A DNA stretch of 64,000 nucleotides. Source: a virus. A program made the position numbers and the translations under genes. Positions 1 through 64,000 of this stretch are shown here, piece after piece. Position 1 is the stretch's first letter, and each line of letters starts with the position of its first letter. The stretch is from IMG/VR virus record IMGVR_UViG_3300045988_123629. One strand, 5' to 3'. The notes below the pieces were generated by a model, which ran no database searches, was not told the origin of the DNA, and saw only the letters and a list, made by a program, of their open reading frames with translations.

Positions 1-21
1 CTCAATTAAGAGAGCCTTTAA

Positions 22-1365
22 TTAAATATTTACTGTAGAAGTTCCACAATCAAAGATGACATAATTAGCATTGGTATTAACACCGATTTCATCTAAAGTA
101 GGCATCTTATGAACGTGGTCTTCACGAGCATATTTAGCAGAAGTACCAACTGTAGCCGTTCCAAGATTTTTAGGAGCAACACTTCCAGCGACAGGAAGAG
201 TTTGCTGATTTGGCATCGTAATAGTTAATGTTTGTTCAGTTAAACCAGTAGTATGACCATATTCATCAACTACAACTTTTGGAACTTTGATAGAACCAGA
301 AGCACCATAGCCAGAGACACTTACGTTCGCGGTTGCGCCCTTAGTTGCACCACCAGTCGGACCTTTCTTAGCGTGCTTAGCATCAAAAGTAACGCCATTG
401 GACCCAGAAGTGCCAGTTAAAACTACTACATCATCATCAGTAGCAGTAGCAGTAATAGTCTTTAAAGCGTAAGAGCTATCATCGCCAAGTTTTTCCCACT
501 TAGTGCCATCCCACACAAATTCTAAATGGTTATAAAGAACTACATCGCCTTTTTGAGCATTAGCAAAAGTATAACCAGTGATTTTTGGATCAACTTTAGA
601 GTCTTCGGTAATAGCAACAGTAGCAGCGCCAATAAAATGCATCGCAGAACTAAGACCAAGGTCTCCTGCGGTAATATTAAAGGTTTTTGCAGAAGAACCA
701 TCAAATGTAGCTTTAGTAGTACCACCAACTTGAAGAGTTAAAGCATTAGCCACTTTACCAGCACTTGTAGCATTAGTTGCAGTATCGGCATGAATTGCAT
801 TAGCAACTTTACCAGCGGTAATTGTGATTGTCTTCCCAGTTGAATCAGGAGTAATAGTAATTCCATCACCAGCGACTAACTTTACAGCATCATTTGCTCC
901 AAAAGAAGTAGATCCAACGGTAATAGTTTGGTTATTGTTATTATCTGGAATAGTAATAGTAGATACTGAAACCCAATTTTCACTATTCTTTTCTTTACTT
1001 TGTAAAGTAAATTTATGTTTATCAGTACCATCTTGAACTAATTTATAAGTAGTATTAGTATCCACAGTCATAGTGGGAGTATTTCTAATCTCACTATAAT
1101 CATAAGATGGTTTTGTGGCAGTTTTAGCCCAATCATAAACGTCCGCGGCAAGACCGGAACCCCAAGGTAATTTTCCCCAAGCTGTTTTACCATCACCGAC
1201 TTTAAATAAGACAGTAGGAGCAGTTGTAGTAGTTCCAGAAGTCACAGAAGGCACATAACAAAGACCAACTTCACCAGCTAATAAAACTTTTGCTTCATTA
1301 GTAGTCCAATTGGCCAGAGTATCATACTTTAATTTAATACGAGTATTAAATGTTGTATTAGCCAT
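22..1365 (-). CDS. Tail fibre protein. It has the conserved phage tail-fibre N-terminal domain with the K(V/I)GDG..W..LP motif.
   Basis: A continuous 447-aa ORF ending in TAA. The N-terminus (NTRIKLKYDTLANWT...LLAGEVG...FKVGDGKTAWGKLPW) matches the conserved N-terminal module of phage tail fibres and hyaluronidase-type fibres. The same module recurs at 4800-5306 and 6705-6938. Confidence 0.6.
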   Translation of the reverse strand: MANTTFNTRIKLKYDTLANWTTNEAKVLLAGEVGLCYVPSVTSGTTTTAPTVLFKVGDGKTAWGKLPWGSGLAADVYDWAKTATKPSYDYSEIRNTPTMTVDTNTTYKLVQDGTDKHKFTLQSKEKNSENWVSVSTITIPDNNNNQTITVGSTSFGANDAVKLVAGDGITITPDSTGKTITITAGKVANAIHADTATNATSAGKVANALTLQVGGTTKATFDGSSAKTFNITAGDLGLSSAMHFIGAATVAITEDSKVDPKITGYTFANAQKGDVVLYNHLEFVWDGTKWEKLGDDSSYALKTITATATDDDVVVLTGTSGSNGVTFDAKHAKKGPTGGATKGATANVSVSGYGASGSIKVPKVVVDEYGHTTGLTEQTLTITMPNQQTLPVAGSVAPKNLGTATVGTSAKYAREDHVHKMPTLDEIGVNTNANYVIFDCGTSTVNI

Positions 1366-1449
1366 TTTTAAGAACCTCCATATTTAAAAATATCTATATA
1401 TAAAATAAAGAGGGGAAACAAATCCCCTCTTTATTTATCATTTATTTAA

Positions 1450-4035
1450 TTAAGCCTTTCCACCGTTAAGGATAAGTTCATCACCAGCAGTTTGAACTAA
1501 TTTATTAACATTTATATTATTAACAGTAGCTACACCAGTGTCAGAAACACTAATAGCATTTTCAGCATCAGAGCTGACAATTAAACCTGCGCGAGCTGCG
1601 GTAGCAAGAGGAATATTAACAGTCTTTTCGCTAATTGCGATTTCAGTACCATTAACTTGAATCTTTTCAATTACATTAGGCTGTGCAGCATCCCACTGGG
1701 CGATTTTCTCAGAAGTAATTCCTGCATAATCAGCTTTCTTTAATTCAGCGATTGCATCAGCATTAGCTTTTTCAGCAGTTTCAGCGCGAGTGGTCTCAGC
1801 AGCGATTGCATCAGCATTAGCTTTTTCAGCTGCTTTAGCACGAGTAGCTTCATCACTAATAGCAGTGGCATTGGTACCTTCAGCAGTTTTAGCACGAGTA
1901 GCTTCATCTTCGACTGCTTTCTTATTAGCCGCGATATCTTTAACCATTTGGTCTGCAGCAGAACCATGTGTGGTGATATAAGTTTGAATTTCCTTTAAAG
2001 TATCAACTGCGGCGTCGCCGACTTCTGCGGCTGCAAGGAAGGCATCAACACGAGATTTAACACCAGCAATAGCAGTAGCATTTGCTTGTTCTTTACCTTC
2101 TGCACGTGTTTGTTCAGCAGCAACGGCATCTTTAACAGTCTTAGCTACAGAGCCTTCAACAGTATCAATACCATTTAATTTAGCAATAGCATCTGTATTG
2201 GTCTTAATACTTGCTTTAACAACACTATCATCATAAGTAGCAGCCTTTTGAGCATCAGCAATCATCTGAACGATTGTCTTGTCTGCTGGAATGGTGCCAA
2301 CCTTATCACTTAATGTATTAACAGCAGTCTGAGCATCAGTGCCAGCCTTCTTTGCATCAGCAACAGCAGTATCAACCTCAGTCTTAACAGCATAGCCCTT
2401 AGCTTCGACTTGAGCCATAGTAGTCTTGGAAGTAGCAAGTTCATAAGCTTCTTTTACAGTACCAGTATGCCCTTCGCCAAGGATAGCGGTCTTAGCAGTA
2501 GCAACTTTAGTATCAGCATTAGTGCCAGCAGTTGTAATAGCTTCAGACTTAGCTGTAGCAATTGCACCACTTACACTATTAACATCAACTTTACCTTCAA
2601 GAGCAGCGACTTTCTTACCAATAGCAGAAGTATCACCAACTAAGCTGTCAGCATAAGCTTTAGCTGTTTTACCAACTTCATCCGCATAAATCTTTGCACC
2701 ATGGATAGTTTCACTATCTTTAGTGTCAACATCAGTCTGGCCATCTTCACCGCCAAGAGTATGACGTAAATTATCAACTGCGGTATTAACCGTGCTTACT
2801 GTAGCAGCTTTATTAGTACCAGCATTATATTCGCCATCAAAAGTTAAATTATTTTGTTTGCCATCAAGAGCATCCTGAAGACCATCAATTTTAGAAATAC
2901 CAAGAGTAGGAATATCGGAAACAGCAAGATTTTCGCCTTTAGTTACAAGACCTTTGGCATCATAAGTAATCTTTGTGGCAGTACCAGCAGTAATATCTTT
3001 GTTAGCAACAACAGCAGCATTAGCCGTCTTTTTCACAGCAGCAATAGCAGTTGTATTATCACTATCAGCCTTTTCAAGGGCTTTCATCTTAGTATCGTAA
3101 GCAGATTGATCAACAAAATTACCAGCATCTTGCTTTGCGTTCCACTTTTCAATATCTTCAGCAGTAATACCAGCGGCAGGAAGTTTTTCAACTACACTAA
3201 CACGTCCGGCAAGAGTAGTTAAATCAGCAGCCTTAGCATAATCCTCAATCTTAAGAGCCTTAATGGCGCCATCAATATAAGCCTTTACTTCAGGAGATTG
3301 ACCTTCAGCAGTGCCAAATCCTTTAAGAATAGCTTTTAATTTATTAATATCACCAGTTAAACCATTAACAATATCGGGATGGCTCGCGACCCAATCAACT
3401 AATTCTTTAAAGGTGTCAATAGTACCATTTTCAGTAGCTTTGGTAGCAAAATCGTTAATAGCATCATTAACAGCTTTAGTAACTGAACCTTCACCCGTAC
3501 CATTCAAAACACCAATAGCATCTTCATTAGTTTTAATACGTTTACGAAGACCAGCAGTATCATCAGCACCAACAACAGCTTCAAGGGCATCTACATCAGT
3601 CTATGCTGCAGCAGCTTTATCATCGGCAGTCTTAGCATCGGCAACGCCTTTATCTGCTTGCTTCTGGGCAGCTTCAATTAGAGCATATAAACCAGTAGCA
3701 ACAGTTTCGTCCTGAGTAGCAGAGCCAACTTTCTCAATAAGAGAAGCAACTTGGCCCTGAAGAGTAGAAACATCAGAAGCAAGATCGCCAGAAGCAGTGG
3801 TAGAAGCAAGTTTAACAAGAGTACCAGTCGCATTGCTAATCATATAAGCTTCGCATTTATTATCAGCAACTAAAGTTAAAATCTGACCAACATAGGCGGT
3901 AGCGCCAGATTTTGCATAAGTTTCGAGTTCTGCTTTATTATACCATACCGCAGTAGTATCAACAGGAGCAGGATTACCACGTTTAATAGAAAGTGGGAAA
4001 CCCATATAAGCAGCATCATTCATAATAACAGCCAT
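1450..4035 (-). CDS. Large fibrous structural protein rich in Ala/Thr/Lys, with coiled-coil-like repeats. It is read through one in-frame TAG at 3601-3603.
   Basis: ORFs 3601-4035 and 1450-3507 are in the same frame and separated only by a TAG. There is a GGAGG RBS 9 nt upstream of the ATG at 4035. The sequence has internal repeats (ATRAKTAEGTNATAISDEATRAKAAEKANADAIA...). The stop is TAA. Confidence 0.5.
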
Positions 4036-4058
4036 ATTATATATTTACCTCCTTCAAA

Positions 4059-5306
4059 TTAGCCGATGGTGACAGCATAAGTCTCGCCAGCATCAATAGA
4101 AGCAGGCTGATAAACATATACATCATATTTAGCCGCAGTATAACCATTAGCACCTTCAACATCAACTTGAGTGCCCTGTTTTACGAATAGAGCAGTAACA
4201 TCAGCATTGAGTGCGCTAGGCATAAGAACCTTAGTAATCTTGCGACCAGCAGGAACGGCAACAATAACTTTCTTCGCGCCAGCACCAGCACCAAAAGTAG
4301 TGAGAGCGCCAGTACCACTAGCCTGTTTATGCGCAAGGGCGCGAATATTGACAGAGTTTAGAGCCATATCAGCACTGGACATGGGACCCCAGAACATATA
4401 ACGGACACCAGTTAGAGTTTTGGAATTTGCAGTAGCACTACCAGCTTTAATCTTACCTTCAGGATAAGGATTACCAAGATTAGTCTTAGGAACCGCACCC
4501 TCATTATAGGTAGCCTTGGCGGTAATCTTTTTGGAAGTGGCCTCAGCAACAACATTCTCAAAAGAACCAGTTGCAGTGGACTTACTATCAGCAACACCAG
4601 TACAATTGACTTCCCAAGTTTGAGCAGTGATACCAGTAGCAGGACCATAGGTATAATTACCAGTAGACAGAGCTGCAGCATAAGTCAAATTTTTCTTAGT
4701 GCCAATTTCAAAAGTACCAAAACCGCCTTCGGCTGTAAAGGATACAGCAGGATTAGACTTAGAAGGATTGACCTCCTGAGCCATTAAAGAAGAGAGTACC
4801 TATTCAACATTCTTACCCTTAGCAGCAAATTTAGCAGAGCCAGAGGGCTGAGCAAGTGTACCAAAACCAACTGTGTAAGTAATATCTTCATCAAAATATA
4901 CATTATCAGCACGATAATTGCCATCAAAAGCGGCCCAATTAGCACCATCATAGAAATACGCAGTACGAGAAGTTTTACCCTCAACAAACGCATTCTCAAT
5001 AACAGCCATATCTCCCTGAACAGGAGTGGCAATTGTTGCCAGCATATCGGCATCAGTCTTATCTTCAGTTAGAGTTAAGACAGAAACTTTATCACGATTG
5101 CTATTAATAATAGATTTAATAGCATTCTCATCGACACCGGAGTAATTAAGTTCATTCCAAGCTTTAGTACCATCACCAATCTTAATTTTACCAGTGTCAA
5201 CTTCAATACCCATTTCACCTTTTAACAGCACAGGGTTTTTTTCAACCCAAGTGGCTGCTTCATCATTGCGGAGTTGAATACGGGTTTTTAAAGTATTTCC
5301 AGCCAT
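4059..5306 (-). CDS. Tail fibre-like protein. The conserved N-terminal fibre domain (4800-5306) is probably fused to the 4059-4784 segment by read-through of the in-frame TAG at 4800-4802.
   Basis: The N-terminus (MAGNTLKTRIQLRNDEAATW...GEMGIEVDTGKIKIGDGTKAWNELNY) carries the fibre motif. TAG at 4800 lies in frame with the ATG at 4782-4784, and there is no convincing RBS before that ATG. The final stop is TAA at 4059. Confidence 0.4.
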
Positions 5307-5452
5307 ATTAAAATTTCCTCCTTAATAAAAAAAAATTAAGCATTTCCGCCATCTATTAATGAATACTAAGAAGTTTTACCAATTTCAGTAATACTATTAT
5401 CTTCATTAACCAAATAGGGAGTCCATTGTTTATTCTAAAAAATTGAAATTAC

Positions 5453-5674
5453 TTCACCCTTATAATCATATTTTGCGATCCAAGTGCGAGCTTCAATTAT
5501 AGAATCAAAAGAAGTCTTTTTGGTAATATATTTTAAATTACCTTCATCATCATAATAATAAGCCTCTGACTAATTTTCATCAGTTGTTAAAATTAGACTT
5601 TCTTTTGGAATAATACCTTGTTTGATGCTGGATTTAATTTTATTTTTATCTGCATAGACAACATTAAACGCCAT
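5453..5674 (-). CDS. Small hypothetical protein (about 73 aa) with one in-frame TAG.
   Basis: AGGAGGG RBS upstream of the ATG at 5672-5674. A codon-by-codon walk gives MAFNVVYADKNKIKSSIKQGIIPKESLILTTDEN(TAG)SEAYYYDDEGNLKYITKK.... It ends at TGA 5453-5455. Confidence 0.35.
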
Positions 5675-5675
5675 A

Positions 5676-6938
5676 TTATCCCTCCTTTATTATATTATAA
5701 TAATTATTTACTAATTTTTGTTTATATCCAGAAGCAATAAATTCTTCGGGAAGAGGTTTATTAAATTTTCCACCTTTAATAATAATTTCGGCATTATTTA
5801 TACTAGAAAGGATTTTATCACAAGTAGTTTCAAAAATTCCTCCATTAATAATTAAAATACCAGCATTAATATCATCATTATTCTTTTTACATTGGATAAC
5901 TTCATAACCATCATCAGTATAGAAATAACCATCATTTATAGTTAAACTTTTACCAACGTTATAAAGCATACCATAAAAATTACCACCATTAATTTCACAA
6001 ATACCAGCATCATCATTTTTAATAGTAGTATAAGCATTAATAAAAGTACCACCATTAATAATTAATTTAGGATATTCCGCGGACTCGCCTAAATGGTATT
6101 GAGAAAGATAATCGTAATATCCATTCTCAATCATACTAGATAACCCGCCCGGAGAGGAGAATATTCCATCATAAATAGACATTTCACCATGATTTACTAT
6201 TACATAATATCCATTACCTTTTTCATCAATAGAACGTTTATACTCACCATTTATAATAGTTGTATTTCCATTATTCTCAATAGATGCTTTACCATGTTTA
6301 TTACATTCAACGCATCCTTCTCCCGAAATAATTAAAGAAGCGTTATTATTAATTTTAACTGGATTGTCTTCATTATTTAAGATACTAATATTATTTAAAT
6401 CAATATTAATATTTTTTCCTTTTGGAATATCAATATTTTTAACTGTTTTCTACAAAATTATAGTATCATTATTAGAAGCATTTTGAATTGCTTCTTCAAT
6501 AGTAGAATATTTTGTTCCATTAATTTCTACTTCATCAGCAGGTAGTCCTTGGTCTTCACCTTTAATTTTTATAACTTCAACAGTTCCTTGAGAAGATTTA
6601 CCTTGTAATAATCTCCATTTTTCACCATCATAAATATAAAAATCTTCACCAACTAAGCACATTGTACCTTCTTTAGTATTTGGATCTTCAGGTAAAGATT
6701 CTTTCTATCCAATAAAATAAGCGACATCACTAAAATATTTATTTATTTCATTCTTTATCTCATTCTCTGCAAGATAAGGAAGATTATTCCATGTGCGAAT
6801 ACCATCGCCAATTTTTAATCTGCCAGTATCTATTTCAAAACCAGGTTCACCAGGTCCTAAGAGAACATTTTTCTCAGTCCAAGAAGCTGCTTTTCCGCGC
6901 TTAAAATAGAACTTTGATTTCATATAAACATCAGCCAA
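5676..6938 (-). CDS. Tail fibre protein with the conserved N-terminal fibre domain. It contains two in-frame TAG codons (6450-6452 and 6705-6707).
   Basis: ORFs 6705-6938, 6450-6662 and 5676-6182 are in one frame. I checked the stretch 6183-6449 triplet by triplet and found no TAA or TGA. The N-terminus (KNVLLGPGEPGFEIDTGRLKIGDGIRTWNNLPYL) carries the fibre motif. The start is TTG after a GGAGG RBS. The stop is TAA at 5676. Confidence 0.55.
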
Positions 6939-6952
6939 TTAAACGCACCTCC

Positions 6953-7225
6953 TTAATCAATACTACCGCCATCCCAAATGTATGTATTATCAGGATCAGA
7001 AGGTTCGGTGCTTCCACCGCCGCCACTGTTATTACTATTGGATTTCTATTCAACCCAAGTATTATTATCTTGATAAATATATAATTTTGATGATTTAGGA
7101 ATAAAAGCAGTACTGCCAGGGAGCAACGAAATTGTTGGAATTTTTTCAATATCTTCAACAGAATCAACTATGAATTTTTTTAATCCATAATTAACTTTAC
7201 CATTTTGATGTGTTAAAGTATACAT
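6953..7225 (-). CDS. Small hypothetical protein with one in-frame TAG.
   Basis: AGGAGGC RBS followed by an ATG at 7223-7225. A TAA stop follows at 6953-6955. There is one in-frame TAG between them. Confidence 0.35.
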
Positions 7226-7329
7226 CTTATTGCCTCCTCTTTTATTACATCATTCTAAATAATATAAAAAAATATTCTTTATGAATATAAAAAATTGGCC
7301 TACTGAAAATCTCAGTAGGCCAATTAATT

Positions 7330-8823
7330 TTAATAATTGTTGTATGCGGTTAATAAAGTATCTAACTATGTTTTAAAACTAGCATCACCTGATGCTACTT
7401 TAATATTATTTCCTAAAGCAGTTGTTATAGCGTTAAACCAAACTACTAAACGTAGGGGATTAGTATCATTTATAGTAGTAATTGAACTGTTTAAATAAGT
7501 ATTTATATATCCTGCGAAAGTATTTGCTTCACTTCTGGAATAATCTTTCCAAGTAAACGCGGGCCACCAAACCGCGTAGTAAGTTATATTAGATGTACCA
7601 GTAGAAATTGAAGGTGTTGCTCCTTTTTTATAAGTTGCAGTTTTTGCCGAAGACGATGTAGACCATCCTTTAAAAATATAATTATTGCGAGTGGGATAAT
7701 TAGATCCATTTATATTGAAAGAAGAATTAGTGTTAACCGTCTATGATCCTGGACCGCCAGAACCGCCATTTGCATTATAAGTTACAGTAATTGTATTTCT
7801 ACGCCAAATGGCATAAAGAGTTTTATACACAGGACTTGTTGATGATACCTATAATTGCGTGCCAATATCAGCTGAAGAAGAACTAGTTCCCCAACCTAAG
7901 AAAGTATAATTTGCTTTTGTTGGAGTGTCTAAAGTAATAGTTCGACTAGAATTAACACTTGAATAGCTTACTTGCTATCCTTCACTATAACTACCAGATC
8001 CTCCGTTATAATGATAGGTTATATAAGTATAGTAATAAATACGCTACCACATAGCATATAATGTATAAGTTGAACCATTATATGCTTGCACAGGACTACT
8101 TACATAAGCTGATGAATTATCTGTTGTCCATCCTAAAAAATTATACCCAGAGAGTGAAGGTGTATCTAAATATATGTCCCAAGGCTGAGTTGTGCTTGAA
8201 AAAGTATATTGCTATCCATTATTATAACTACCAGATCCTCCATTATAATAATATGTTATATAAGCATAGGATAAATTTTGTCTATAAAAGAATATAACAT
8301 AACTACAATCTCCTACTATATAAGTGGAATCTTGACTCCATGTAGTACCATTACTAATATAATAATTTAAACATTCCTATTCTGAATTACCAGGACAATA
8401 TCCTAAATAAGTATAACTACTACCATAAGAAGGAGCAGTCATACCAAAGCTACCTTGCATCCAACCATTTATATAACTTCCAGTTGTGACATCATAGCAA
8501 GCATACAATGGATCGATGGAGCCTGATCCCCCACCTCCTCCACCACCGCCACTTGATCCTGGGGTAGTAAGAGTGCCATCCCAAATTCCTCCTGTATTCC
8601 ATTGGCCTCCAGTATAATACTATAACCAAACAGTATAATCATAAGTAGTTCCTGGGCTCAGCCCAAGGACATGTACCCAAGGTGTACCAGTAGTTGCATC
8701 ACCCCATACAGTATTTCCATTTATAGTTACTGCCATTTGTCTTTGAACATTATCAGAACTAAGATCCGTTGCTTCAAAAATAGCCCCAGTTTCACTAAGA
8801 CTGGATATGGTATAGCTAGCCAT
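7330..8823 (-). CDS. Repeat-containing structural or adhesin-like protein with a Gly/Ser-rich region and three Listeria-Bacteroides-type (flg_new-like) repeats. It has at least 7 in-frame TAG codons.
   Basis: The RBS is AAGGGGG before the ATG at 8821-8823. I translated 8823 down to about 7680 codon by codon and the frame stays open except for TAG at about 7 positions. It has a G(8) stretch and repeats of YxYNGGSGSY..G(TAG)Q...L.TP....Y.F.GW. The first TAA is at 7330-7332. A TAG at 7366 could alternatively be the real end. Confidence 0.55.
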
Positions 8824-9340
8824 TTAATTTCCCCCTTTTATCTTAAAAATTTCTAAAACCATTTTTAAATCGCGGTTTCGGTCCTTGCGTTTGATGCCGG
8901 TCGGACCACATTAACCGCCCTTATTTAAGCAAACAAAAATGCTCTTAAATTTTGTTATCATGTTCTTTTACTCCGCAAACGCTAACCCGTAGGTTGCCTT
9001 ACGCTTCCTTCCACCATCAAAGAACAATCAAACTCCATTTAAGAGCATTTTCTCGGTTTGTTTTCAGTATTCAATTTGGTTAGATTTAAATAGGAAATCT
9101 TACTTATTCCGCACCGATCAGCATTAAAATTAACAATAGTGCCAAATCACCTTTAATATAAATATTCCTTACCTATTCTTAATCACTCTTTCGTTGTGGT
9201 TAACGTCTTTTCTTCAGCCTGTTAGGAAAAGAAACCTATCGTTTTAAATAAACAACGCCGTCGCCATCTACGACCTTGCCACTTACTCAGGTACGATAAG
9301 CAGTTTTTGCGATTACTATAAAGTATACTGCCAAATACTT

Positions 9341-9430
9341 TGGTCGGAGATGAGGGAATCGAACCCACTCGAGCGACTGAGCGCACCGGTTTTACAGACC
9401 GGGGTGTCTACCTTATCACGTTAATCTCCG
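9341..9430 (-). tRNA. tRNA-Tyr (anticodon GTA), class II with a long variable arm.
   Basis: Manual fold. Acceptor CGGAGAU/AUCUCCG. Anticodon arm CCGGU-CUGUAAA-ACCGG. T-loop GGTTCGATTCC. CCA is encoded. Confidence 0.7.
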
Positions 9431-9770
9431 AAATATATTTCTTATAATCTTTAATAAATCGCAAATAATCTTCTCGATTATAAGGAATATCATTATATTT
9501 ATTAAAATCATGTGCAAAAGCGCAATAAATTAAAAAATCTAAATGCTTAGATTTTAATTGAACATGCCATTCATAAGAACCATCAAGTCTAGCTCCATAA
9601 GCGCGATGAAATAAAGTATATTCTCCAAACCGCGCTTTATCTGCAAGCACAATTTTAAAATCATCTCGATTATTATGAATATTTAAAACATCATAACCAA
9701 GACCATTTTTAGTAAACTTATGAGAACCACCAAAGGTTTCTTCACAATAATTTAAATAAATATCAAACAT
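9408..9770 (-). CDS. Hypothetical protein (120 aa).
   Basis: ORF from the six-frame track. Its 3' end overlaps the 5' end of tRNA-Tyr by about 20 nt. No recognisable motif. Confidence 0.3.
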   Translation of the reverse strand: MFDIYLNYCEETFGGSHKFTKNGLGYDVLNIHNNRDDFKIVLADKARFGEYTLFHRAYGARLDGSYEWHVQLKSKHLDFLIYCAFAHDFNKYNDIPYNREDYLRFIKDYKKYISEINVIR

Positions 9771-10004
9771 TTTTTATTTGAGGGTTTTAATTAGGTTAAC
9801 CCACAACCTCCGATAGTGTGTCTACTGGACCAAGGAAATACCCGATCGCCGCATTTCGCTCTTTAAAAGATGGACGCTTCTAATCCTACTTCCTATCGTA
9901 TAAAAGGACTTATCAATGACTTTTATACATATTGCCTTTATTACCTTTATAAACAAATTAGCATTACCCAGTGCTACCGCGAGGAGGTTTTGTTTTTAGC
10001 ACCG

Positions 10005-10093
10005 CAGCCCCGCTGGGATTCGAACCCAGAACGACTCCTTCAAAGGGAAAACGGTTTTAGAGACCGCCGTGTTAACCATTACACTACGGGGCA
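10005..10093 (-). tRNA. Putative amber-suppressor tRNA (anticodon CTA, reads UAG). It has a long, class II-like variable arm of about 21 nt and discriminator G73.
   Basis: Manual fold of UGCCCCG-UA-GUGU-AAUGGUUA-ACAC-G-GCGGU-CUCUAAA-ACCGU-(21-nt arm)-CUGGG-UUCGAAU-CCCAG-CGGGGCU-G. The anticodon loop is CUCUAAA, giving anticodon CUA. Pair 1:72 is U.U. CCA is not encoded. Confidence 0.65.
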
Positions 10094-10102
10094 ATAAACT
10101 CC

Positions 10103-10222
10103 TTAATTCAACTTACGGAGTTTTCGCTTCATCTTATTAATGAGACGCTGATTCATAACTTCACCATGGGAATACAATTTCGCAATGCGATTTTCATAAT
10201 GCTCTTTAGTGCGACAAATCAT
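10103..10222 (-). CDS. Small basic hypothetical protein (39 aa).
   Basis: AAGGAG RBS followed by an ATG. Sequence MICRTKEHYENRIAKLYSHGEVMNQRLINKMKRKLRKLN, then TAA. It is too short to appear in the ORF track. Confidence 0.35.
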   Translation of the reverse strand: MICRTKEHYENRIAKLYSHGEVMNQRLINKMKRKLRKLN

Positions 10223-10357
10223 AATTTTTCTCCTTAAATTGAATTTATGGTTCGGAGAGGATTATCTGCGTCATCTAGACCCAATTTTTTCATTCATTAT
10301 ATATTCTTTCAGAGTAGCAAATTCATAATCAAATATATAACTTAGCAGAACTCCGAT

Positions 10358-10555
10358 GGCACGGCCGGCTGGACTCGAACCAGCAGATGCAGGAGTCAGG
10401 GCTCAAAAGTTGGACTTGCACCAACATTCTCGGTTTTATAGGACCGGAAGCCTACTAACAGAACTTATATAATACTACTTAACCCCGTCATATTATATAA
10501 CCCATTTAACTGATTTTGAGAAAGTCCTGTGCCTTACCAATTTGGCGACGACCGT
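10358..10555 (-). tRNA. tRNA-Gln (anticodon TTG) gene interrupted by an insertion of about 125 nt in the anticodon loop. Either an intron-containing tRNA or a disrupted pseudogene.
   Basis: The 5' part (ACGGUCG-UC-GCCAAAUUGGUAAGGC-A-CAGGA-CUUU) and the 3' part (UGAC-UCCUG-CAUCU-GCUGG-UUCGAGU-CCAGC-CGGCCGU-G-CCA) together match the bacterial tRNA-Gln architecture. The acceptor halves are complementary. An insert of about 125 nt lies between anticodon-loop positions about 35 and 36. Confidence 0.5.
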
Positions 10556-10810
10556 ATAAAACAAGACACCAAAGAATTTCAATCAATTTATTTCATCTAT
10601 TTGTCGATTAATTCTCTCTTACCCCAAACAGACTACACCTTCGACAGGTAATCAAAAGTTATTGGTAAAACAATATCTCTGTTATCTTCTATTATAGAAA
10701 AGAAAATTCGCAGTTTGTGGTGTCTTTGATATATTTAAAACACGAACGCTGTGCTCAACCATTACACTAATTACAGCTGATTATTGGAATCGAACCAATC
10801 CTGCGTTCGG

Positions 10811-10886
10811 TGGTACGGGATGAGGGACTCGAACCCACGGCCTCCTGAATGTAAGTCAGATGCGCTACCAGCTGCGCTAATCCCGT
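10811..10886 (-). tRNA. tRNA-Val (anticodon TAC).
   Basis: Acceptor ACGGGAU/AUCCCGU. Anticodon arm UCUGA-CUUACAU-UCAGG. T-loop GGTTCGAGTCC. Discriminator A73 and an encoded CCA. A T-arm-only tRNA fragment lies immediately 3' at about 10775-10805. Confidence 0.7.
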
Positions 10887-11295
10887 ATAAGCAACTCAAT
10901 TAATAAAAGTTGCTACAAAATCCTTTTCAAACATATACATAGGAGCAGAAGCAAGACCGCCATCATCAATCTTACAATACAAAATAATATCTTCCGCATT
11001 GGGATTAGAAGCGCGGGCAATTGCTTTTACAAGCTCCTTATTATCAATGGAATTATAATAGCAACCAAAATCAACAGAAGTCTTTTTCATTTTTTATCAA
11101 TTCCTTTCTTAACTTTCTATATATATTATATTATATTTTTTATAAAAAATCAAAAAAGTTATTTCAAACTAGACACGTTAGAAAACATAATTTCAAGTTA
11201 TGTGCGTTAACCAATTTCGCCAAAACCCCAGTTGGAGTTTACAGGATTTGAACCCGTATACCTTTCTAATGAAAGAATTGCTGTATGTGTCTAAA

Positions 11296-11458
11296 TGGTC
11301 CGAGTGGAGCGACTCAAACGCTCGGCCTCCTGAACCCTAGTGGCAACAATGAGATTCGAACTCATAACAGCTATTAACTGACCTCGGGAGCGACCCTCAG
11401 ACATTACCATTCTGTCATCTTGCCAAATCAGGCGTTCTATCAACTGAACTACACCCGG
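11296..11458 (-). tRNA. tRNA-Pro (anticodon TGG) gene interrupted by an insertion of about 90-105 nt in the anticodon loop. The insert itself has a tRNA-like T-arm and acceptor.
   Basis: The 5' part is CCGGGUG-UA-GUUC-AGUUGAUA-GAAC-G-CCUGA-UUU. The 3' part is GGGU-UCAGG-AGGCC-GAGCG-UUUGAGU-CGCUC-CACUCGG-A-CCA. The acceptors pair across 7 bp. The mature loop would be UUUGGGU (anticodon UGG). The insert contains ATGAG-TTCGAAT-CTCAT. Confidence 0.45.
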
Positions 11459-11479
11459 AAATAAACTATATTTTTTATT

Positions 11480-11656
11480 TTAAACTAAATCAATTTCATC
11501 TAAAATAAAATTTTGTTTCTTTTTACAATGAACGCAATACATTGTTTTTCGATGTTTCTTTCCTTTGTAAGAAAATCTTTTAAAATTCTTAGCTTTAGGA
11601 GCGGTCATTTGTAAATGGCAAACAGGACAATGAAAATACCTTAATTGAAATTTCAT
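11480..11656 (-). CDS. Small zinc-ribbon protein (58 aa, CxxC...CxxC).
   Basis: GAGAGG RBS followed by an ATG. Sequence MKFQLRYFHCPVCHLQMTAPKAKNFKRFSYKGKKHRKTMYCVHCKKKQNFILDEIDLV, then TAA. It falls below the 60-aa cutoff of the ORF track. Confidence 0.45.
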   Translation of the reverse strand: MKFQLRYFHCPVCHLQMTAPKAKNFKRFSYKGKKHRKTMYCVHCKKKQNFILDEIDLV

Positions 11657-11828
11657 TATTTATACCTCTCAATCAAGACGATTTTTTAAATCACAATCAA
11701 GTATCCTATTAATTAAACTACATTTAAAAATACAGTTAAGGTCCTGCACCACACATCCGATCTTTGTTCCCCACATATAGGAGTGGGTATGGCCTTTAGG
11801 CAGAATCGTATTTGTTATTAACTGCCCA

Positions 11829-11905
11829 TGGTAGTCCGGGTGAGACTTGAACTCACGACCCTGCGATTATCAGTCGCATACTCTAGCCAGCTGAGCTACC
11901 GAACT
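11829..11905 (-). tRNA. tRNA-Ile (anticodon GAT).
   Basis: Acceptor AGUUCGG/CCGGACU. Anticodon arm UGCGA-CUGAUAA-UCGCA. D-arm GCUC-AGCUGGCUA-GAGU. T-loop GTTCAAGTCTCAC context. CCA is encoded. Confidence 0.7.
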
Positions 11906-11934
11906 ATAAACAAGACTAAATTATCAATACTATT

Positions 11935-11990
11935 GCTCTACCAATTGAGCTAACTCCCGATGGCCGGGAGCGAAGGACTTGAACCTCCAA
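11935..11990 (-). pseudogene. Permuted tRNA halves. A tRNA 3' half (T-arm, acceptor and CCA) is followed directly by the matching 5' half (acceptor and D-arm). There is no anticodon arm.
   Basis: The minus-sense sequence reads GGAGG-UUCAAGU-CCUUC-GCUCCCG-G-CCA-U-CGGGAGU-UA-GCUC-AAUUGGUA-GAGC. The two acceptor strands are mutually complementary, but their order is 3' half then 5' half. Confidence 0.35.
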
Positions 11991-12083
11991 CACATAGTTC
12001 CTTTTATGATAAAAATTGCTGTTTTAGTCTTTAATTTATATATTTATTATATAATATTTTTTTATAAATGTCAAAAAGTTTTA

Positions 12084-12941
12084 TTAAGTAGTTAAAAACG
12101 CATTATAACCTTTTGATTTTAAATCGTTAATTACTTTTATAGCATTTGCTTTGACAGAAAAAGCACCGACTTGAACTTTATAATACTTACCAATCTTACG
12201 AATATAAGCATTTTTATAACCTGCTCCAATAGTATCAGGTAATGCTTTAATTTTCAATAAGAAAGCATCAGCATTAGATTTAGATCCAAAAGCACCAAGT
12301 TGAACACGATAAATAATTTGTGGTTTGAGATAAATAGCCATTACATTATCGACTGCGCGATTGCCCCAATCTTTAGTGATACAAGTTCCATTATGAAGAA
12401 CTTTTGTGCTACCACCGCCATCAAGGTTAATTGCATAATCAACTTTTAATGCTAAAAGTAAATTCTACATTTCCGCGAATGCCATACCTGGCTTTTCAAT
12501 AGCGATTAAATAAATATTAAATTTATTATATGCTAATACTGTTCTACGGGCTTTATAATTTAACTCTTTAGCATAAGTAATTTGAGTTTTTTTACCAGCC
12601 TTAATTAATACTGGATAACCGCTAACAAAATCTTCAAACTTTTCTGTTCCAATTATACCGTATTTCAATTCACCATTAATGATACCAAAACCTTCTTTAT
12701 AAGAAGAAGTGGAATTAATGATTATACCATTGTCCATATAATTAAAACAAGTGCCACCATTATCCATGCTAAAGAAACCACCATTAGTTAAAATAGTAGG
12801 TTTAACCGCACAACTATCATAGTATTGCTTTAAAGTCTAACGCGGTTGAGCGCATAACGCCATATCTAACTTACTAATTTCTTCTTTTGGAATTTCAATA
12901 ATTTTTACATATGAATAATTACTTGGAGAATATATCTTCAT
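12084..12941 (-). CDS. Putative cell-wall hydrolase or lysin. It has a phosphodiester-glycosidase (NAGPA-like) domain followed by two C-terminal SPOR peptidoglycan-binding repeats. It contains two in-frame TAG codons.
   Basis: AAGGAAGG RBS followed by the ATG at 12939-12941. ORFs 12465-12767 and 12084-12341 are in the same frame, and I checked 12342-12464 triplet by triplet. Motifs: TNGGFF and INLDGGGST (NAGPA family), YRVQLGAFGSKSNA and YKVQVGAFSVKANA (SPOR). TAGs are at 12465-12467 and near 12840. Confidence 0.55.
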
Positions 12942-13005
12942 CAAATCACCTTCCTTAATATTTTTAAGGTTTCAATGATTCTTATTAATGAAATATACCC
13001 TCGAT

Positions 13006-13085
13006 TGGTACGGCTACTGGGACTTAAACCCAGATTATGACAGCTTAGAGGGCTGGTGCCATATTCAATTAGGCGATAGCCGTAA
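13006..13085 (-). tRNA. tRNA, probably Arg (anticodon TCT). It has an atypical C at position 33.
   Basis: Acceptor ACGGCUA/UAGCCGU, A73 and CCA. T-arm CUGGG-UUUAAGU-CCCAG. Anticodon arm CCAGC-CCUCUAA-GCUGU. Confidence 0.45.
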
Positions 13086-13196
13086 ATTTATCTACAAGAC
13101 TCTTTATTCTTCTTAATCCCACATTAAGCGCTTATTGCAAGCAAAAAAGTTGCTGTATGAGTCTTTATTTAGTTAAGAAAGGAAATACCATGACAA

Positions 13197-13272
13197 TGGT
13201 AGGGGTAGATGGGATCGAACCATCAATTCCTCAATTATAAGTTGAGAGCCTTACCGATTTGGCCATACCCCC
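13197..13272 (-). tRNA. tRNA with anticodon TAT (Ile-AUA decoding type) and a Gln-like D-arm.
   Basis: Acceptor GGGGGUA/UACCCCU with CCA. D-arm GCC-AAAUCGGUAA-GGC. Anticodon arm CUCAA-CUUAUAA-UUGAG. T-loop GGTTCGATCCC. Confidence 0.5.
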
Positions 13273-13279
13273 ATACCAT

Positions 13280-13876
13280 TTATATCTCTTCAGTCTTATT
13301 TTTAAATCTTTGACTATTTAGATACTTATAATTGGGAGTCAAAGAATGACAATTAGGGCACAATAATTCTAAATTATTCAAATCATTGTGAGTTCTATCG
13401 CCATCTTTATGATGAATCTCTAAAGGACATTTCCCAGTTGTTGGATTAATTTCTCCCCAACCACACTTCTAACATTTATTATTATATTTTTTGAAAAGAT
13501 AAGTTCTAATAGAATCAGAAATTTTAGTAGCATTTCCACTTTTCTTTAAACCACTTTCTTCTCCATTAGCAACTTTTTCAATATATTCTTTTCTTTTATA
13601 TTCCTACTAACAAGCATTAGAACAATATTTATACTATCCTTTATGTAATTCTTTACCGCAATTTAAACAATATTTTTCTTTAACTTTTCCTGTAGTATTA
13701 CAAATACATCCGCACGACTTTGTAGCTCCTCTTGTTAAATTGCCAGTTTTTATTTCTTTCTAATTTCCACAATCACATTGGCATAACCAATAAGTACTTC
13801 CATTACGACTTGGTGCTTTTTTAAGAGCAACTAATCTTCCAAATCTTTGACCAGTAATATCTAAAGCATTAGGCAT
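13280..13876 (-). CDS. HNH homing endonuclease with at least 5 in-frame TAG codons.
   Basis: AGGAGTG RBS followed by an ATG at 13874-13876. The stop is TAA at 13280-13282, and I checked that start and stop are in the same frame. Motifs: N-terminal ...YWLCQCDCGN(TAG)KEIKTGNLTRGATKSCGC and HNH core CPLEIHHKDGDRTHNDLNNLELLCPNCH. No ORF of 60 aa or more appears in the track because of the TAGs. Confidence 0.6.
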
Positions 13877-13972
13877 ATTTATATAACACTCCTTTTATTT
13901 TTCTTCTATTATATATAAATATACCTACTTTTAAACTAAGGGTTTAAGTCCAAAATTTTTCTAATAATTAAT

Positions 13973-14491
13973 TTAAGAAACCCGCGACTTCAACCAATAA
14001 ACTGACATCCGTTCATTAGGCTGATTTGTCATTTCACCTTTTGGCCCTAAAATTTCAGGATAAGGCCAAACATATTCATTAGCAGTCTTTTCGTCAGGAA
14101 ATTCAACTTCTGCATAACAAAATTTTCCATCAACTTCGCTAACCTCAATCAAACGATTAAGATTATAAATATCTTCGACCATATAATAATCCTTGATAAT
14201 AGGATTATAACCTTCGTGTCGAGTTTTCTTAATCATTTCATAGAAATCTGCGGAAATTGGCGTTTCAATTTCTTCACGAGAAAGACCATCACCATATTTA
14301 TAAGTCATCTTATAATCAACTTGATTGGTTTTAAGGTTAATAGCCTTCCGCACTCGAATTTCTTCAAGCACTTTACCATCATTATCAAAATCAATCATAA
14401 GATAAATTTGTTCAATTTTCTTATGACGAACACTTTTTTCCTTCATCCAAGAAGGGATATTTTTAATATCAAACTTACGTTCGATTTCCAT
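13973..14491 (-). CDS. CYTH-domain protein (triphosphate tunnel metalloenzyme, CyaB/ThTPase-like).
   Basis: The N-terminal MEIERKF motif is diagnostic of CYTH domains. A 172-aa ORF without TAG. Confidence 0.55.
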   Translation of the reverse strand: MEIERKFDIKNIPSWMKEKSVRHKKIEQIYLMIDFDNDGKVLEEIRVRKAINLKTNQVDYKMTYKYGDGLSREEIETPISADFYEMIKKTRHEGYNPIIKDYYMVEDIYNLNRLIEVSEVDGKFCYAEVEFPDEKTANEYVWPYPEILGPKGEMTNQPNERMSVYWLKSRVS

Positions 14492-14649
14492 CTTTATACT
14501 CCTTTAACTCTTGGAAATAAGTAAGAATCTACTCATTTTTATCAATAATCTCTGAACTATAATTATAATACTTCATAGAAGCAATCTAATCTTTCCATTC
14601 AGCGATTAACTAATCTACGGTATAATTCATAATTTCACCTACTTACTAT

Positions 14650-14725
14650 TGGGGTGACTGGCGGAATTCGAATCCGCGACCTTCTGAGCCACAATCAGAC
14701 GCTCTACCAACTGAGCTACAGCCAC
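14650..14725 (-). tRNA. tRNA-His (anticodon GTG).
   Basis: Acceptor GUGGCUG/CAGUCAC and discriminator C73. Anticodon arm UCUGA-UUGUGGC-UCAGA. T-loop GGATTCGAATTCC. CCA is encoded. Confidence 0.7.
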
Positions 14726-14726
14726 A

Positions 14727-14813
14727 TGGTGCTTTTGGTGAGACTCGAACTCACATGAACTTTACGCCCACTAGATTCTTAGTCTAGCATGTATACCAAT
14801 TCCATCACAAAAG
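14727..14813 (-). tRNA. Class II tRNA, probably Leu (anticodon AAG).
   Basis: Acceptor GCUUUUG/CAAAAGC and A73. Anticodon arm CUAGA-CUAAGAA-UCUAG. Long variable arm. T-arm GUGAG-UUCGAGU-CUCAC. CCA is encoded. Confidence 0.5.
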
Positions 14814-14909
14814 CATTTTCTTATTTTCATATATTTATTATATAATATTTTTTTTATAAAGTCAAAAGGGGCCGATGTAAAGTATATTCACTTTACATCG
14901 GCCGTCGCG

Positions 14910-16049
14910 TTAATAAAGATACTGTTCAATAGTGTTTGCGACCTTAGTTAAAACAACAGACTTAATTACGCGCTCATTTTTAGCCTTTTCAATAGCTTCC
15001 TTACGCTTTTCAGCATCAGTAATCGTCCAAAAGTCATCAGGATCAATGTAAACTTCAACCTTTTTCGGATCAGCTGTAATCATACCCTTTTCAATCTTAA
15101 TCGAATCAGGAGTCAAGGCATAACGAATAGTCTTACTATCTGAGGCATAACCATCATACCATCTTTGATGATTGGTATTAGGATTGTTAAACAAATTAAC
15201 TGAAGCACCATAGGTATTATATACATCACCATTTACCGTAGTAATAGTGATATTGAAACGAACATTGGAAGTCTGAGAGATATTAAGGTCTTCAAGAGTT
15301 TCTGCCACACCATAACCCTGATTAAGTTCAAAAGCAATCGCTCGAAGATAATCATAAGTCATATTAACAGTGCGAGAAAAATTCACAATATCCTTAATAC
15401 CATCTGCGTATTTAGGCTTAACCTTATCAGTCAAATACTCAACGATCTCTTCCTCAGTTGGGAAAGTAATCTTAAAATGATAATGGAAACGACCAGGTCT
15501 ATTCAAAAGATAAGTGCTAAGTCGATCAACTTCATTACAAGTAATGACAAAAAGCTTCTTACCATTATCAAGACCATCAAAAAGAGAAAGCATTTCTTCC
15601 TGCGGAGAGGGGCCCGCATGGTCGTCAGAGTTATTAGAGAAATTCTTTTCAAACTCATCAAAAATAATTACGACTTCTTGCTCGATACTGGAAATAAAAT
15701 CTGCGATACCAGGCATATAAGTATTAGCCAAAAGGACAGGATATCCGTTTTCAATAGCGTGATGAGAAAGAATACGAGCAAACAATGACTTACCAATACC
15801 CTTCTGACCACTTAAAATAACACCAAGATTACGGTCTGAATACTTAAAAGAATTAAGCACCTTATTGACTTTAACTTCGTGATTACCATAAATTTTTTCC
15901 TCATTGACCGCAAGATCTGGACGAGAAGAAAGATAAAAACCTGCCATCTTACTAAAGCAGACTTCAAAAGACATAAGCGGAAGTCGCTTATAAGTCTTAA
16001 CGTCCTCGCCATAAATCTGATAGCGAGAACCAGCGTTTACAATATTCAT
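14910..16049 (-). CDS. AAA+ ATPase.
   Basis: Walker A GQKGIGKS, Walker B VIIFDEFE and the NRPGRFH sensor/arginine motif typical of classic AAA modules. A 379-aa continuous ORF. Confidence 0.65.
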   Translation of the reverse strand: MNIVNAGSRYQIYGEDVKTYKRLPLMSFEVCFSKMAGFYLSSRPDLAVNEEKIYGNHEVKVNKVLNSFKYSDRNLGVILSGQKGIGKSLFARILSHHAIENGYPVLLANTYMPGIADFISSIEQEVVIIFDEFEKNFSNNSDDHAGPSPQEEMLSLFDGLDNGKKLFVITCNEVDRLSTYLLNRPGRFHYHFKITFPTEEEIVEYLTDKVKPKYADGIKDIVNFSRTVNMTYDYLRAIAFELNQGYGVAETLEDLNISQTSNVRFNITITTVNGDVYNTYGASVNLFNNPNTNHQRWYDGYASDSKTIRYALTPDSIKIEKGMITADPKKVEVYIDPDDFWTITDAEKRKEAIEKAKNERVIKSVVLTKVANTIEQYLY

Positions 16050-16076
16050 ACTTAATCCTCTTAATTTAAAATTTAA

Positions 16077-16165
16077 TGGCGAAGGAGAGAGGATTCGAAC
16101 CTCCGGGCCCCAAATGAGGCCAACACCTTAGCAGGGTGCCGCATTCAACCAGCTCTGCCACTCCT
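16077..16165 (-). tRNA. tRNA-Ser (anticodon GCT).
   Basis: Acceptor GAAGGAG/CUCCUUC and G73. Anticodon arm GCACC-CUGCUAA-GGUGU. Long variable arm. T-loop GGTTCGAATCC. CCA is encoded. Confidence 0.7.
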
Positions 16166-16259
16166 TCATAATATATAAATAGAATAATTTACTGCTTAAA
16201 CAGATGATATCCTCGTTTAAACCATACCACACCCTCACCCAACGCCTCAATTATTCTAT

Positions 16260-16496
16260 TTATTTACACCTATATATAATTAGCTTAGGCTTAATACTAT
16301 ATCCACAATAACTACGCCAAGTGCGATAATTACTAAAAATATAATATTTTCTATCAGGTTTAATATTACCAAATAAATTTAAAACTCTCAGTCCTTGCTT
16401 ATAATGAGAAGTTTTATTATTCACTTGATAATTGGCCCAATCAAGAATTTCTTGACCGCTAAAACAAGGATTTTTATAGCTTAAAATATTTTTCAT
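16260..16496 (-). CDS. Hypothetical protein (78 aa).
   Basis: ORF from the track. No motif. Confidence 0.3.
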   Translation of the reverse strand: MKNILSYKNPCFSGQEILDWANYQVNNKTSHYKQGLRVLNLFGNIKPDRKYYIFSNYRTWRSYCGYSIKPKLIIYRCK

Positions 16497-16906
16497 ATCC
16501 TACCTCCTCTGCTTTTCTGGACTTGGAACCAGCCTATGGTAGCATTAGATAGGCGACCGCACTTATCGTTCGCTAGGACAAAACTCGCGCTCATCGCCAA
16601 AGATCAAATCATCAACATCTTTAAACATATCAGACAATCCTCCTTCTTTATTTATTTTTATGAAACAAAATAGAGAGTAGAAAAACAATTCATTTCTATG
16701 GAAGTGAGAGAAAACAACAATCTATATATCAAACGAAAGGGGAAATCAAACAGAAAGATAAGTAAGAAAATGAACTAGATGTAAAAGACTCTCTCTATTG
16801 TATAGTCTTTTGTTTCTATATATTTAAATATATAGAAGAGTAGCCTTTCTAACAGGCATCCCAACAGCCTCGAGCAGCAAAGAGGTTCCTCATTTGTTGG
16901 TCTTTT

Positions 16907-16982
16907 GGTGGGCGGAGACAGAATCGAACTGCCGACGCTAGGATCTTCAATCCTACGCTCTACCAACTGAGCTATCCGCCCA
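16907..16982 (-). tRNA. tRNA-Phe (anticodon GAA).
   Basis: Acceptor GGGCGGA/UCCGCCC. Anticodon arm UAGGA-UUGAAGA-UCCUA. T-loop GTTCGATTC. CCA is encoded. Confidence 0.75.
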
Positions 16983-17195
16983 TAATATTTATATTGCTAC
17001 GATTCCCGATTCTCCACGTAGTCATTCTTCCTTTAAAATTGACTAAAAGAATGTGATATTTTATTTATCGTACTACATCAACAATATAAATAGAACAAGA
17101 CGCTATAAACAATCTTAAGCATATGTATTTTGTACATTGATGTTTTAAAGTTTGCTGTTAGCGCCTTAATTATTCAAAAAGAAAGGAAAGATAAA

Positions 17196-17399
17196 TTATG
17201 CGTTTGCGGGTTCCGCGTTCTTCGGTCTGCGGAACTTTACATAACGCTCACCATCATATCGGGACATCCAAATGATTGTGCCATCCTTAAAATGGAAATC
17301 ATAAGTAAAATCTTTATCCTGTTCATCAACCTGATGGCAAAAGCCCTTACCATACTTCTTAGAATAAACCTTGTCGCCGGGCTTAAACTTAAACTTCAT
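17196..17399 (-). CDS. Hypothetical small protein (67 aa).
   Basis: ORF from the track (MKFKFKPGDKVYSKKYGKGF...). No TAG. Confidence 0.35.
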   Translation of the reverse strand: MKFKFKPGDKVYSKKYGKGFCHQVDEQDKDFTYDFHFKDGTIIWMSRYDGERYVKFRRPKNAEPANA

Positions 17400-17444
17400 T
17401 TAGATATCTCCTTTTGGATTATTTTAATTTACAAGACACAAATG

Positions 17445-17518
17445 AAATATTTGTTGGAATTGAACCAACTACAATTTGTTTGACAGACAAATACTCTACC
17501 AATGAGTTAAAATACTTT
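17445..17518 (-). tRNA. tRNA-Asp (anticodon GTC), AT-rich.
   Basis: Acceptor AGUAUUU/AAAUAUU. D-arm ACUC-AUUGGUA-GAGU. Anticodon arm UUUGU-CUGUCAA-ACAAA. T-arm GUUGG-UUCAAUU-CCAAC. Confidence 0.55.
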
Positions 17519-17597
17519 CAATAGAAAATGATTGCTGTGTGTGTCTTTATTACTGTGATACCTCTTAAAAGAGGGCTTACGGCATTACGCCTAATAT

Positions 17598-18377
17598 TTA
17601 TATGTTTTTCCATTCATCATCAGTGTATAAATTTATAATTTTTTTTGTATTAGGTAAATTATAAGAAATACACCATTTTCTAATGGAATTATCACTTACA
17701 TGATATATATTCGCGATAGAAGTAAAACTTTTATTACGAATCAATTTTTTTAATTTATCACGAGAAGGTCTTTTAATTTTTCGATGTTCTTTAGCAGAAC
17801 ATTTCTAACATTTTTGACCTTTTCCGCTCCACTCTCCACCACATATAGGACAAACTTTTTTTAAAAGTTTTTTCTCTTCTTCTGGTTTATTTTTATCAAA
17901 ACGAGAATAATGTAAAGGATAATTTAATTTTTCATTAAACCAAGTTCTTCCAACATTTATATCTCTAATAGTATCTTTACTAACTTTATATTTTTTAGCT
18001 AATTCCGAATGATTAACTACACCTAACTTATCATTAATTAAAATATTTTGAATATCTTGGACTTCCTAATAATTTAATTTTTGATAAATTACGCGATAAT
18101 CTCCACCTATTGTCTAATTATACTCTGGTTTATAATAATCAATCCAATAAGTTTCTCTACTATTTAGATTATCAATTTCACATTCTTCTAACACTTCAAA
18201 TATAAAATTAGAAACACCATATTTTCTGAAACTTTGATATAAGGGATAATTATAGCTTTTACTCTTTTCATCTTGGGAGCTATATATATGATTTTCCCAA
18301 CGTTCTGCTATATTTCTTGACTATCCAATATAACAATGATTATTTATTTTATTAGTAATTTTATAAATTCCTATCAT
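17598..18377 (-). CDS. GIY-YIG homing endonuclease with about 5 in-frame TAG codons.
   Basis: AGGAGAT RBS followed by an ATG at 18375-18377. The stop is TAA at 17598-17600, in frame. Motif GIYKITNKINNHCYIG(TAG)SRNIAERWENH, which is GIY...YIG...R...H. There is a C-terminal Cys cluster (CPICGG...C(TAG)KC). Confidence 0.55.
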
Positions 18378-18460
18378 ATTACCATCTCCTTACACTATAA
18401 TTAAAATTTTATTTAAGATAATTATAATTTTTCGACCTCGAAAGTATTTAGGTGATGATA

Positions 18461-18534
18461 TGGTTGCGGTCGGGCGATTCGAACGCCGTTTTTGGCTTAT
18501 GAGGCCAACGAGCTACCTTTGCTCCACCACCGCA
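18461..18534 (-). tRNA. tRNA with anticodon CAT (elongator Met or Ile2 type).
   Basis: Anticodon arm UUGGC-CUCAUAA-GCCAA. D-arm GAGC-AAAGGUA-GCUC. T-loop TTCGAAT. CCA is encoded. Confidence 0.55.
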
Positions 18535-18535
18535 A

Positions 18536-18612
18536 TGGTCGGTCAAATTAGAATCGAACTAATATCCCTTGTCTTATGAGAACAATGCTCTACCAGTTAA
18601 GCTATTGACCGA
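18536..18612 (-). tRNA. Second tRNA with anticodon CAT (Met or Ile2 type).
   Basis: Acceptor CGGUCAA/UUGACCG. Anticodon arm UUGUU-CUCAUAA-GACAA. T-arm AUUAG-UUCGAUU-CUAAU. CCA is encoded. Confidence 0.6.
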
Positions 18613-18850
18613 AAATAGGATAGATATAATATTCATGACTATTATATCTATTGGACTTTCTAACCTATCGTCCCAAAATTCTTAATAGACCTCATCAAAT
18701 GGCCAACTTTTGTAGAGGCTTTTGTGCGACCACCTGCGCACTTACATAGACATAAGAATAATGCCAACATATGGCGACCCCGACGGGTGCCGACCCCGCT
18801 ATCTCCAGCGTGACAGGCTGGCGGCTCTGCTGACTGCCCCCAGGGCCATA

Positions 18851-18927
18851 TGGTACTCCCAGCCGGATTCGAACCGGCGACTCCAACGTGAAAGGCTGGT
18901 GACTTAAGTCCGCTTGTCGATGGGAGC
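18851..18927 (-). tRNA. tRNA-Glu (anticodon TTC).
   Basis: Acceptor GCUCCCA/UGGGAGU. Glu-type D-arm GAC-(12-nt loop)-GUC. Anticodon arm CCAGC-CUUUCAC-GUUGG. T-arm GCCGG-UUCGAAU-CCGGC. CCA is encoded. Confidence 0.6.
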
Positions 18928-19003
18928 ATATTAAATAGACTATAAAGCCGTCTATTAGGGCAAATAATATTTCAGTTCCTTACTAAAAGCGATAAAAGTA
19001 AGG

Positions 19004-19078
19004 TGGTGGCGCGAAGGGGATTCGAACCCAACTATCGCGAGAGTGAGAATCTCGCATCCTAAACCGTTAGACGACCGC
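19004..19078 (-). tRNA. tRNA, possibly Glu (anticodon CTC). The stems are imperfect.
   Basis: 3' end ...UUCGAAU-CCCCU-UCGCGCC-A-CCA. Anticodon arm CGAGA-UUCUCAC-UCUCG. One mismatch in the acceptor stem and a weak T-stem. Confidence 0.35.
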
Positions 19079-19520
19079 GTCATATTTAAGCACATCTATC
19101 ATAATCTTGATTTTTGTGCTTTTGTTTTCGCTTAAACGAGCCTTTACCTTTCTTCGCAGGAACTTTAAATCCTCTGCGCCGAAACAATTGAAGATACTCA
19201 TTAAGCTCTTCCTTATTCTTTTTCATATAACTTTTATTCACGGTATTCATCCTCATCTTCATAAAGGGAAAGATCCTGATAAGCAGCATATTCATCACTC
19301 TGAATCTCGCAAGCATAGCTTTCATAGTAATCATTATACATAATTTAAATCTTCCTTTCTTAACTTTCTATAAATATTATAACTTATTTTTTATAAAATG
19401 TCAAAAGATTAAAAGACCAACCAAAAGCGATATTTGTTAACGATGGTCGCCACTCCACCGCCGTCAATATTCACAAACACTTACCATTTTCACACTAACC
19501 TACTAATTAAAGGAGGTGAC

Positions 19521-19604
19521 TGGTGCTTCGAGAGAGACTTGAACTCTCACCATCCGTTCGGATAATCGGGTTTGAGCCGATCGCGTCTGCCAATTCCGCC
19601 ATCA
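19521..19604 (-). tRNA. tRNA-Leu (anticodon CAA), class II.
   Basis: Acceptor GCUUUGA/UCGAAGC and A73. Anticodon arm AUCGG-CUCAAAC-CCGAU. Long variable arm. T-arm GAGAG-UUCAAGU-CUCUC. CCA is encoded. Confidence 0.7.
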
Positions 19605-19614
19605 AAGCATAACT

Positions 19615-19745
19615 AAGAGGATTTTTAAGAAGAATCCTCAAAACTTCTTTCTAATCATCTAATTGGATTTTTAAGAAGAACCCTCAAAACTTCTTTCTAA
19701 TCTAACGGAAGTTTTAAGAAGATCTTCCAACTTCTTTCTAATCTT
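19615..19745. repeat. Three tandem hairpin repeats of about 40 bp (TTTAAGAAGAAyCCTCAAAACTTCTTTCTAATC) immediately adjacent to tRNA-Leu(CAA).
   Basis: Three direct repeats seen by eye at about 19625, 19667 and 19708. Each contains the inverted repeat AAGAAG...CTTCTT. Confidence 0.6.
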
Positions 19746-20155
19746 AATCGCACTTTAGGGCGGCCGTCCCTTCGCGGCGTCACGATTTGCATAATTTACT
19801 GTATTACCATTTTATTTTCCGAAAAAGGCTACAAACCAAAACGGGAGTTATTTAAGAATAACTTCTAGACTACGCTAACTGCTCAAATTTTCTCTTCTTA
19901 GTGGGAAAAACTTTCTTAGCGCTGAAACCAAAATCACTATTAGCATTTTGTATATATTATCTTATTGTATATAAGTTTTATTAATATACCTTATCTATTA
20001 TATCATTTAGTATATTGTATTAATGTTTAATTAATAAGATAATATTTCTGGCTGCTTTTATCACCAATCATATAATTGGTTATATTGGGCAATGCTCCCA
20101 AACTTGCGGTTTACTTAACCGCCGTGCTTACTCTTTACACCATATAACCATATAA

Positions 20156-20235
20156 TGGTGGACCTCGTGAGAATCGAACTCACCTGATTTTCTGTGTGCA
20201 AGACAGACGACCACGCCATGCAGTCCCGAAGCCCG
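20156..20235 (-). pseudogene. Degenerate tRNA-Ala-like element (anticodon arm with TGC). The D-arm is truncated.
   Basis: T-arm GUGAG-UUCGAUU-CUCAC, acceptor 3' GAGGUCC-A-CCA and anticodon arm UCUGU-CUUGCAC-ACAGA are all present. Only about 12 nt lie between the acceptor and the anticodon stem. Confidence 0.35.
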
Positions 20236-20322
20236 AAATGCGACTTATTTATGTATAGATGGAGTCGCCAACCACCTGCGTTCAAAGTCCGCAAGCCTTC
20301 AACGCATTCCCAGGGAGGGATT

Positions 20323-20397
20323 GGTGCTGGAGAAAGGACTCGAACCTTCAGATTAATGATCCTAAATCATTCGTCTATGCCAATTCGACTACACCAG
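20323..20397 (-). tRNA. Class I tRNA with anticodon TAG (Leu-CUA decoding type). It has no long variable arm.
   Basis: Acceptor GCUGGUG/CUCCAGC, A73 and CCA. D-arm GUCG-AAUUGGCAUA-GACG. Anticodon arm AAUGA-UUUAGGA-UCAUU. T-arm GAAGG-UUCGAGU-CCUUU. An alternative fold gives a 6-bp stem with a 5-nt loop. Confidence 0.4.
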
Positions 20398-20637
20398 CAA
20401 ATAAAGAGTTTTATAACCCACATCGCGAAGATTCGAACTTCGTCAACCGTTAGGACTCGAACCAACTTTTACTCTTTTGGATTCCCAGAACCCATAGCCT
20501 TGATTAATGTGAGTATAGCCACTACTTCACAATAAGTTTTACTTCGCTTTCTTATATTTAGTCGGGCGTTTTCCGCAAACCACATACTCTTTCGATCGGT
20601 GGTAGTTTAAACTTACAAAATCCGTGTTAACGCCCCA

Positions 20638-20714
20638 ATGGCGGGAGAGATAGGATTCGAACCTATGACATCTTGTTTAACAGACAAGCGCTCTAACCAA
20701 CTGAGCTACACTCC
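20638..20714 (-). tRNA. tRNA-Asn (anticodon GTT).
   Basis: Acceptor GGGAGUG/CUCUCCC. D-arm GCUC-AGUUGGUUA-GAGC. Anticodon arm CUUGU-CUGUUAA-ACAAG. T-arm AUAGG-UUCGAAU-CCUAU. CCA is encoded. Confidence 0.7.
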
Positions 20715-21206
20715 CATAAAAGAAGGACTTTTTAAAATCCTTACTTTATATATTTATTATATTATATTTTTTTTAAAAAATCAACTTTTCTCTTTTACCC
20801 AAATTTTTTTATTTTCTTTTTTCTTTCTTCATTTTATATAAATATTATATAATATTTTTTATAAAATGTCAATAAGGTCTTTGAATTGGCATTAAATCAT
20901 CTTCTGAAAGAAGCCACTTTTCACCATGCTCATCAAGGACTTCAATCTGATAATTTAATACTCGAATGACAGTACATTTAAGATACTGTCTACGATAACA
21001 ACGACCACGATAAGGGACAAAACAATAAGAATTACCAACTTCAATATTCATTATTTATTTTCTCCTTTCTCAACTTTCTATATATATTATATTATATATT
21101 TTTAATAAAATCAAAAAAGTTCTTTTTGTTTAAGTAGATTTAACAAATTTACCACAATTTTAGTCGAAATCAGGAACACCGCGTGAAGGTATTGTGGATA
21201 GTTCCC

Positions 21207-21288
21207 GCAGGCGCCGTAGGATTCGAACCCACACCGCAAGGTTTTGGAGACCCGCATGCGACCGTTACACCAGACGCCTATAAAACAA
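21207..21288 (-). tRNA. tRNA-Trp (anticodon CCA).
   Basis: Acceptor AGGCGUC/GGCGCCU and G73. Anticodon arm CGGGU-CUCCAAA-ACCUU. T-arm GUGGG-UUCGAAU-CCUAC. Confidence 0.55.
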
Positions 21289-21302
21289 GACCTTAACTTT
21301 GT

Positions 21303-21383
21303 CCGAAAAATGGATTTGAACCATTAACTTAATCTTGAAGGATTATGACCTAACCTTTAGTCTATTCTGGAAGTTATTTTTGC
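21303..21383 (-). tRNA. Irregular Glu-type tRNA with a non-canonical anticodon loop. The best fold gives a 6-nt loop CUUCAA, so the anticodon is ambiguous (UUC or UCA).
   Basis: Acceptor UCCAGAA/UUUCGGA with one mismatch. Glu-like D-arm GAC-UAAAGGUUAG-GUC. Perfect 5-bp stem UAAUC/GAUUA enclosing CUUCAA. T-arm AAUGG-UUCAAAU-CCAUU. It is the first gene after the promoter at about 21390-21440. Confidence 0.4.
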
Positions 21384-21463
21384 TGTAAAGGTCTTTCTTT
21401 ATTTTATAAATATATTATATATTATTTTTTTAAAAATGTCAAAAAAATTTTTAATTGGTTATC

Positions 21464-24161
21464 AATTTCCATGTTGTACTATCTGTTTTTACATATACTC
21501 TACTGTCAGGATGAGCCATATAATAAGTTAAATATACTGAACTATTTGCTGTACTATCACGATAAGGCTTAACATATATATAATAAGTAGTTCCAGCCGT
21601 AACTTTATAACAAATACCAAAATTAGCTCCAGTACCGCCATATTTTTTTGCATAATCATCATCGCTAGCTAAAATATTAGAAGAAGGCTATCCACTATCA
21701 TTAAGAGAAGTAATACTTGATGTTAAATAACCATAAGTGTCTATTGAAGAATTAGAATAAACAATAAAGTCCCCTGAAATAGTAGGAGTAAAAGAAAAAT
21801 ATCGACAAGTGCTTGGAGATAAAGTCCAAGAAGAGGTGTTCTATTTGTTATAAGTGGGAGCAGATATTGACACAGTAGAATAAGCCCAATTTGCTATAGA
21901 CTAAATAGTAATTCTTATATAGCCATTTCCACCATGACCTGTTTCAGATGACCCTGTTGGAGAAATAAATGAAGAATTACCTGCGATAGTTGATGCAGAA
22001 GTTAAATAATAGTTACTATTTAACAAACAACCAGAAGGATAATTAGAAGCAGTGGATGAGGTATATACATAACCAGAACCTCCGCCACCATGATATTTTG
22101 TTCCACCCTGCATATTAGAGAGTGAAACAATTCCACCATACCAGCCGCCTCCTCCAGCTCCATTTATATTATAAGAAGAACTGGATGAATATCCATTTCC
22201 TCCTACTCCAAAGCTATTTCCTGAAGTTTGTGTACTTAGACCTGGACTATTAGACCCTGCTACACTACTGGTGCCCCCACCGGCATCTCCGCTTTCTGTA
22301 TTAGATCCCCAAGAGGTAGCTCCGCCTCCGCCGGCGACAATTACACGAGCGTAGAGAGAGTTTGATCCAATACGAATATCAGAAGCTCCTCCACCACCAC
22401 CGCTTCGAGACATAGATCCGGAGACTCCTCCAGTACCGCCTCCATTAAATCCTCCTGTATAATCATTAGCAGAAGAAGAAATACAACCTCCTTTTCCACC
22501 AGTATATAAATATACCGTTTGAGAGGAAGAAAGAGTTAAAATTCCCGTTGAATATCCACCTTTTCCTCCTATAGCTCCCGAAGAAGCGTCAAAACTAGAG
22601 TTACTATTAGCACCATTTCCTCCCTAAGCCCCCCAACATTCTAATTTATAAGTACCTTTTGGAAGGGCAATATTTTTATAAGTTCCACTATAAGGACAAT
22701 TTAATATATCTCCTGTTTTTAAAGAAGAAGAAGAAGGAATTGAAGAAGTTAAGTCGTAAGTTGCCATGTAACGTCTCCTCCTTTCCAAGTTGTACTATCT
22801 GTTTTTATATATATAGCTTTAGTAGGAGCATAAGTATTAGAATTGATTTTTATATTTAAAGGAGATAATACTGTAATACGAATATATCCATTTTGCCCTC
22901 CAGGATTAGTTTTACTATAGCCTATCGTAGTAGAGGCATTTGTTAAATAATAATTATTGTTTAACAAACAGCCAGAAGGATAATTAGAAGCAGTTGATGA
23001 AGTATATACGTAGCCAGAGCCTCCCCCATTATAAGTTCTATAATCAGCAGAGCTATCACTAACATTAGTAGAAGCACCACCGCCATACCAGCCACCACCA
23101 CCACCACCGGGACCATAATTATAATTGGTAGATCCACTAGCATCAGCACCTTGACCAAAAGATCCATTTGTTCCTGCTTTAGTCTATGTAGCCTTATATT
23201 CTTCAACCGCAGAGTTACCCGTCAATCCGCCACCCTATTTAATAGAAGAATTACTTTCTCCCGCGCCACCACCACCACCACCGGCAACAATTACACGGGC
23301 ATAAAGAGAGTCTTGACCTACGCGGATATCGGAAGCTCCTCCGCCTCCTCCACCTGATGTGTAAGCAGAAGTATACCATCTAATCCTAGAGCTACCTCCT
23401 CCATTAAATCCACCATTAACTATCTTACCTTTTTCACTATCACTTGAATAACTACCATGCCCCCCGGTGTATAAATAAATAGTGGTAGGAACTGGTAAAG
23501 AAAGAATTCCTATAGAATATCCTCCTGTTCCACCCCAATAACTATTTTTTGAACTCGCAGGAGTATAAGTAGTATTACTTTCCTATTTCTAAATCTAAAA
23601 ATAAACTTCTTCATTATCCACGGAATTTGAGCTATCTTTAGTATAAGTCATTACGATAGTAGATCCTGATGATAAAGAATAAGTGCCAGTAGTAGTAAGA
23701 GAACTTGATCCAGAAACCGCATTTAAAACTGTATTTCCTCCAACAGTTAAAGTGACTTTATCATAGCTTGCTTCAGTTTTATAATAATATGAAAATTTAT
23801 AAGTCCCCCCAGAAGTACAAGTTAATGTAGTTGTAGCAGTACTTGAATCTATTCCTCCGTTAGTAGCTATCCAGTCATTTCCGTCTTGACGAAAATAATA
23901 ATTTGAATCATTAACAGTAAAATAACTGGTCGCATTATGAGTTCCTATATATATCCATGAAGTTGTTGTTGATGAAGTTAAAGAACCAGAATAACCAATT
24001 CCGCCATAGCCACCCCAACATTCTAATTGATAATTTCCCGCTGGAAGTTTTACTGGATTTACCGCTCCTGAATAGCTACTATTAATAATATCTCCTGGAA
24101 TAAATTTAATAGAAGAATAATCTGTTATAGAAGTTCCAGAAGGATTATAAGTATTTGGCAT
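21464..24161 (-). CDS. Large Gly/Ser/Thr-rich tail fibre or adhesin-like protein with many in-frame TAG codons. It may comprise one very large gene or two genes.
   Basis: GAGGAGG RBS before the ATG at 24159-24161. ORFs 23595-24161, 22749-22967 and 21901-22413 and the stretches between them are coding in register and interrupted only by TAG. For example, VYF(TAG)I(TAG)K(TAG)ESNTTY at 23583-23597 was verified by triplets. Repeats GGGGGA.DIR.G..SLYARVIVAGGGG are present. The end coordinate is approximate. Confidence 0.4.
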
Positions 24162-24177
24162 TTAAATTCCTCCTCTA

Positions 24178-24732
24178 TTAAGTGAAATACTAAATCCAAA
24201 TATCTCCAACATTTCCGTCTGAAGCGGTGGGAGCAGAAGTGGATACTTTAATATTTCTTAAAATATTATTGTTTAAATAAGAAGAATTAGTAGTGACAGA
24301 TAAATTAGATCCCATAGAACCATTAGTAATCTAAGCTAAGTCTAATCCTGGATTAATGGGTAAAATATAATCACCACTGGATGACCCTAATTGTATCTAT
24401 CCGATAAATGCTTCATCTTTATATAGAAAATTTGCTTCTACAGCAGTATTCTAATGCCAACATCCTAATCCATTATTAGAATGTTCTTTTTTAATATAAT
24501 ATTGAGTTAATTTTAATGCTCCTAAATTATTTATATTTATTGTTATATTAGTAATTGGATTTGTCGCAACATTATTCATATTTGGAATAAGGCCAATAAT
24601 CATTCCGTCTTTATATTCTTTAATAGATTTTGCGGTTCCTATGTAAGTTAATCCATCAGTAGAAGTAATTGGAATAATTTCTAAACTACCACTTCCACTA
24701 CGCATATGTTCTATTGCTTTTGGAATTGCCAT
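24178..24732 (-). CDS. Structural, probably tail-associated, protein with about 5 in-frame TAG codons.
   Basis: AAGGAGG RBS before the ATG at 24730-24732. TAG at 24451 and others downstream. The in-frame TAA is at 24178-24180. The next gene's RBS and ATG follow directly. Confidence 0.45.
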
Positions 24733-24813
24733 TTAAATGACCTCCTTATAAATTTTATTATTTCTATAAAATTTAAAAATTTATAGGTAAGTCATTAATT
24801 TAATTTGGTTAAA

Positions 24814-24850
24814 TAAAAAAAGAGTAATGTCAAATGACATTACTCTTTAG
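24814..24850. terminator. Bidirectional rho-independent terminator separating the early/middle region (upstream) from the late TAG-recoded region (downstream).
   Basis: Perfect hairpin AGAGTAATGTCA-AAT-GACATTACTCT flanked by an A-run and a T-run. Confidence 0.65.
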
Positions 24851-24851
24851 A

Positions 24852-25157
24852 TTAACTTAATCCCAATCTTGCCTTTAAATCGGCAATATTTTTCTTTTCA
24901 TCTATAGTGATTTCAATTGGGGTTTCTCCGCCTGCAGTTGCCCCATCTTCAAAATTCAAAACATTTGAATCCGCGGTTGCACCTGCTTCACCGATCGGAG
25001 TCTTTGGGCACGTCATACTAATAGCAATCTGAATTCGCTCACCATTTTCATTAGCCCAAAGATAATACTTTTTATCTCGCTCGCCGATCCAATCAGCGCC
25101 AAATACTTCCGCCATTTTCTTAGCGATTTGTTCCTTAGCTACTGCACCTTTAGCCAT
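24852..25157 (-). CDS. Small acidic hypothetical protein (101 aa).
   Basis: ORF from the track. It is the first gene upstream of the early/late boundary terminator. Acidic (about pI 4.5). No TAG. Confidence 0.4.
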   Translation of the reverse strand: MAKGAVAKEQIAKKMAEVFGADWIGERDKKYYLWANENGERIQIAISMTCPKTPIGEAGATADSNVLNFEDGATAGGETPIEITIDEKKNIADLKARLGLS

Positions 25158-25169
25158 ATCTAATTCTCC

Positions 25170-26603
25170 TTAACTAAAATTATGTATAAAGTCTTTTAAA
25201 GACCTAAAATTATTAACTTTTTCTTCACCAGCATCTCTAAAGCACCAAGGACATAAATACATATCAGTCCCTTTATGATAGTGAATATCTTCTGTATAAT
25301 ATAAATTATTACAACATTCGCATCGTTTACAATAAGTATCCGCACAACTATCGCAAACTAATTCATTCTCATCGCCTACGGAATTTGCTTCATCAAGAAT
25401 TATACGAGAACCGCAACAAGCGCAATAACCATAGTTATCGTCTTCATTTACTCCATAACTGAATTCACAATCTCCGCATCGCATATATTCTCCACTTTCA
25501 ATTATAGTTTTACCGCATTGTAAACAAGGAACATCACCACCAATAGACCAATGAGGAAGATCAGTCTTGTCAAATGGATAATAATACAATTTTAAACTAT
25601 AAATAGGCAAATAGCAAGAAGAATAAAGCAAATCATTATATTGAAGAGTATGCTCACCAATATCTTCAACGATATCACTAATAGGATATAAACGAGACAA
25701 AATAGGAATCCATGTTTCAGATAATCCGATAGTCTCTTCTCCAAAAGGAGTGCTACTCATCCTATTAGAGACAGTAGTAATACCTCCGTCTACCCATTCA
25801 CGCAACTGAAAAGTCTTATCAAAAGTATTGATAATATCTTTAATTTTAATTAAAGCATTAGTTGTCATAAAAGGATATTGGCGACCAGCCATCAAACCGC
25901 GTCGTTTATCTTCCATGTAAAGAAGCATACGCCATTTCTTAGAATTCCAAAGAACGTCTTCGGGGAAATGCGGAAGTTTCTGATTCTCCGCTCCGCGCAA
26001 ATAGCAAATAAAAGTGCTTCTATCTACCATGTAAGATAAATTTCCTGCTCTGTATTCACCATCAAGCGCATGACAAGAACGCCAATTATAAGTATTTTCA
26101 CTCACGCTCAGAAAATCCAAAGGATGAACTGAGAAACATAATGTTCCCTCAATCTTGTCCTCTTGGATAATACGACTTGCGTAATTTTGAATATCTTCCA
26201 AAGAGCGCGGATTCTCTTCAAAATACTTAAAAGCCTTAACTAATTTCATTCCTCTTGGAATCTTTTTATCCTTATAAAAATAAGTATCTATAACTGTATT
26301 ATTAAAGAATCCTTCTTTATTTACTGAAATAAAATCTTTTAAGTCTTCATTATTATAAGTATAATTAATTGTTTCAAGAAACTCCTCAAGACGATGCTCT
26401 TTAGTTTTATCATCTAAAGAAAAAGATACCTTTTCCGGCCATTCATAAATTAAATGACCGTGAAAAAATTTAATTAAGTCTTTTTTGGCTTCGAGGAATC
26501 TTTCGAATAGTTCTTCTGTTTTTGGATTACTGATTCCTTGGGAGTAACTGATGACTTTGTTGAACTGTTCTCTAATGCTTTCGATGTCGAAGTCATATGA
26601 CAT
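25170..26603 (-). CDS. Large hypothetical protein with a C-terminal multi-zinc-ribbon cluster. Paralogue of 29111-30715.
   Basis: GGAGG RBS 9 nt upstream of the ATG at 26601-26603 (MSYDFDIES...). The shared core with 29111-30715 is TLCFSVHPLDFLSVSEN..W.SCH...GEYR.G....NSKKWR.L. At least 5 CxxC pairs lie at the C-terminus. Confidence 0.5.
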   Translation of the reverse strand: MSYDFDIESIREQFNKVISYSQGISNPKTEELFERFLEAKKDLIKFFHGHLIYEWPEKVSFSLDDKTKEHRLEEFLETINYTYNNEDLKDFISVNKEGFFNNTVIDTYFYKDKKIPRGMKLVKAFKYFEENPRSLEDIQNYASRIIQEDKIEGTLCFSVHPLDFLSVSENTYNWRSCHALDGEYRAGNLSYMVDRSTFICYLRGAENQKLPHFPEDVLWNSKKWRMLLYMEDKRRGLMAGRQYPFMTTNALIKIKDIINTFDKTFQLREWVDGGITTVSNRMSSTPFGEETIGLSETWIPILSRLYPISDIVEDIGEHTLQYNDLLYSSCYLPIYSLKLYYYPFDKTDLPHWSIGGDVPCLQCGKTIIESGEYMRCGDCEFSYGVNEDDNYGYCACCGSRIILDEANSVGDENELVCDSCADTYCKRCECCNNLYYTEDIHYHKGTDMYLCPWCFRDAGEEKVNNFRSLKDFIHNFS

Positions 26604-27580
26604 TTGACTAATCCTCCAATACAATCTTTACAATACTCGCTGTGTGGGTTCGCAGGGTCAATTTCAAATGCCTCTTCACACTCCGCACACCATTCAACAT
26701 TACTGGGAATACAATCAGGACAATAAAAACATGTATGTCCATCTAATCCCTTTACTGGAAATGTTTCATACTCACTAAATAGCTGACCGCATCCTCTACA
26801 ATGAACGTAGAATCCATCGCCATCAGTTGGAAAATTCTTACAAATATTATCGAACCAAATATTATGATAATTACGATAATACTCAAAATTAGGGATATCT
26901 TTCTCTTGGAGCATGCGGATTACCTTATTAATCGTATCAAAAAGAGCGCCCGCATTTAATGTTTCAACATGACTATGTTCATTCTTGTATCCAACTGAAA
27001 GATTTACACCACAAATTTTCCATTCAGGACATAAAACACTAATATCACTAAACGTGCCAAAATCCTCTACAAATCCAAAAGATTCAATGTAATCAATGAA
27101 TTTAGGATTGTAAAGGTCGTAAAATACACAATCATTTGTGCCTTGTCTATCCAACTGAATAATATATTTCAAATCAGGAAATGGACACTCAAAATATTGT
27201 AATACTAATGCTTCGGCGCCTAATCCACCAATTTCTTCATCAGTGGTAAAAATAATAGAAGGGCGCAAAGATGTATTCCTCAAAATATGAAGAATCGCAT
27301 ATACTCCTGCTCTATCATCTGCACCAAGACCTTCAGGTGACCAAAGCACATTTTTTCTTGTGTCATAATATAAATCTTTGACCGGTTTCTCAAACACGGT
27401 ATCAAGATGAGCCACTAAGGCAATCGGAATATCGCCAACCGCACAAACATACTCTTTAGTAATAACTACTTCAGAATATTTAGATTTCAATACATCGGCA
27501 ACATATTCCCTTAACTCATCTTGCGTCGAGCGAACCAGATATTCAAATAACCAAAGTTCATTAGTTTTAAAACCTCTCAC
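26474..27580 (-). CDS. M42/M20-type metallopeptidase-like domain fused to a C-terminal Cys-rich zinc-ribbon region.
   Basis: Metal-ligand motifs AHLDTV, GADDRAGV and TTDEEIGGLGA in the N-terminal 200 aa. Cluster CRGCGQ...CFYCPDC...CAECEE...CKDCIGG at the C-terminus. The 3' end overlaps the next gene by about 130 nt in another frame. Confidence 0.5.
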   Translation of the reverse strand: MRGFKTNELWLFEYLVRSTQDELREYVADVLKSKYSEVVITKEYVCAVGDIPIALVAHLDTVFEKPVKDLYYDTRKNVLWSPEGLGADDRAGVYAILHILRNTSLRPSIIFTTDEEIGGLGAEALVLQYFECPFPDLKYIIQLDRQGTNDCVFYDLYNPKFIDYIESFGFVEDFGTFSDISVLCPEWKICGVNLSVGYKNEHSHVETLNAGALFDTINKVIRMLQEKDIPNFEYYRNYHNIWFDNICKNFPTDGDGFYVHCRGCGQLFSEYETFPVKGLDGHTCFYCPDCIPSNVEWCAECEEAFEIDPANPHSEYCKDCIGGLVKCHMTSTSKALENSSTKSSVTPKESVIQKQKNYSKDSSKPKKT

Positions 27581-27631
27581 AGTTTATTCTCCTATCTTTT
27601 ATCTTATATTTATATTATAACATTATTTTTT

Positions 27632-28279
27632 TTATTTGTCAATTGAGTCCTCTTCCGCCTCGGGGATAGGATTATTCTGCTTACTTGCTTGAACGGCTTT
27701 ATCTATAACACGAGAGAATATAAATGCGGTTTCACAATAATGGCACGTCCCTTGTCGTTGACAGCGCTGACCGCAATTGATGCGGTTGGGGCCAAAATCT
27801 TCGGGGATTCCACGATTATCCGCATTATAATTTAGATTGGTTAATAAAAGATTTAGATTACCTTGCCAATGACCACTTTGATAGATATCCAAAAGCACAG
27901 CTTCTTTGGAGAGTGCGGGCTCGTCAAATTCTAAAGTTGAGACATATGTTCCATAATAATCTACGTCTTCCGGTCGGACGTAGGAACCGCATATTCCATT
28001 TTCTCTTGGAAGATTATCGTCATAGCATTTATTCGCAATCATACGAATTGGGACTTTTGCTTGCTGATTTAATTGTCTCAAATCAAATGTAAGTGGTGCC
28101 CCGATGAAAAGTTCGCTAACTTTAAGATCAAGGAGAACGCGGACTTCTGCCCATGTAGTAGCGGGATAAGCGAAATAATACTTTACATCAATATTACATC
28201 CATTACGAGTAAGCATATCTTCAAATGCTACAATAAGATCGACTTTATCCTTAAAGGAATCAATCTCTTCCCAATTCAC
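27632..28279 (-). CDS. Hypothetical protein (215 aa) with a C-terminal Cys/His cluster.
   Basis: ORF from the track. Cluster CGQRCQRQGTCHYCE near the C-terminus. Confidence 0.4.
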   Translation of the reverse strand: MNWEEIDSFKDKVDLIVAFEDMLTRNGCNIDVKYYFAYPATTWAEVRVLLDLKVSELFIGAPLTFDLRQLNQQAKVPIRMIANKCYDDNLPRENGICGSYVRPEDVDYYGTYVSTLEFDEPALSKEAVLLDIYQSGHWQGNLNLLLTNLNYNADNRGIPEDFGPNRINCGQRCQRQGTCHYCETAFIFSRVIDKAVQASKQNNPIPEAEEDSIDK

Positions 28280-28603
28280 TTCTTCGTTTTTGCGGATTCT
28301 GATAATATATCGCTTATTAGGAAATTTCTAAATCATATCATACATAATGTTTATATCATTATAATTAACCATAAGCTCATCAGCCTTCTCACGAACAACA
28401 TCAGGTTGACGCACAGAAACACAATATTTCAAATTATATCACTCCTTTATAATATAATTATAACAAAAAACTCTAATTTTGTCAAGAAAATTCTAAACGG
28501 CTTTTTACTTTTGGACTTTCGGTATATGCGACCAGCACCGGTCGGAGCAGATAACAAGAAAAAATGGACTGAAAAATTTTCAGTCCATTTAATCATTTAA
28601 TTC

Positions 28604-29020
28604 TTAGTCCTCAGCGACAATCTTGCGATAAGCCACTTTCTTGGAAGCCTTACCGCCATCAGCGCCCGGAACAGAAACCTCAGTCTTCTCCGCGCGGTTC
28701 TCGCTCACAAGAGTGCGGAGTCGATAGCTTGCTTTCTGTGCGGAGACACTCTCATCGCCGAGAGCCTTGACGATCTCAGGAATGGTCATAAACTCATCGT
28801 CATAAAGAACATTATAAATCTGCTCAGTCAGCTCATCGCCCTCAGCACGCTTGGCGGCCGCACGCTCCTTAGCCTTGGCAGTCTTCTTATCAAGCAGCTC
28901 AATCTCATGCTCGCAAAATGCGATCACGTCATTGGGATCATACTTGATCTCACCAGTGTGCATAGCTCCGATAATCGCGGTCAGATAATCGCGCTTAGAA
29001 ACCTTAACTTCATTAGTCAT
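28604..29020 (-). CDS. Winged-helix-like small protein. Divergent paralogue of 47653-48030 and 50276-50650.
   Basis: Same architecture as those two: N-terminal K/R-rich helix, central acidic helix, C-terminal ...IPEIVKALGDES.SAQKASYRLRTLVSENRAEK. Confidence 0.4.
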   Translation of the reverse strand: MTNEVKVSKRDYLTAIIGAMHTGEIKYDPNDVIAFCEHEIELLDKKTAKAKERAAAKRAEGDELTEQIYNVLYDDEFMTIPEIVKALGDESVSAQKASYRLRTLVSENRAEKTEVSVPGADGGKASKKVAYRKIVAED

Positions 29021-29110
29021 AATTTTTACCTTAACCTTTCATAAATAACAATTTTATTTTTAGGAAGTATCTCTTCCTTTACCTTACATAAATATTATAT
29101 ATTATTTTTT

Positions 29111-30715
29111 TTAAAAAATCAAAGAAGGTCTTTGATTTGGGTTAGTGCCATTCACCCAAGAAATAAATTCCTCTTCATTAATGTCAAAGAGGTCTCTGCC
29201 CTTTTCCGTGAGAGTTTCTCCATCGACATAATAATTAGAGCGCCAACCGTCTCTTTCTTCTTCAATTTCACCAGTGAAGAAGGTTTTTACTTTTTTATCT
29301 CCACAACAATCCCAACAAATATCCGCATAGAATCCAACTGGCTTCTTTTGGAATCGAAGACGGATTTGCTTCATATCATCATAATCTTTACGAACTTCAC
29401 AACAAGGACAAACTTCTGTGCTTTCATCATAACAATAAGCGCAGTAAGTTTTTCCATCGACATTATAAGTGTCATCGACATAAACAATATCGCCACACTT
29501 ATCGCACTTTACTGCACCCGAGCAACTTGGACAGATAGTCATTTCCGCGTTATTCTCTCTATCATCGAAGAGAGAATCATCAAGAAGCTCTCCACAACAC
29601 ATACACTCAGATTCACCCGAGTAGTTAAGATCAATGTTTTCGTCCGTAGGAATCTTAGTGGAAACGTAAGCATTATGCTCTGAATAGATATCGTTATACA
29701 TGAAATTGGTATCAAGATTGAAATAAATATTTCTATCAAACTCACCAATAATATTATTACTGTAATTCTGAATCTTATTTAAATACTTGGTATAAGGACC
29801 AAAGCCAAGATTCTGTTCAGCGAGCTTCTTGATCCAAGCGAGACAAATACTTTCAAGGTTATCATTACAATAAGGATAACCCTTGATACCAAGGATAAGA
29901 CTTTCATCTACGATGAAAAGTTCACGCCAGCGCTTGCTATTCCACATCACAGGCTTACCAACCTTATAACAAATTTCCATGTCCTTATCAGATTTAAGAT
30001 AAGCTTCAAGGATAATGGGAGAATTCATCATCTCAACGGTTCCCTGACGATATTCGCCACCACCATTCTGCCATCTCATACAAGAATCCCAACCGCAATT
30101 ATTATCACTCATAGTGATATAATCAAGAGGATGAACAGAAAGACAAAGTTCACCAGAAATATTTTTCTGATTGAGGAACTGAGAATGAGCGATACGGAAC
30201 TTTTCATAAACATCGCGGTCAATCTCCAAAATATCACTCAGCTTACCAAGCATCTTACTAAGCTTCATGCCCTTATTAATCATAAGAGTTTTATTATTAT
30301 AAGTGAATTTAAAAGATTCACCATCATAGATGTTAGACATTAAAGGTTCAACATCCAAAAGACTTGCCAAATTAAGATACTGAGTATTAGAGATGGTTGT
30401 CCTGAGATAAAGATCTCTTACCTTATTATTAAAGGTATTTCGGAATTCGAAACCATCACCATTTCTACCGAAATAATCATAATAATCATCACTCATCTCT
30501 TCATAAGAACGAGAATAACTTACCTTACGAGAAATGATAAGATTATCTCCCAACATCTTATAAAGATTCTGCTTATTATAAGCCCAAAAGCGGAGAATGT
30601 AGTCGAGAGATGCCTTCATATCGGAACTATCTCCGCCGAGGCCCGCAAAATTACGAATATACTCTTCAATCTTTTCGCAATCTTCTTTGGAAAGGAGCTC
30701 AAATAAATTAGCCAT
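29111..30715 (-). CDS. Large hypothetical protein with a C-terminal multi-zinc-ribbon cluster. Paralogue of 25170-26603.
   Basis: 534-aa ORF. Shared core ELCLSVHPLDYITMSDNNCGWDSC...GGGEYRQG...WNSKRWREL. Many CxxC pairs (CMCCGE, CPSCSG, CDKCGD, CAYCYD, CPCCE, CWDCCGD). Confidence 0.5.
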   Translation of the reverse strand: MANLFELLSKEDCEKIEEYIRNFAGLGGDSSDMKASLDYILRFWAYNKQNLYKMLGDNLIISRKVSYSRSYEEMSDDYYDYFGRNGDGFEFRNTFNNKVRDLYLRTTISNTQYLNLASLLDVEPLMSNIYDGESFKFTYNNKTLMINKGMKLSKMLGKLSDILEIDRDVYEKFRIAHSQFLNQKNISGELCLSVHPLDYITMSDNNCGWDSCMRWQNGGGEYRQGTVEMMNSPIILEAYLKSDKDMEICYKVGKPVMWNSKRWRELFIVDESLILGIKGYPYCNDNLESICLAWIKKLAEQNLGFGPYTKYLNKIQNYSNNIIGEFDRNIYFNLDTNFMYNDIYSEHNAYVSTKIPTDENIDLNYSGESECMCCGELLDDSLFDDRENNAEMTICPSCSGAVKCDKCGDIVYVDDTYNVDGKTYCAYCYDESTEVCPCCEVRKDYDDMKQIRLRFQKKPVGFYADICWDCCGDKKVKTFFTGEIEEERDGWRSNYYVDGETLTEKGRDLFDINEEEFISWVNGTNPNQRPSLIF

Positions 30716-30844
30716 ATCTTATCAACCTCTTTTTAATATCTTTCTTAACTTTATATATATATTATAATATATTTTTTTATAAAAATAAAGAAAGCCCTTT
30801 GCGGTCAATCAAAGGGCTTTCTTGCGAAAGGGGTTTTATTATAT

Positions 30845-32209
30845 TTACTTACAAAGATTACCCATGAACATGAGCGGAAGAAGATCATCCGCGTTCTTGG
30901 AATCCTTCATAAGGAAATACATCATCATAGGATTCTTAGAGAAATCCATACCACTCTGACCACCCATCATAGAGAGCATCAGCATGGTGTTCATGTCGAA
31001 CTCACCACTATTCTCACTCATCATGAGGAAGGGAAGCATATTGCCGAACGGCGCATCCGGAGTGGGCGCATCAGAAGTCATGTTAAAGAGAGACACGACC
31101 TTCGTTGCGAAGTTGAAACCAAACGGAGACTTGGTAAGCAGAATCTTCTTCTCCTCACCGGCCTGCGGATCAATCGCAGTCATACCCGTTTCAGCAACCT
31201 CAGTCACAAACATCGCCTTGCGGTTGTGGATCACAATGTCGCCGACCTTAACGTCCTTGATGGCAACCGGCATCTTGTAAAGGAACTTACCGCCATCAAA
31301 GTTGAAGATATCGACGTCGATAATCTCCTTACTCTCAGGGTTGTAAGAAACCCAAGTGCCATTCGCGTTCTTCACGGCCAGGCCATACATAGACATACGA
31401 ATGTTATCAGTGGTGCAGGGGCCAAAATCAAAATTAAACGCCTTCATTTTCTTATTTCCTTTCTTATTATCAACATTATTGTTAAATGTATTTTGTTCGT
31501 TCAAAACTTTATTGATTTGATCATCAATATAATCGTTATCAATCATGGCACACTTATCTTTAATTGCGTCAATTTGACTACCACCGAGTGTAATTGTATC
31601 AGGGGCAGAAGCGAGAGTAGTAGCAAAAATTGCGTTAGAATCAATTGAAGCAACCTTTCCAGTCATGCAATCATCATCAGAGACTACTGTAATAGGTGTG
31701 GCATTTAACTCTCCAAGAATCTTCTGGGCTTCTTCATCAGAAATAGTATTCGCGCAAGAAAATTCTGTGCTCCATATTCCCTTGTCATACACTTTGATAT
31801 AATCAAGGTCATCGCGGGTTTTGCTTATATCGTTATTCTTTTCAACAGTCTTCTTTGCCCTACGCATCTTATATTCAAGAAACTTTTCCGAACATTCAAT
31901 CGCATAATCATTTGTAAAAATATTACAAACATTATCAACTAAGTATTCACCAAAAGAACCATCAATACCGTCAGCAAAGAAAGAATTCATAATATAAGTA
32001 TCAGGAAAAATATCAAAGAAAATTTTACCATTAAGGTCAGATTTGACAACAATCCTAACACTATTTTTAGTAGTCTTTAATTTACGCCAAAAGACGTAAT
32101 CAAGCTTATGATACTTACCATCTTGAACTGCTTGACTAAATTTATCTAAGACTTTATCAAAGACATTAGGTGGGAATTTATAAGTTCCCATTACATTAGA
32201 TTCAGCCAT
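30845..32209 (-). CDS. Hypothetical protein (454 aa) with an unusual Met-rich C-terminal tail.
   Basis: ORF from the track. The C-terminal 60 aa contain about 15 Met (MLPFLMMSENSGEFDMNTMLMLSMMGGQSGMDFSKNPMMMYFLM). Confidence 0.45.
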   Translation of the reverse strand: MAESNVMGTYKFPPNVFDKVLDKFSQAVQDGKYHKLDYVFWRKLKTTKNSVRIVVKSDLNGKIFFDIFPDTYIMNSFFADGIDGSFGEYLVDNVCNIFTNDYAIECSEKFLEYKMRRAKKTVEKNNDISKTRDDLDYIKVYDKGIWSTEFSCANTISDEEAQKILGELNATPITVVSDDDCMTGKVASIDSNAIFATTLASAPDTITLGGSQIDAIKDKCAMIDNDYIDDQINKVLNEQNTFNNNVDNKKGNKKMKAFNFDFGPCTTDNIRMSMYGLAVKNANGTWVSYNPESKEIIDVDIFNFDGGKFLYKMPVAIKDVKVGDIVIHNRKAMFVTEVAETGMTAIDPQAGEEKKILLTKSPFGFNFATKVVSLFNMTSDAPTPDAPFGNMLPFLMMSENSGEFDMNTMLMLSMMGGQSGMDFSKNPMMMYFLMKDSKNADDLLPLMFMGNLCK

Positions 32210-32362
32210 TTAGTCTCCTCTCCACTTCTCGTCGGATATATTCCATATCGCTGTCTGTTAGAGTGAGCTCAGTCTGGAAAGTCGTTGCACCAGCACTAAT
32301 TTCCTTGATAATTCTTTCAAGTTCCTCAGTGTGATTCGCATAACACATAAACAAATTATCCA

Positions 32363-32638
32363 TTACTCCATCCACTCCAATGTATCTTTATCGTCCCAGA
32401 AGAAATCAAACTCAGTATGAGCTTTGCCATCCTTATCTTTATTAATAAGAATATCCATCATATGAGCATGAATACCATCTTCGGGATAATCCATTTCCCA
32501 AATTTCACGAATCTTATAACGAGACTTGTGAGGAATAGCTAAATGGGTAATGAATTCCTCGGGAGTCCAAGTTTCAGTAGCCGTGCAAAACACCAAGCCA
32601 TAGCGCTCACTATGAATCGCGATTACTTTTTCAATCAT
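32363..32638 (-). CDS. Hypothetical protein (91 aa).
   Basis: ORF from the track. It is preceded by the next gene in the same orientation. Confidence 0.35.
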   Translation of the reverse strand: MIEKVIAIHSERYGLVFCTATETWTPEEFITHLAIPHKSRYKIREIWEMDYPEDGIHAHMMDILINKDKDGKAHTEFDFFWDDKDTLEWME

Positions 32639-32873
32639 TGTTATCCTCTCCTAATATATCGCAAATTGCCTGATGACTAAACGTAATCTTCGCTCCAAGG
32701 TAAGGAACTGTTTTATCATCAGCGATAATAATTTCCACAAAAGCAATATCGTATTTATAGAAATACACAATACGCTTAATTGCTTCCAAATAATCAGAGG
32801 CTACCATTACACCCTGAAAATCTTCTTTTTCTGGGTCTACTGCATGAACATGAGCTATGTAGTGATACTCCAT
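32631..32873 (-). CDS. Hypothetical protein (80 aa).
   Basis: ORF from the track. A consensus AT-rich-class promoter lies at 32907-32935 (rc TATAAT at 32907-32912, rc TTGACA at 32930-32935, 17-nt spacer). Confidence 0.4.
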   Translation of the reverse strand: MEYHYIAHVHAVDPEKEDFQGVMVASDYLEAIKRIVYFYKYDIAFVEIIIADDKTVPYLGAKITFSHQAICDILGEDNND

Positions 32874-32899
32874 AATAAATAACCTCTTTTCTTATTTTC

Positions 32900-32940
32900 T
32901 ATATATATTATATATTATTTTTTTAAAAATGTCAAAAAGA
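32900..32940 (-). promoter_or_regulatory. Representative promoter of the AT-rich class. TTGACA, a 17-nt A/T spacer, TATAAT, then ATATATAGAAAGTTAAGAAAGGAG RBS.
   Basis: The block cTTGACAttttt(a)n-TAATATATAATATATATAGAAAGTTAAGAAAGG recurs at about 11095, 12040, 14830, 19350, 20740, 20830, 21060, 21390, 27590, 29080, 30720, 32885, 33550, 36340, 37430, 40360, 43130 and 46110. Confidence 0.65.
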
Positions 32941-32942
32941 TC

Positions 32943-33227
32943 TTACCAACTACGACATACGAGAATACTTACATAGTCAGTATCACAAAAGACCTTACGA
33001 AGCTCGGCATAAACACGATTCGCGTTAGCAAAAATTTCGCGCTCATCTTCATCAACAAGAGATAAATCTTCATCATTGTTAATGAAATAAACTTCGGTAT
33101 AACTCCAATCACCAAGGATAATGTCTAAAACATCATCAATGTCATTCTCTGACCATTCAGGGAAAGTATCATGAAGCCAAATCCTAAATTGACTTCCATA
33201 TACAATAGGTTTCAAAGTATAATCCAT
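32943..33227 (-). CDS. Small acidic hypothetical protein. Tandem paralogue of 33260-33544.
   Basis: 94 aa. About 50 percent identical to the neighbouring gene (WLHDTFP.W.E.DI.DV...L.D...Y.E..FI.NDEDLS..DEDE.E.FAN.NRVYAELRK.FC.TDY). Confidence 0.45.
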   Translation of the reverse strand: MDYTLKPIVYGSQFRIWLHDTFPEWSENDIDDVLDIILGDWSYTEVYFINNDEDLSLVDEDEREIFANANRVYAELRKVFCDTDYVSILVCRSW

Positions 33228-33259
33228 AAAAAAAGTCCTCTCTTAACTTTCTACATTTT

Positions 33260-33544
33260 TTACCAATCGCAACATACAAGCAGGATCTTGTAATCGGTAT
33301 AGCAAAAGAATTTGCGGAGTTCCGCATAGACGCGATTTACATTGGCAAAGACTTCAAATTCATCTTCATCGCAGATAGATAGATCTTCGTCATTGCCAAT
33401 AAAACGAATTTCTACATAATTACCATAATCAAGAAGGAATTCCACCACATCATTTATATCATCCTCAGTCCAATCGGGGAAAGTGTCATGAAGCCATTCA
33501 ATGAACTGATCATGACGCACAACAGGCTTAGAAATATAAGTCAT
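33260..33544 (-). CDS. Small acidic hypothetical protein. Tandem paralogue of 32943-33227.
   Basis: 94 aa. See 32943-33227. Confidence 0.45.
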   Translation of the reverse strand: MTYISKPVVRHDQFIEWLHDTFPDWTEDDINDVVEFLLDYGNYVEIRFIGNDEDLSICDEDEFEVFANVNRVYAELRKFFCYTDYKILLVCCDW

Positions 33545-33627
33545 ATAAAAAAAAAGTCCTTTCTTAACTTTCTATAAATATTATATAATAATATTTATAA
33601 AAAATCAAAAAAGGACTTTTAATTTAT

Positions 33628-34299
33628 TTAATTATTGAATAAATCAGTATCAATAATGGCGAAATTCGCACGATGAATATATACTGCCTTACCATCAATC
33701 GTTAACTGAGTAGTCTTAGGAAGATTCTTCGGAATATTCCAAGAAATATTATCACCAGTAAACATACAAATGGGGTCGCCCATCTGAGACTGAATTACTA
33801 CAATCTTACTGCCGGTATCCGCATTGTTCAAATCCTTAGACTTCCAATACCACCAAGAAAGATCCCAATACTCATCCCAACTGCGGTCGGTAGGCGCGGA
33901 AATGCTGGCTCCATTGCCACTATTAGTCGAGGCTTCCGCGGGAATATCTACATCATACTGAGTGAGACGGCTATCCGCAAAAACAATAGTAGAACCGCAA
34001 CTCTCAATACTTTTGCCATCAATGTCAATGCTTACAACTGACGAAAGAGAATACGAACCAACCCAACTACCATCAGTAGTATAAGCCCATTCCTTTACCT
34101 TGTTAGGCTTAATGTCGAAGGTCTCGCCTTCACACCGAAGCCACTGGGCGCCGTGGTTATCATAGAAGGTAGCAAGGAAAGAAAGCTTAACATCGCCATC
34201 TTCTGGCTCGGCAGTGATTGTAGTTGTTTCTGGACTATCGCACGCGGTCAACGAAAGGCAAAGGATAATTGCAATAATACCACAAATAAATCTCTTCAT
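33628..34299 (-). CDS. Predicted lipoprotein. Candidate superinfection-exclusion or surface protein.
   Basis: N-terminus MKRFICGIIAIILCLSLTACDSPE. This is a hydrophobic signal followed by the lipobox L-T-A-C. Confidence 0.5.
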   Translation of the reverse strand: MKRFICGIIAIILCLSLTACDSPETTTITAEPEDGDVKLSFLATFYDNHGAQWLRCEGETFDIKPNKVKEWAYTTDGSWVGSYSLSSVVSIDIDGKSIESCGSTIVFADSRLTQYDVDIPAEASTNSGNGASISAPTDRSWDEYWDLSWWYWKSKDLNNADTGSKIVVIQSQMGDPICMFTGDNISWNIPKNLPKTTQLTIDGKAVYIHRANFAIIDTDLFNN

Positions 34300-34475
34300 A
34301 ATTTAATGCTCCTTTGGATTATTTTCCATATAATTTTTGATACGTTCACCATTAAACCGAGAAGGACATTTAAGACAAATATAACTATTATAATAGTCGC
34401 ACCAGTGCTTTTCTGTCCCATCAGGATTCAGAGTAGGATTCAGCGTATCATACGCACAATACATCTTATCAGTCA

Positions 34476-35195
34476 TTATTTTACCTCACTACATCTTGTT
34501 AATGTGTTAATCTTTACATTCTTACGAACATCTTGCGACTTCACAGTTCCACGAATGTGATAAGTATTTCCAATAGTCCAATCACTCTTGGAAGAAGTGA
34601 TCCACATAAACTGATTACCATCAACATCGCTCATAGAATAAGCAATGGTATGACCATATTTACTTTCAAGGGCGTGCTTGTCATCAATTTTCACAGTAAT
34701 CTCAATGCGGTCGCCGATGTTGCCGATCCACTGAGCCAAACTCTCATCATACACAAGGGCATCAACCGCGTGCTTTACCACTTCTTCACGATAAAGCTCG
34801 CCGTCCGCTCCGCCGACCTTATCCCAATCAAGACGAATCGGTTCAACATCTGCGGGAAGCGCAGGAATCTCATCACAAGAGCGGAAATACCAACCCCACA
34901 ACCGCGTATAGCGCGCAGAGCTCATCTTAAACCAATCGTTCTCTTCATCACAATTACCTTTGAAAATCGTGATGTAGCCCGCATCGCCAAACCCAAGAAC
35001 CTGACGATGCGGAGCCATCTTGGTTGCTACCTCTTGGGATTTTTCGGGGTAAAGTTTAGCATACTCCGCGTCTTCATACCAACGCACCTGACGAATAGTC
35101 CCGGTTTTCGGGTTCTTCACCTGGATATATTTCTTTCCCGCAGATACATACACGTCGCCAATGAATTCAAATTTTTGAAAACTCGGAGCTACCAT
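34476..35195 (-). CDS. Hypothetical protein (239 aa).
   Basis: ORF from the track. No confident motif. The C-terminal half is beta-rich. Confidence 0.35.
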   Translation of the reverse strand: MVAPSFQKFEFIGDVYVSAGKKYIQVKNPKTGTIRQVRWYEDAEYAKLYPEKSQEVATKMAPHRQVLGFGDAGYITIFKGNCDEENDWFKMSSARYTRLWGWYFRSCDEIPALPADVEPIRLDWDKVGGADGELYREEVVKHAVDALVYDESLAQWIGNIGDRIEITVKIDDKHALESKYGHTIAYSMSDVDGNQFMWITSSKSDWTIGNTYHIRGTVKSQDVRKNVKINTLTRCSEVK

Positions 35196-35198
35196 GCT

Positions 35199-35486
35199 TT
35201 ACACCTCCCACATACTAACTATGCTAAAATGTTTTTCATCCTCTAAAATATAAGCTTCAAGCGTTTCATATTTCTTAGAGTTATTATACTTATTATATAG
35301 CTCAAAAGAGCATTTCATACTATCAAAATAATCTTCAATGGATAAATCGTGATAAACACAAGACCAAAGAAAATCATCATAAGTTCTTTCTTCATAAAAA
35401 GAAAGAAGCATTTCATATGCATCTGAAAGATCACCGCAAGCTAAAACGGGGCGAAATTCATCACATACTAAGTGAACTCTTTTCAT
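35199..35486 (-). CDS. Hypothetical protein (95 aa).
   Basis: ORF from the track. It is contiguous with its neighbours. Confidence 0.3.
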   Translation of the reverse strand: MKRVHLVCDEFRPVLACGDLSDAYEMLLSFYEERTYDDFLWSCVYHDLSIEDYFDSMKCSFELYNKYNNSKKYETLEAYILEDEKHFSIVSMWEV

Positions 35487-35797
35487 AGGATTGTCTGCTC
35501 CTCAATATAATATTCATGGCTCTTAAACTGAATTGCGAAACCTTCGGTTGTGATATAGGGAGACTTCATGGCTTGAAGCTTGCTATACCAATCTTTCAAA
35601 CTGGCGACCTCAGCCCACCACTTTTCCGGTTCAATGGTAAGATAAGAGCTTGTGAACCGCACGGTATCACTAAGGAATCGCTCATACATTGCTTCCTCTT
35701 GGAGAGAAAGAACTGTCTCCTGAGCGTCATCAATAGTTTCTGTAAGAAGAACAATCTCCTCAGTCTCATTGTCTCTAATAGCGTAAATCGTTTTCAT
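35483..35797 (-). CDS. Hypothetical protein (104 aa).
   Basis: ORF from the track. Confidence 0.3.
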   Translation of the reverse strand: MKTIYAIRDNETEEIVLLTETIDDAQETVLSLQEEAMYERFLSDTVRFTSSYLTIEPEKWWAEVASLKDWYSKLQAMKSPYITTEGFAIQFKSHEYYIEEQTIL

Positions 35798-37520
35798 AAT
35801 TAAAACTCCTTATACTTTTCATATTCTTCTTCCGAGACTTCCTAAACATTGTATCCACATTCGGCAAGATAAGCGTCATACTCATCATAGAAGTCTTCTT
35901 CGCTTTGCTGATCCCACCACTCCATAGCGTCATCTTCAACACAAGATTCCGCATATTGTTCCATTTCTTTTTCCGTGCCTTTAAAGAAATGATCTATTGT
36001 TTCGCCACAATAGCAGGTATATGTTTGAATGTGATAAAATTTAACTTCCATATTAATCCTCCATCAAATAGTCAAATCCATAACCGCATAAACGACCTTC
36101 TTCAACCCAAGAGATGAAGCAAGCGCCACCTTTTTCATTAGGCCATTCAGAGCAAGAAAGATTCCATTGCTGAGACGCGGGCTTACTCTGGAAGTATTCA
36201 ATAATTTTATCAACCGCGATCTCGTCGCAAGTCATTACATCATAACCACCATGACCATACTCAACGCAAATATTCTCAATATCTTCTTCAATTTTAGAAT
36301 AAGGAATATTAACAGTGCCAAGCATAAGCATCTCTCCTTTTTTTATCTTCTCTTTAACTTTCTATAAATATTATAATATATTTTTTTATAAAAAATCAAT
36401 AAAACTCTTTTTTGGAGGTATCATACAATCAAGGATTCAGCGTATATAATATAGCCTATTCAAGTTTGTTAGCAGAACTATCATACCCACTTATAATCTA
36501 ACCTTATTGAATAGCACCCCTGAGCGGTATGGACTGAAACTTTATCCTATTGGGGAAGAGAATGCCCTTCCAGAGTTTTATATTAAGTATTGTGGATATC
36601 TACACAACAATACTCATCAATAAAGAGACTTCTACCGAGGTTCGCAAATTCGCAGTCAAGCTCACTAACGGAAAGCCCAGTGTTATCGCGGACGGGCCAA
36701 ACTTCCCATTCAATGCCTTCCTCTACCTCTTCTAAGTCGTAATCCTCAAAGGCATGACTATAACCGTCGATTACGTCATAAGCCATTCCTTTGCCAATAT
36801 CATCAGCTTCTGCGACACTATCAACCTCAAAGACACCACCAGTATTAATACCGTGGAGTCCGCAATAGACGCTTTCATAAGCATAAATCATTACAACCAT
36901 TAGATAGTCTCCTTATCAACTTCCATAATCTTTACATAGTAGTCGCCGTAGCCGTGAACGAAAAATCCATCAAACGAAGGCTTTTTGCAATATGAGATAG
37001 ATTTATTTTTTTCCCAACGCTCTTGCGCTTCCTTTTCTTTCTTTCGTCCTGCTTCAAAAGCCTTTTCCTCAGTAGAATAAAGGCTAAGCACCGCGGTATC
37101 ATCACCGCCAAAACTATCATAATGATAACAAAGAGCATAAACAGTCATTAATGACATACCTCCGTATAATAAGTTCCAAGAGAGCCATCTGCATTAATCC
37201 AAGAGACAATTAGCACGTAAACCATTTCGATGCCGATTGTATCAAAAACGCAGGGGATTTCAATGTTATACTCGCGGATTCGACCCTCACCCTTAGCCTT
37301 AGAGAAAAGAATCTCAACCGCGTTGGCGATATGAATGCCATCCTTAGAAACGAGCATTGCGTATTCATCATCTTCTGGATCAGTATACTTTCTACCAATT
37401 AGATCCCAAAGCTCTACATACATAATTTTCAATTCCTTTCTTAACTTTATATATATATTATATTATATTTTTTTATAAAAATAAAATAAGGACTTATGAA
37501 TTAACATAAGTCCTTATTGT

Positions 37521-38126
37521 TTAATACGCATTATCTGCTTCGCCGAGATAATACATAACTTCACCAACATCAGTAATTTTACCTTCAACAGTGATATAAG
37601 TTCCAATAGTAGTATTTTTAATAAACTCATATACATCAGAAGTTTTCTTCATCTTCCACTGAATTGTATTGGTAATAACAAAACTATCATCATCTTCGGC
37701 AATGGTAAAATATTTACCATCACTATCCACATTCCGCACATAGCCTGAAACGCGGATATATTGACCCTCATAATCTTCTGCTTGCATAGGGTAATTATCC
37801 ACAAGAGCGATCATATCACTAATATTTTCATTAGAATATTTATCTTCTTCACTCTTAGGCGCGGTTTCCTGTTCATCGATCTCTTCGATGGGATCATCCG
37901 AACTCTGAGACGAGGCTTCCGCGTTCTCTACAATTGGAGTGCGATATACAGTAGGTTCGGGATCGGGATTCCTAATGACATAATCAATCCCCGCAAAGAT
38001 GATAAGCACAAGGAGAATATGGAACCATGTCTTATCATAGAAAGGAACCTTTACATTGCCTCCACAAAACGGACAAATCTTTGACTTATCAGAAATGGGC
38101 TGACCGCAATGTTTACAAATAATCAT
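37521..38126 (-). CDS. Membrane-anchored protein. N-terminal zinc ribbon (CKHCG...CPFCGG), one TM helix, then a C-terminal OB-fold-like domain.
   Basis: ORF from the track. CxxC-x12-CxxC at the N-terminus. Hydrophobic segment WFHILLVLIIFAGIDYVI. Confidence 0.45.
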   Translation of the reverse strand: MIICKHCGQPISDKSKICPFCGGNVKVPFYDKTWFHILLVLIIFAGIDYVIRNPDPEPTVYRTPIVENAEASSQSSDDPIEEIDEQETAPKSEEDKYSNENISDMIALVDNYPMQAEDYEGQYIRVSGYVRNVDSDGKYFTIAEDDDSFVITNTIQWKMKKTSDVYEFIKNTTIGTYITVEGKITDVGEVMYYLGEADNAY

Positions 38127-38137
38127 TTTTATTCTCC

Positions 38138-38542
38138 TTATTTTAGCTCAATAAATTCAAGCCGATCAACATATTCTCCGGCATAGATCTTCAACCAAGG
38201 GTTCGCGCGATTAGATTTTGCGCCCGCAAGGTCTTCATTATATTCCTGAATTTCTTTATAAAGTTCAGTTGCGCCAAGGTTGTTATCATTATCGGTATAA
38301 TCCTGTTCGAGTCGCCATTCAAGAGCTTCTCGACGAGTTGTATATTTCTCATAAAGAGCATCACTGTATACATTTTCATTGATAATCACAATAGTAGAAA
38401 ATACCATTACGATTCCAAAGATAACGGTGCCAGCGATGCCGACAATCGAAGTAAGACAACCAAGAGCAGAATATTTATCAAAACCCCAAATTGCGAGAGC
38501 AATAAAGCCCGCAAACGCAAGAATAAAAACTACATAAAGCAT
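38138..38542 (-). CDS. Membrane protein (two TM helices).
   Basis: ORF from the track. N-terminus MLYVVFILAFAGFIALAIW and a second TM helix VGIAGTVIFGIVMVFSTIVI. Confidence 0.4.
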   Translation of the reverse strand: MLYVVFILAFAGFIALAIWGFDKYSALGCLTSIVGIAGTVIFGIVMVFSTIVIINENVYSDALYEKYTTRREALEWRLEQDYTDNDNNLGATELYKEIQEYNEDLAGAKSNRANPWLKIYAGEYVDRLEFIELK

Positions 38543-38999
38543 AACTATTTTCTCCTTAATGAATAAAATATTGAATTACTCCATATACTCCTGATATGAT
38601 TGGGAGTGTAGAAATTATAAGTAATAAGCTTCCAGTAATGACACAAGTGTCAATTAAAAACGTATCTTCGGGAGCACTTGCGCCGTCAGCAAGCTTGAAG
38701 ATACATAAGGCAAGCCTTGCTATAATTAATCCAAGAATAATTTCTACAATAAACTCTACCATATATCCTCCTCCTCCTTAATCTAAGTCATCGAACAAAA
38801 CGGATAAAATGCCAAGAGCGCAAAAACAAAGAATGATTGCTTTAAGCATAAAAGACTGACTGAATGAAACCGGCAAACAGGCAAAGCAACATGCCCATAC
38901 CGCAGTAATAATACTTCTCATTAAGAGACATAGTATTATCATCCAGCAAATCCATATACATAAAGCCGAAAAATACTAATATAATAAATAGCATAATAA

Positions 39000-39734
39000 T
39001 CATTTCTCCCATATCTTTTTACCTCCTCGCTTCTGTTTTCTCTTGGTCGCGGTGTCGATTGTTTTTCTGTGGACGCTCCCGATCTTTGCGGTTGGACCAT
39101 TTTTCATGAACTGGTTTAGATTCAAAGGAGCGGGGCCAAACACATCTACACAAACATTCTTGTGATAGATGTCCGTCTCTTTATGATTGTGGTCGTGGCC
39201 GTGAAGATCGAGAGCCCAGTCCTGCTTAATCGGTTCGTGAGAAAGCATAAGTTTCTCACCAATGATGAGCGCGCCATCATATACTTCGTCAAAAAGACCG
39301 TTGTCCGCGGTAATCTCCCAATATTCAAAGGGAGTGTGGAAATCAAATCCTGAATCAATAGAATACTTGCAATCAGGATAAAGACGCTTCATTTCCATAA
39401 GCGCTTCGTCCTTTTGGTAGTAATCCATAGAGAACTTCTTCTTGACGATTTTGCGCTTATAGTTTTCAGATCCCGCATCATGGTTGCCCTTGATAAGAAC
39501 CTTATAACCGGCGCGCAGTTTCCGCACATAGGAGATCTTACCTACATCACCGAGGCAAATAAGCGTGTCTTTCCGACCGGCTTTGCTATTCAAAAGTTTT
39601 ACGAGGTCATCATCAGAAATGCGGTCGGGATGGCCAATCCGCAGGTCTGAATCGCCAAAATGCCAATCAGAGGATACCCAGACCGTCTGACCGCCCCAGC
39701 GCGTATTAAAGATTTCATAAAGTCCAGGAATCAT
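39000..39734 (-). CDS. Calcineurin-like metallophosphoesterase.
   Basis: Motifs in canonical order: SDWHFG (D-x-H), GDVG (GD) and GNHD (GNH[DE]). Downstream HGHDH and further H residues. 244 aa. Confidence 0.7.
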   Translation of the reverse strand: MIPGLYEIFNTRWGGQTVWVSSDWHFGDSDLRIGHPDRISDDDLVKLLNSKAGRKDTLICLGDVGKISYVRKLRAGYKVLIKGNHDAGSENYKRKIVKKKFSMDYYQKDEALMEMKRLYPDCKYSIDSGFDFHTPFEYWEITADNGLFDEVYDGALIIGEKLMLSHEPIKQDWALDLHGHDHNHKETDIYHKNVCVDVFGPAPLNLNQFMKNGPTAKIGSVHRKTIDTATKRKQKRGGKKIWEK

Positions 39735-41244
39735 TTATATCCTCCTTAAAATACGTAAGCATTAAATTTATACATATAGAACTCGCCATCCATAAGAAGA
39801 AGTTTATCAACCTCTTTCTGATAATCCACTTCTGTTCTCCACCAATCGGGCTTAGGAAGAGGGAGATCGAAGTATTCAATTCGTTGCGTTTCCATAATGT
39901 CTTCTTCGATCGCACCTTCAAGGAAAGCGAGATATAACTCTTCCGCTTCTGCTTCTGAAATATTGGCGAAGGTCCAAGACTTACTGGTCATCTCATCTTC
40001 AATTTTATAACAAGAAATTTCTTTCATAATTATTCTCCTTACATTTCAACCGCATCAACGAAATCAATGAAAACATCATTTGCGACCTCGTTCATCATAT
40101 CGAGGTAAGAAGAAAATCTTCTTGTCCACTCGCCGGTCATCTCACCGTGGTAAAGATACCAATCATAATCAGAATCTTTCTGAATTGTCTCGAACTGACG
40201 CTCCATAAGGCTATCATCGACCATATCTCGACAATACTCCATAAACATTTCCTGCATATCAGCTTCGGACGCATTCAGGAAATAGAAATTATGGTCTCCG
40301 GCCGTATCACAAAGAATACCAATGGAATGAGTTTTAATCTTAGAATTAGAAGTAGTCATAATTTTTATTTCCTTTCTTTACTTTATATATATATTATATA
40401 TTATTTTTTATAAAAAATCAAAAAAGGATTTGCGGTTTACGCAAATCCTTTAAAGATCAGAGAACGGGAACATATTCGTAATAGACAATCATATGTTCAA
40501 GTGCTTTATTATAGATCTGAGCATCGAACTTATGACAGTGGAATTGCTCTTCGACGTTCTTCTCGATAGCAGACATAGTAATTTCAAGCGCATCAGATTC
40601 ACCGAGATTTGTTGCGCAATAAATTTCATCGCGAGACTCATTATAGATGAATAAAACAGGGATACGACTCATATATTATTCCTCCATTAATTGATTTTAC
40701 CCAAAATTTTTGTTATAATATATTTAGAAATTAAAAGATTTCAATCGCGTTTTCAAAAAGATTGAGAAATTCATCAGCCACTTCGGAAGTTGCGAGAAGG
40801 CCGGTAGAAGAACCGCCATACCAATCAATGTAGATACGCGTGAGTGGACTACCGCCTGCTTCCGCAATCTCATCCGCATACTGCTTAGAATCGACCGCAG
40901 AAAAGCTAACGCTATTGATATTATTAGTATTGATAAGATACTTAATACCGCGGAAGTTGTGTAAAATTACAGTCATCTAAATGCCTCCTTAGTATAAGAA
41001 ATTTCTAAGTTGTCTCATAACTGCCATACCATCAGGATCATTGTCCTCGAACTCATATGAATAAAGAGTTTTATTACTCATACAAAAATCAAGTTTTGTT
41101 TCAAAAGTTTCAGTAGAAATACTGTCATTGTCTGAATTATCCTTAGTAGTATGGGAAATAAGGACCGCGATAATTTCATTCGCATTAAGAAAAACGCTGT
41201 CGCCGTTAGACATTTTTAAATAAATCAAATCACCTTTGTTCATT

Positions 41245-41844
41245 TTACTTCTCCACAATATAGTCTTTTGCCACGTCTGTTCCTTCTGGAATATAAAGAT
41301 AAGCTCGCGTTGATTTAGTGCAGACAAAGAACCACTCTCTCCAATCGCCATAACGAGGGAGACGCTTTTCAATGTGCGGAACCTGATTAGAGTAAATAAC
41401 TACTGTGCTATTCACGGGATAATTTTCAGTGCTTGTAATGCCATCAGCACTGAGTGTAAGATAAGTGTAATAAACACTTTCCCCTTCGAATGCGCGGTAA
41501 GTATAGATATTGCCATCATTATCCATACTTGTTAGCTCTTGGGCTTCCGCAATCGTATAATCATACTTAGAATAGTCCTTATTAACAGAAGACATTATAA
41601 CTCCACCAAACATACCCACGGCAAGATAAAGACAAACGCCGATCCAAAAGGCGGGAATAATTTGACGGGGAATGTTAACGCGGTCGCGGTGAGACCAATT
41701 GCGGAAGCGCTTGGCCTTAGGATCGGAAAGAGTGCTGTAATAGCCATAGCTACAATAAGCAGAATGAATGGCGAAAATCAGAAAAATAATTAAGGTCGGT
41801 AGAACAAATCCGCCCACCAGCGTTTTCAAGAAGAAGATAAACAT
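41245..41844 (-). CDS. Membrane protein (3-4 TM helices).
   Basis: ORF from the track. Multiple hydrophobic helices in the N-terminal 100 aa. Confidence 0.4.
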   Translation of the reverse strand: MFIFFLKTLVGGFVLPTLIIFLIFAIHSAYCSYGYYSTLSDPKAKRFRNWSHRDRVNIPRQIIPAFWIGVCLYLAVGMFGGVIMSSVNKDYSKYDYTIAEAQELTSMDNDGNIYTYRAFEGESVYYTYLTLSADGITSTENYPVNSTVVIYSNQVPHIEKRLPRYGDWREWFFVCTKSTRAYLYIPEGTDVAKDYIVEK

Positions 41845-41858
41845 ATTTAAAAACTCCT

Positions 41859-42308
41859 TTAAAGAATAGGTTTGAGGTTATCGCAACAATTGAAATCTCT
41901 CATACAACCATTTTCTTCGCTGAAACAAGAACAACCATTTTGGCATGTGTCTCGGACAATGTCGGGATTACGGACATTCATAACGGTTTGCATATTTCCA
42001 ACGACTTCTCGCTTTTGGATCATTTTCGGCGTGTCGGGAGAAGCATTAAATGCGCAGTTCACATTTTGTTCACAATTAGCGCATGTGTTAAGTTTTGCCC
42101 AACATTTATTACAATAAGTGTTGCCTTGATCGTCGATGATCATTTGCTTATGGAAAATTGGAGTATGACATACTTTACAAGTGTAATATTCACCGCAAAG
42201 AAAATTATCGCAGATCGCATGATTTGGATCAATTGTATTGCCTGTGATTTGACATAATCCGGTTGTTGGCCGGTAATAACCGCAGTTATTACAATAAAAA
42301 GTCATCAT
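41859..42308 (-). CDS. Cys-rich putative zinc-binding protein (149 aa, about 22 Cys).
   Basis: ORF from the track. Motifs CNNCGYY...C, CKVCH, CNKCW, CANCEQNVNC and CQNGCSC. Confidence 0.4.
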   Translation of the reverse strand: MMTFYCNNCGYYRPTTGLCQITGNTIDPNHAICDNFLCGEYYTCKVCHTPIFHKQMIIDDQGNTYCNKCWAKLNTCANCEQNVNCAFNASPDTPKMIQKREVVGNMQTVMNVRNPDIVRDTCQNGCSCFSEENGCMRDFNCCDNLKPIL

Positions 42309-43319
42309 AGTGTTTTAGCAGAATAGGGTTCATCTTCGCTGTCAAATTTTAGAATCTTGTTAGCAAGATCGCGGTTGACGCGCAAAGGGCCATCGTCAAG
42401 AGGGGTAAATGCGACAGTAATAAGATCGTCGAAATACTCTTCTGCCCAACGACCAGCCTCAGTGAGAGTTTCCGCGAAGATAAAACCGCACGTAAATCTA
42501 TCCATTTTATCAGAGTCGTCCCAATAACGTGCTTCATAATAAACGGGGCATTGTTTCATATTTATTTTCCTTTCTTTAAGAAATTGTGGAGATTAGAAAA
42601 ATCTCGGGATCATCAAGGCTTTCGATGGGGATTTTAAGAAACTTTGCGTAAGCTTCTTTCATCGTGTTATTAAGGCGATAATACTCCTGCGGAGCGATGA
42701 AGATATTGTCAATGCGGACGGCTTCACCTGCGGAAGACTCACCGAGAAGATAGCCGAAGATAGGATTCTCGTCGTTATCATAATCGCTTGCGCGATGCCA
42801 ATAACCTTCTTCGGTAAGTTGTTCGATAGCCTCAGCCATATTATCATAGTTTTCAAGAAGGTTCTTGGGGACTTTATAACCACATACGAGCTTAGAACCA
42901 AAATCAACAGACATATTACTTATCCTCCTTAAAAATAGAATTGATAAAAGTGCTATATTCAGTGGGTCTTACATAATACGCGGTTTTCGCTTCATTATCC
43001 CAAAAAATCATCACAAGTTTATCCGACCCAGAATTCTTTACGGAAATTGAATGAATATGAGTCGTATTAAGGATATGAGTTTGACCTTGATTATCAATAA
43101 GTTTAGCAAGCATTTTTTATCACCTTTAATAGTTTTTCTTTATTTTATATTTATATTATATATTAAAATTTAATAAAAATCAATAAAGAATAAGCGATTG
43201 GACAAAAATGTTAAATGTAATTAAATGTTAAAAAATTGTGTTAAAATTTTAGACATCTATGTGTAGGTATTAGAGATCGCTATGCTTAGGATAGAAGGAA
43301 CATTAGACGGGAAAACCGC

Positions 43320-43480
43320 GTCTTTTTACCAAAAATGGTCATTTCAAATGAAAATGGTCAAAATTTTCTATATGTTGGTCAAAAATTTCTATAAAAATGG
43401 TCAAAAATTTCTATATTTTTGGTTAAAAAATGGTAGATAAATGGTCAAAAATTTCTATATTTTTGGTTGTATTTTTTAGG
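43320..43480. repeat. Iteron array. At least 5 direct copies of about 20 bp (AATGGTCAAAAATTTCTATA-like) upstream of the plus-strand winged-helix gene.
   Basis: Seen by eye. Copies of aaatggtcaaaa(a)tttctata begin at about 43339, 43365, 43385, 43408 and 43440. Confidence 0.6.
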
Positions 43481-43652
43481 TCAGGAACAAATAATAGATT
43501 ATAAATAATTTTTAAATAATAGTGAGAGGAGGTGTGTTATGGAGATAAAGAAAAATTCTCGATAGATTCCCTCTGTTCCGACTATTACACGAGAAAAAGA
43601 TTATTGTGATTTATTATATGCTTGGTTGTAGTGTCATTCAGAGAGAATTACT

Positions 43653-43913
43653 ATGGATAGTGAAGGTCGTCGAATTAATAAGTCATTAGTTAAATGGACG
43701 GCCATAGAAAAAGACTTTGTTAGAACATTGTCAGATGGCACAACTGAAAAAGTTATGTCAAGAAAAACTATTGCGAAATATTTCAAATATTTAGAAGATA
43801 AAGGTTTAATTCAATTACAAGATGATGGTTATTATTATTTGACTATATTAGATGCTACAGAAGCTAATTTAATTGAATATAATACTTTATCTAAATTAAT
43901 AAATGTTTTATAG
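43653..43913 (+). CDS. Small winged-helix DNA-binding protein on the plus strand. It is flanked by iteron arrays. Candidate replication initiator or transcription-switch regulator.
   Basis: 86-aa ORF on the strand opposite to nearly all other genes. Helix-turn-helix-like core KTIAKYFKYLEDKGLI. Confidence 0.45.
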   Translation: MDSEGRRINKSLVKWTAIEKDFVRTLSDGTTEKVMSRKTIAKYFKYLEDKGLIQLQDDGYYYLTILDATEANLIEYNTLSKLINVL

Positions 43914-44154
43914 AAAAATAGTTTGAGTATTTATGTTTATTTGTTTAATAGATATTACGCCAATGGTTTTTAGCCATTTATTGCTACTATTAAATAGATA
44001 AAAGAATTTATTGGTATTGCCACTACCACAACATCTAATAATATTATTGTAGATGATACAATTGATATTTTAAAAAGATTAGGATTATTAGATTATAGAA
44101 TTAAAACTGAAGATAATAAAAGTTATTTAGAGTTTTAGTGGGTAAAGAACGCGT

Positions 44155-44235
44155 TAGAATAAAAATGGTCAAAATTTTCTGACGGAGTGGTCAAAATTTT
44201 CTGATAAATGGTCAAAATTTTCTACATTTTGGTCG
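44155..44235. repeat. Second iteron cluster. Three to four copies of (AA)TGGTCAAAATTTTCT.
   Basis: Copies aaaaatggtcaaaattttctga, gtggtcaaaattttctga and aaatggtcaaaattttcta, then ttttggtcg. Confidence 0.55.
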
Positions 44236-44283
44236 TTTTTTAGAAACCATATAAATAGTAATAGTAATAGTTTTTAAAATAGA

Positions 44284-44336
44284 GGGTATATATTTATAAA
44301 ACTCCGGGCTACGCCCTTCGTTTTATAAATATATAC
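44284..44336. repeat. Perfect 18-bp-stem palindrome (GGTATATATTTATAAAAC...GTTTTATAAATATATACC) with a 17-nt GC-rich loop.
   Basis: Direct reading. Both arms are exactly reverse-complementary. It is followed by a micro-ORF with an AAAGGAG RBS. Confidence 0.6.
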
Positions 44337-44629
44337 CGGGGTATTTTTTGAGAGTAAAAGGAGTAAAATATGAGTTATAGTTATACAGATATAAGAGGCG
44401 GGAAAGGCAATCCTTCAATAATAAGATTTGTAAGAGGAACGCAAGAATAGTTTGATAAGATGGATAAAACAAATATGATAAAACCTGAATTATATATGAG
44501 AGATGATATTCTTTATTTTGTTATTCCAAGTAATACAAAACCAGTAAAAGTAGCATTTGACAATGATAGACCTGAATCAATAGAAGAAAATCCATTCTTA
44601 CAAGAGTCAATTGACTTTTGACTCGGATA

Positions 44630-44790
44630 CTACGTATCCTCGTTGATAAGGGTATTATTGACTTCGGGCATAAATGCCCTCGTTTATAGGGGTATTATTG
44701 ACTTCGGGCATAAATGCCCTCGTTTATAGGGGTATTATTGACTTCGGGCATAAATGCCCTCGTTTATAGGGGTATTATTTGATTTATAAT
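44630..44790. repeat. Tandem direct repeats of about 41 bp, about 3.7 copies. Each contains the palindrome GGGCATAAATGCCC.
   Basis: The unit cgtttataggggtattattgacttcgggcataaatgccct is repeated head to tail. No unique spacers. Confidence 0.65.
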
Positions 44791-44934
44791 AAATAATATA
44801 TTATAATATATATAATAAAAGAAAAAATGAAATGAAAATAATACCCCGTAGGCAGGGAGGATCGTAGATCCGAGTCGCCTGCCGGCGTGGCGAACGCAAT
44901 TTCAAATGAAAAAACGAAAAGGAAAAATGAAATG

Positions 44935-45303
44935 AAATTTACGATTGAAGAATTAAAGAAGAATAATGGAGAAAAGGTAGGCGTCTTCCGCAATTGGAAT
45001 GTAATTGCTACTACTAAGAAAGAGTTCTTTAATAGAGAGAATACGCAAGGCGCATATCTTATTTGGGACGATTGTAATAAGTTGGTTTTTAATGGTAAGG
45101 TTCTTGGTCGAATTAGTGAGCAAGGTAAGGTGGAATATATTGAGAGTGAGTATAGATATGTGAAGCCTGTATTAGAAGAGAAACCGCAGGCTACTAATTC
45201 TGTTGCTCCTGGATCTGAGGATGTGGATCTCAGTAAGAGAACGCTTGCTGATGATATTCTTGATAGTGCATTTAAAACAAAGTTGGAGGAGTTGCTTGTA
45301 TGA
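44935..45303 (+). CDS. Hypothetical protein on the plus strand (about 122 aa).
   Basis: ORF 44887-45303 from the track. The internal start at MKFTIEELKK is preferred. No motif. Confidence 0.35.
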   Translation, partial: KFTIEELKKNNGEKVGVFRNWNVIATTKKEFFNRENTQGAYLIWDDCNKLVFNGKVLGRISEQGKVEYIESEYRYVKPVLEEKPQATNSVAPGSEDVDLSKRTLADDILDSAFKTKLEELLV

Positions 45304-45716
45304 GTGGTATTATTTGGTTTTTAATTGGTGTAGCTGTTGGATATTGCATATGGAACGCTGGAAGAGACCGATAATAGACCTATATTGGTTGATTCGCTTC
45401 TGGATAGTGATTAAGTTTTTAGGTTCAGAATCGGATGACGTAGAGTAAAGTGCGGTTGAGTGGAATAATTGATCGGAAATATAGAAATTATTATGAATTG
45501 CTGAAATTTGCGAAAATGCTGGAATGCTGAAATGCTGAAAATTGCGGTCGTGTGGTACCGATCGGTTTAACCAATCACCAACCACATTTTCCCCGTCTCC
45601 GATCTCCGAACCTAAAAAAAAGAGAGACTTTTTTTAGTCTCTCTTTTTTCATATTAGGCAATTCTTGGTGAAATTGTCGATTCTTAGGATGAAAAATATC
45701 TCACCCGACACATTGT

Positions 45717-46094
45717 TCACTTATTGATGAAAGTATTCAAAAAATCGGCAATTACATCATCATCAGTTCTCTTGACCTTCTTAACCTTTACTTTTTCACT
45801 CTTGGGAAAAAGCACGTCAAGAAGATCGTTAACCCCGGTCATAAGACCGTAAACCTCAGCAAAGATGTTCTCCACATCGGACGCGGTCAACGCGGAATCC
45901 TTGTAGCCATTAAGAGCGGCATACTCGTTAATCCGATCGGCGATTTCCTGCGCGAGCGCGGTCTTCCGATCGGCCTGCTTGGTTTCCTTCTCCACCTGCT
46001 TAACCGCATCGTTCAGAGACTTAGCCATTTCGTCCGCAATAGCCTGAGCGTCCTCACCATTTTTCAGACGAGCAATAATATCATTCATATCCAT
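45717..46094 (-). CDS. Hypothetical protein (125 aa, helical, acidic).
   Basis: AAGAGG RBS followed by ATG (MDMNDIIARL...). The promoter is TTGACA-N17-TATAAT at about 46125-46153. The track ORF extends spuriously upstream. Confidence 0.45.
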   Translation of the reverse strand: MDMNDIIARLKNGEDAQAIADEMAKSLNDAVKQVEKETKQADRKTALAQEIADRINEYAALNGYKDSALTASDVENIFAEVYGLMTGVNDLLDVLFPKSEKVKVKKVKRTDDDVIADFLNTFINK

Positions 46095-46610
46095 ATGAAT
46101 ACCTCTTTTCTTATTTTCTATATATATTATATACTTTTTTTTTAAAAATGTCAAGATTTTTTTAAATGAAAACATACGTGTGAAACAATGTAAGGGCGAA
46201 GCAATTTTTAATTAATCATAAAGGCATATGATCCTACGCGGGCTTAAAAAAGTCTTTTTTTATTATTATAACATATTTTTTATAAAAAGTCAATTTTCGG
46301 GATTTTTTTGGGCCATATGGAGAGGTGCTAGAAGTATGAGAAATTTTGCATATGGGTATACCGATCGGAAACTCGGCCCGGCACGTTCCACCGCGGGCCG
46401 GCCAAATAAACTGAGCATTCCGGGATTTTAGTCTGAGTCTATTTTAGACGCTTTTTTCGCGCAAAATTTGCTAAACCTATAATTATTTCGAAATTCCGCC
46501 CGGAGCGTCAGTGATCGGGCGGTCCATTATACCACATTTTCCGATCGGTGTCAATAGGCAAAATACACAAAAAAAATCAGCAGGTTTTAGCCAACCTGCT
46601 GATTGAATAT

Positions 46611-47027
46611 TTATGCAAGAAATGCGCTTACAATTTCATCGAAAACCGTGGGGTTAATGTCCACGTTAAAAAAGCGGTCATTCTTGCGGAACGCTTTGGG
46701 GTATCGTCTAATCAGTTCCGCACGCAACGCGCTTTCCGCACCCTCGGCGGGATAGTCCCCGCAAGAACGGATTCGATGAACTTCAACGCGCGTGATAGAA
46801 TACTTTTTCGAGTATTCGCCGATTTCATCACGCAAGCGCCCTACAACGTCTTTTGCGGACGTGCCTACCTTGTTAAATTCAAGTTTGTTGTTGTTGTAAA
46901 ACTTGAAAAAGTAGACCGCTTGAACGTCTTTCAGATTCTCGCCACAATTAGGCATAAACTCCATTGAAACGGGTGGTCTACCGTCCTTAAATCGGCGTAG
47001 CTTAATAGTAATTTCTTCCATCGGCAC
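46611..47027 (-). CDS. Hypothetical protein (138 aa).
   Basis: AGAGAGGA RBS. A 28-nt hairpin element (47051-47078) lies in the 5' leader. This element is duplicated at 50161-50188. Confidence 0.4.
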   Translation of the reverse strand: MPMEEITIKLRRFKDGRPPVSMEFMPNCGENLKDVQAVYFFKFYNNNKLEFNKVGTSAKDVVGRLRDEIGEYSKKYSITRVEVHRIRSCGDYPAEGAESALRAELIRRYPKAFRKNDRFFNVDINPTVFDEIVSAFLA

Positions 47028-47144
47028 AAAATCCTCTCTATTGATTGAGGTTTACCATCGTTCTCTCAACCATTATTTTTTACCCTTTTTTGCTTGTTTT
47101 TGGGTGAAAAACCGCATTTTTCAGCGGTTTTTCACCCTTTTTCG

Positions 47145-47552
47145 TCAGTTTTTGGGCTTTCGCTTTTGAATCAGGGTCAATTCATAGTCATTTTCGCCCA
47201 CATGGAACGCAATCATGCGCTCGACATTCGTAATTTCTACATTTTCGCACGCATTTTCGCTGTTTTCACGCAAAAAAGTCGCAAGTTCAGCGATAATCGA
47301 GCGTTTTGTGGGGTTTTCCTTGCGCTGTCGCTTCTCAAACTTATAAGCGGTCGGCGCTTTGCGTGTTCCGGTCTTAGAATACTTGTTAGCTTCTTTCAGC
47401 TTTTCCGCGGACAGGTCAAAGTCCTTGGCGATTCCATGGTCAATGTCATCATCGTCCATGAGAATTTCTTTTGCTTCCTCGGCAGTACAATCCAACTTTT
47501 TCATCAGATTATCAATCTTTGCCTGAAAGTCCTTTTCACTCATTTTAGGCAT
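47145..47552 (-). CDS. Hypothetical protein (135 aa), charged.
   Basis: ORF from the track. It is followed by a strong terminator hairpin GGGTGAAAAACCGC...GCGGTTTTTCACCC at about 47100-47140. Confidence 0.4.
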   Translation of the reverse strand: MPKMSEKDFQAKIDNLMKKLDCTAEEAKEILMDDDDIDHGIAKDFDLSAEKLKEANKYSKTGTRKAPTAYKFEKRQRKENPTKRSIIAELATFLRENSENACENVEITNVERMIAFHVGENDYELTLIQKRKPKN

Positions 47553-47652
47553 TTCTTTTGCCCCCTTTCAAGTATGATTATAACACCGCCGTCAGCAAAT
47601 GTCAAGAGAAATTTTTGGGAGCGCCTAATTTTTTTTAGGCGCTCCCCCTGAA

Positions 47653-48030
47653 TCAGTGAGCGAGACGGAAGTAGGACTTGCGCTTGTCCACAATCTTCTC
47701 GACGCCGTTCGCTTCAATCATCTGACGCAGAAGAGCGGAAACGCGCTGGTTGGTGAGGTCGCCCAGACCGTCCACGTTCTTGATGAGGTCGGTCACGGTG
47801 TACAGCTTGTCAGGATTCGCGGACAGCTCAGCGAAGATAATGTCCTTGTAGCCGTCGTTGGCAATCTGATTCGCGGTCGGCTTCTTATCTCCCGAGTTCT
47901 TACGAGCCAACAGGTCAATCTCGTGATTGATAAACTCAACCATAGCGGGGTCAGCCTGAACCTCGCTCATTTTGAGCAGAGCCTCGAAACGGTCGCGCTT
48001 GGTGAGCTTCTTAACAGTAGAAGTAGACAT
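47653..48030 (-). CDS. Winged-helix-like protein. Paralogue of 50276-50650 (about 75 percent identical).
   Basis: AAAGGAA RBS followed by ATG (MSTSTVKKLTKRDRFEALLKMSEVQ...). The promoter is TTGACA-N17-TATACT at about 48066-48100. Confidence 0.5.
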   Translation of the reverse strand: MSTSTVKKLTKRDRFEALLKMSEVQADPAMVEFINHEIDLLARKNSGDKKPTANQIANDGYKDIIFAELSANPDKLYTVTDLIKNVDGLGDLTNQRVSALLRQMIEANGVEKIVDKRKSYFRLAH

Positions 48031-48758
48031 AGTATCAATTCCTTTCTTTGGCGGTAGGTCGCTACCCTTTTGATATATTGAGTATACCACATTTTAGAGT
48101 GCTTGTCAAGAGGTTTCACAAACTTTTCACACGAATTACTACCCCGACCTGACGGATAATTTATTGTTTGTTGATTCAATCTATTTGTCAGCGGAAAACC
48201 GCGTCAAGGATAGTTGGTTCAATCAAACTCACTTTCGCGTTCAACGTTTGGCTTTACAACGTGGTGTATTATGTTTTCTTCCTGTACTTTCTCAAGGTCG
48301 CGCGCCCTCGGATTTCTTGGGCTACTCCCTCTTGACATTTTCTATTGTAGCACACTCGCTGGGATTTGTCAAGAGGTTTTCAAGAAAAAACTCATGAATT
48401 TTTTCTTTTATCCCGTGCGTTCCGCTCCGAAGAGACCTTAACGTAATAGGTGAACGGTCTATTGCTACTTCCAACCGTAGCCCCACACCGACCTGTGGCT
48501 CAGGGGTTCCCCTCTTGACATTATCTATTATAACAGATTGCCCACGGATTACAATTGACAAAATAACCAAATTACGGGAAAAAATTTTCTTTACTTTTGT
48601 GCAACTTTTCTCTTGACAAAATTGGCGGGGCGTGGTATAATGGTGAATTCGGCCCGCTTTGGGCGTTGGCGGGCCGGCCATTTTATCATAAAAGTTCTTG
48701 TTTGTCAATAGACAAAATAGACAAAAAAAACTACCCATTTTTGGGCAGTTTTTTTATT

Positions 48759-49004
48759 TTAGTCCAGCAGGTTAATCTCACCGGGAATTTTGAAAGAATC
48801 AGCGTCCAGTGTGGAATTGTAGTCCTCGGTAAAAAGGTCAATCATTCCACATTCCATGATGTAATTCTGCACCGCCCGCTGAACATTTCTCCAAAGGTCA
48901 ATCTTTCGGCTTTCCTCGCGGGCTTTTCTGGCTTCCTGTATCTGGATAATGAGTTCGTTCAGTTCCTCGTCGGTCATGTAATTCAAATCTAAATCCATTT
49001 TCAA
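48759..49004 (-). CDS. Hypothetical protein (81 aa).
   Basis: ORF from the track. A bidirectional terminator lies downstream at about 48722-48760. Confidence 0.35.
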   Translation of the reverse strand: MKMDLDLNYMTDEELNELIIQIQEARKAREESRKIDLWRNVQRAVQNYIMECGMIDLFTEDYNSTLDADSFKIPGEINLLD

Positions 49005-49288
49005 AACTCCCCTTTAATTGCTTCTTTCCATGCGTCCCAGCCGAATTTTTCCTCGCGGTCTAACTTCTTGCCAATGTCTTTTGCGGTCAGTAGGTCAAGC
49101 TCGTCCGCAATCTCATCTTCAAAGTTTACCCAAGAGTCGTAGGTCTGAATAATGAAAACTTCATCGGCTTCAAAGACGCCACCGCACTCGGCGCAGATAA
49201 TATAGTCATGGTCGATTAAAATGCCCATGTGAGGGTCATTGTCATCAGGGACTACAAAAAGGACTTGTTTAGCGTTCATGTGAAACAC
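49001..49288 (-). CDS. Hypothetical protein (95 aa).
   Basis: GAAAGAGG RBS. The promoter has rc TATAAT at 49309-49314 and rc TTGACA at 49332-49337, with an exact 17-nt spacer. Confidence 0.45.
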   Translation of the reverse strand: MFHMNAKQVLFVVPDDNDPHMGILIDHDYIICAECGGVFEADEVFIIQTYDSWVNFEDEIADELDLLTAKDIGKKLDREEKFGWDAWKEAIKGEF

Positions 49289-49304
49289 CTCTTTCGTTTG
49301 ATGT

Positions 49305-49340
49305 ATTGATTATACCATAGGGAATAGGACTTGTCAAGCC
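49305..49340 (-). promoter_or_regulatory. Representative early promoter of the GC-block class. TTGACA, a 17-nt spacer, then the extended -10 TGGTATAAT. The -35 box is embedded in the terminator hairpin of the upstream gene.
   Basis: Minus-strand reading GGGCTTGACAAGTCCTATTCCCTATGGTATAATCAATACATCAAACGAAAGAGGTG, then ATG. Hairpin GGGCTTGACAAG...CCC. More than 25 instances of this class lie between 45.7 and 63.0 kb (for example 51959-51987, 54087-54115, 56640-56680, 58160-58200, 61295-61335). Confidence 0.7.
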
Positions 49341-49356
49341 CTATTCCCTATTTTTT

Positions 49357-50133
49357 TTAGCTCATGTTTACAACGGGATTTTCCTTAATGTTTCGCATGA
49401 GCGCGCGCTGAAACTCGGTAGGCTTGGGGCGTTCCGCCGTGGGAGTTTTGAAAAGGGACTTTTCCATGGTCTTATGCTGTCGGACGCAATAGCGCAGAAT
49501 CTCAACTTCAATGAGAACATCTTCAAGTCCCGTGTGGGATTCATCAAAGCTGTCCTCACCGCTGATAAAGCGATAAAGAATTTCTGCGGTAAAGCGGAGC
49601 TGTCCGTTCTTGGTCTTGTAGCCGTTCTTTTCGCAATAGTCGCGGTAAGTGGGCATTTTGCCGATAACCTGTCGCGCCATTTTCAACGTGTCCCAAATTT
49701 CGAGGTCGTAGGGAAAGAAATAGCGATACTTGCTTTTCGTGTCCCATCTTTGCGCGTTGTTGCAGGCGTTAAGGTCGAACCGCATATTATGAGCACAGAC
49801 AAAAGAGCAGTTGTAGCGCTCGACACATTCGCAGAACGCAAGACGAATTTCGTAAAGGTCAGCCATAATGCGCGAACCGTTCTTAATGTCCTCAATGTAG
49901 CGGGGAATCTTGTCGGCGTAGTATGCGGACTGCATGAGGTCGCGTTCGTAGCAGAAAATGTCGCGATTCACAAAGGAATGAGTTTCATAAACATTTCCCT
50001 TGGAATCAATGACCGCCCAGCCGAAGTCATAGGGAAGCACATTTGACATATCCAGCTTATCGCCGTCCTGAATGGTGTTTGCGGTTTCCGTGTCCAGCAT
50101 AATGCCGTAGTTTTTGCGCCTATCAATACCCAT
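49357..50133 (-). CDS. DnaQ-like 3'-5' exonuclease (DEDDh family).
   Basis: Exo I MLDTETAN, Exo II CAHNMRFDLNAC and Exo III HTGLEDV(L) are in order. The RBS is AGGAGACG. The duplicated 28-nt hairpin element lies in the leader at 50161-50188. Confidence 0.7.
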   Translation of the reverse strand: MGIDRRKNYGIMLDTETANTIQDGDKLDMSNVLPYDFGWAVIDSKGNVYETHSFVNRDIFCYERDLMQSAYYADKIPRYIEDIKNGSRIMADLYEIRLAFCECVERYNCSFVCAHNMRFDLNACNNAQRWDTKSKYRYFFPYDLEIWDTLKMARQVIGKMPTYRDYCEKNGYKTKNGQLRFTAEILYRFISGEDSFDESHTGLEDVLIEVEILRYCVRQHKTMEKSLFKTPTAERPKPTEFQRALMRNIKENPVVNMS

Positions 50134-50275
50134 CTTATCGTCTCCTATTGGAAAAGTAGATTGAGGTTTACCATCGTTCTCTCAACCTCTGATAATAGTA
50201 TAGCACTTTGCTATTGGTTTGTCAACAGTTTTTTTTGTAGGGCAGGGGATTTTTTTATCCCCTGCCCTTTTCCCT

Positions 50276-50650
50276 TTACGCGAGGGAGAAGTAGGACTTG
50301 CGCTTGTCAACCGTCTTGACAACGGTGTTGGCCTCAATCATCTGACGCAGAAGAGCGGAAACGCGCTGATTGGAGTAGTCCGCAAGCTCGGGAACGCCCT
50401 TGATGAGGTCGGTCACGGTATACAGCTTGTCAGGGTTTGCGGTCATCTCGTCCAGAATGACCTGCTTCACAGTGTCATTCTCCATCTGCTTGGCCGTGGG
50501 CTTCTTGTCGCCCGCGTTCTTCTTGGCGAGCAGTTCAATCTCATGCTCGATGAACGCCACCATGTCAGGATTTGCCTGAACCTCGCTCATTTTGAGCAGA
50601 GCCTCGAAACGGTCGCGCTTGGTGAGCTTCTTAACAGTAGAAGTAGACAT
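50276..50650 (-). CDS. Winged-helix-like protein. Paralogue of 47653-48030.
   Basis: 124-aa ORF. Nearly identical N-terminus MSTSTVKKLTKRDRFEALLKMSEVQ and C-terminus NQRVSALLRQMIEAN..VK.VDKRKSYF. Confidence 0.5.
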   Translation of the reverse strand: MSTSTVKKLTKRDRFEALLKMSEVQANPDMVAFIEHEIELLAKKNAGDKKPTAKQMENDTVKQVILDEMTANPDKLYTVTDLIKGVPELADYSNQRVSALLRQMIEANTVVKTVDKRKSYFSLA

Positions 50651-51139
50651 AGTATCAATTCCTTTCTGGTTTTTAAGACTGTCCTTGTCTTTGATGTAGT
50701 TATTATACCATAAGCGGAGCAGGTTGTCAATAGTTTTTGCAAATTTTTTTTAGGGGCGGTCGCGAGGTTTATTACTATACATCTTGTTTATACCTACCTT
50801 TATCTATACTCATAAACCAATTCATTTTACTAAACCAAATTAGTCTTTAAGGCGGTGGGCGAGCATTAGAAGTCATCTTGTTTTTACCTCTCTCATTTGA
50901 TGTATTCATTATACCCTACGTAGAACGGTTTGTCAAGGGGTTTTTCAAACTTTTTTTGAAAGTTTGTTCGGCACGCCACGCTTGGAACATTCCGTCGGAT
51001 TTTGGTATAATGAATGGTCAAGGGAACTGCCTTTCCGAAGGTCTTACTCTTTCCTCCTGACATTATGTAGTATAGCAGATTGGTAATGATTTGTCTATTG
51101 GTAAAATAGCTAAATAACGGGAAAAAATAAAATTGAAAT

Positions 51140-51300
51140 TTGTGCGAAATTTCTCTTGACAAAAATGCTGGCAGGGTGTATAATGGTAAATTCCGGCCGT
51201 AGCGCGCGGAAACGGCCGGCCCATTATATCACATTCAAGGAATTTTGTCAATGGTCAAAGTAAACAAAAAAATCTCCCCATTTTTGGGGAGATTTTCTTT
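51140..51300. promoter_or_regulatory. Intergenic module. A plus-strand promoter (TTGACA-N17-TATAAT, 51147-51181) and a minus-strand promoter (TTGACA-N17-TATAAT, about 51228-51262) face each other across a pure-GC hairpin (51193-51219). The module ends in a bidirectional terminator (51270-51298).
   Basis: Direct reading. Homologous modules occur at 48600-48780, 53440-53600, 55230-55390, 57210-57520 and 59430-59600. Variants occur at 46290-46560 and 62900-63130. Confidence 0.6.
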
Positions 51301-51722
51301 TAGCCAATCACACTGACTTCGGTTCTGACAGGCGTTACCATCTTGTCGCGCGAGAACTCGCGAACCTGACCTGTTTCAAGATTCACCGCGTAGCAATACT
51401 GCGAACCTCTCGACCGGACAAACGGCGTGTTGTTGTTGCTGTCAATTTTGAGATACATTCCCATACCGCTACCGTTAGAGCGCAGAGTGGTGAACGTGCC
51501 ACCGCTGAGAATGTTGATAATTTGGAGCTGACCCTTAGTGCCAAAATTTACTTTCATTTTTATTTCTCCTCTCTTAAAGCAGATGTTCCTTGACCCATTT
51601 TGCGGTCACGGTCGCGCGTTCTTTGGTGATAACAGTTTCATAGATGAAAAGGTCGTCATCAATCTTTTCAACTACTTTTCCGATGATTCCAACATCAACC
51701 CAAAAATAAGGCATCATTTTTA

Positions 51723-51930
51723 TCACCCCTTTGAACCGACCGAGAAGATGGACTGCAAAAGCACGAGAATAATCCAAATTGCGAGTGCCAGCTTCCACGA
51801 GAACACGATGACGAAAGTGCCGATTGCGGTAATACCGAGGGCGGGAAGAAGCCAACAGAGAAGCCAAACCAGACCAGAGGTAGCAAGGAACGAAAATGCG
51901 AGAGACAGCAGAATCAAAAGAACAAACATT
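51723..51930 (-). CDS. Small membrane protein (68 aa, two TM helices).
   Basis: AAAGGGGAAAA RBS followed by ATG (MFVLLILLSLAF...). The promoter has rc TATAAT at 51959-51964 and rc TTGACA at 51982-51987. Confidence 0.45.
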
Positions 51931-51983
51931 TTATTTTCCCCTTTCATTTGATACATTTATTATACCATTGGAGTAGGGTTTTG

Positions 51984-52484
51984 TCAAGCCCTTTTCTCCA
52001 AAAGTTCCGAAAGTTTTTCGATAATGTTTACTGCGGTTGGGTCAATGGTTTCACCCAAGTGCCAACCATTCCGAACCTTTTCATTATCGTCAACCAAGAT
52101 GGACACGTCATAGCGGTCGCGCACGCTGTCGGCCTTAGTCGCGCCATATTGGACGCCGTGGAAGTGGTCATAGTGGAAGCCCTGTTCTTCAAGCCACGCG
52201 CGCTTTGCTTCACGCACGAGGTTTTTGTATTCCTCGCTCGAATCTTTGGAAAGCCAAGTGATGATGTTGATTTCCCAGCCCTCGGCGCGGAGAAGTTCGC
52301 AAACCTCATTCAATTCAGCCATATCACACATGGGAACGGCAGTCCGATAGGGCTTAGGATTTTCCGAACGGAGAAGTGCAAGCCAATCCTTGACGCCGTA
52401 GAGGTCAGCAATAGTGCCGTCCATGTCAAAGTTGATGGAACGTCGAGTGGCCACAACGTGGGACTTGATGTAAGTGATTTTCAT
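51984..52484 (-). CDS. HAD-superfamily hydrolase, 5'(3')-deoxyribonucleotidase-like.
   Basis: Motif I FDMDGTIADL (DxDGT). Downstream ITWLSKD and ILVDDN motifs. 166 aa. Confidence 0.6.
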   Translation of the reverse strand: MKITYIKSHVVATRRSINFDMDGTIADLYGVKDWLALLRSENPKPYRTAVPMCDMAELNEVCELLRAEGWEINIITWLSKDSSEEYKNLVREAKRAWLEEQGFHYDHFHGVQYGATKADSVRDRYDVSILVDDNEKVRNGWHLGETIDPTAVNIIEKLSELLEKRA

Positions 52485-53603
52485 AGGTATTACCCCTTTC
52501 CTTTACTGTATCTGTATTATACCATACATCTGCGCGGTTGTCAAGAGAAATTTTAGCAATTTCCCGCTTTATTTATCCATTCTTTCCATTCATCTTTGGC
52601 AAACTTTTTATATTCTTCTTGCCAAATACCACCTGCAATGGCTTCTTTTACTGCATCATCAATAGAAAGATATTGGTTGGGAAAAACAAAGTCATCACAA
52701 AAGAACCGAGTTCGACCAAAGAATTTGCGGTTAGGGCGGATAACTTCATCAACAGAGATATAGATTAGCCCATATGATTCATCGTTGTATACCTTAACCT
52801 CAAAGGTTCTTCCCTCATATTCATAAGTTTTCGGCTTACTCATAGCGTTTGCCCTCCTTTACTATGCTTGTATTATACCACTATTGGATTTGCTTGTCAA
52901 GTATTTTTTTCAAAATTTTCGCGGTCTTTCTCAATACACGAAAGATAAGAAATTAAGCAAAATCAGCACAGGAATAGCGTAGACGATATTGAAAGAGTCC
53001 CACCCGAGACTTTCACAGGAATAGGCAAAAATAAAGCCAAAAACGAGGCCGAAAATGCCGATTAAAATAATCATTCTAAATCCTCTATATGACCGTAGTG
53101 TTCGTTGATATGCCATTCAAGATAGGTATTAGTCGCAATCTGAATTTCTCTATCTAACCAGTCGTAAAAGTCCTCGGGGTCGCGGGCCATGCGTTCGTCA
53201 ATAATATCAGCAAGAGAAACGCGATGGGCGATAAACTCTGAAATATCAAGAGAATCCATAGAAGAAAGAAGTTCTTCTACACATTCTCCGCGAGTAGAGA
53301 ACTTTTCAGTAGAAAAATCGTGAGTGTAATACATTGTTTGTATCCCCTTTCTTTACTGTATCCATAGTATAGCAGATTATTACATTCTTGTCTATTGGTA
53401 AAATACCCAAATTCGGGAAAATAATTAGTTGGACTTTTGGCTAAATTTCCTATTGATAAATTGCTGAGATGGTGGTATAATGGAAATTCCGGCCGTGGCA
53501 TGCGCAAACGGCCGGCCATTTTATCACACTATTGGATTTTTGTCAATAGGCAAAATAAATAAAATTTTGAGACGAGATTTGGTTATCTCGTCTCAAAATA
53601 TTT

Positions 53604-54056
53604 TTAACGTTCGGACACAATGCTGAGGTAGCGGACAATCATGTCCATTTCGCAACCCATGTCCTGCTGGTCGCAAACCGCATAACCCACAAGGTCGCCG
53701 TCCGCACAAATCGGGTAAACGCCATAAGTGTTATTGAAAACAAACGGCTTTCTTTTAAAATCCCACTGGGTCGAAACATAAGGCGGAAAGTTTTCCATAC
53801 CCCGCAGTTTCACGATAGTATCATAGATTGCGATGGGACGCAAACCGGAATTTGATGCCATTGTAATAGCGGTTCGCAGAGCTTCTTCGGTCAAAGAGCC
53901 AAGCACCGAATACCTCTGAAAACAAACGCAGTTGTCTTCTCCAAGGAAGATTTCAAGCGGGTCTCCCTCGCGAATCTTCAAAGTTCGGCGAATCTCTTTC
54001 GGAATGACCACACGTCCAAGGTCATCAATTCTGCGGATAATACCAGTAGCTTTCAT
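53604..54056 (-). CDS. AbrB/SpoVT-family (swapped-hairpin) DNA-binding protein with an extended C-terminal domain.
   Basis: The N-terminus MKATGIIRRIDDLGRVVIPKEIRRTLKIREGDPLEIF closely matches the AbrB N-domain consensus. The promoter has rc TATACT at 54087-54092 and rc TTGACA at 54110-54115. Confidence 0.65.
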   Translation of the reverse strand: MKATGIIRRIDDLGRVVIPKEIRRTLKIREGDPLEIFLGEDNCVCFQRYSVLGSLTEEALRTAITMASNSGLRPIAIYDTIVKLRGMENFPPYVSTQWDFKRKPFVFNNTYGVYPICADGDLVGYAVCDQQDMGCEMDMIVRYLSIVSER

Positions 54057-54120
54057 TTTAATTTTCCCCTTTCACTTGATACGTTAAGTATAGCAGAACA
54101 AAAGGCTTTTGTCAAGCCCT

Positions 54121-54603
54121 TTATTCAAGATTTTTGCTTTCCGCGACAAAATATTTTGCTTCGTATTGATTGGCAATAGCCTTGACTTTTGCGCTTTCCT
54201 TTTGAGTTGCGCAGTAAAAATTGAAAAGCGTATGTTTATCGCTCAATTCAATGTAAGAGTGTGGAACATCATGCAAATCAAAGTCAATGGTATTAGTGTA
54301 TTTTGTCGGGACAGTTAGCTCGACTTTCCATAACCGGTCTTTGCGGGCTTTCTCTTCAATCCACTTGACAAAGTAAACGCCCACAAAATTACAAACAGCA
54401 GTAATAGCCATTTTTAACCAGATAGGCATACCGTCCGCGGAAGTCAGCACAATCACATAGGAATAAAATCCATATGTGATGGCATTGATAAGAGAAGCAC
54501 TAAACTTCCCGCCGTTGACAGTCAAGATGCTTTTGATAGTTGACAGAATCACATTCACCGCCGTGCAAAGCGCGAACAGAAGAATTGTATTCATTATTAT
54601 CAC
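54121..54603 (-). CDS. Membrane protein (about 4 TM helices).
   Basis: ORF from the track. Hydrophobic helices throughout the N-terminal 110 aa. Confidence 0.4.
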   Translation of the reverse strand: MIIMNTILLFALCTAVNVILSTIKSILTVNGGKFSASLINAITYGFYSYVIVLTSADGMPIWLKMAITAVCNFVGVYFVKWIEEKARKDRLWKVELTVPTKYTNTIDFDLHDVPHSYIELSDKHTLFNFYCATQKESAKVKAIANQYEAKYFVAESKNLE

Positions 54604-57600
54604 CCTTTCCTTTTTCTATTATAATAATATCATATTATAATAGAAATGTCAATAGAGAGTTTTTAATTTACTCTTTTAATTTTTCTAATAGGTCATCAGC
54701 ACATTCATAGCTGATACTTCTGCGGTCGCACTCGTTGGACAAAGGACAACAAGCGCAGTCATTAAAGGTTTCCGTCCAAACGCGCAACCAGTCAATCAAA
54801 CGCAAAGTGTTAACTTCCTCATACATTGTTATCACTCTCCTTTACTCGGACAAAAAAGACCTTGTTATAGATTTTATTTGCTTTAAGGTCAATCCAAAAA
54901 TACACGTTTCCGCATACTCGATAGATTTTACAAGTCTCTCCGCTAACCTTTTTAACTTCCTCAAACTTCTCTTGCGTGGTGGGGTGGAAAACCGTCAGTT
55001 TGAGAAATATGCAATAGAAAGCCAAAGGAACAAAGCCGATAATCAGAGCAATCCATGCGAGAACGTCAGTTAAGGTATTTTCCCATTCGCACCATTCATC
55101 GGTGATTGTAGCGAACGCAATACCCACGCAAAACGCGAGAATCAACCAATACCATGCCCCCATTATTTTATTCCCCCTTTATTTGTTGTATACATCTTAC
55201 CACATTATAGGATTTTTGTCTATTGGCATTTTACACAAAAATTCGTGCGAAAATTTGTTGAACTTACCTCTTGACAAAAAACTCGGCGCGCCACAATCGT
55301 CCGCGCGCCGACAATTTTATCACATTCAAGGAACTTTGTCAATAGTCAAAGTAAACAAAAAAAATCACCCAATTTGGGTGATTTTTCATTTAGTTTCCTA
55401 CGGCTTCGAGGTCGACGAGAATGGGAACGAGCTTGTCTTCAAGAAGCGCGACACGCTCAATCATTTCATTTGCTGCTGTTCCGCCCGACGGGTATCTCTT
55501 CTGAATGCCGTATCGAGCCATTCTGCACACCGTTTCAACAACCTCGCTCAGTTTCTCATTTTTCATTTTTCTTATCTCCATTCAATTTATTTTTTGGAAA
55601 GGGTGGCGGTTGTTTCAGGCACAACCGCCAAAGCCATAGGAAAGGGGGAGAAAAAACACGAACAAAAGTTCGGTTTTGTCAAGGGATAATCAGTTCCGCG
55701 TCATAGACAGGCCGAACCATGCAGGGCGCGCCAAAGCAGTCGAGATTGTAAGTGTCTAAATTGAGAGCGTTCCATTCTTCTGCACCGGTATCTTCATCAA
55801 CCACAGTCGCGATTTTGATGTAATAGACGTTTCCAGAAGCAGGGTCTTGAAAAATCATACCCTCGGGGAGGTCTTCAAATGCAACCATTTTGTTGCTATG
55901 CTTAACAGTAATTTTCATTTCGTTCACCCTTTATAATAGTATTTGTAAGCCCATTCAATGATTTCATGGCTTGTGGTAGTCCATTCCTCTTTGGGACTAT
56001 CGAACTTTTCCGCATACTTTTTGATGTAGTTATTATACTCCATGCGCGCGGTGTCGTATGCTCCAATAGCCACAATTAAAGCGTGTTTCGCTTCTTCGGC
56101 GTCGGAGACTGCTTTCTTGCGGTCGGGGCAGTCAGGATAAAGGTTAATCACCCCTACGCGCGTAATGGCTTGCCTTGTCTTTTCATAAAGGCGGTCGCGC
56201 TCTTCCCAAACCTTATAAAGCATTTCGTCTGTGTGATTCTCATAGGGATTGAATTTCTTTTCTTTTTTCTTACCGAACATTTTTCTTTTTCTCCTTTTCC
56301 TGTTTATTCCACATTCTATCGAAGAACGCATTTGCGAGGACACGCTTGTAAAGGTTGTCAGGCATGGGGCGCTCACCGTGCTTGTTTCTCCATATCGCGG
56401 TGATTTTATCAATATCCGCGATATAGGCGGTAATGAGTGTGCCATCGGAAGCGCTACGAACGAGAAGAACGCCGGTTGTAGTGATAGTGTAGAGAATATC
56501 GTTCTCAACGCTGTCGATATATGGTTCGCCGATTCCTACATTATCGTAGATGAAGAGCAGACGGTCAATGCGGTCTTGCGTGGCGTGTTTTGACATTTTG
56601 ATAAGCATTTGTTTTACCTCTTTCTTTTCCTCTTGGATTGATTGTATTATACCATATGGGGAGGGGCTTGTCAAGCCCCTTTAATATAATTGTTCCCCAT
56701 CGTGGTAGCGCTCATATTCCGCTTCAAGGAAGTCGAGAATAGTTTCAAAGTCGTCTGCATCTGCGGGGTCTGCAAAGACCTTTTCAAGGACTTCGTTAGT
56801 GTGTCTGTTGTAAACTCGAATCATATCCATTTTACTTACCTCTTTCTTGATTGTATATGTATTATATCATGCGAAAGGGCTTTTGTCAAGCCCTTTTTAT
56901 CAGAAATGATAATTTCTGATGATGGCGTCGAACTTGGGAGCATATACGTTTTCCCACTGTTCTTCAAGAGTCTGGTCATTCGTGCGATATAATTCCCACG
57001 AGACTGCGCCATAAGCGTTATGCTTGAAAAACTCGGCGTCGCAGGGCATCTGCTCGGCATAGAGAAGCTGGGTCTTGATAAAAGAGTGAATGTTGTAGTT
57101 AGTCATTTTATTTACCTCATCTTTCCGTTCCCCTTGGAACAATTATAGTATAGCAAATGCTTAGGCATTTGTCTATTGACGGATCACACAAAATTGGGAA
57201 AAATAATTTGTGCAAATTTTCGCAACTTTTTGCTTGACAAATTGCTGGCCCTGTGATATAATGGAAATTCCGGGCGCGTGGGCCGTGCGCGCCCGGCCGA
57301 ACAACCATTGTTAAAATTTTAACAAAAATGAAATAGAAAGGGCGCGGTAATTATCGGCTACCGCGCAAACCATAGTATGAAAAATTTGTTTACTACTTCA
57401 AGAGGCTTACCATTTCCTCTTGACATGATTATAATACCACAACGGGGCGAGTTTGTCAATAGTTTTTTGAAAAAAAATTTCAGGCGAGATAATTAAATCT
57501 CGCCTGAAAATTATACGTCCCACATGGCTTCCGCAATCCAGAAGTATTCATAGCGGAGTTTGGACTGAATCGCAAACAAGGCGTTCGCAAGTTCTCCGCC

Positions 57601-57709
57601 GTCTTTGTAGTCTTCCGCGTCTGAAAATTTCTGACTTTCTTTCGCAATTCTTTGAGCCAACTTTTCAAGGGCGTCTGCCTGTTCTCTCAAAGCCTGCGGG
57701 ATAGGTTTT

Positions 57710-58066
57710 TCATTCATTATTTGTTTCCCCCTTTGCAAAGTTAGAGGTTAGCTCTAACGTATGTCCGCATTCATCGCAATACCAATAGTAATAAACTGTT
57801 CCATACCGGCCATGAGAAGCATTTACAAATTTCATTTCATTTCCGCAGATGGAGCAATAGCCGTCATTCCATGCTTTTTTGTCGGCATTGTGGTCAGCGA
57901 CTACTGCGCCCGTCATGCCATAGCCAAGAGCGCACGAAATGAGAAGACCAACCAACAGTCTGACTACTGGGTGAGACTTTTCCATGTTGCACCAACAGAC
58001 AAGGCAGACAAATAGCGCAAGGACTGCGCTAAAAATTCCGCCAACAATTAAAAATTCCGTTCCCAT
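57710..58066 (-). CDS. Membrane protein with a C-terminal zinc ribbon.
   Basis: ORF from the track. Two TM helices, then CSICGNEMKF...YCDECGH. Confidence 0.4.
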   Translation of the reverse strand: MGTEFLIVGGIFSAVLALFVCLVCWCNMEKSHPVVRLLVGLLISCALGYGMTGAVVADHNADKKAWNDGYCSICGNEMKFVNASHGRYGTVYYYWYCDECGHTLELTSNFAKGETNNE

Positions 58067-61000
58067 TTTTATTTCCCCTTTTCACATTTAATGCATTGAG
58101 CGTGTGTTCCGCACTTTCCATCGCAATAAGGACATTCCATTATTTTATTCCCCTTTCCTTTGATACATTAAGTATAGCAGAAAAAGGGCTTTTTGTCAAG
58201 CCCTTTTTCTTATTTTTTTTAATTTTCTTTTCTAATGGAATAGTAGGTTCGGCTTCCCTTTTTGGTGTAGGTCAACTTTTTGTCAATCCAACAAAGATGA
58301 CCGCAATACCATGCAACGGTGGCGCAAGGATATTCTTTGCCTGTCTCACGGTAAAGAATAAACTGGATTTCCGTAGGGCACAGGGGCTTTTCCGCCTTTG
58401 AGAGAACGTCGAGCATCATGTTTTTCATCATGGTGTTGCGGATTTCCTGTTTCAGTTTCCGCGCTTCCTGAGCTTCCTCGAATTTCTGGCAAGCCCGTTC
58501 CGCCTGAAACACGTCCATTCCGGTGAAAGTGCCATCATCAAGGCATTTTCTCAAAAGACTATAAACTTCAAAGTTCATCATGTTAGCATTTCCCTTTCCT
58601 TTATTGTGCTTTTATTATAGCATCTGCTTTTGAATTTGTCAAGAAGTTTTTTGGAAAAAAGAGGGAAAAATTTTCCCTCTTTATTTATCCCCAATAGATC
58701 GAAAGAACGTTGTCAATGTAGCTGGCTTTATAGCCATAATTCTGCATAATATCTTTGCAAGCCTGCCTGACGCCCTTGTCATTTAATGAAGCAAGAGAAC
58801 ACTCGTAAAGTGTTTCTCCCGTTCCTGCCACACGCTCAATTTCCGGCATGATGTGGTCTCCGATAAACGCACGCGCGAGGGCATTATTTTTAGCTTGGAT
58901 TTCTTTGCGGACTTCTTCGGCTTTGCGCGTCATTTCATAAGCATATTTAATTTCCATGGTGTTTCTCCCTTTCCTTTGATGCTTTTATTATAGCATAGAG
59001 GGCTTGTTTTGTCAAGCCCTCTATTTAATTTTTTAGCAATAGGCCAGATTCCCGCGCGCCCAGCCATATACGCTGATTTGATTGCACGCCTTGCCGATTT
59101 CAAGTGCCTGCTTCTTGGTCTGCACTCTCTTGGACTTGTCAACATAATAGATGCCGTTCGCAAGCCACACACCGCAGTTTCCGCCGAAGTCCTTGACCGC
59201 ATTGATAGCTTCGCGGGCGGTCTTACACTCAACGCCGTTGGTAGCGACCTGCCAGCCGGACTTGTAGTTGACTTTCTTGCCATATTTGAGAGTCATGCCG
59301 TCGTTTTCAGCGAGTTTGAGAATAGAACGAATGTTAATCATGTTGTAAATCCCTTTCCGGTTTGGTAGGTTTTCCTTCCCTTACTGTGATTATAGTATAG
59401 CACCGATTCGGGATTCTGTCTATTGACACTTTGCACAAAAATTTGCCCCAAAAATTTGTTGAATCTGCCTATTGACAAAAACTCGGCGCGCCAGGTCCGT
59501 TCGCGCGCCGGCCGATTATACCACAAAATTTTGAAATTGTCAATAGGTAAAATGCACAAAAAAATCTTCCCATTTTTGGGGAGATTTTCATTTTTATTTT
59601 TTAGCCATCAACATAAACGATAAGAACATCATCTTTGGCTTTCAAACCGCTGACAGGCAATCCCAGCACCCATTCTTCGCTTACGCCCAAAACCTCACCA
59701 TTCAGAGTCATGCGACCTTTGCGGTCTTTGAGGTAGCGCCCGCAAGTGTTTTCATTTATCACTTCGATGCCGTTCCCCTCATAGAACATCAGCGCGCCCT
59801 TTACCAGACCAATCACATTTTTAACCATGCCCAAAGTCATTTTGTCAACCTCTTTCGTTTTTAATGTCGTTCCCCTTGGAACAATTATAGTATAACATGA
59901 GCTATAATAAAAGTCAATAGGCAAAATGTATAAAAACTCGGCAGGATTTTGTATGTCCTGCCGAGTTTTTTTAGTTCAAACTCTCGATGACTTCGCCGGT
60001 CAGTGCGTCGATAACATCGACCGAAACAACGTTGTCCGCGTCGATGAACTTCTTTGCAAGGATACAAGCGTTTTCCCGCCCGAACACCGGAATTTCATGG
60101 CGATAATAGAATACATCGCTTGCCTTGTAGTTGTAGTAGTTGATAGAAACATTAAATAACATTTGGTTTATCCCCTTTCCTTTTATATTCTTATTATACC
60201 ATAGATTCGGGATTTGTCAATAGTTTTTTTGAAAAAAGTTTGAAAAAAAATAAGAGCGTTTCCGCCCTTATTTCTCATAAACGATAATGTTGTTGCCTAA
60301 CTTTTCAACGCGAGAATCTTCACAAAAGTGATAGGTGAAGTCCGCTGAAAGATGTTTGAGAAATTCGCGTCTCCATTCGCGGGACTTCGGCTCTAATTCA
60401 AAGAGAATGTAAAGCGTTTCCTCTAACCGGTCGAGAAAGTTTTCAGTGTCCGCGATGTTGAATTTGCCCGCGAGCTTCGGAGCAGAAGAAGTGCCAATAA
60501 TAAGAATGTTGTAAGTAGTCATGGTTTTTATCCCCTTTCTTATTGTATCTACATTATAACATTTGCTTCTGGATTTGTCAAGAGTTTTTATAAAAAAATA
60601 AGGGCTTTTTTCAGCCCTTATTCTTAGCACTTGACCCACGTGTTGACTAACTTCCGCTCAATGGTCGCGGGCTTCGTCAGAGTGTTTGCATACGCCTGCG
60701 CTTCTTTCTTAGTCTTAAAGTAAGTCGGCAGGTAATAGCCAAGGCGAGCGCTGTAATTATCTTCGGTGTAAACTCTGTATTTCATCTTTTGTTTTCCCCT
60801 TTCTTTACTGTAATTATAGTATAGCACTTACTTCTGGATTTGTCAAGGGCTTTTATAAAAAAATTAAGGGCTAAAAAGCCCTTAATTTAACACCGCGACG
60901 ACCTCGCCGTTCATGCAGGCGTGGACATCGAACTCCACGCCCTTATAGGTGTCGGAGTAAAGATACGTCCAGTCATCGCCGAGGACATAGGCCAGGGGCT

Positions 61001-62516
61001 TGACAGGAAGAACGCCGTCGAGAAGAGTCTTGATAGTAGTCATTGAATTAACCTTTCTGGTGTTTGGGATTTTCCTTTCCCTTTCTGATATTATAATACC
61101 ACAGACCGCAAAGAATGTCAAGTGTTTTTTTCAAAAAAAAAGAGAAGTTTTTCAACTTCTCTTTCTACGGCGAATCGCTCTCTTTACGCGGTGCTCCACG
61201 TATTCGATGAGCGCACCCGCGCCGATAACACCGACATAGATAGCGAGAAGAACAAGACCATCGTGAGTAGACATTTGATTTACCTCTTTCTTTCTTTTGA
61301 TGTATTCATTATACCAGACAAAGGGGCTTTTGTCAAGCCCCTTTTTTATTTTTTTACAGTTCTTTTCCAACCTTAACAAATACGATTTTCTCCGGTAAGA
61401 CTTCGATGCCCTTAATGCCCGCTTCATTGACTTCCTTGTTCGTGCAAGTCCACCCAAACTCATCTAATGCGTCCCATTCATCGTTCCCGCTGGGAGTCCA
61501 AGTGTTGAATCCATCATCAATCATCACGTCATAGCCCTTGCTGTAAGTCTCCATAATCTGTTCGATAGTCATTTGTTGTATTCCCCTTTCCTTTGATGAT
61601 ACTATTATAGCATTTCGGGATAGGAATGTCAAGTGGTTTTTGGCAAAAAATGGAAAAAATTTTGCTTTAACGCTTTACTGTGGTAAAGTTCGGGCTGGGA
61701 CGCCCTACACGCGCACTACGGCGCAAGAGAAAGAGCGGGAAGCCCGCTCCCGCCCTTAATACATTTCGCTATTGGGTTCAACTGTGAAATACTCGACATT
61801 CCGCAAGTCGAGCTTGCCATAGGATTTGTCATTATACATTGTAGCACCTGTCGCGAGTAAGTCATTCATCTTACCTGCAATCTCCATAGCGCGCTGTTCC
61901 TCGAACGCCTGCTGGAAGAGATAGCCCTGACCGCCCTTAGTGTAATAAACAATGCCGTAAATCATTTTTCATTCCCCTTTCCTTTTGTGATTATAGAATA
62001 CCACACTCTAACTGATTTGTCAAGACCTTTTTGAGAAAAAATCTTTGTTAATTTTTTAACAATCTACGCCGTTGGAAAGAGAGCATTACTGCTCCCTTAT
62101 TCTGCGTAAAGACTTATCAATTCATTTATCTTTTCAATGGCTTCATCAATGTCATCGAGGTAGTTGTCTGCTAACATACTTGCATGGCTGGCTTCCTCGT
62201 AATCATCATACGCGTCGCTGAGTTCCTGTGTGCCAAACTTGTCTGCCTGTTCGAGTGCATCTACCTCGTGCCATGCCCTCGACATCTCACCACGCTTAAC
62301 CTGACAGTCGCGGAACGCCTGCTTGCTTTCGTTCATTAAACGTTCCTTTTCTGCTTTGAGAGCCTTGTAAAAATCCTGATTAGTCATTTGAGTATTCCCC
62401 TTTCTTATTGTATCTACATTGTAGCACATTACCGCGCATTTGTCAAGACCTTTTTTACTCTTCTCTGCTTGTTAATTTTTTAACAATCTTCGCCGATCCG
62501 CAAGAAAGAGAGAGAC

Positions 62517-62879
62517 TTAATAAGCCTCTCTCCATACCTTAATGATTGTATCATCTTCCACAGTATCAGTGTCATTGTCGTTAATCCACAAGAGCAAGAA
62601 GTCGTTGTCATCAATGTTGAGTGCTTCCACGTTCCACAGGTTGTCCTGCTCATCAATGAGCGTCAGGGTATCGTCTTCGCGTGCGTAGACCTCTGCGCCG
62701 ACGAAACGAATGCTTCCGCGCTCCGTACCTGCACCGCACCAATTCTCAATGACCGAGAGGTCGTAGGACTGGGGTGCTTCCTCACAGGCTTCCGCCGTTG
62801 TGTGGTCGTGGAATCCGAAGAAAGACACGGAAAGAATGATGGCAATGGCCATGGTGATGATTTTGGAAACGTTCTTCAT
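62517..62879 (-). CDS. Secreted hypothetical protein (signal peptide).
   Basis: N-terminus MKNVSKIITMAIAIILSVSFFGFHDHTTAEA. A hydrophobic signal with an AEA cleavage-type site. Confidence 0.4.
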   Translation of the reverse strand: MKNVSKIITMAIAIILSVSFFGFHDHTTAEACEEAPQSYDLSVIENWCGAGTERGSIRFVGAEVYAREDDTLTLIDEQDNLWNVEALNIDDNDFLLLWINDNDTDTVEDDTIIKVWREAY

Positions 62880-63436
62880 TTTGATTTACCTCTTTCTTTT
62901 TGATGATACAAGTATAGCACATGACTACTGGATTGTCAATAGTCATTTTGCACAAATGTGATGGCGTAGTTTCGGGTATTTTGACTATTGTGCATTATGA
63001 CGAAGTTTCGGCGAGAAATTTGTGCAAACTGCTGATTTTTATAAAATTCGGCTCGCCACTACCGCCAGCGAGCCGAGCAACGTTTACCGGGGTGTTTGTG
63101 CGGGATGGCATCGTGCGTTCCGCAAAAGAGCGAGAGTAAGGCTGGTATACTCTCAGAGAATAAACGAGTTAGAACCTTATGGATGGGGGTGTATTTCGGG
63201 AAAAAATTTTTTTTGATTTGTGTTTTTTCTTTTGCGTGGACAAAACACAGTCTAAATCAATTTTCAATTTCAAAATACGATTTAAAACAACAAATCAATT
63301 TTCAATTTCAAATTACGAAGAATAATTTTCGATTTTAAATCACGACTTCTTTTTTCTACCTCTTTTAGGTTTTTCACCCCACATAAGAGTGTATAATCCA
63401 GAAGTAGCAGAATAAGTAGCTTTCTGCTGATACTTT

Positions 63437-63841
63437 TTAGCAACTGCCTTCAAGGGACTGAGTGGTTTCCGCATTTAATTTTTCCTCCATACATTTGATT
63501 AATTTATCTTTATATTTACAACTATTAATATACCTATTAATAGTATTTATATCATATTTTTCCATTAAATGTTCCAATACATATTTGTATTTATTCAACT
63601 GATATTCTTCTTGTTCTTCTTTGGTGCTTAATTGAGCCTTTTCCGCGTCTGATAAAGGTCTGTAAGTAATCGTTCTTGACCCATTATCCTTTTGCTCAAT
63701 ACGTATTGTTTTAAATAATTTCCAATCTCTTACAAAAGGGTCTTTATCTCTTGTAGTGTTAAAATATTCTTGTTCTAATCTAAATATTACTGCGTCTATC
63801 CCTCTTACTTCAAAAGGCTGGTTCCGCCTCATCTTCAATAT
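63437..63841 (-). CDS. Hypothetical protein (about 134 aa).
   Basis: ORF from the track. The start MRRNQPFEV... is preferred. It lies at the AT-rich right edge of the GC-richer block. Confidence 0.3.
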   Translation of the reverse strand: MLKMRRNQPFEVRGIDAVIFRLEQEYFNTTRDKDPFVRDWKLFKTIRIEQKDNGSRTITYRPLSDAEKAQLSTKEEQEEYQLNKYKYVLEHLMEKYDINTINRYINSCKYKDKLIKCMEEKLNAETTQSLEGSC

Positions 63842-64000
63842 CCTCCCATTCAAATGTTCCATCATCTAATTCATATACAAATGCTTGTTTATAGAATGAT
63901 GAAACAATTCTATCATTTGTAATTCCTTTTGGACTATTTTTTGCATCATGAAAACAATTATAAACAATTAATCCTTGCGTTTCATATCGCGAAAAATCTA

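What the first reader, a model, noticed from the sequence alone, without database searches (positions are those of the whole stretch)
48600..59600. Recurrent roughly 250-bp intergenic module (at least 6 copies, about every 2 kb). Convergent consensus promoters flank a pure-GC hairpin and are followed by a bidirectional terminator.
Copies lie at about 48600-48780, 51140-51300, 53440-53600, 55230-55390, 57210-57520 and 59430-59600. Variants lie at 46290-46560 and 62900-63130. Each has a plus-strand TTGACA-N17-TATAAT whose +1 region is a 7-9 bp all-G/C stem (CCGGCCG...CGGCCGG, GGCGCGCC...GGCGCGCC, GGCCCGC...GCGGGCC). A minus-strand TTGACA-N17-TA(T/A)AAT points back through the hairpin. In two copies (55.3 and 59.5 kb) the hairpin replaces the plus-strand -10. 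The 5' halves are alignable (TTGTCTATTGG...GTGCGAAA/GTGCAAA...TCTCTTGACAAAA). Plus-strand transcripts of about 110 nt would begin with the GC hairpin and end at the terminator. So these could be a family of small antisense or structured RNAs, transcriptional-interference switches, or protein-binding operators. No annotated feature type explains them, and the six-frame ORFs across them look spurious.
Basis: seen in the sequence. Interest (0 to 1): 0.7.

Follow-up and report, generated by a model that had tools for sequence, protein, structure and literature searches.

The report
Phage early-gene promoter–hairpin boundary cassette
A gut phage separates groups of its early genes with a repeated about 250-bp cassette (terminator, two near-perfect host-type promoters facing each other across a 27-nt G/C hairpin, then a second promoter) that is conserved and shuffled across a clade of uncultured phages; it is real and its function is untested.

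Summary
In 64 kb there are only eight perfect 7+13+7 all-G/C hairpins (0.007 expected). All eight lie in the GC-richer early block at 46.2-63.2 kb. The only four strong plus-strand sigma-70-type promoters in that block abut four of them.

All genes are on the minus strand. Read in gene sense, each module is: bidirectional terminator, promoter P1, 27-nt hairpin, inverted plus-strand promoter R, second promoter P2, ribosome-binding site, gene.

The hairpin keeps its pairing through compensatory changes. The promoter hexamers are conserved while their spacers drift. The same module occurs in related phage contigs and in GenBank phage Phass-1. Relatives carry chimeric modules, and one insertion/deletion (indel) is bounded by two hairpins.

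Best reading: a promoter/terminator/stem-loop boundary cassette, analogous to the PeSL (promoter-early stem-loop) cassettes of T4-type phages. Its new feature is a mutually exclusive face-to-face promoter pair. That pair should give a structured antisense RNA of about 110 nt and 5'-hairpin-capped transcripts. Transcription, interference and the hairpin's role are inferred, not shown. It matches no Rfam family, and no description turned up in the four library searches run. Novelty: new variant of a known kind. Interest is moderate to high.

The parts
46575..46604 (.). Bidirectional intrinsic terminator of the last module (M0)
   Evidence: 12-bp stem with T runs on both strands.
46526..46554 (-). 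M0 promoter P1, TTGACA-N17-TATAAT followed by GG
   Evidence: 12/12 match; the -10 ends 3 nt before the hairpin.
46496..46522 (.). M0 hairpin a, 27 nt (CCGCCCG / 13 nt / CGGGCGG)
46374..46400 (.). M0 hairpin b, 27 nt, with no promoter beside it in this genome. In relatives L005-L009 a single hairpin joins b's left flank to a's right flank.
48724..48755 (.). M1 bidirectional terminator, ending the upstream gene 48759-49004
48680..48708 (-). M1 promoter P1, TTGACA-N17-TAAAAT followed by GG
48650..48676 (.). M1 27-nt G/C hairpin
48613..48641 (+). M1 promoter R (antisense to the genes), 12/12 with extended -10 and GG. The predicted RNA runs from about 48647 to about 48757.
48527..48554 (-). M1 promoter P2, TTGTAA-N16-TATAAT
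51266..51299 (.). M2 bidirectional terminator
51223..51251 (-). M2 promoter P1, 12/12
51193..51219 (.). M2 27-nt G/C hairpin
51156..51184 (+). M2 promoter R, 12/12. The predicted RNA runs from about 51190 to about 51300.
51069..51097 (-). M2 promoter P2, TAGACA-N17-TATACT
53564..53599 (.). M3 bidirectional terminator, ending the AbrB/MazE-domain gene 53604-54056
53518..53546 (-). M3 promoter P1, TTGACA-N17-TAAAAT followed by GG
53489..53515 (.). M3 27-nt G/C hairpin
53453..53481 (+). M3 promoter R, TTGATA-N17-TATAAT (TTGACA in relatives). The predicted RNA runs from about 53486 to about 53603.
53366..53394 (-). M3 promoter P2, TAGACA-N17-TATACT, in front of gene 53071-53334
55359..55387 (.). 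M4 bidirectional terminator
55314..55342 (-). M4 promoter P1, TTGACA-N17-TAAAAT
55284..55310 (.). M4 27-nt hairpin, followed in gene sense by AGTTTTTTG
55271..55276 (+). M4 plus-strand -35 remnant (TTGACA) with no -10
55194..55222 (-). M4 promoter P2, TAGACA-N17-TAAGAT (weak, 9/12), in front of gene 54819-55163
   Evidence: Read from the sequence.
57478..57509 (.). M5 bidirectional terminator
57431..57459 (-). M5 minus promoter, TTGACA-N17-TATTAT. It drives an inserted unit of about 95 nt that starts ATGTCAAGAGG and ends at the terminator-like hairpin 57342-57366.
57270..57296 (.). M5 27-nt G/C hairpin
57234..57262 (+). M5 promoter R, 12/12
57147..57175 (-). M5 promoter P2, TAGACA-N17-TATACT
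59561..59588 (.). M6 bidirectional terminator
59515..59543 (-). M6 promoter P1, 12/12
59484..59510 (.). M6 27-nt hairpin, followed in gene sense by AGTTTTTG
59472..59477 (+). M6 plus-strand -35 remnant with no -10
59394..59422 (-). M6 promoter P2, TAGACA-N17-TATACT, in front of gene 59033-59341
63048..63076 (.). First hairpin of the block, at its right edge: related 29-nt hairpin (the 27-nt core CGGCTCG / 13 nt / CGAGCCG plus one more pair at each end) followed in gene sense by ATTTTAT

Best explanation
The module is a composite regulatory boundary cassette of the phage's early region, which is transcribed by the host RNA polymerase.

Read in gene sense, it contains in order:
1. A strong bidirectional terminator that closes the upstream unit.
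2. Two near-perfect sigma-A/sigma-70-type promoters facing each other, with their -10 boxes only 36-39 bp apart. An RNA polymerase on one should exclude a polymerase on the other.
3. A shared initial transcribed region between them, the 27-nt G/C stem-loop.
4. A weaker promoter, P2, divergent from the antisense promoter R and next to the downstream gene.

Proposed working (inferred):
- R fires a self-contained RNA of about 105-120 nt (5' G/C stem-loop, about 45 nt, terminator). By occupancy and collision it holds down P1 and any read-through.
- P2 gives the basal expression of the downstream genes.
- When P1 wins, it adds transcripts with a leader of about 190 nt.
- Both RNAs begin with the stem-loop: complete from R, and 5-7 bp with no 5' overhang from P1. 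In a Firmicute host this would protect the 5' end from decay.
- Because the roughly 100-250 bp of the module are repeated, the copies also serve as homology patches through which early-gene cassettes are swapped.

Shown here: the anatomy, the non-randomness, conservation across a phage clade, selection on stem pairing and on the promoter hexamers, and recombination junctions at modules.

Inferred: that both promoters fire, the interference, the stabilising role of the hairpin, and the division of labour between P1 and P2.
For: Non-randomness:
- 8 hairpins observed against 0.007 expected.
- 79 promoter matches against 15.7 expected in the window, nearly all on the minus strand.
- The four plus-strand matches of at least 11/12 in 46-64 kb all abut hairpins.

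Association with promoters. In loci found through a protein, and so unbiased for promoters, 115 hairpins were found. 79 have P1 and 51 have R at 10/12 or better in the right place, against a background of 0.7-1.2%. Scores are bimodal, 8 or less or 10 or more. Hexamers are 0.92-0.93 identical between diverged copies, against 0.44-0.45 for spacers.

Geometry. The R -10 ends 7-8 nt before the stem and the P1 -10 ends 0-4 nt before it.

Discriminator. GG follows the -10 in 8 of 10 module promoters and in 0 of 33 ordinary gene promoters.

Pairing. 97.2% of cells are paired and 7 of 8 pairs show changes on both sides. No shuffle of 500 reached this, and slid controls gave 28-43%. The eighth pair was not used to pick the sequences and is paired in 68 of 72 as CG, UA, GC, AU or GU. 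RNAalifold predicts the helix independently.

RNA shape. A terminator lies 58-108 nt after the hairpin in 57 of 62 distinct two-promoter modules. The predicted RNAs fold as three hairpins, z -4.2 to -7.8 for three of the four.

Conservation.
- An unbiased scan of IMG/VR for face-to-face consensus promoters gave 127 hits. About 45 have a G/C-rich hairpin between the -10 boxes and come from many samples.
- The same terminator / P1 / hairpin / R / P2 order, with the same upstream box, is in GenBank phage Phass-1.

Recombination.
- Mosaic breakpoints fall at intergenic promoters and at hairpins.
- L009 carries a chimeric module.
- Hairpin alleles are exchanged between module positions.
Against: - No transcript data were available. 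Firing of either promoter is inferred from consensus alone.
- The hairpin is kept in modules that lack R (55.3 and 59.5 kb, conserved in all close relatives), that lack an adjacent P1 (57.3 kb), or that have neither (46374). Its function therefore cannot depend on the promoter pair as such.
- The 7-8 versus 0-4 nt asymmetry is not universal. In Phass-1 both -10 boxes lie 2-3 nt from the stem. In L017 the asymmetry is inverted relative to the genes.
- A 5' stabiliser does not need a constant 27-nt size, an 11-13-nt loop or the semi-conserved YGT in the loop. These features hint at recognition by a protein or another RNA.
- G-U versus A-C mismatches do not favour either strand (5 versus 9).
- In the P1-only copies the hairpin is followed by a U run. 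That would tend to stop P1 transcripts and not stabilise them.
Confidence: 0.45

Rival explanations
1. Small-RNA gene family. The product that matters is the plus-strand RNA: promoter R, 5' G/C stem-loop with a variable loop, terminator. It acts in trans, for example as a decoy or sponge for a host factor or defence, or in cis on the 3' end of the upstream mRNA through the shared terminator. P1 is secondary.
For: - R starts exactly at the base of the hairpin.
- R-only units with their own nearby terminator, about 70-90 nt long, exist in other phages: L027 5152, L062 982 and L014 2392.
- The predicted RNAs fold well.
- R hexamers are conserved while the spacers drift.
Against: - P1 is the commoner partner of the hairpin, 79 against 51 of 115.
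- Hairpins without R are stably conserved.
- Beyond the hairpin the RNA body is simply the complement of P1, and it is not conserved where P1 is absent.
- No Rfam family matches.
- No common loop sequence exists that could serve as a seed.
Confidence: 0.15
2. Attenuator or insulator. The hairpin with its ARUUU tail is a back-up terminator for sense read-through, as proposed for PeSL stem-loops. P1 starts inside the 5' arm, so its own RNA lacks the base of the stem and escapes termination.
For: - In gene sense every hairpin type, including those without promoters, is followed by A-R-T-T-T. The two P1-only copies have AGTTTTTTG and AGTTTTTG.
- The P1 -10 lies 0-4 nt from the stem.
- PeSL subclasses include a stem-loop just after the -10, read as an attenuator (PMC2839356).
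Against: - A strong canonical terminator already lies 45-50 nt upstream.
- Loops of 11-13 nt are outside the 3-8 nt range of the terminator scan, which did not list these hairpins.
- The U tract is only 2-3 U in M1-M3.
- This reading does not explain R.
Confidence: 0.12
3. Recombination site. The hairpin, folded in single-stranded DNA, is the recognition or crossover site of a structure-specific recombinase or nuclease, in the manner of integron attC or REP elements. That enzyme moves early-gene cassettes, and the promoters travel with them.
For: - The size is constant and stem positions 1, 3, 6 and 7 are conserved (C.G..CG); the loop has a semi-conserved YGT.
- Junctions fall exactly at hairpins. 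The same hairpin occurs with different left flanks. An indel of about 122 bp is bounded by two hairpins (46374 and 46496, against a single hairpin in L005-L009). The hairpin plus or minus about 5 nt is exchanged between positions.
Against: - No integrase, Y1 transposase or HUH enzyme turned up among the 29 window ORFs scanned against Pfam; 10 of them were also scanned against PHROGs. Only 64 of about 193 kb was seen.
- Many breakpoints lie at ordinary promoters without hairpins, as expected from plain homologous recombination.
- No target duplications or conserved core sites flank the hairpins.
Confidence: 0.1
4. Operator. The 7-13-7 inverted repeat is a double-stranded binding site for a dimeric phage or host regulator that shuts both promoters.
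For: - The half-sites lie 20 bp centre to centre, about two helical turns.
- Four stem positions are conserved.
- An AbrB-type DNA-binding gene lies in the block.
Against: The three variable stem positions always change together so that pairing is kept, in 72 distinct hairpins and including A-T substitutions. Independent half-sites would not do this.
Confidence: 0.05
5. Promoter mimic in single-stranded DNA. The roughly 110-nt palindrome folds back to rebuild a promoter on which RNA polymerase makes a primer, as at the M13 minus-strand origin or plasmid ssoA.
For: - The module is a large imperfect palindrome of two promoters.
- Some loops contain AGCGT, like the CS-6 motif of ssoA (from memory).
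Against: The central 10 nt of the two spacers are 0.24 identical within a module, against 0.23 for cross-module controls. The arms are therefore not complementary outside the promoter elements. The palindrome is absent from the P1-only and R-only types.
Confidence: 0.02

Closest known systems
PeSL (promoter-early stem-loop) cassettes of T4-type phages (Arbiol et al. 2010, PMC2839356; PMC4122927)
   Same: - Repeated intergenic cassettes in a plastic region full of small ORFans.
- A strong sigma-70-type early promoter joined to a G/C stem-loop; one PeSL subclass has the stem-loop just after the -10.
- Terminator function for the upstream unit.
- Recombination between copies explains indels, replacements and chimeric cassettes among close relatives.
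   Different: - Unrelated phage lineage and sequence: a gut phage with a predicted Clostridia-class host and apparently a recoded TAG codon.
- PeSLs have a single promoter. Here a second consensus promoter faces the first across the stem-loop, and a third promoter and a separate canonical bidirectional terminator belong to the unit.
- The stem-loop has a fixed 27-nt geometry with a large loop.
- Mini-circle formation is untested here.
Face-to-face promoter switches and cis-antisense units: coliphage 186 pR/pL, P2 Pe/Pc and P22 Pant/Psar (from memory); RnaG/icsA (PMC2879508, seen)
   Same: Convergent promoters placed so close that transcription from one interferes with the other, with a short antisense RNA as one product.
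   Different: - Those are single developmental or gene-specific switches, and the antisense RNA overlaps a coding or leader target.
- Here at least six copies per genome sit at operon boundaries.
- The overlap is only the shared 5' hairpin of about 25 nt plus the terminator.
- No repressor is known.
5'-terminal stabiliser stem-loops of Firmicute and phage mRNAs: aprE leader, phage SP82 early RNA stabiliser (from memory)
   Same: A stable stem-loop with almost no 5' overhang at the start of the transcript, in a host class that degrades RNA from the 5' end.
   Different: - A stabilising role is not shown here.
- Known stabilisers do not need a constant size or a large loop.
- They are not shared by two convergent promoters.
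REP/BIME elements and integron attC sites (from memory)
   Same: Intergenic G/C-rich imperfect palindromes, conserved in structure more than in sequence, placed between gene cassettes and linked to rearrangements.
   Different: - No RAYT transposase or integrase was found in the window.
- There is no GTAG or R/L-box core.
- The element is much shorter than attC.
- It is embedded in promoters.

Membership tests
PeSL cassettes (T4-type phages) | Intergenic position in a hyperplastic region rich in small ORFan genes | tested here: met
   The 46.2-63.2 kb block holds about 40 small minus-strand genes, mostly without family matches. Gene content is mosaic among relatives.
PeSL cassettes (T4-type phages) | Strong sigma-70-like early promoter with an A/T-rich upstream region | tested here: met
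   Matches of 11-12/12 with an extended -10. Promoter activity itself was not tested.
PeSL cassettes (T4-type phages) | G/C stem-loop next to or overlapping the promoter that acts as a terminator or attenuator | tested here: inconclusive
   The stem-loop is present and supported by covariation. Terminator activity cannot be tested here, and the loop size and U tract are atypical.
PeSL cassettes (T4-type phages) | Recombination between copies generates indels, replacements and chimeric cassettes | tested here: met
   Breakpoints at promoters and hairpins, a chimeric module, and allele exchange between positions. Mini-circles cannot be tested with these tools.
PeSL cassettes (T4-type phages) | Belongs to T4-type myoviruses or shares sequence ancestry with them | tested here: not met
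   No nucleotide match to deposited phages. The nearest isolates by protein are Enterococcus phages EF1/VRE9 and phage Phass-1. This is an analogue, not a member.
Intrinsic (Rho-independent) terminator, for the 27-nt hairpin itself | G/C stem, loop of about 3-8 nt, then a run of at least 5 U directly after the stem | tested here: not met
   Loops are 11-13 nt, and the scan did not list these hairpins. The tails are AAUUUCC, AAUUUAC and AAUUCAC in M1-M3; only the 55.3 and 59.5 kb copies have 5-6 U.
Cis-antisense RNA or convergent-promoter interference unit | Two convergent promoters whose transcripts or polymerase footprints overlap | tested here: met
   The -10 boxes are 36-39 bp apart in M1-M3. 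This is met on sequence only.
Cis-antisense RNA or convergent-promoter interference unit | Antisense RNA detected and complementary to a regulatory part of the target mRNA (ribosome-binding site or leader) | not testable with these tools
   No RNA data. By sequence the overlap covers only the first 25 nt or so and the upstream terminator.
Any Rfam family | Score at or above the family's gathering threshold | tested here: not met
   Only tRNAs pass in the window. The E-value scan of 46-63.5 kb gave only sub-threshold, terminator-like matches.
ssoA or M13 minus-strand-origin type promoter-mimic hairpin | Long fold-back whose two arms are complementary along their length | tested here: not met
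   Spacer centres are 0.24 identical, against 0.23 for the control.
REP/BIME or integron attC | Cognate RAYT transposase or integron integrase, and conserved core motifs (GTAG; R/L boxes) | tested here: inconclusive
   None turned up among the 29 window ORFs scanned against Pfam, 10 of them also against PHROGs, and the core motifs are absent from the flanks. Two thirds of the genome was not seen.

The most novel reading that the evidence does not exclude
The 27-nt hairpin could be a structure-specific recognition element and not just a by-product of promoter architecture. Two versions remain open:
(a) It is the crossover site of a dedicated, integron-like cassette-exchange system for phage early (host-takeover) genes.
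(b) It is the business end of a multi-copy family of very stable phage small RNAs whose variable G/C loops titrate a host RNA-binding factor or defence.
The following fit such a reading and are not excluded: the constant size, the conserved C.G..CG stem positions, the semi-conserved YGT in the loop, exchange of the hairpin as a unit of about 30-37 nt between positions, and its retention where both promoters are lost.
Probability: 0.12. Interest if true: 0.8.

Novelty: new variant of a known kind. Interest (0 to 1): 0.55.

Why it matters
These phages are common in human-gut metagenomes. The 87-aa protein next to one module is indexed in 294 blocks of the collection, many on contigs of about 193 kb. 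They are uncultured, and nothing is known of their gene regulation.

The cassette gives a ready map of their early transcription units. It also gives a set of exact, testable predictions for transcription start and end points.

If the face-to-face pair works as an interference switch, it would be a compact multi-copy way of gating host-takeover genes using only host RNA polymerase. The promoter and hairpin parts might also be of use as engineering tools for Firmicutes.

The recombination pattern extends the PeSL idea, in which regulatory cassettes act as linkers for modular shuffling, from T4-type coliphages to an unrelated clade infecting Gram-positive gut bacteria. That would suggest it is a general solution.

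Tried and rejected
- Megablast of 48-60 kb against deposited phages gave no match.
- Rfam at gathering threshold and at E up to 1 gave no family for the modules.
- Small ORFs inside the modules: I read the sequence for start codons with ribosome-binding sites and found none conserved. The AUG in the M3 loop is not shared by the other copies.
- Using G-U versus A-C mismatches to tell which strand folds was inconclusive: 5 versus 9, and several hits were probably spurious.
- A long fold-back of the whole palindrome (RNase III site or sso-like origin) was rejected, because the spacers are no more alike than chance and the palindrome is missing from the P1-only and R-only types.
- A dsDNA operator was rejected on covariation.
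- Hypermutation of the loop: the high loop diversity at M1 and M2 (0.29-0.37, against 0.05-0.12 in the flanks) is at least partly explained by exchange of hairpin alleles between module positions, with part of the P1 -10 region travelling along. One M1 allele has no identified donor. Other positions show no excess.
- Tetranucleotide palindromes as restriction sites: CCGG and GGCC are concentrated in the hairpins, but this follows from the hairpins' composition. I drew no functional conclusion.
- Looking for RNA-derived contigs through the look-up of encoding contigs failed, because only long metagenome scaffolds are returned.
- PHROGs and Pfam scans of block genes, to find a partner protein, gave only an AbrB/MazE-domain protein and an exonuclease-like protein.
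- Enterococcus phage EF1, the nearest isolate, has no such modules in the 30 kb examined.
- Four literature searches (PeSL; Phass-1; face-to-face promoters with hairpin; the SPO1 host-takeover module) found no description of this element. The Phass-1 paper does not use the words promoter or hairpin.

Full report
CONTEXT

The window is part of a large phage genome.
- It has 21 tRNA genes at 9.3-21.4 kb, among them a CTA-anticodon suppressor.
- Almost every credible ORF is on the minus strand.
- The stretch 46.2-63.2 kb is a distinct block. Its G+C is 42-44%, against 30-41% (mostly 33-38%) elsewhere.
- The block holds about 40 small genes. Each is preceded on the minus strand by a near-perfect TTGACA-N17-TGnTATAAT promoter and a strong Shine-Dalgarno sequence.
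- The window holds 79 matches to the promoter pattern against 15.7 expected.
- The rest of the window uses a second, different promoter type with a conserved A/T spacer.
- The phage matches no deposited phage at the DNA level.
- By protein its nearest isolates are Enterococcus phages EF1/VRE9 (38% identity) and the uncultured gut phage Phass-1, which belongs to the 'code 15' clade with a predicted Clostridia host (PMC10607447).
- Close relatives are common in gut metagenomes as contigs of about 193 kb.

This looks like an early, host-polymerase-transcribed region of a phage infecting a Firmicute. That is an inference from the promoter and ribosome-binding-site types.

CHECK OF THE OBSERVATION

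Hairpins. A scan for perfect all-G/C stems finds nine sites in the whole 64 kb, all between 46.3 and 59.6 kb. Eight of them are exactly 27 nt: 7 bp, 13 nt, 7 bp. First-order Markov simulations of the block give 0.007 such hairpins.

Plus-strand promoters. The copies at 55.3 and 59.5 kb keep only the plus-strand -35.

Terminators. Bidirectional terminators sit where stated.

Corrections.
- In the 57.2-57.5 kb copy the minus-strand promoter is about 135 nt from the hairpin. A small inserted unit with its own terminator-like hairpin lies between them.
- The alignable 'TTGTCTATTGG' is the -35 region (TAGACA) of a third promoter, on the minus strand, directly in front of the downstream gene.

ANATOMY IN GENE SENSE

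Each module runs in this order:
1. The stop codon of the upstream gene.
2. A bidirectional terminator.
3. Promoter P1.
4. The 27-nt hairpin.
6. About 58 bp (48-49 bp in two copies) with a conserved TTTGTGCAA-like box and a GGGAAAAA patch.
7. Promoter P2 (TAGACA-N17-TATACT).
8. A ribosome-binding site and the gene.

So P1 and R face each other, while R and P2 are back to back.

The R -10 ends 7-8 nt before the stem, which puts the start at the base of the stem. The P1 -10 ends 0-4 nt before the stem, which puts the start 3-5 nt inside it. P1 RNA would still begin with a 5-7-bp stem and no overhang.

Eight of the ten module promoters have GG right after the -10. None of the 33 ordinary gene promoters does. 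From memory, G at that position lengthens open-complex life in E. coli.

All three module promoters share an upstream box of the form TTTGTGYAWWTTGCC-N2-TTGACA.

IS THE HAIRPIN SELECTED AS A STRUCTURE?

Yes.
- In the window and in loci L001-L016 all 91 hairpins have the 7+13+7 geometry, with six different stems.
- A wider set adds stems with A-T and T-A pairs, such as CCGGTCG/CGACCGG, CGGACCG/CGGTCCG and CGGCTCG/CGAGCCG.
- On 72 distinct sequences 97.2% of cells are paired and seven of eight pairs show changes on both sides. No shuffle of 500 reaches this. Sliding the partner by 1-3 columns drops pairing to 28-43%.
- The first seven pairs were used to pick the sequences, so their pairing percentage is partly built in. 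The eighth pair was not used. It is paired in 68 of 72 sequences as CG, UA, GC, AU or GU.
- RNAalifold predicts the helix independently.
- Stem positions 1, 3, 6 and 7 are nearly fixed (C.G..CG). The loop is variable, with a frequent YGT at loop positions 8-10 on the plus strand.
- Mismatch types do not show which strand folds.

ARE THE PROMOTERS SELECTED?

The 115 hairpins found in protein-anchored loci were collected without regard to promoters. Among them:
- 79 have P1 and 51 have R at 10/12 or better in the expected place, against 0.7-1.2% at random positions in the block.
- Scores are bimodal, intact or absent.
- Between diverged copies the hexamers are 0.92-0.93 identical and the spacers 0.44-0.45.

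Within a module the centres of the two spacers are no more alike than chance, 0.24 against 0.23. What is kept is therefore two promoters, not one long fold-back.

DISTRIBUTION

An unbiased scan of IMG/VR for two face-to-face consensus promoters 25-50 bp apart returned 127 hits. They fall into two populations. About 45 have a G/C-rich hairpin (G+C at least 0.58, folding energy -13 kcal/mol or lower) and come from many samples. The rest are A/T-rich and unrelated.

Phage Phass-1 has two modules with the same order of parts and the same upstream box. There both -10 boxes lie 2-3 nt from the stem. In L017 the long-spacing promoter is the sense one.

All four hairpin types occur, and each is conserved among close relatives:
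- Both promoters.
- P1 only.
- R only, sometimes with its own terminator 40-60 nt away.
- Neither promoter.

RECOMBINATION

Alignment of thirteen close relatives to the window shows a mosaic. Its breakpoints lie at intergenic promoters and at modules. Examples:
- L009 has a module made of the P1 flank of M4, the hairpin of M3 and the R flank of M5.
- The same hairpin occurs with and without P1 (L002 and L007 against L001 and L003).
- Relatives L005-L009 have a single hairpin where the window has two hairpins 122 bp apart (46374 and 46496). It joins the outer flanks of the two.
- At the M1 and M2 positions alternative hairpin 'alleles' replace one another while the flanks stay 88-95% identical. 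One allele is found at both positions.

WHAT IT MOST LIKELY IS

It is a composite promoter/terminator/stem-loop boundary cassette of the early region. In concept it is the counterpart of the PeSL cassettes of T4-type phages. Those combine a strong early promoter with a G/C stem-loop, sit between ORFans in plastic regions and mediate modular shuffling (PMC2839356).

Membership in the PeSL family fails on lineage and sequence. The resemblance is functional.

The new elements are:
- the second consensus promoter facing the first across the stem-loop;
- the fixed 27-nt geometry;
- the third promoter.

The mechanism I commit to is this. The two facing promoters cannot be occupied together. R makes a self-contained structured RNA of about 110 nt and holds down P1 and any read-through. 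P2 provides basal expression. The stem-loop caps the 5' end of both RNAs.

All of this is inference from geometry. I give it 0.45.

RIVALS
- The R RNA is the real product (0.15).
- The hairpin is a back-up attenuator that P1 bypasses (0.12).
- The hairpin is a structure-specific recombination or recognition site (0.10).
- The hairpin is a dsDNA operator (0.05). Covariation speaks against this.
- The module is a promoter mimic in single-stranded DNA (0.02). speaks against this.

WHAT NO READING YET EXPLAINS
- The constant size of the hairpin.
- Its large loop.
- Its retention where both promoters are missing.

NOVELTY AND SCORE

No Rfam family matches. The four literature searches found no description of the element, and the Phass-1 paper does not use the words promoter or hairpin.

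I rate it a new variant of a known kind, with interest 0.55. The finding is solid, conserved and precisely testable, but its parts and logic have precedents.

Noticed in passing
window 48511-48521, 48328-48338, 51053-51063, 57416-57426 (minus strand): Four minus-strand promoters (48554, 48372, 51097, 57459) are followed, 5-6 nt after the -10, by ATGTCAAGAGG (ATGTCAGGAGG in one). A transcript would therefore start at or next to an AUG. These could be leaderless small ORFs of about 18-40 codons or small RNAs. The motif is also the reverse complement of the CCTCTTGACA -35 region. One such unit is missing in relative L004.
   Followed up: partly
window 46200-63200 compared with the rest: The block is compositionally distinct (G+C 42-44%, against 30-41%, mostly 33-38%, elsewhere) and has its own promoter type. 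Outside it a second conserved promoter with an A/T spacer recurs, TTGACATTTTTAAAAAAATAATATATAAT, for example at 12046, 19376, 20844, 21414, 32907 and 46126.
   Followed up: partly
window 46001-63400: GATC (7 observed, 40.6 expected) and GTAC (4 observed, 36.3 expected) are strongly depleted in the early block, much more than in 1-46000. CCGG and GGCC are also below expectation in the block (29 observed against 47 expected; 28 against 40), with 11 and 15 of these sites lying in or next to the hairpins. This may be restriction avoidance in DNA that is exposed first.
   Followed up: partly
window 51973-51995, 54101-54123, 56875-56897, 58185-58207, 61322-61344: In many ordinary gene promoters the -35 TTGACA lies in the loop of the upstream gene's terminator hairpin (AAGGGCTTTTGTCAAGCCCTTT). 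Terminator and promoter are thus fused into about 25 bp, which resembles another PeSL subclass.
   Followed up: no
window 10004-10093 and 9341-21371: An array of 21 tRNA genes includes one with anticodon CTA (called Pyl by ARAGORN). This suggests that TAG is read as an amino acid in part of the genome, as in the 'code 15' phage Phass-1.
   Followed up: no
window 47653-48030 and 50276-50650 (minus strand): A gene of about 125 codons is duplicated (73-80% DNA identity over 300-390 bp). Each copy lies downstream of a module (M1, M2) and of the ATGTCAAGAGG units. It has no Pfam match and only a PHROG family of unknown function.
   Followed up: partly
window 44638-44779, 44285-44337 and 63250-63340: Just outside the two edges of the block there are repeats: three or more tandem 40-bp repeats (CCTCGTTTATAGGGGTATTATTGACTTCGGGCATAAATGC), a 25-bp inverted repeat, and direct repeats of AATCAATTTTCAATTTCAAA. 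They might mark an origin of replication or a genome end.
   Followed up: no
window 53604-54056 (minus strand): An AbrB/MazE-type (SpoVT-AbrB) DNA-binding domain protein is encoded directly upstream of module M3. It is the only recognisable DNA-binding protein found in the block.
   Followed up: no
window 59889-59970: A hairpin-less relative of the module: a terminator (59931-59970), then a promoter with the same TTTTGCCTATTGAC upstream box (59889-59917), and a 5' leader (ATTGTTCCAAGGGGAAC) identical to the one after P2 of M5 (57120-57146).
   Followed up: no
window 4800-5306 (minus strand): This ORF has an N-terminal domain of the major tropism determinant (Mtd_N, E = 1e-12). That kind of receptor-binding protein is diversified by retroelements in some phages.
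   Followed up: no
L143, L147 and L148 (about 4409-4723, 4416-4730 and 4778-5092): Some close relatives carry an extra 104-codon gene with weak T5orf172/MUG113 (GIY-YIG-like nuclease) hits inside the block. Others have extra 47-109-codon ORFs next to modules, which shows cassette gain and loss.
   Followed up: no
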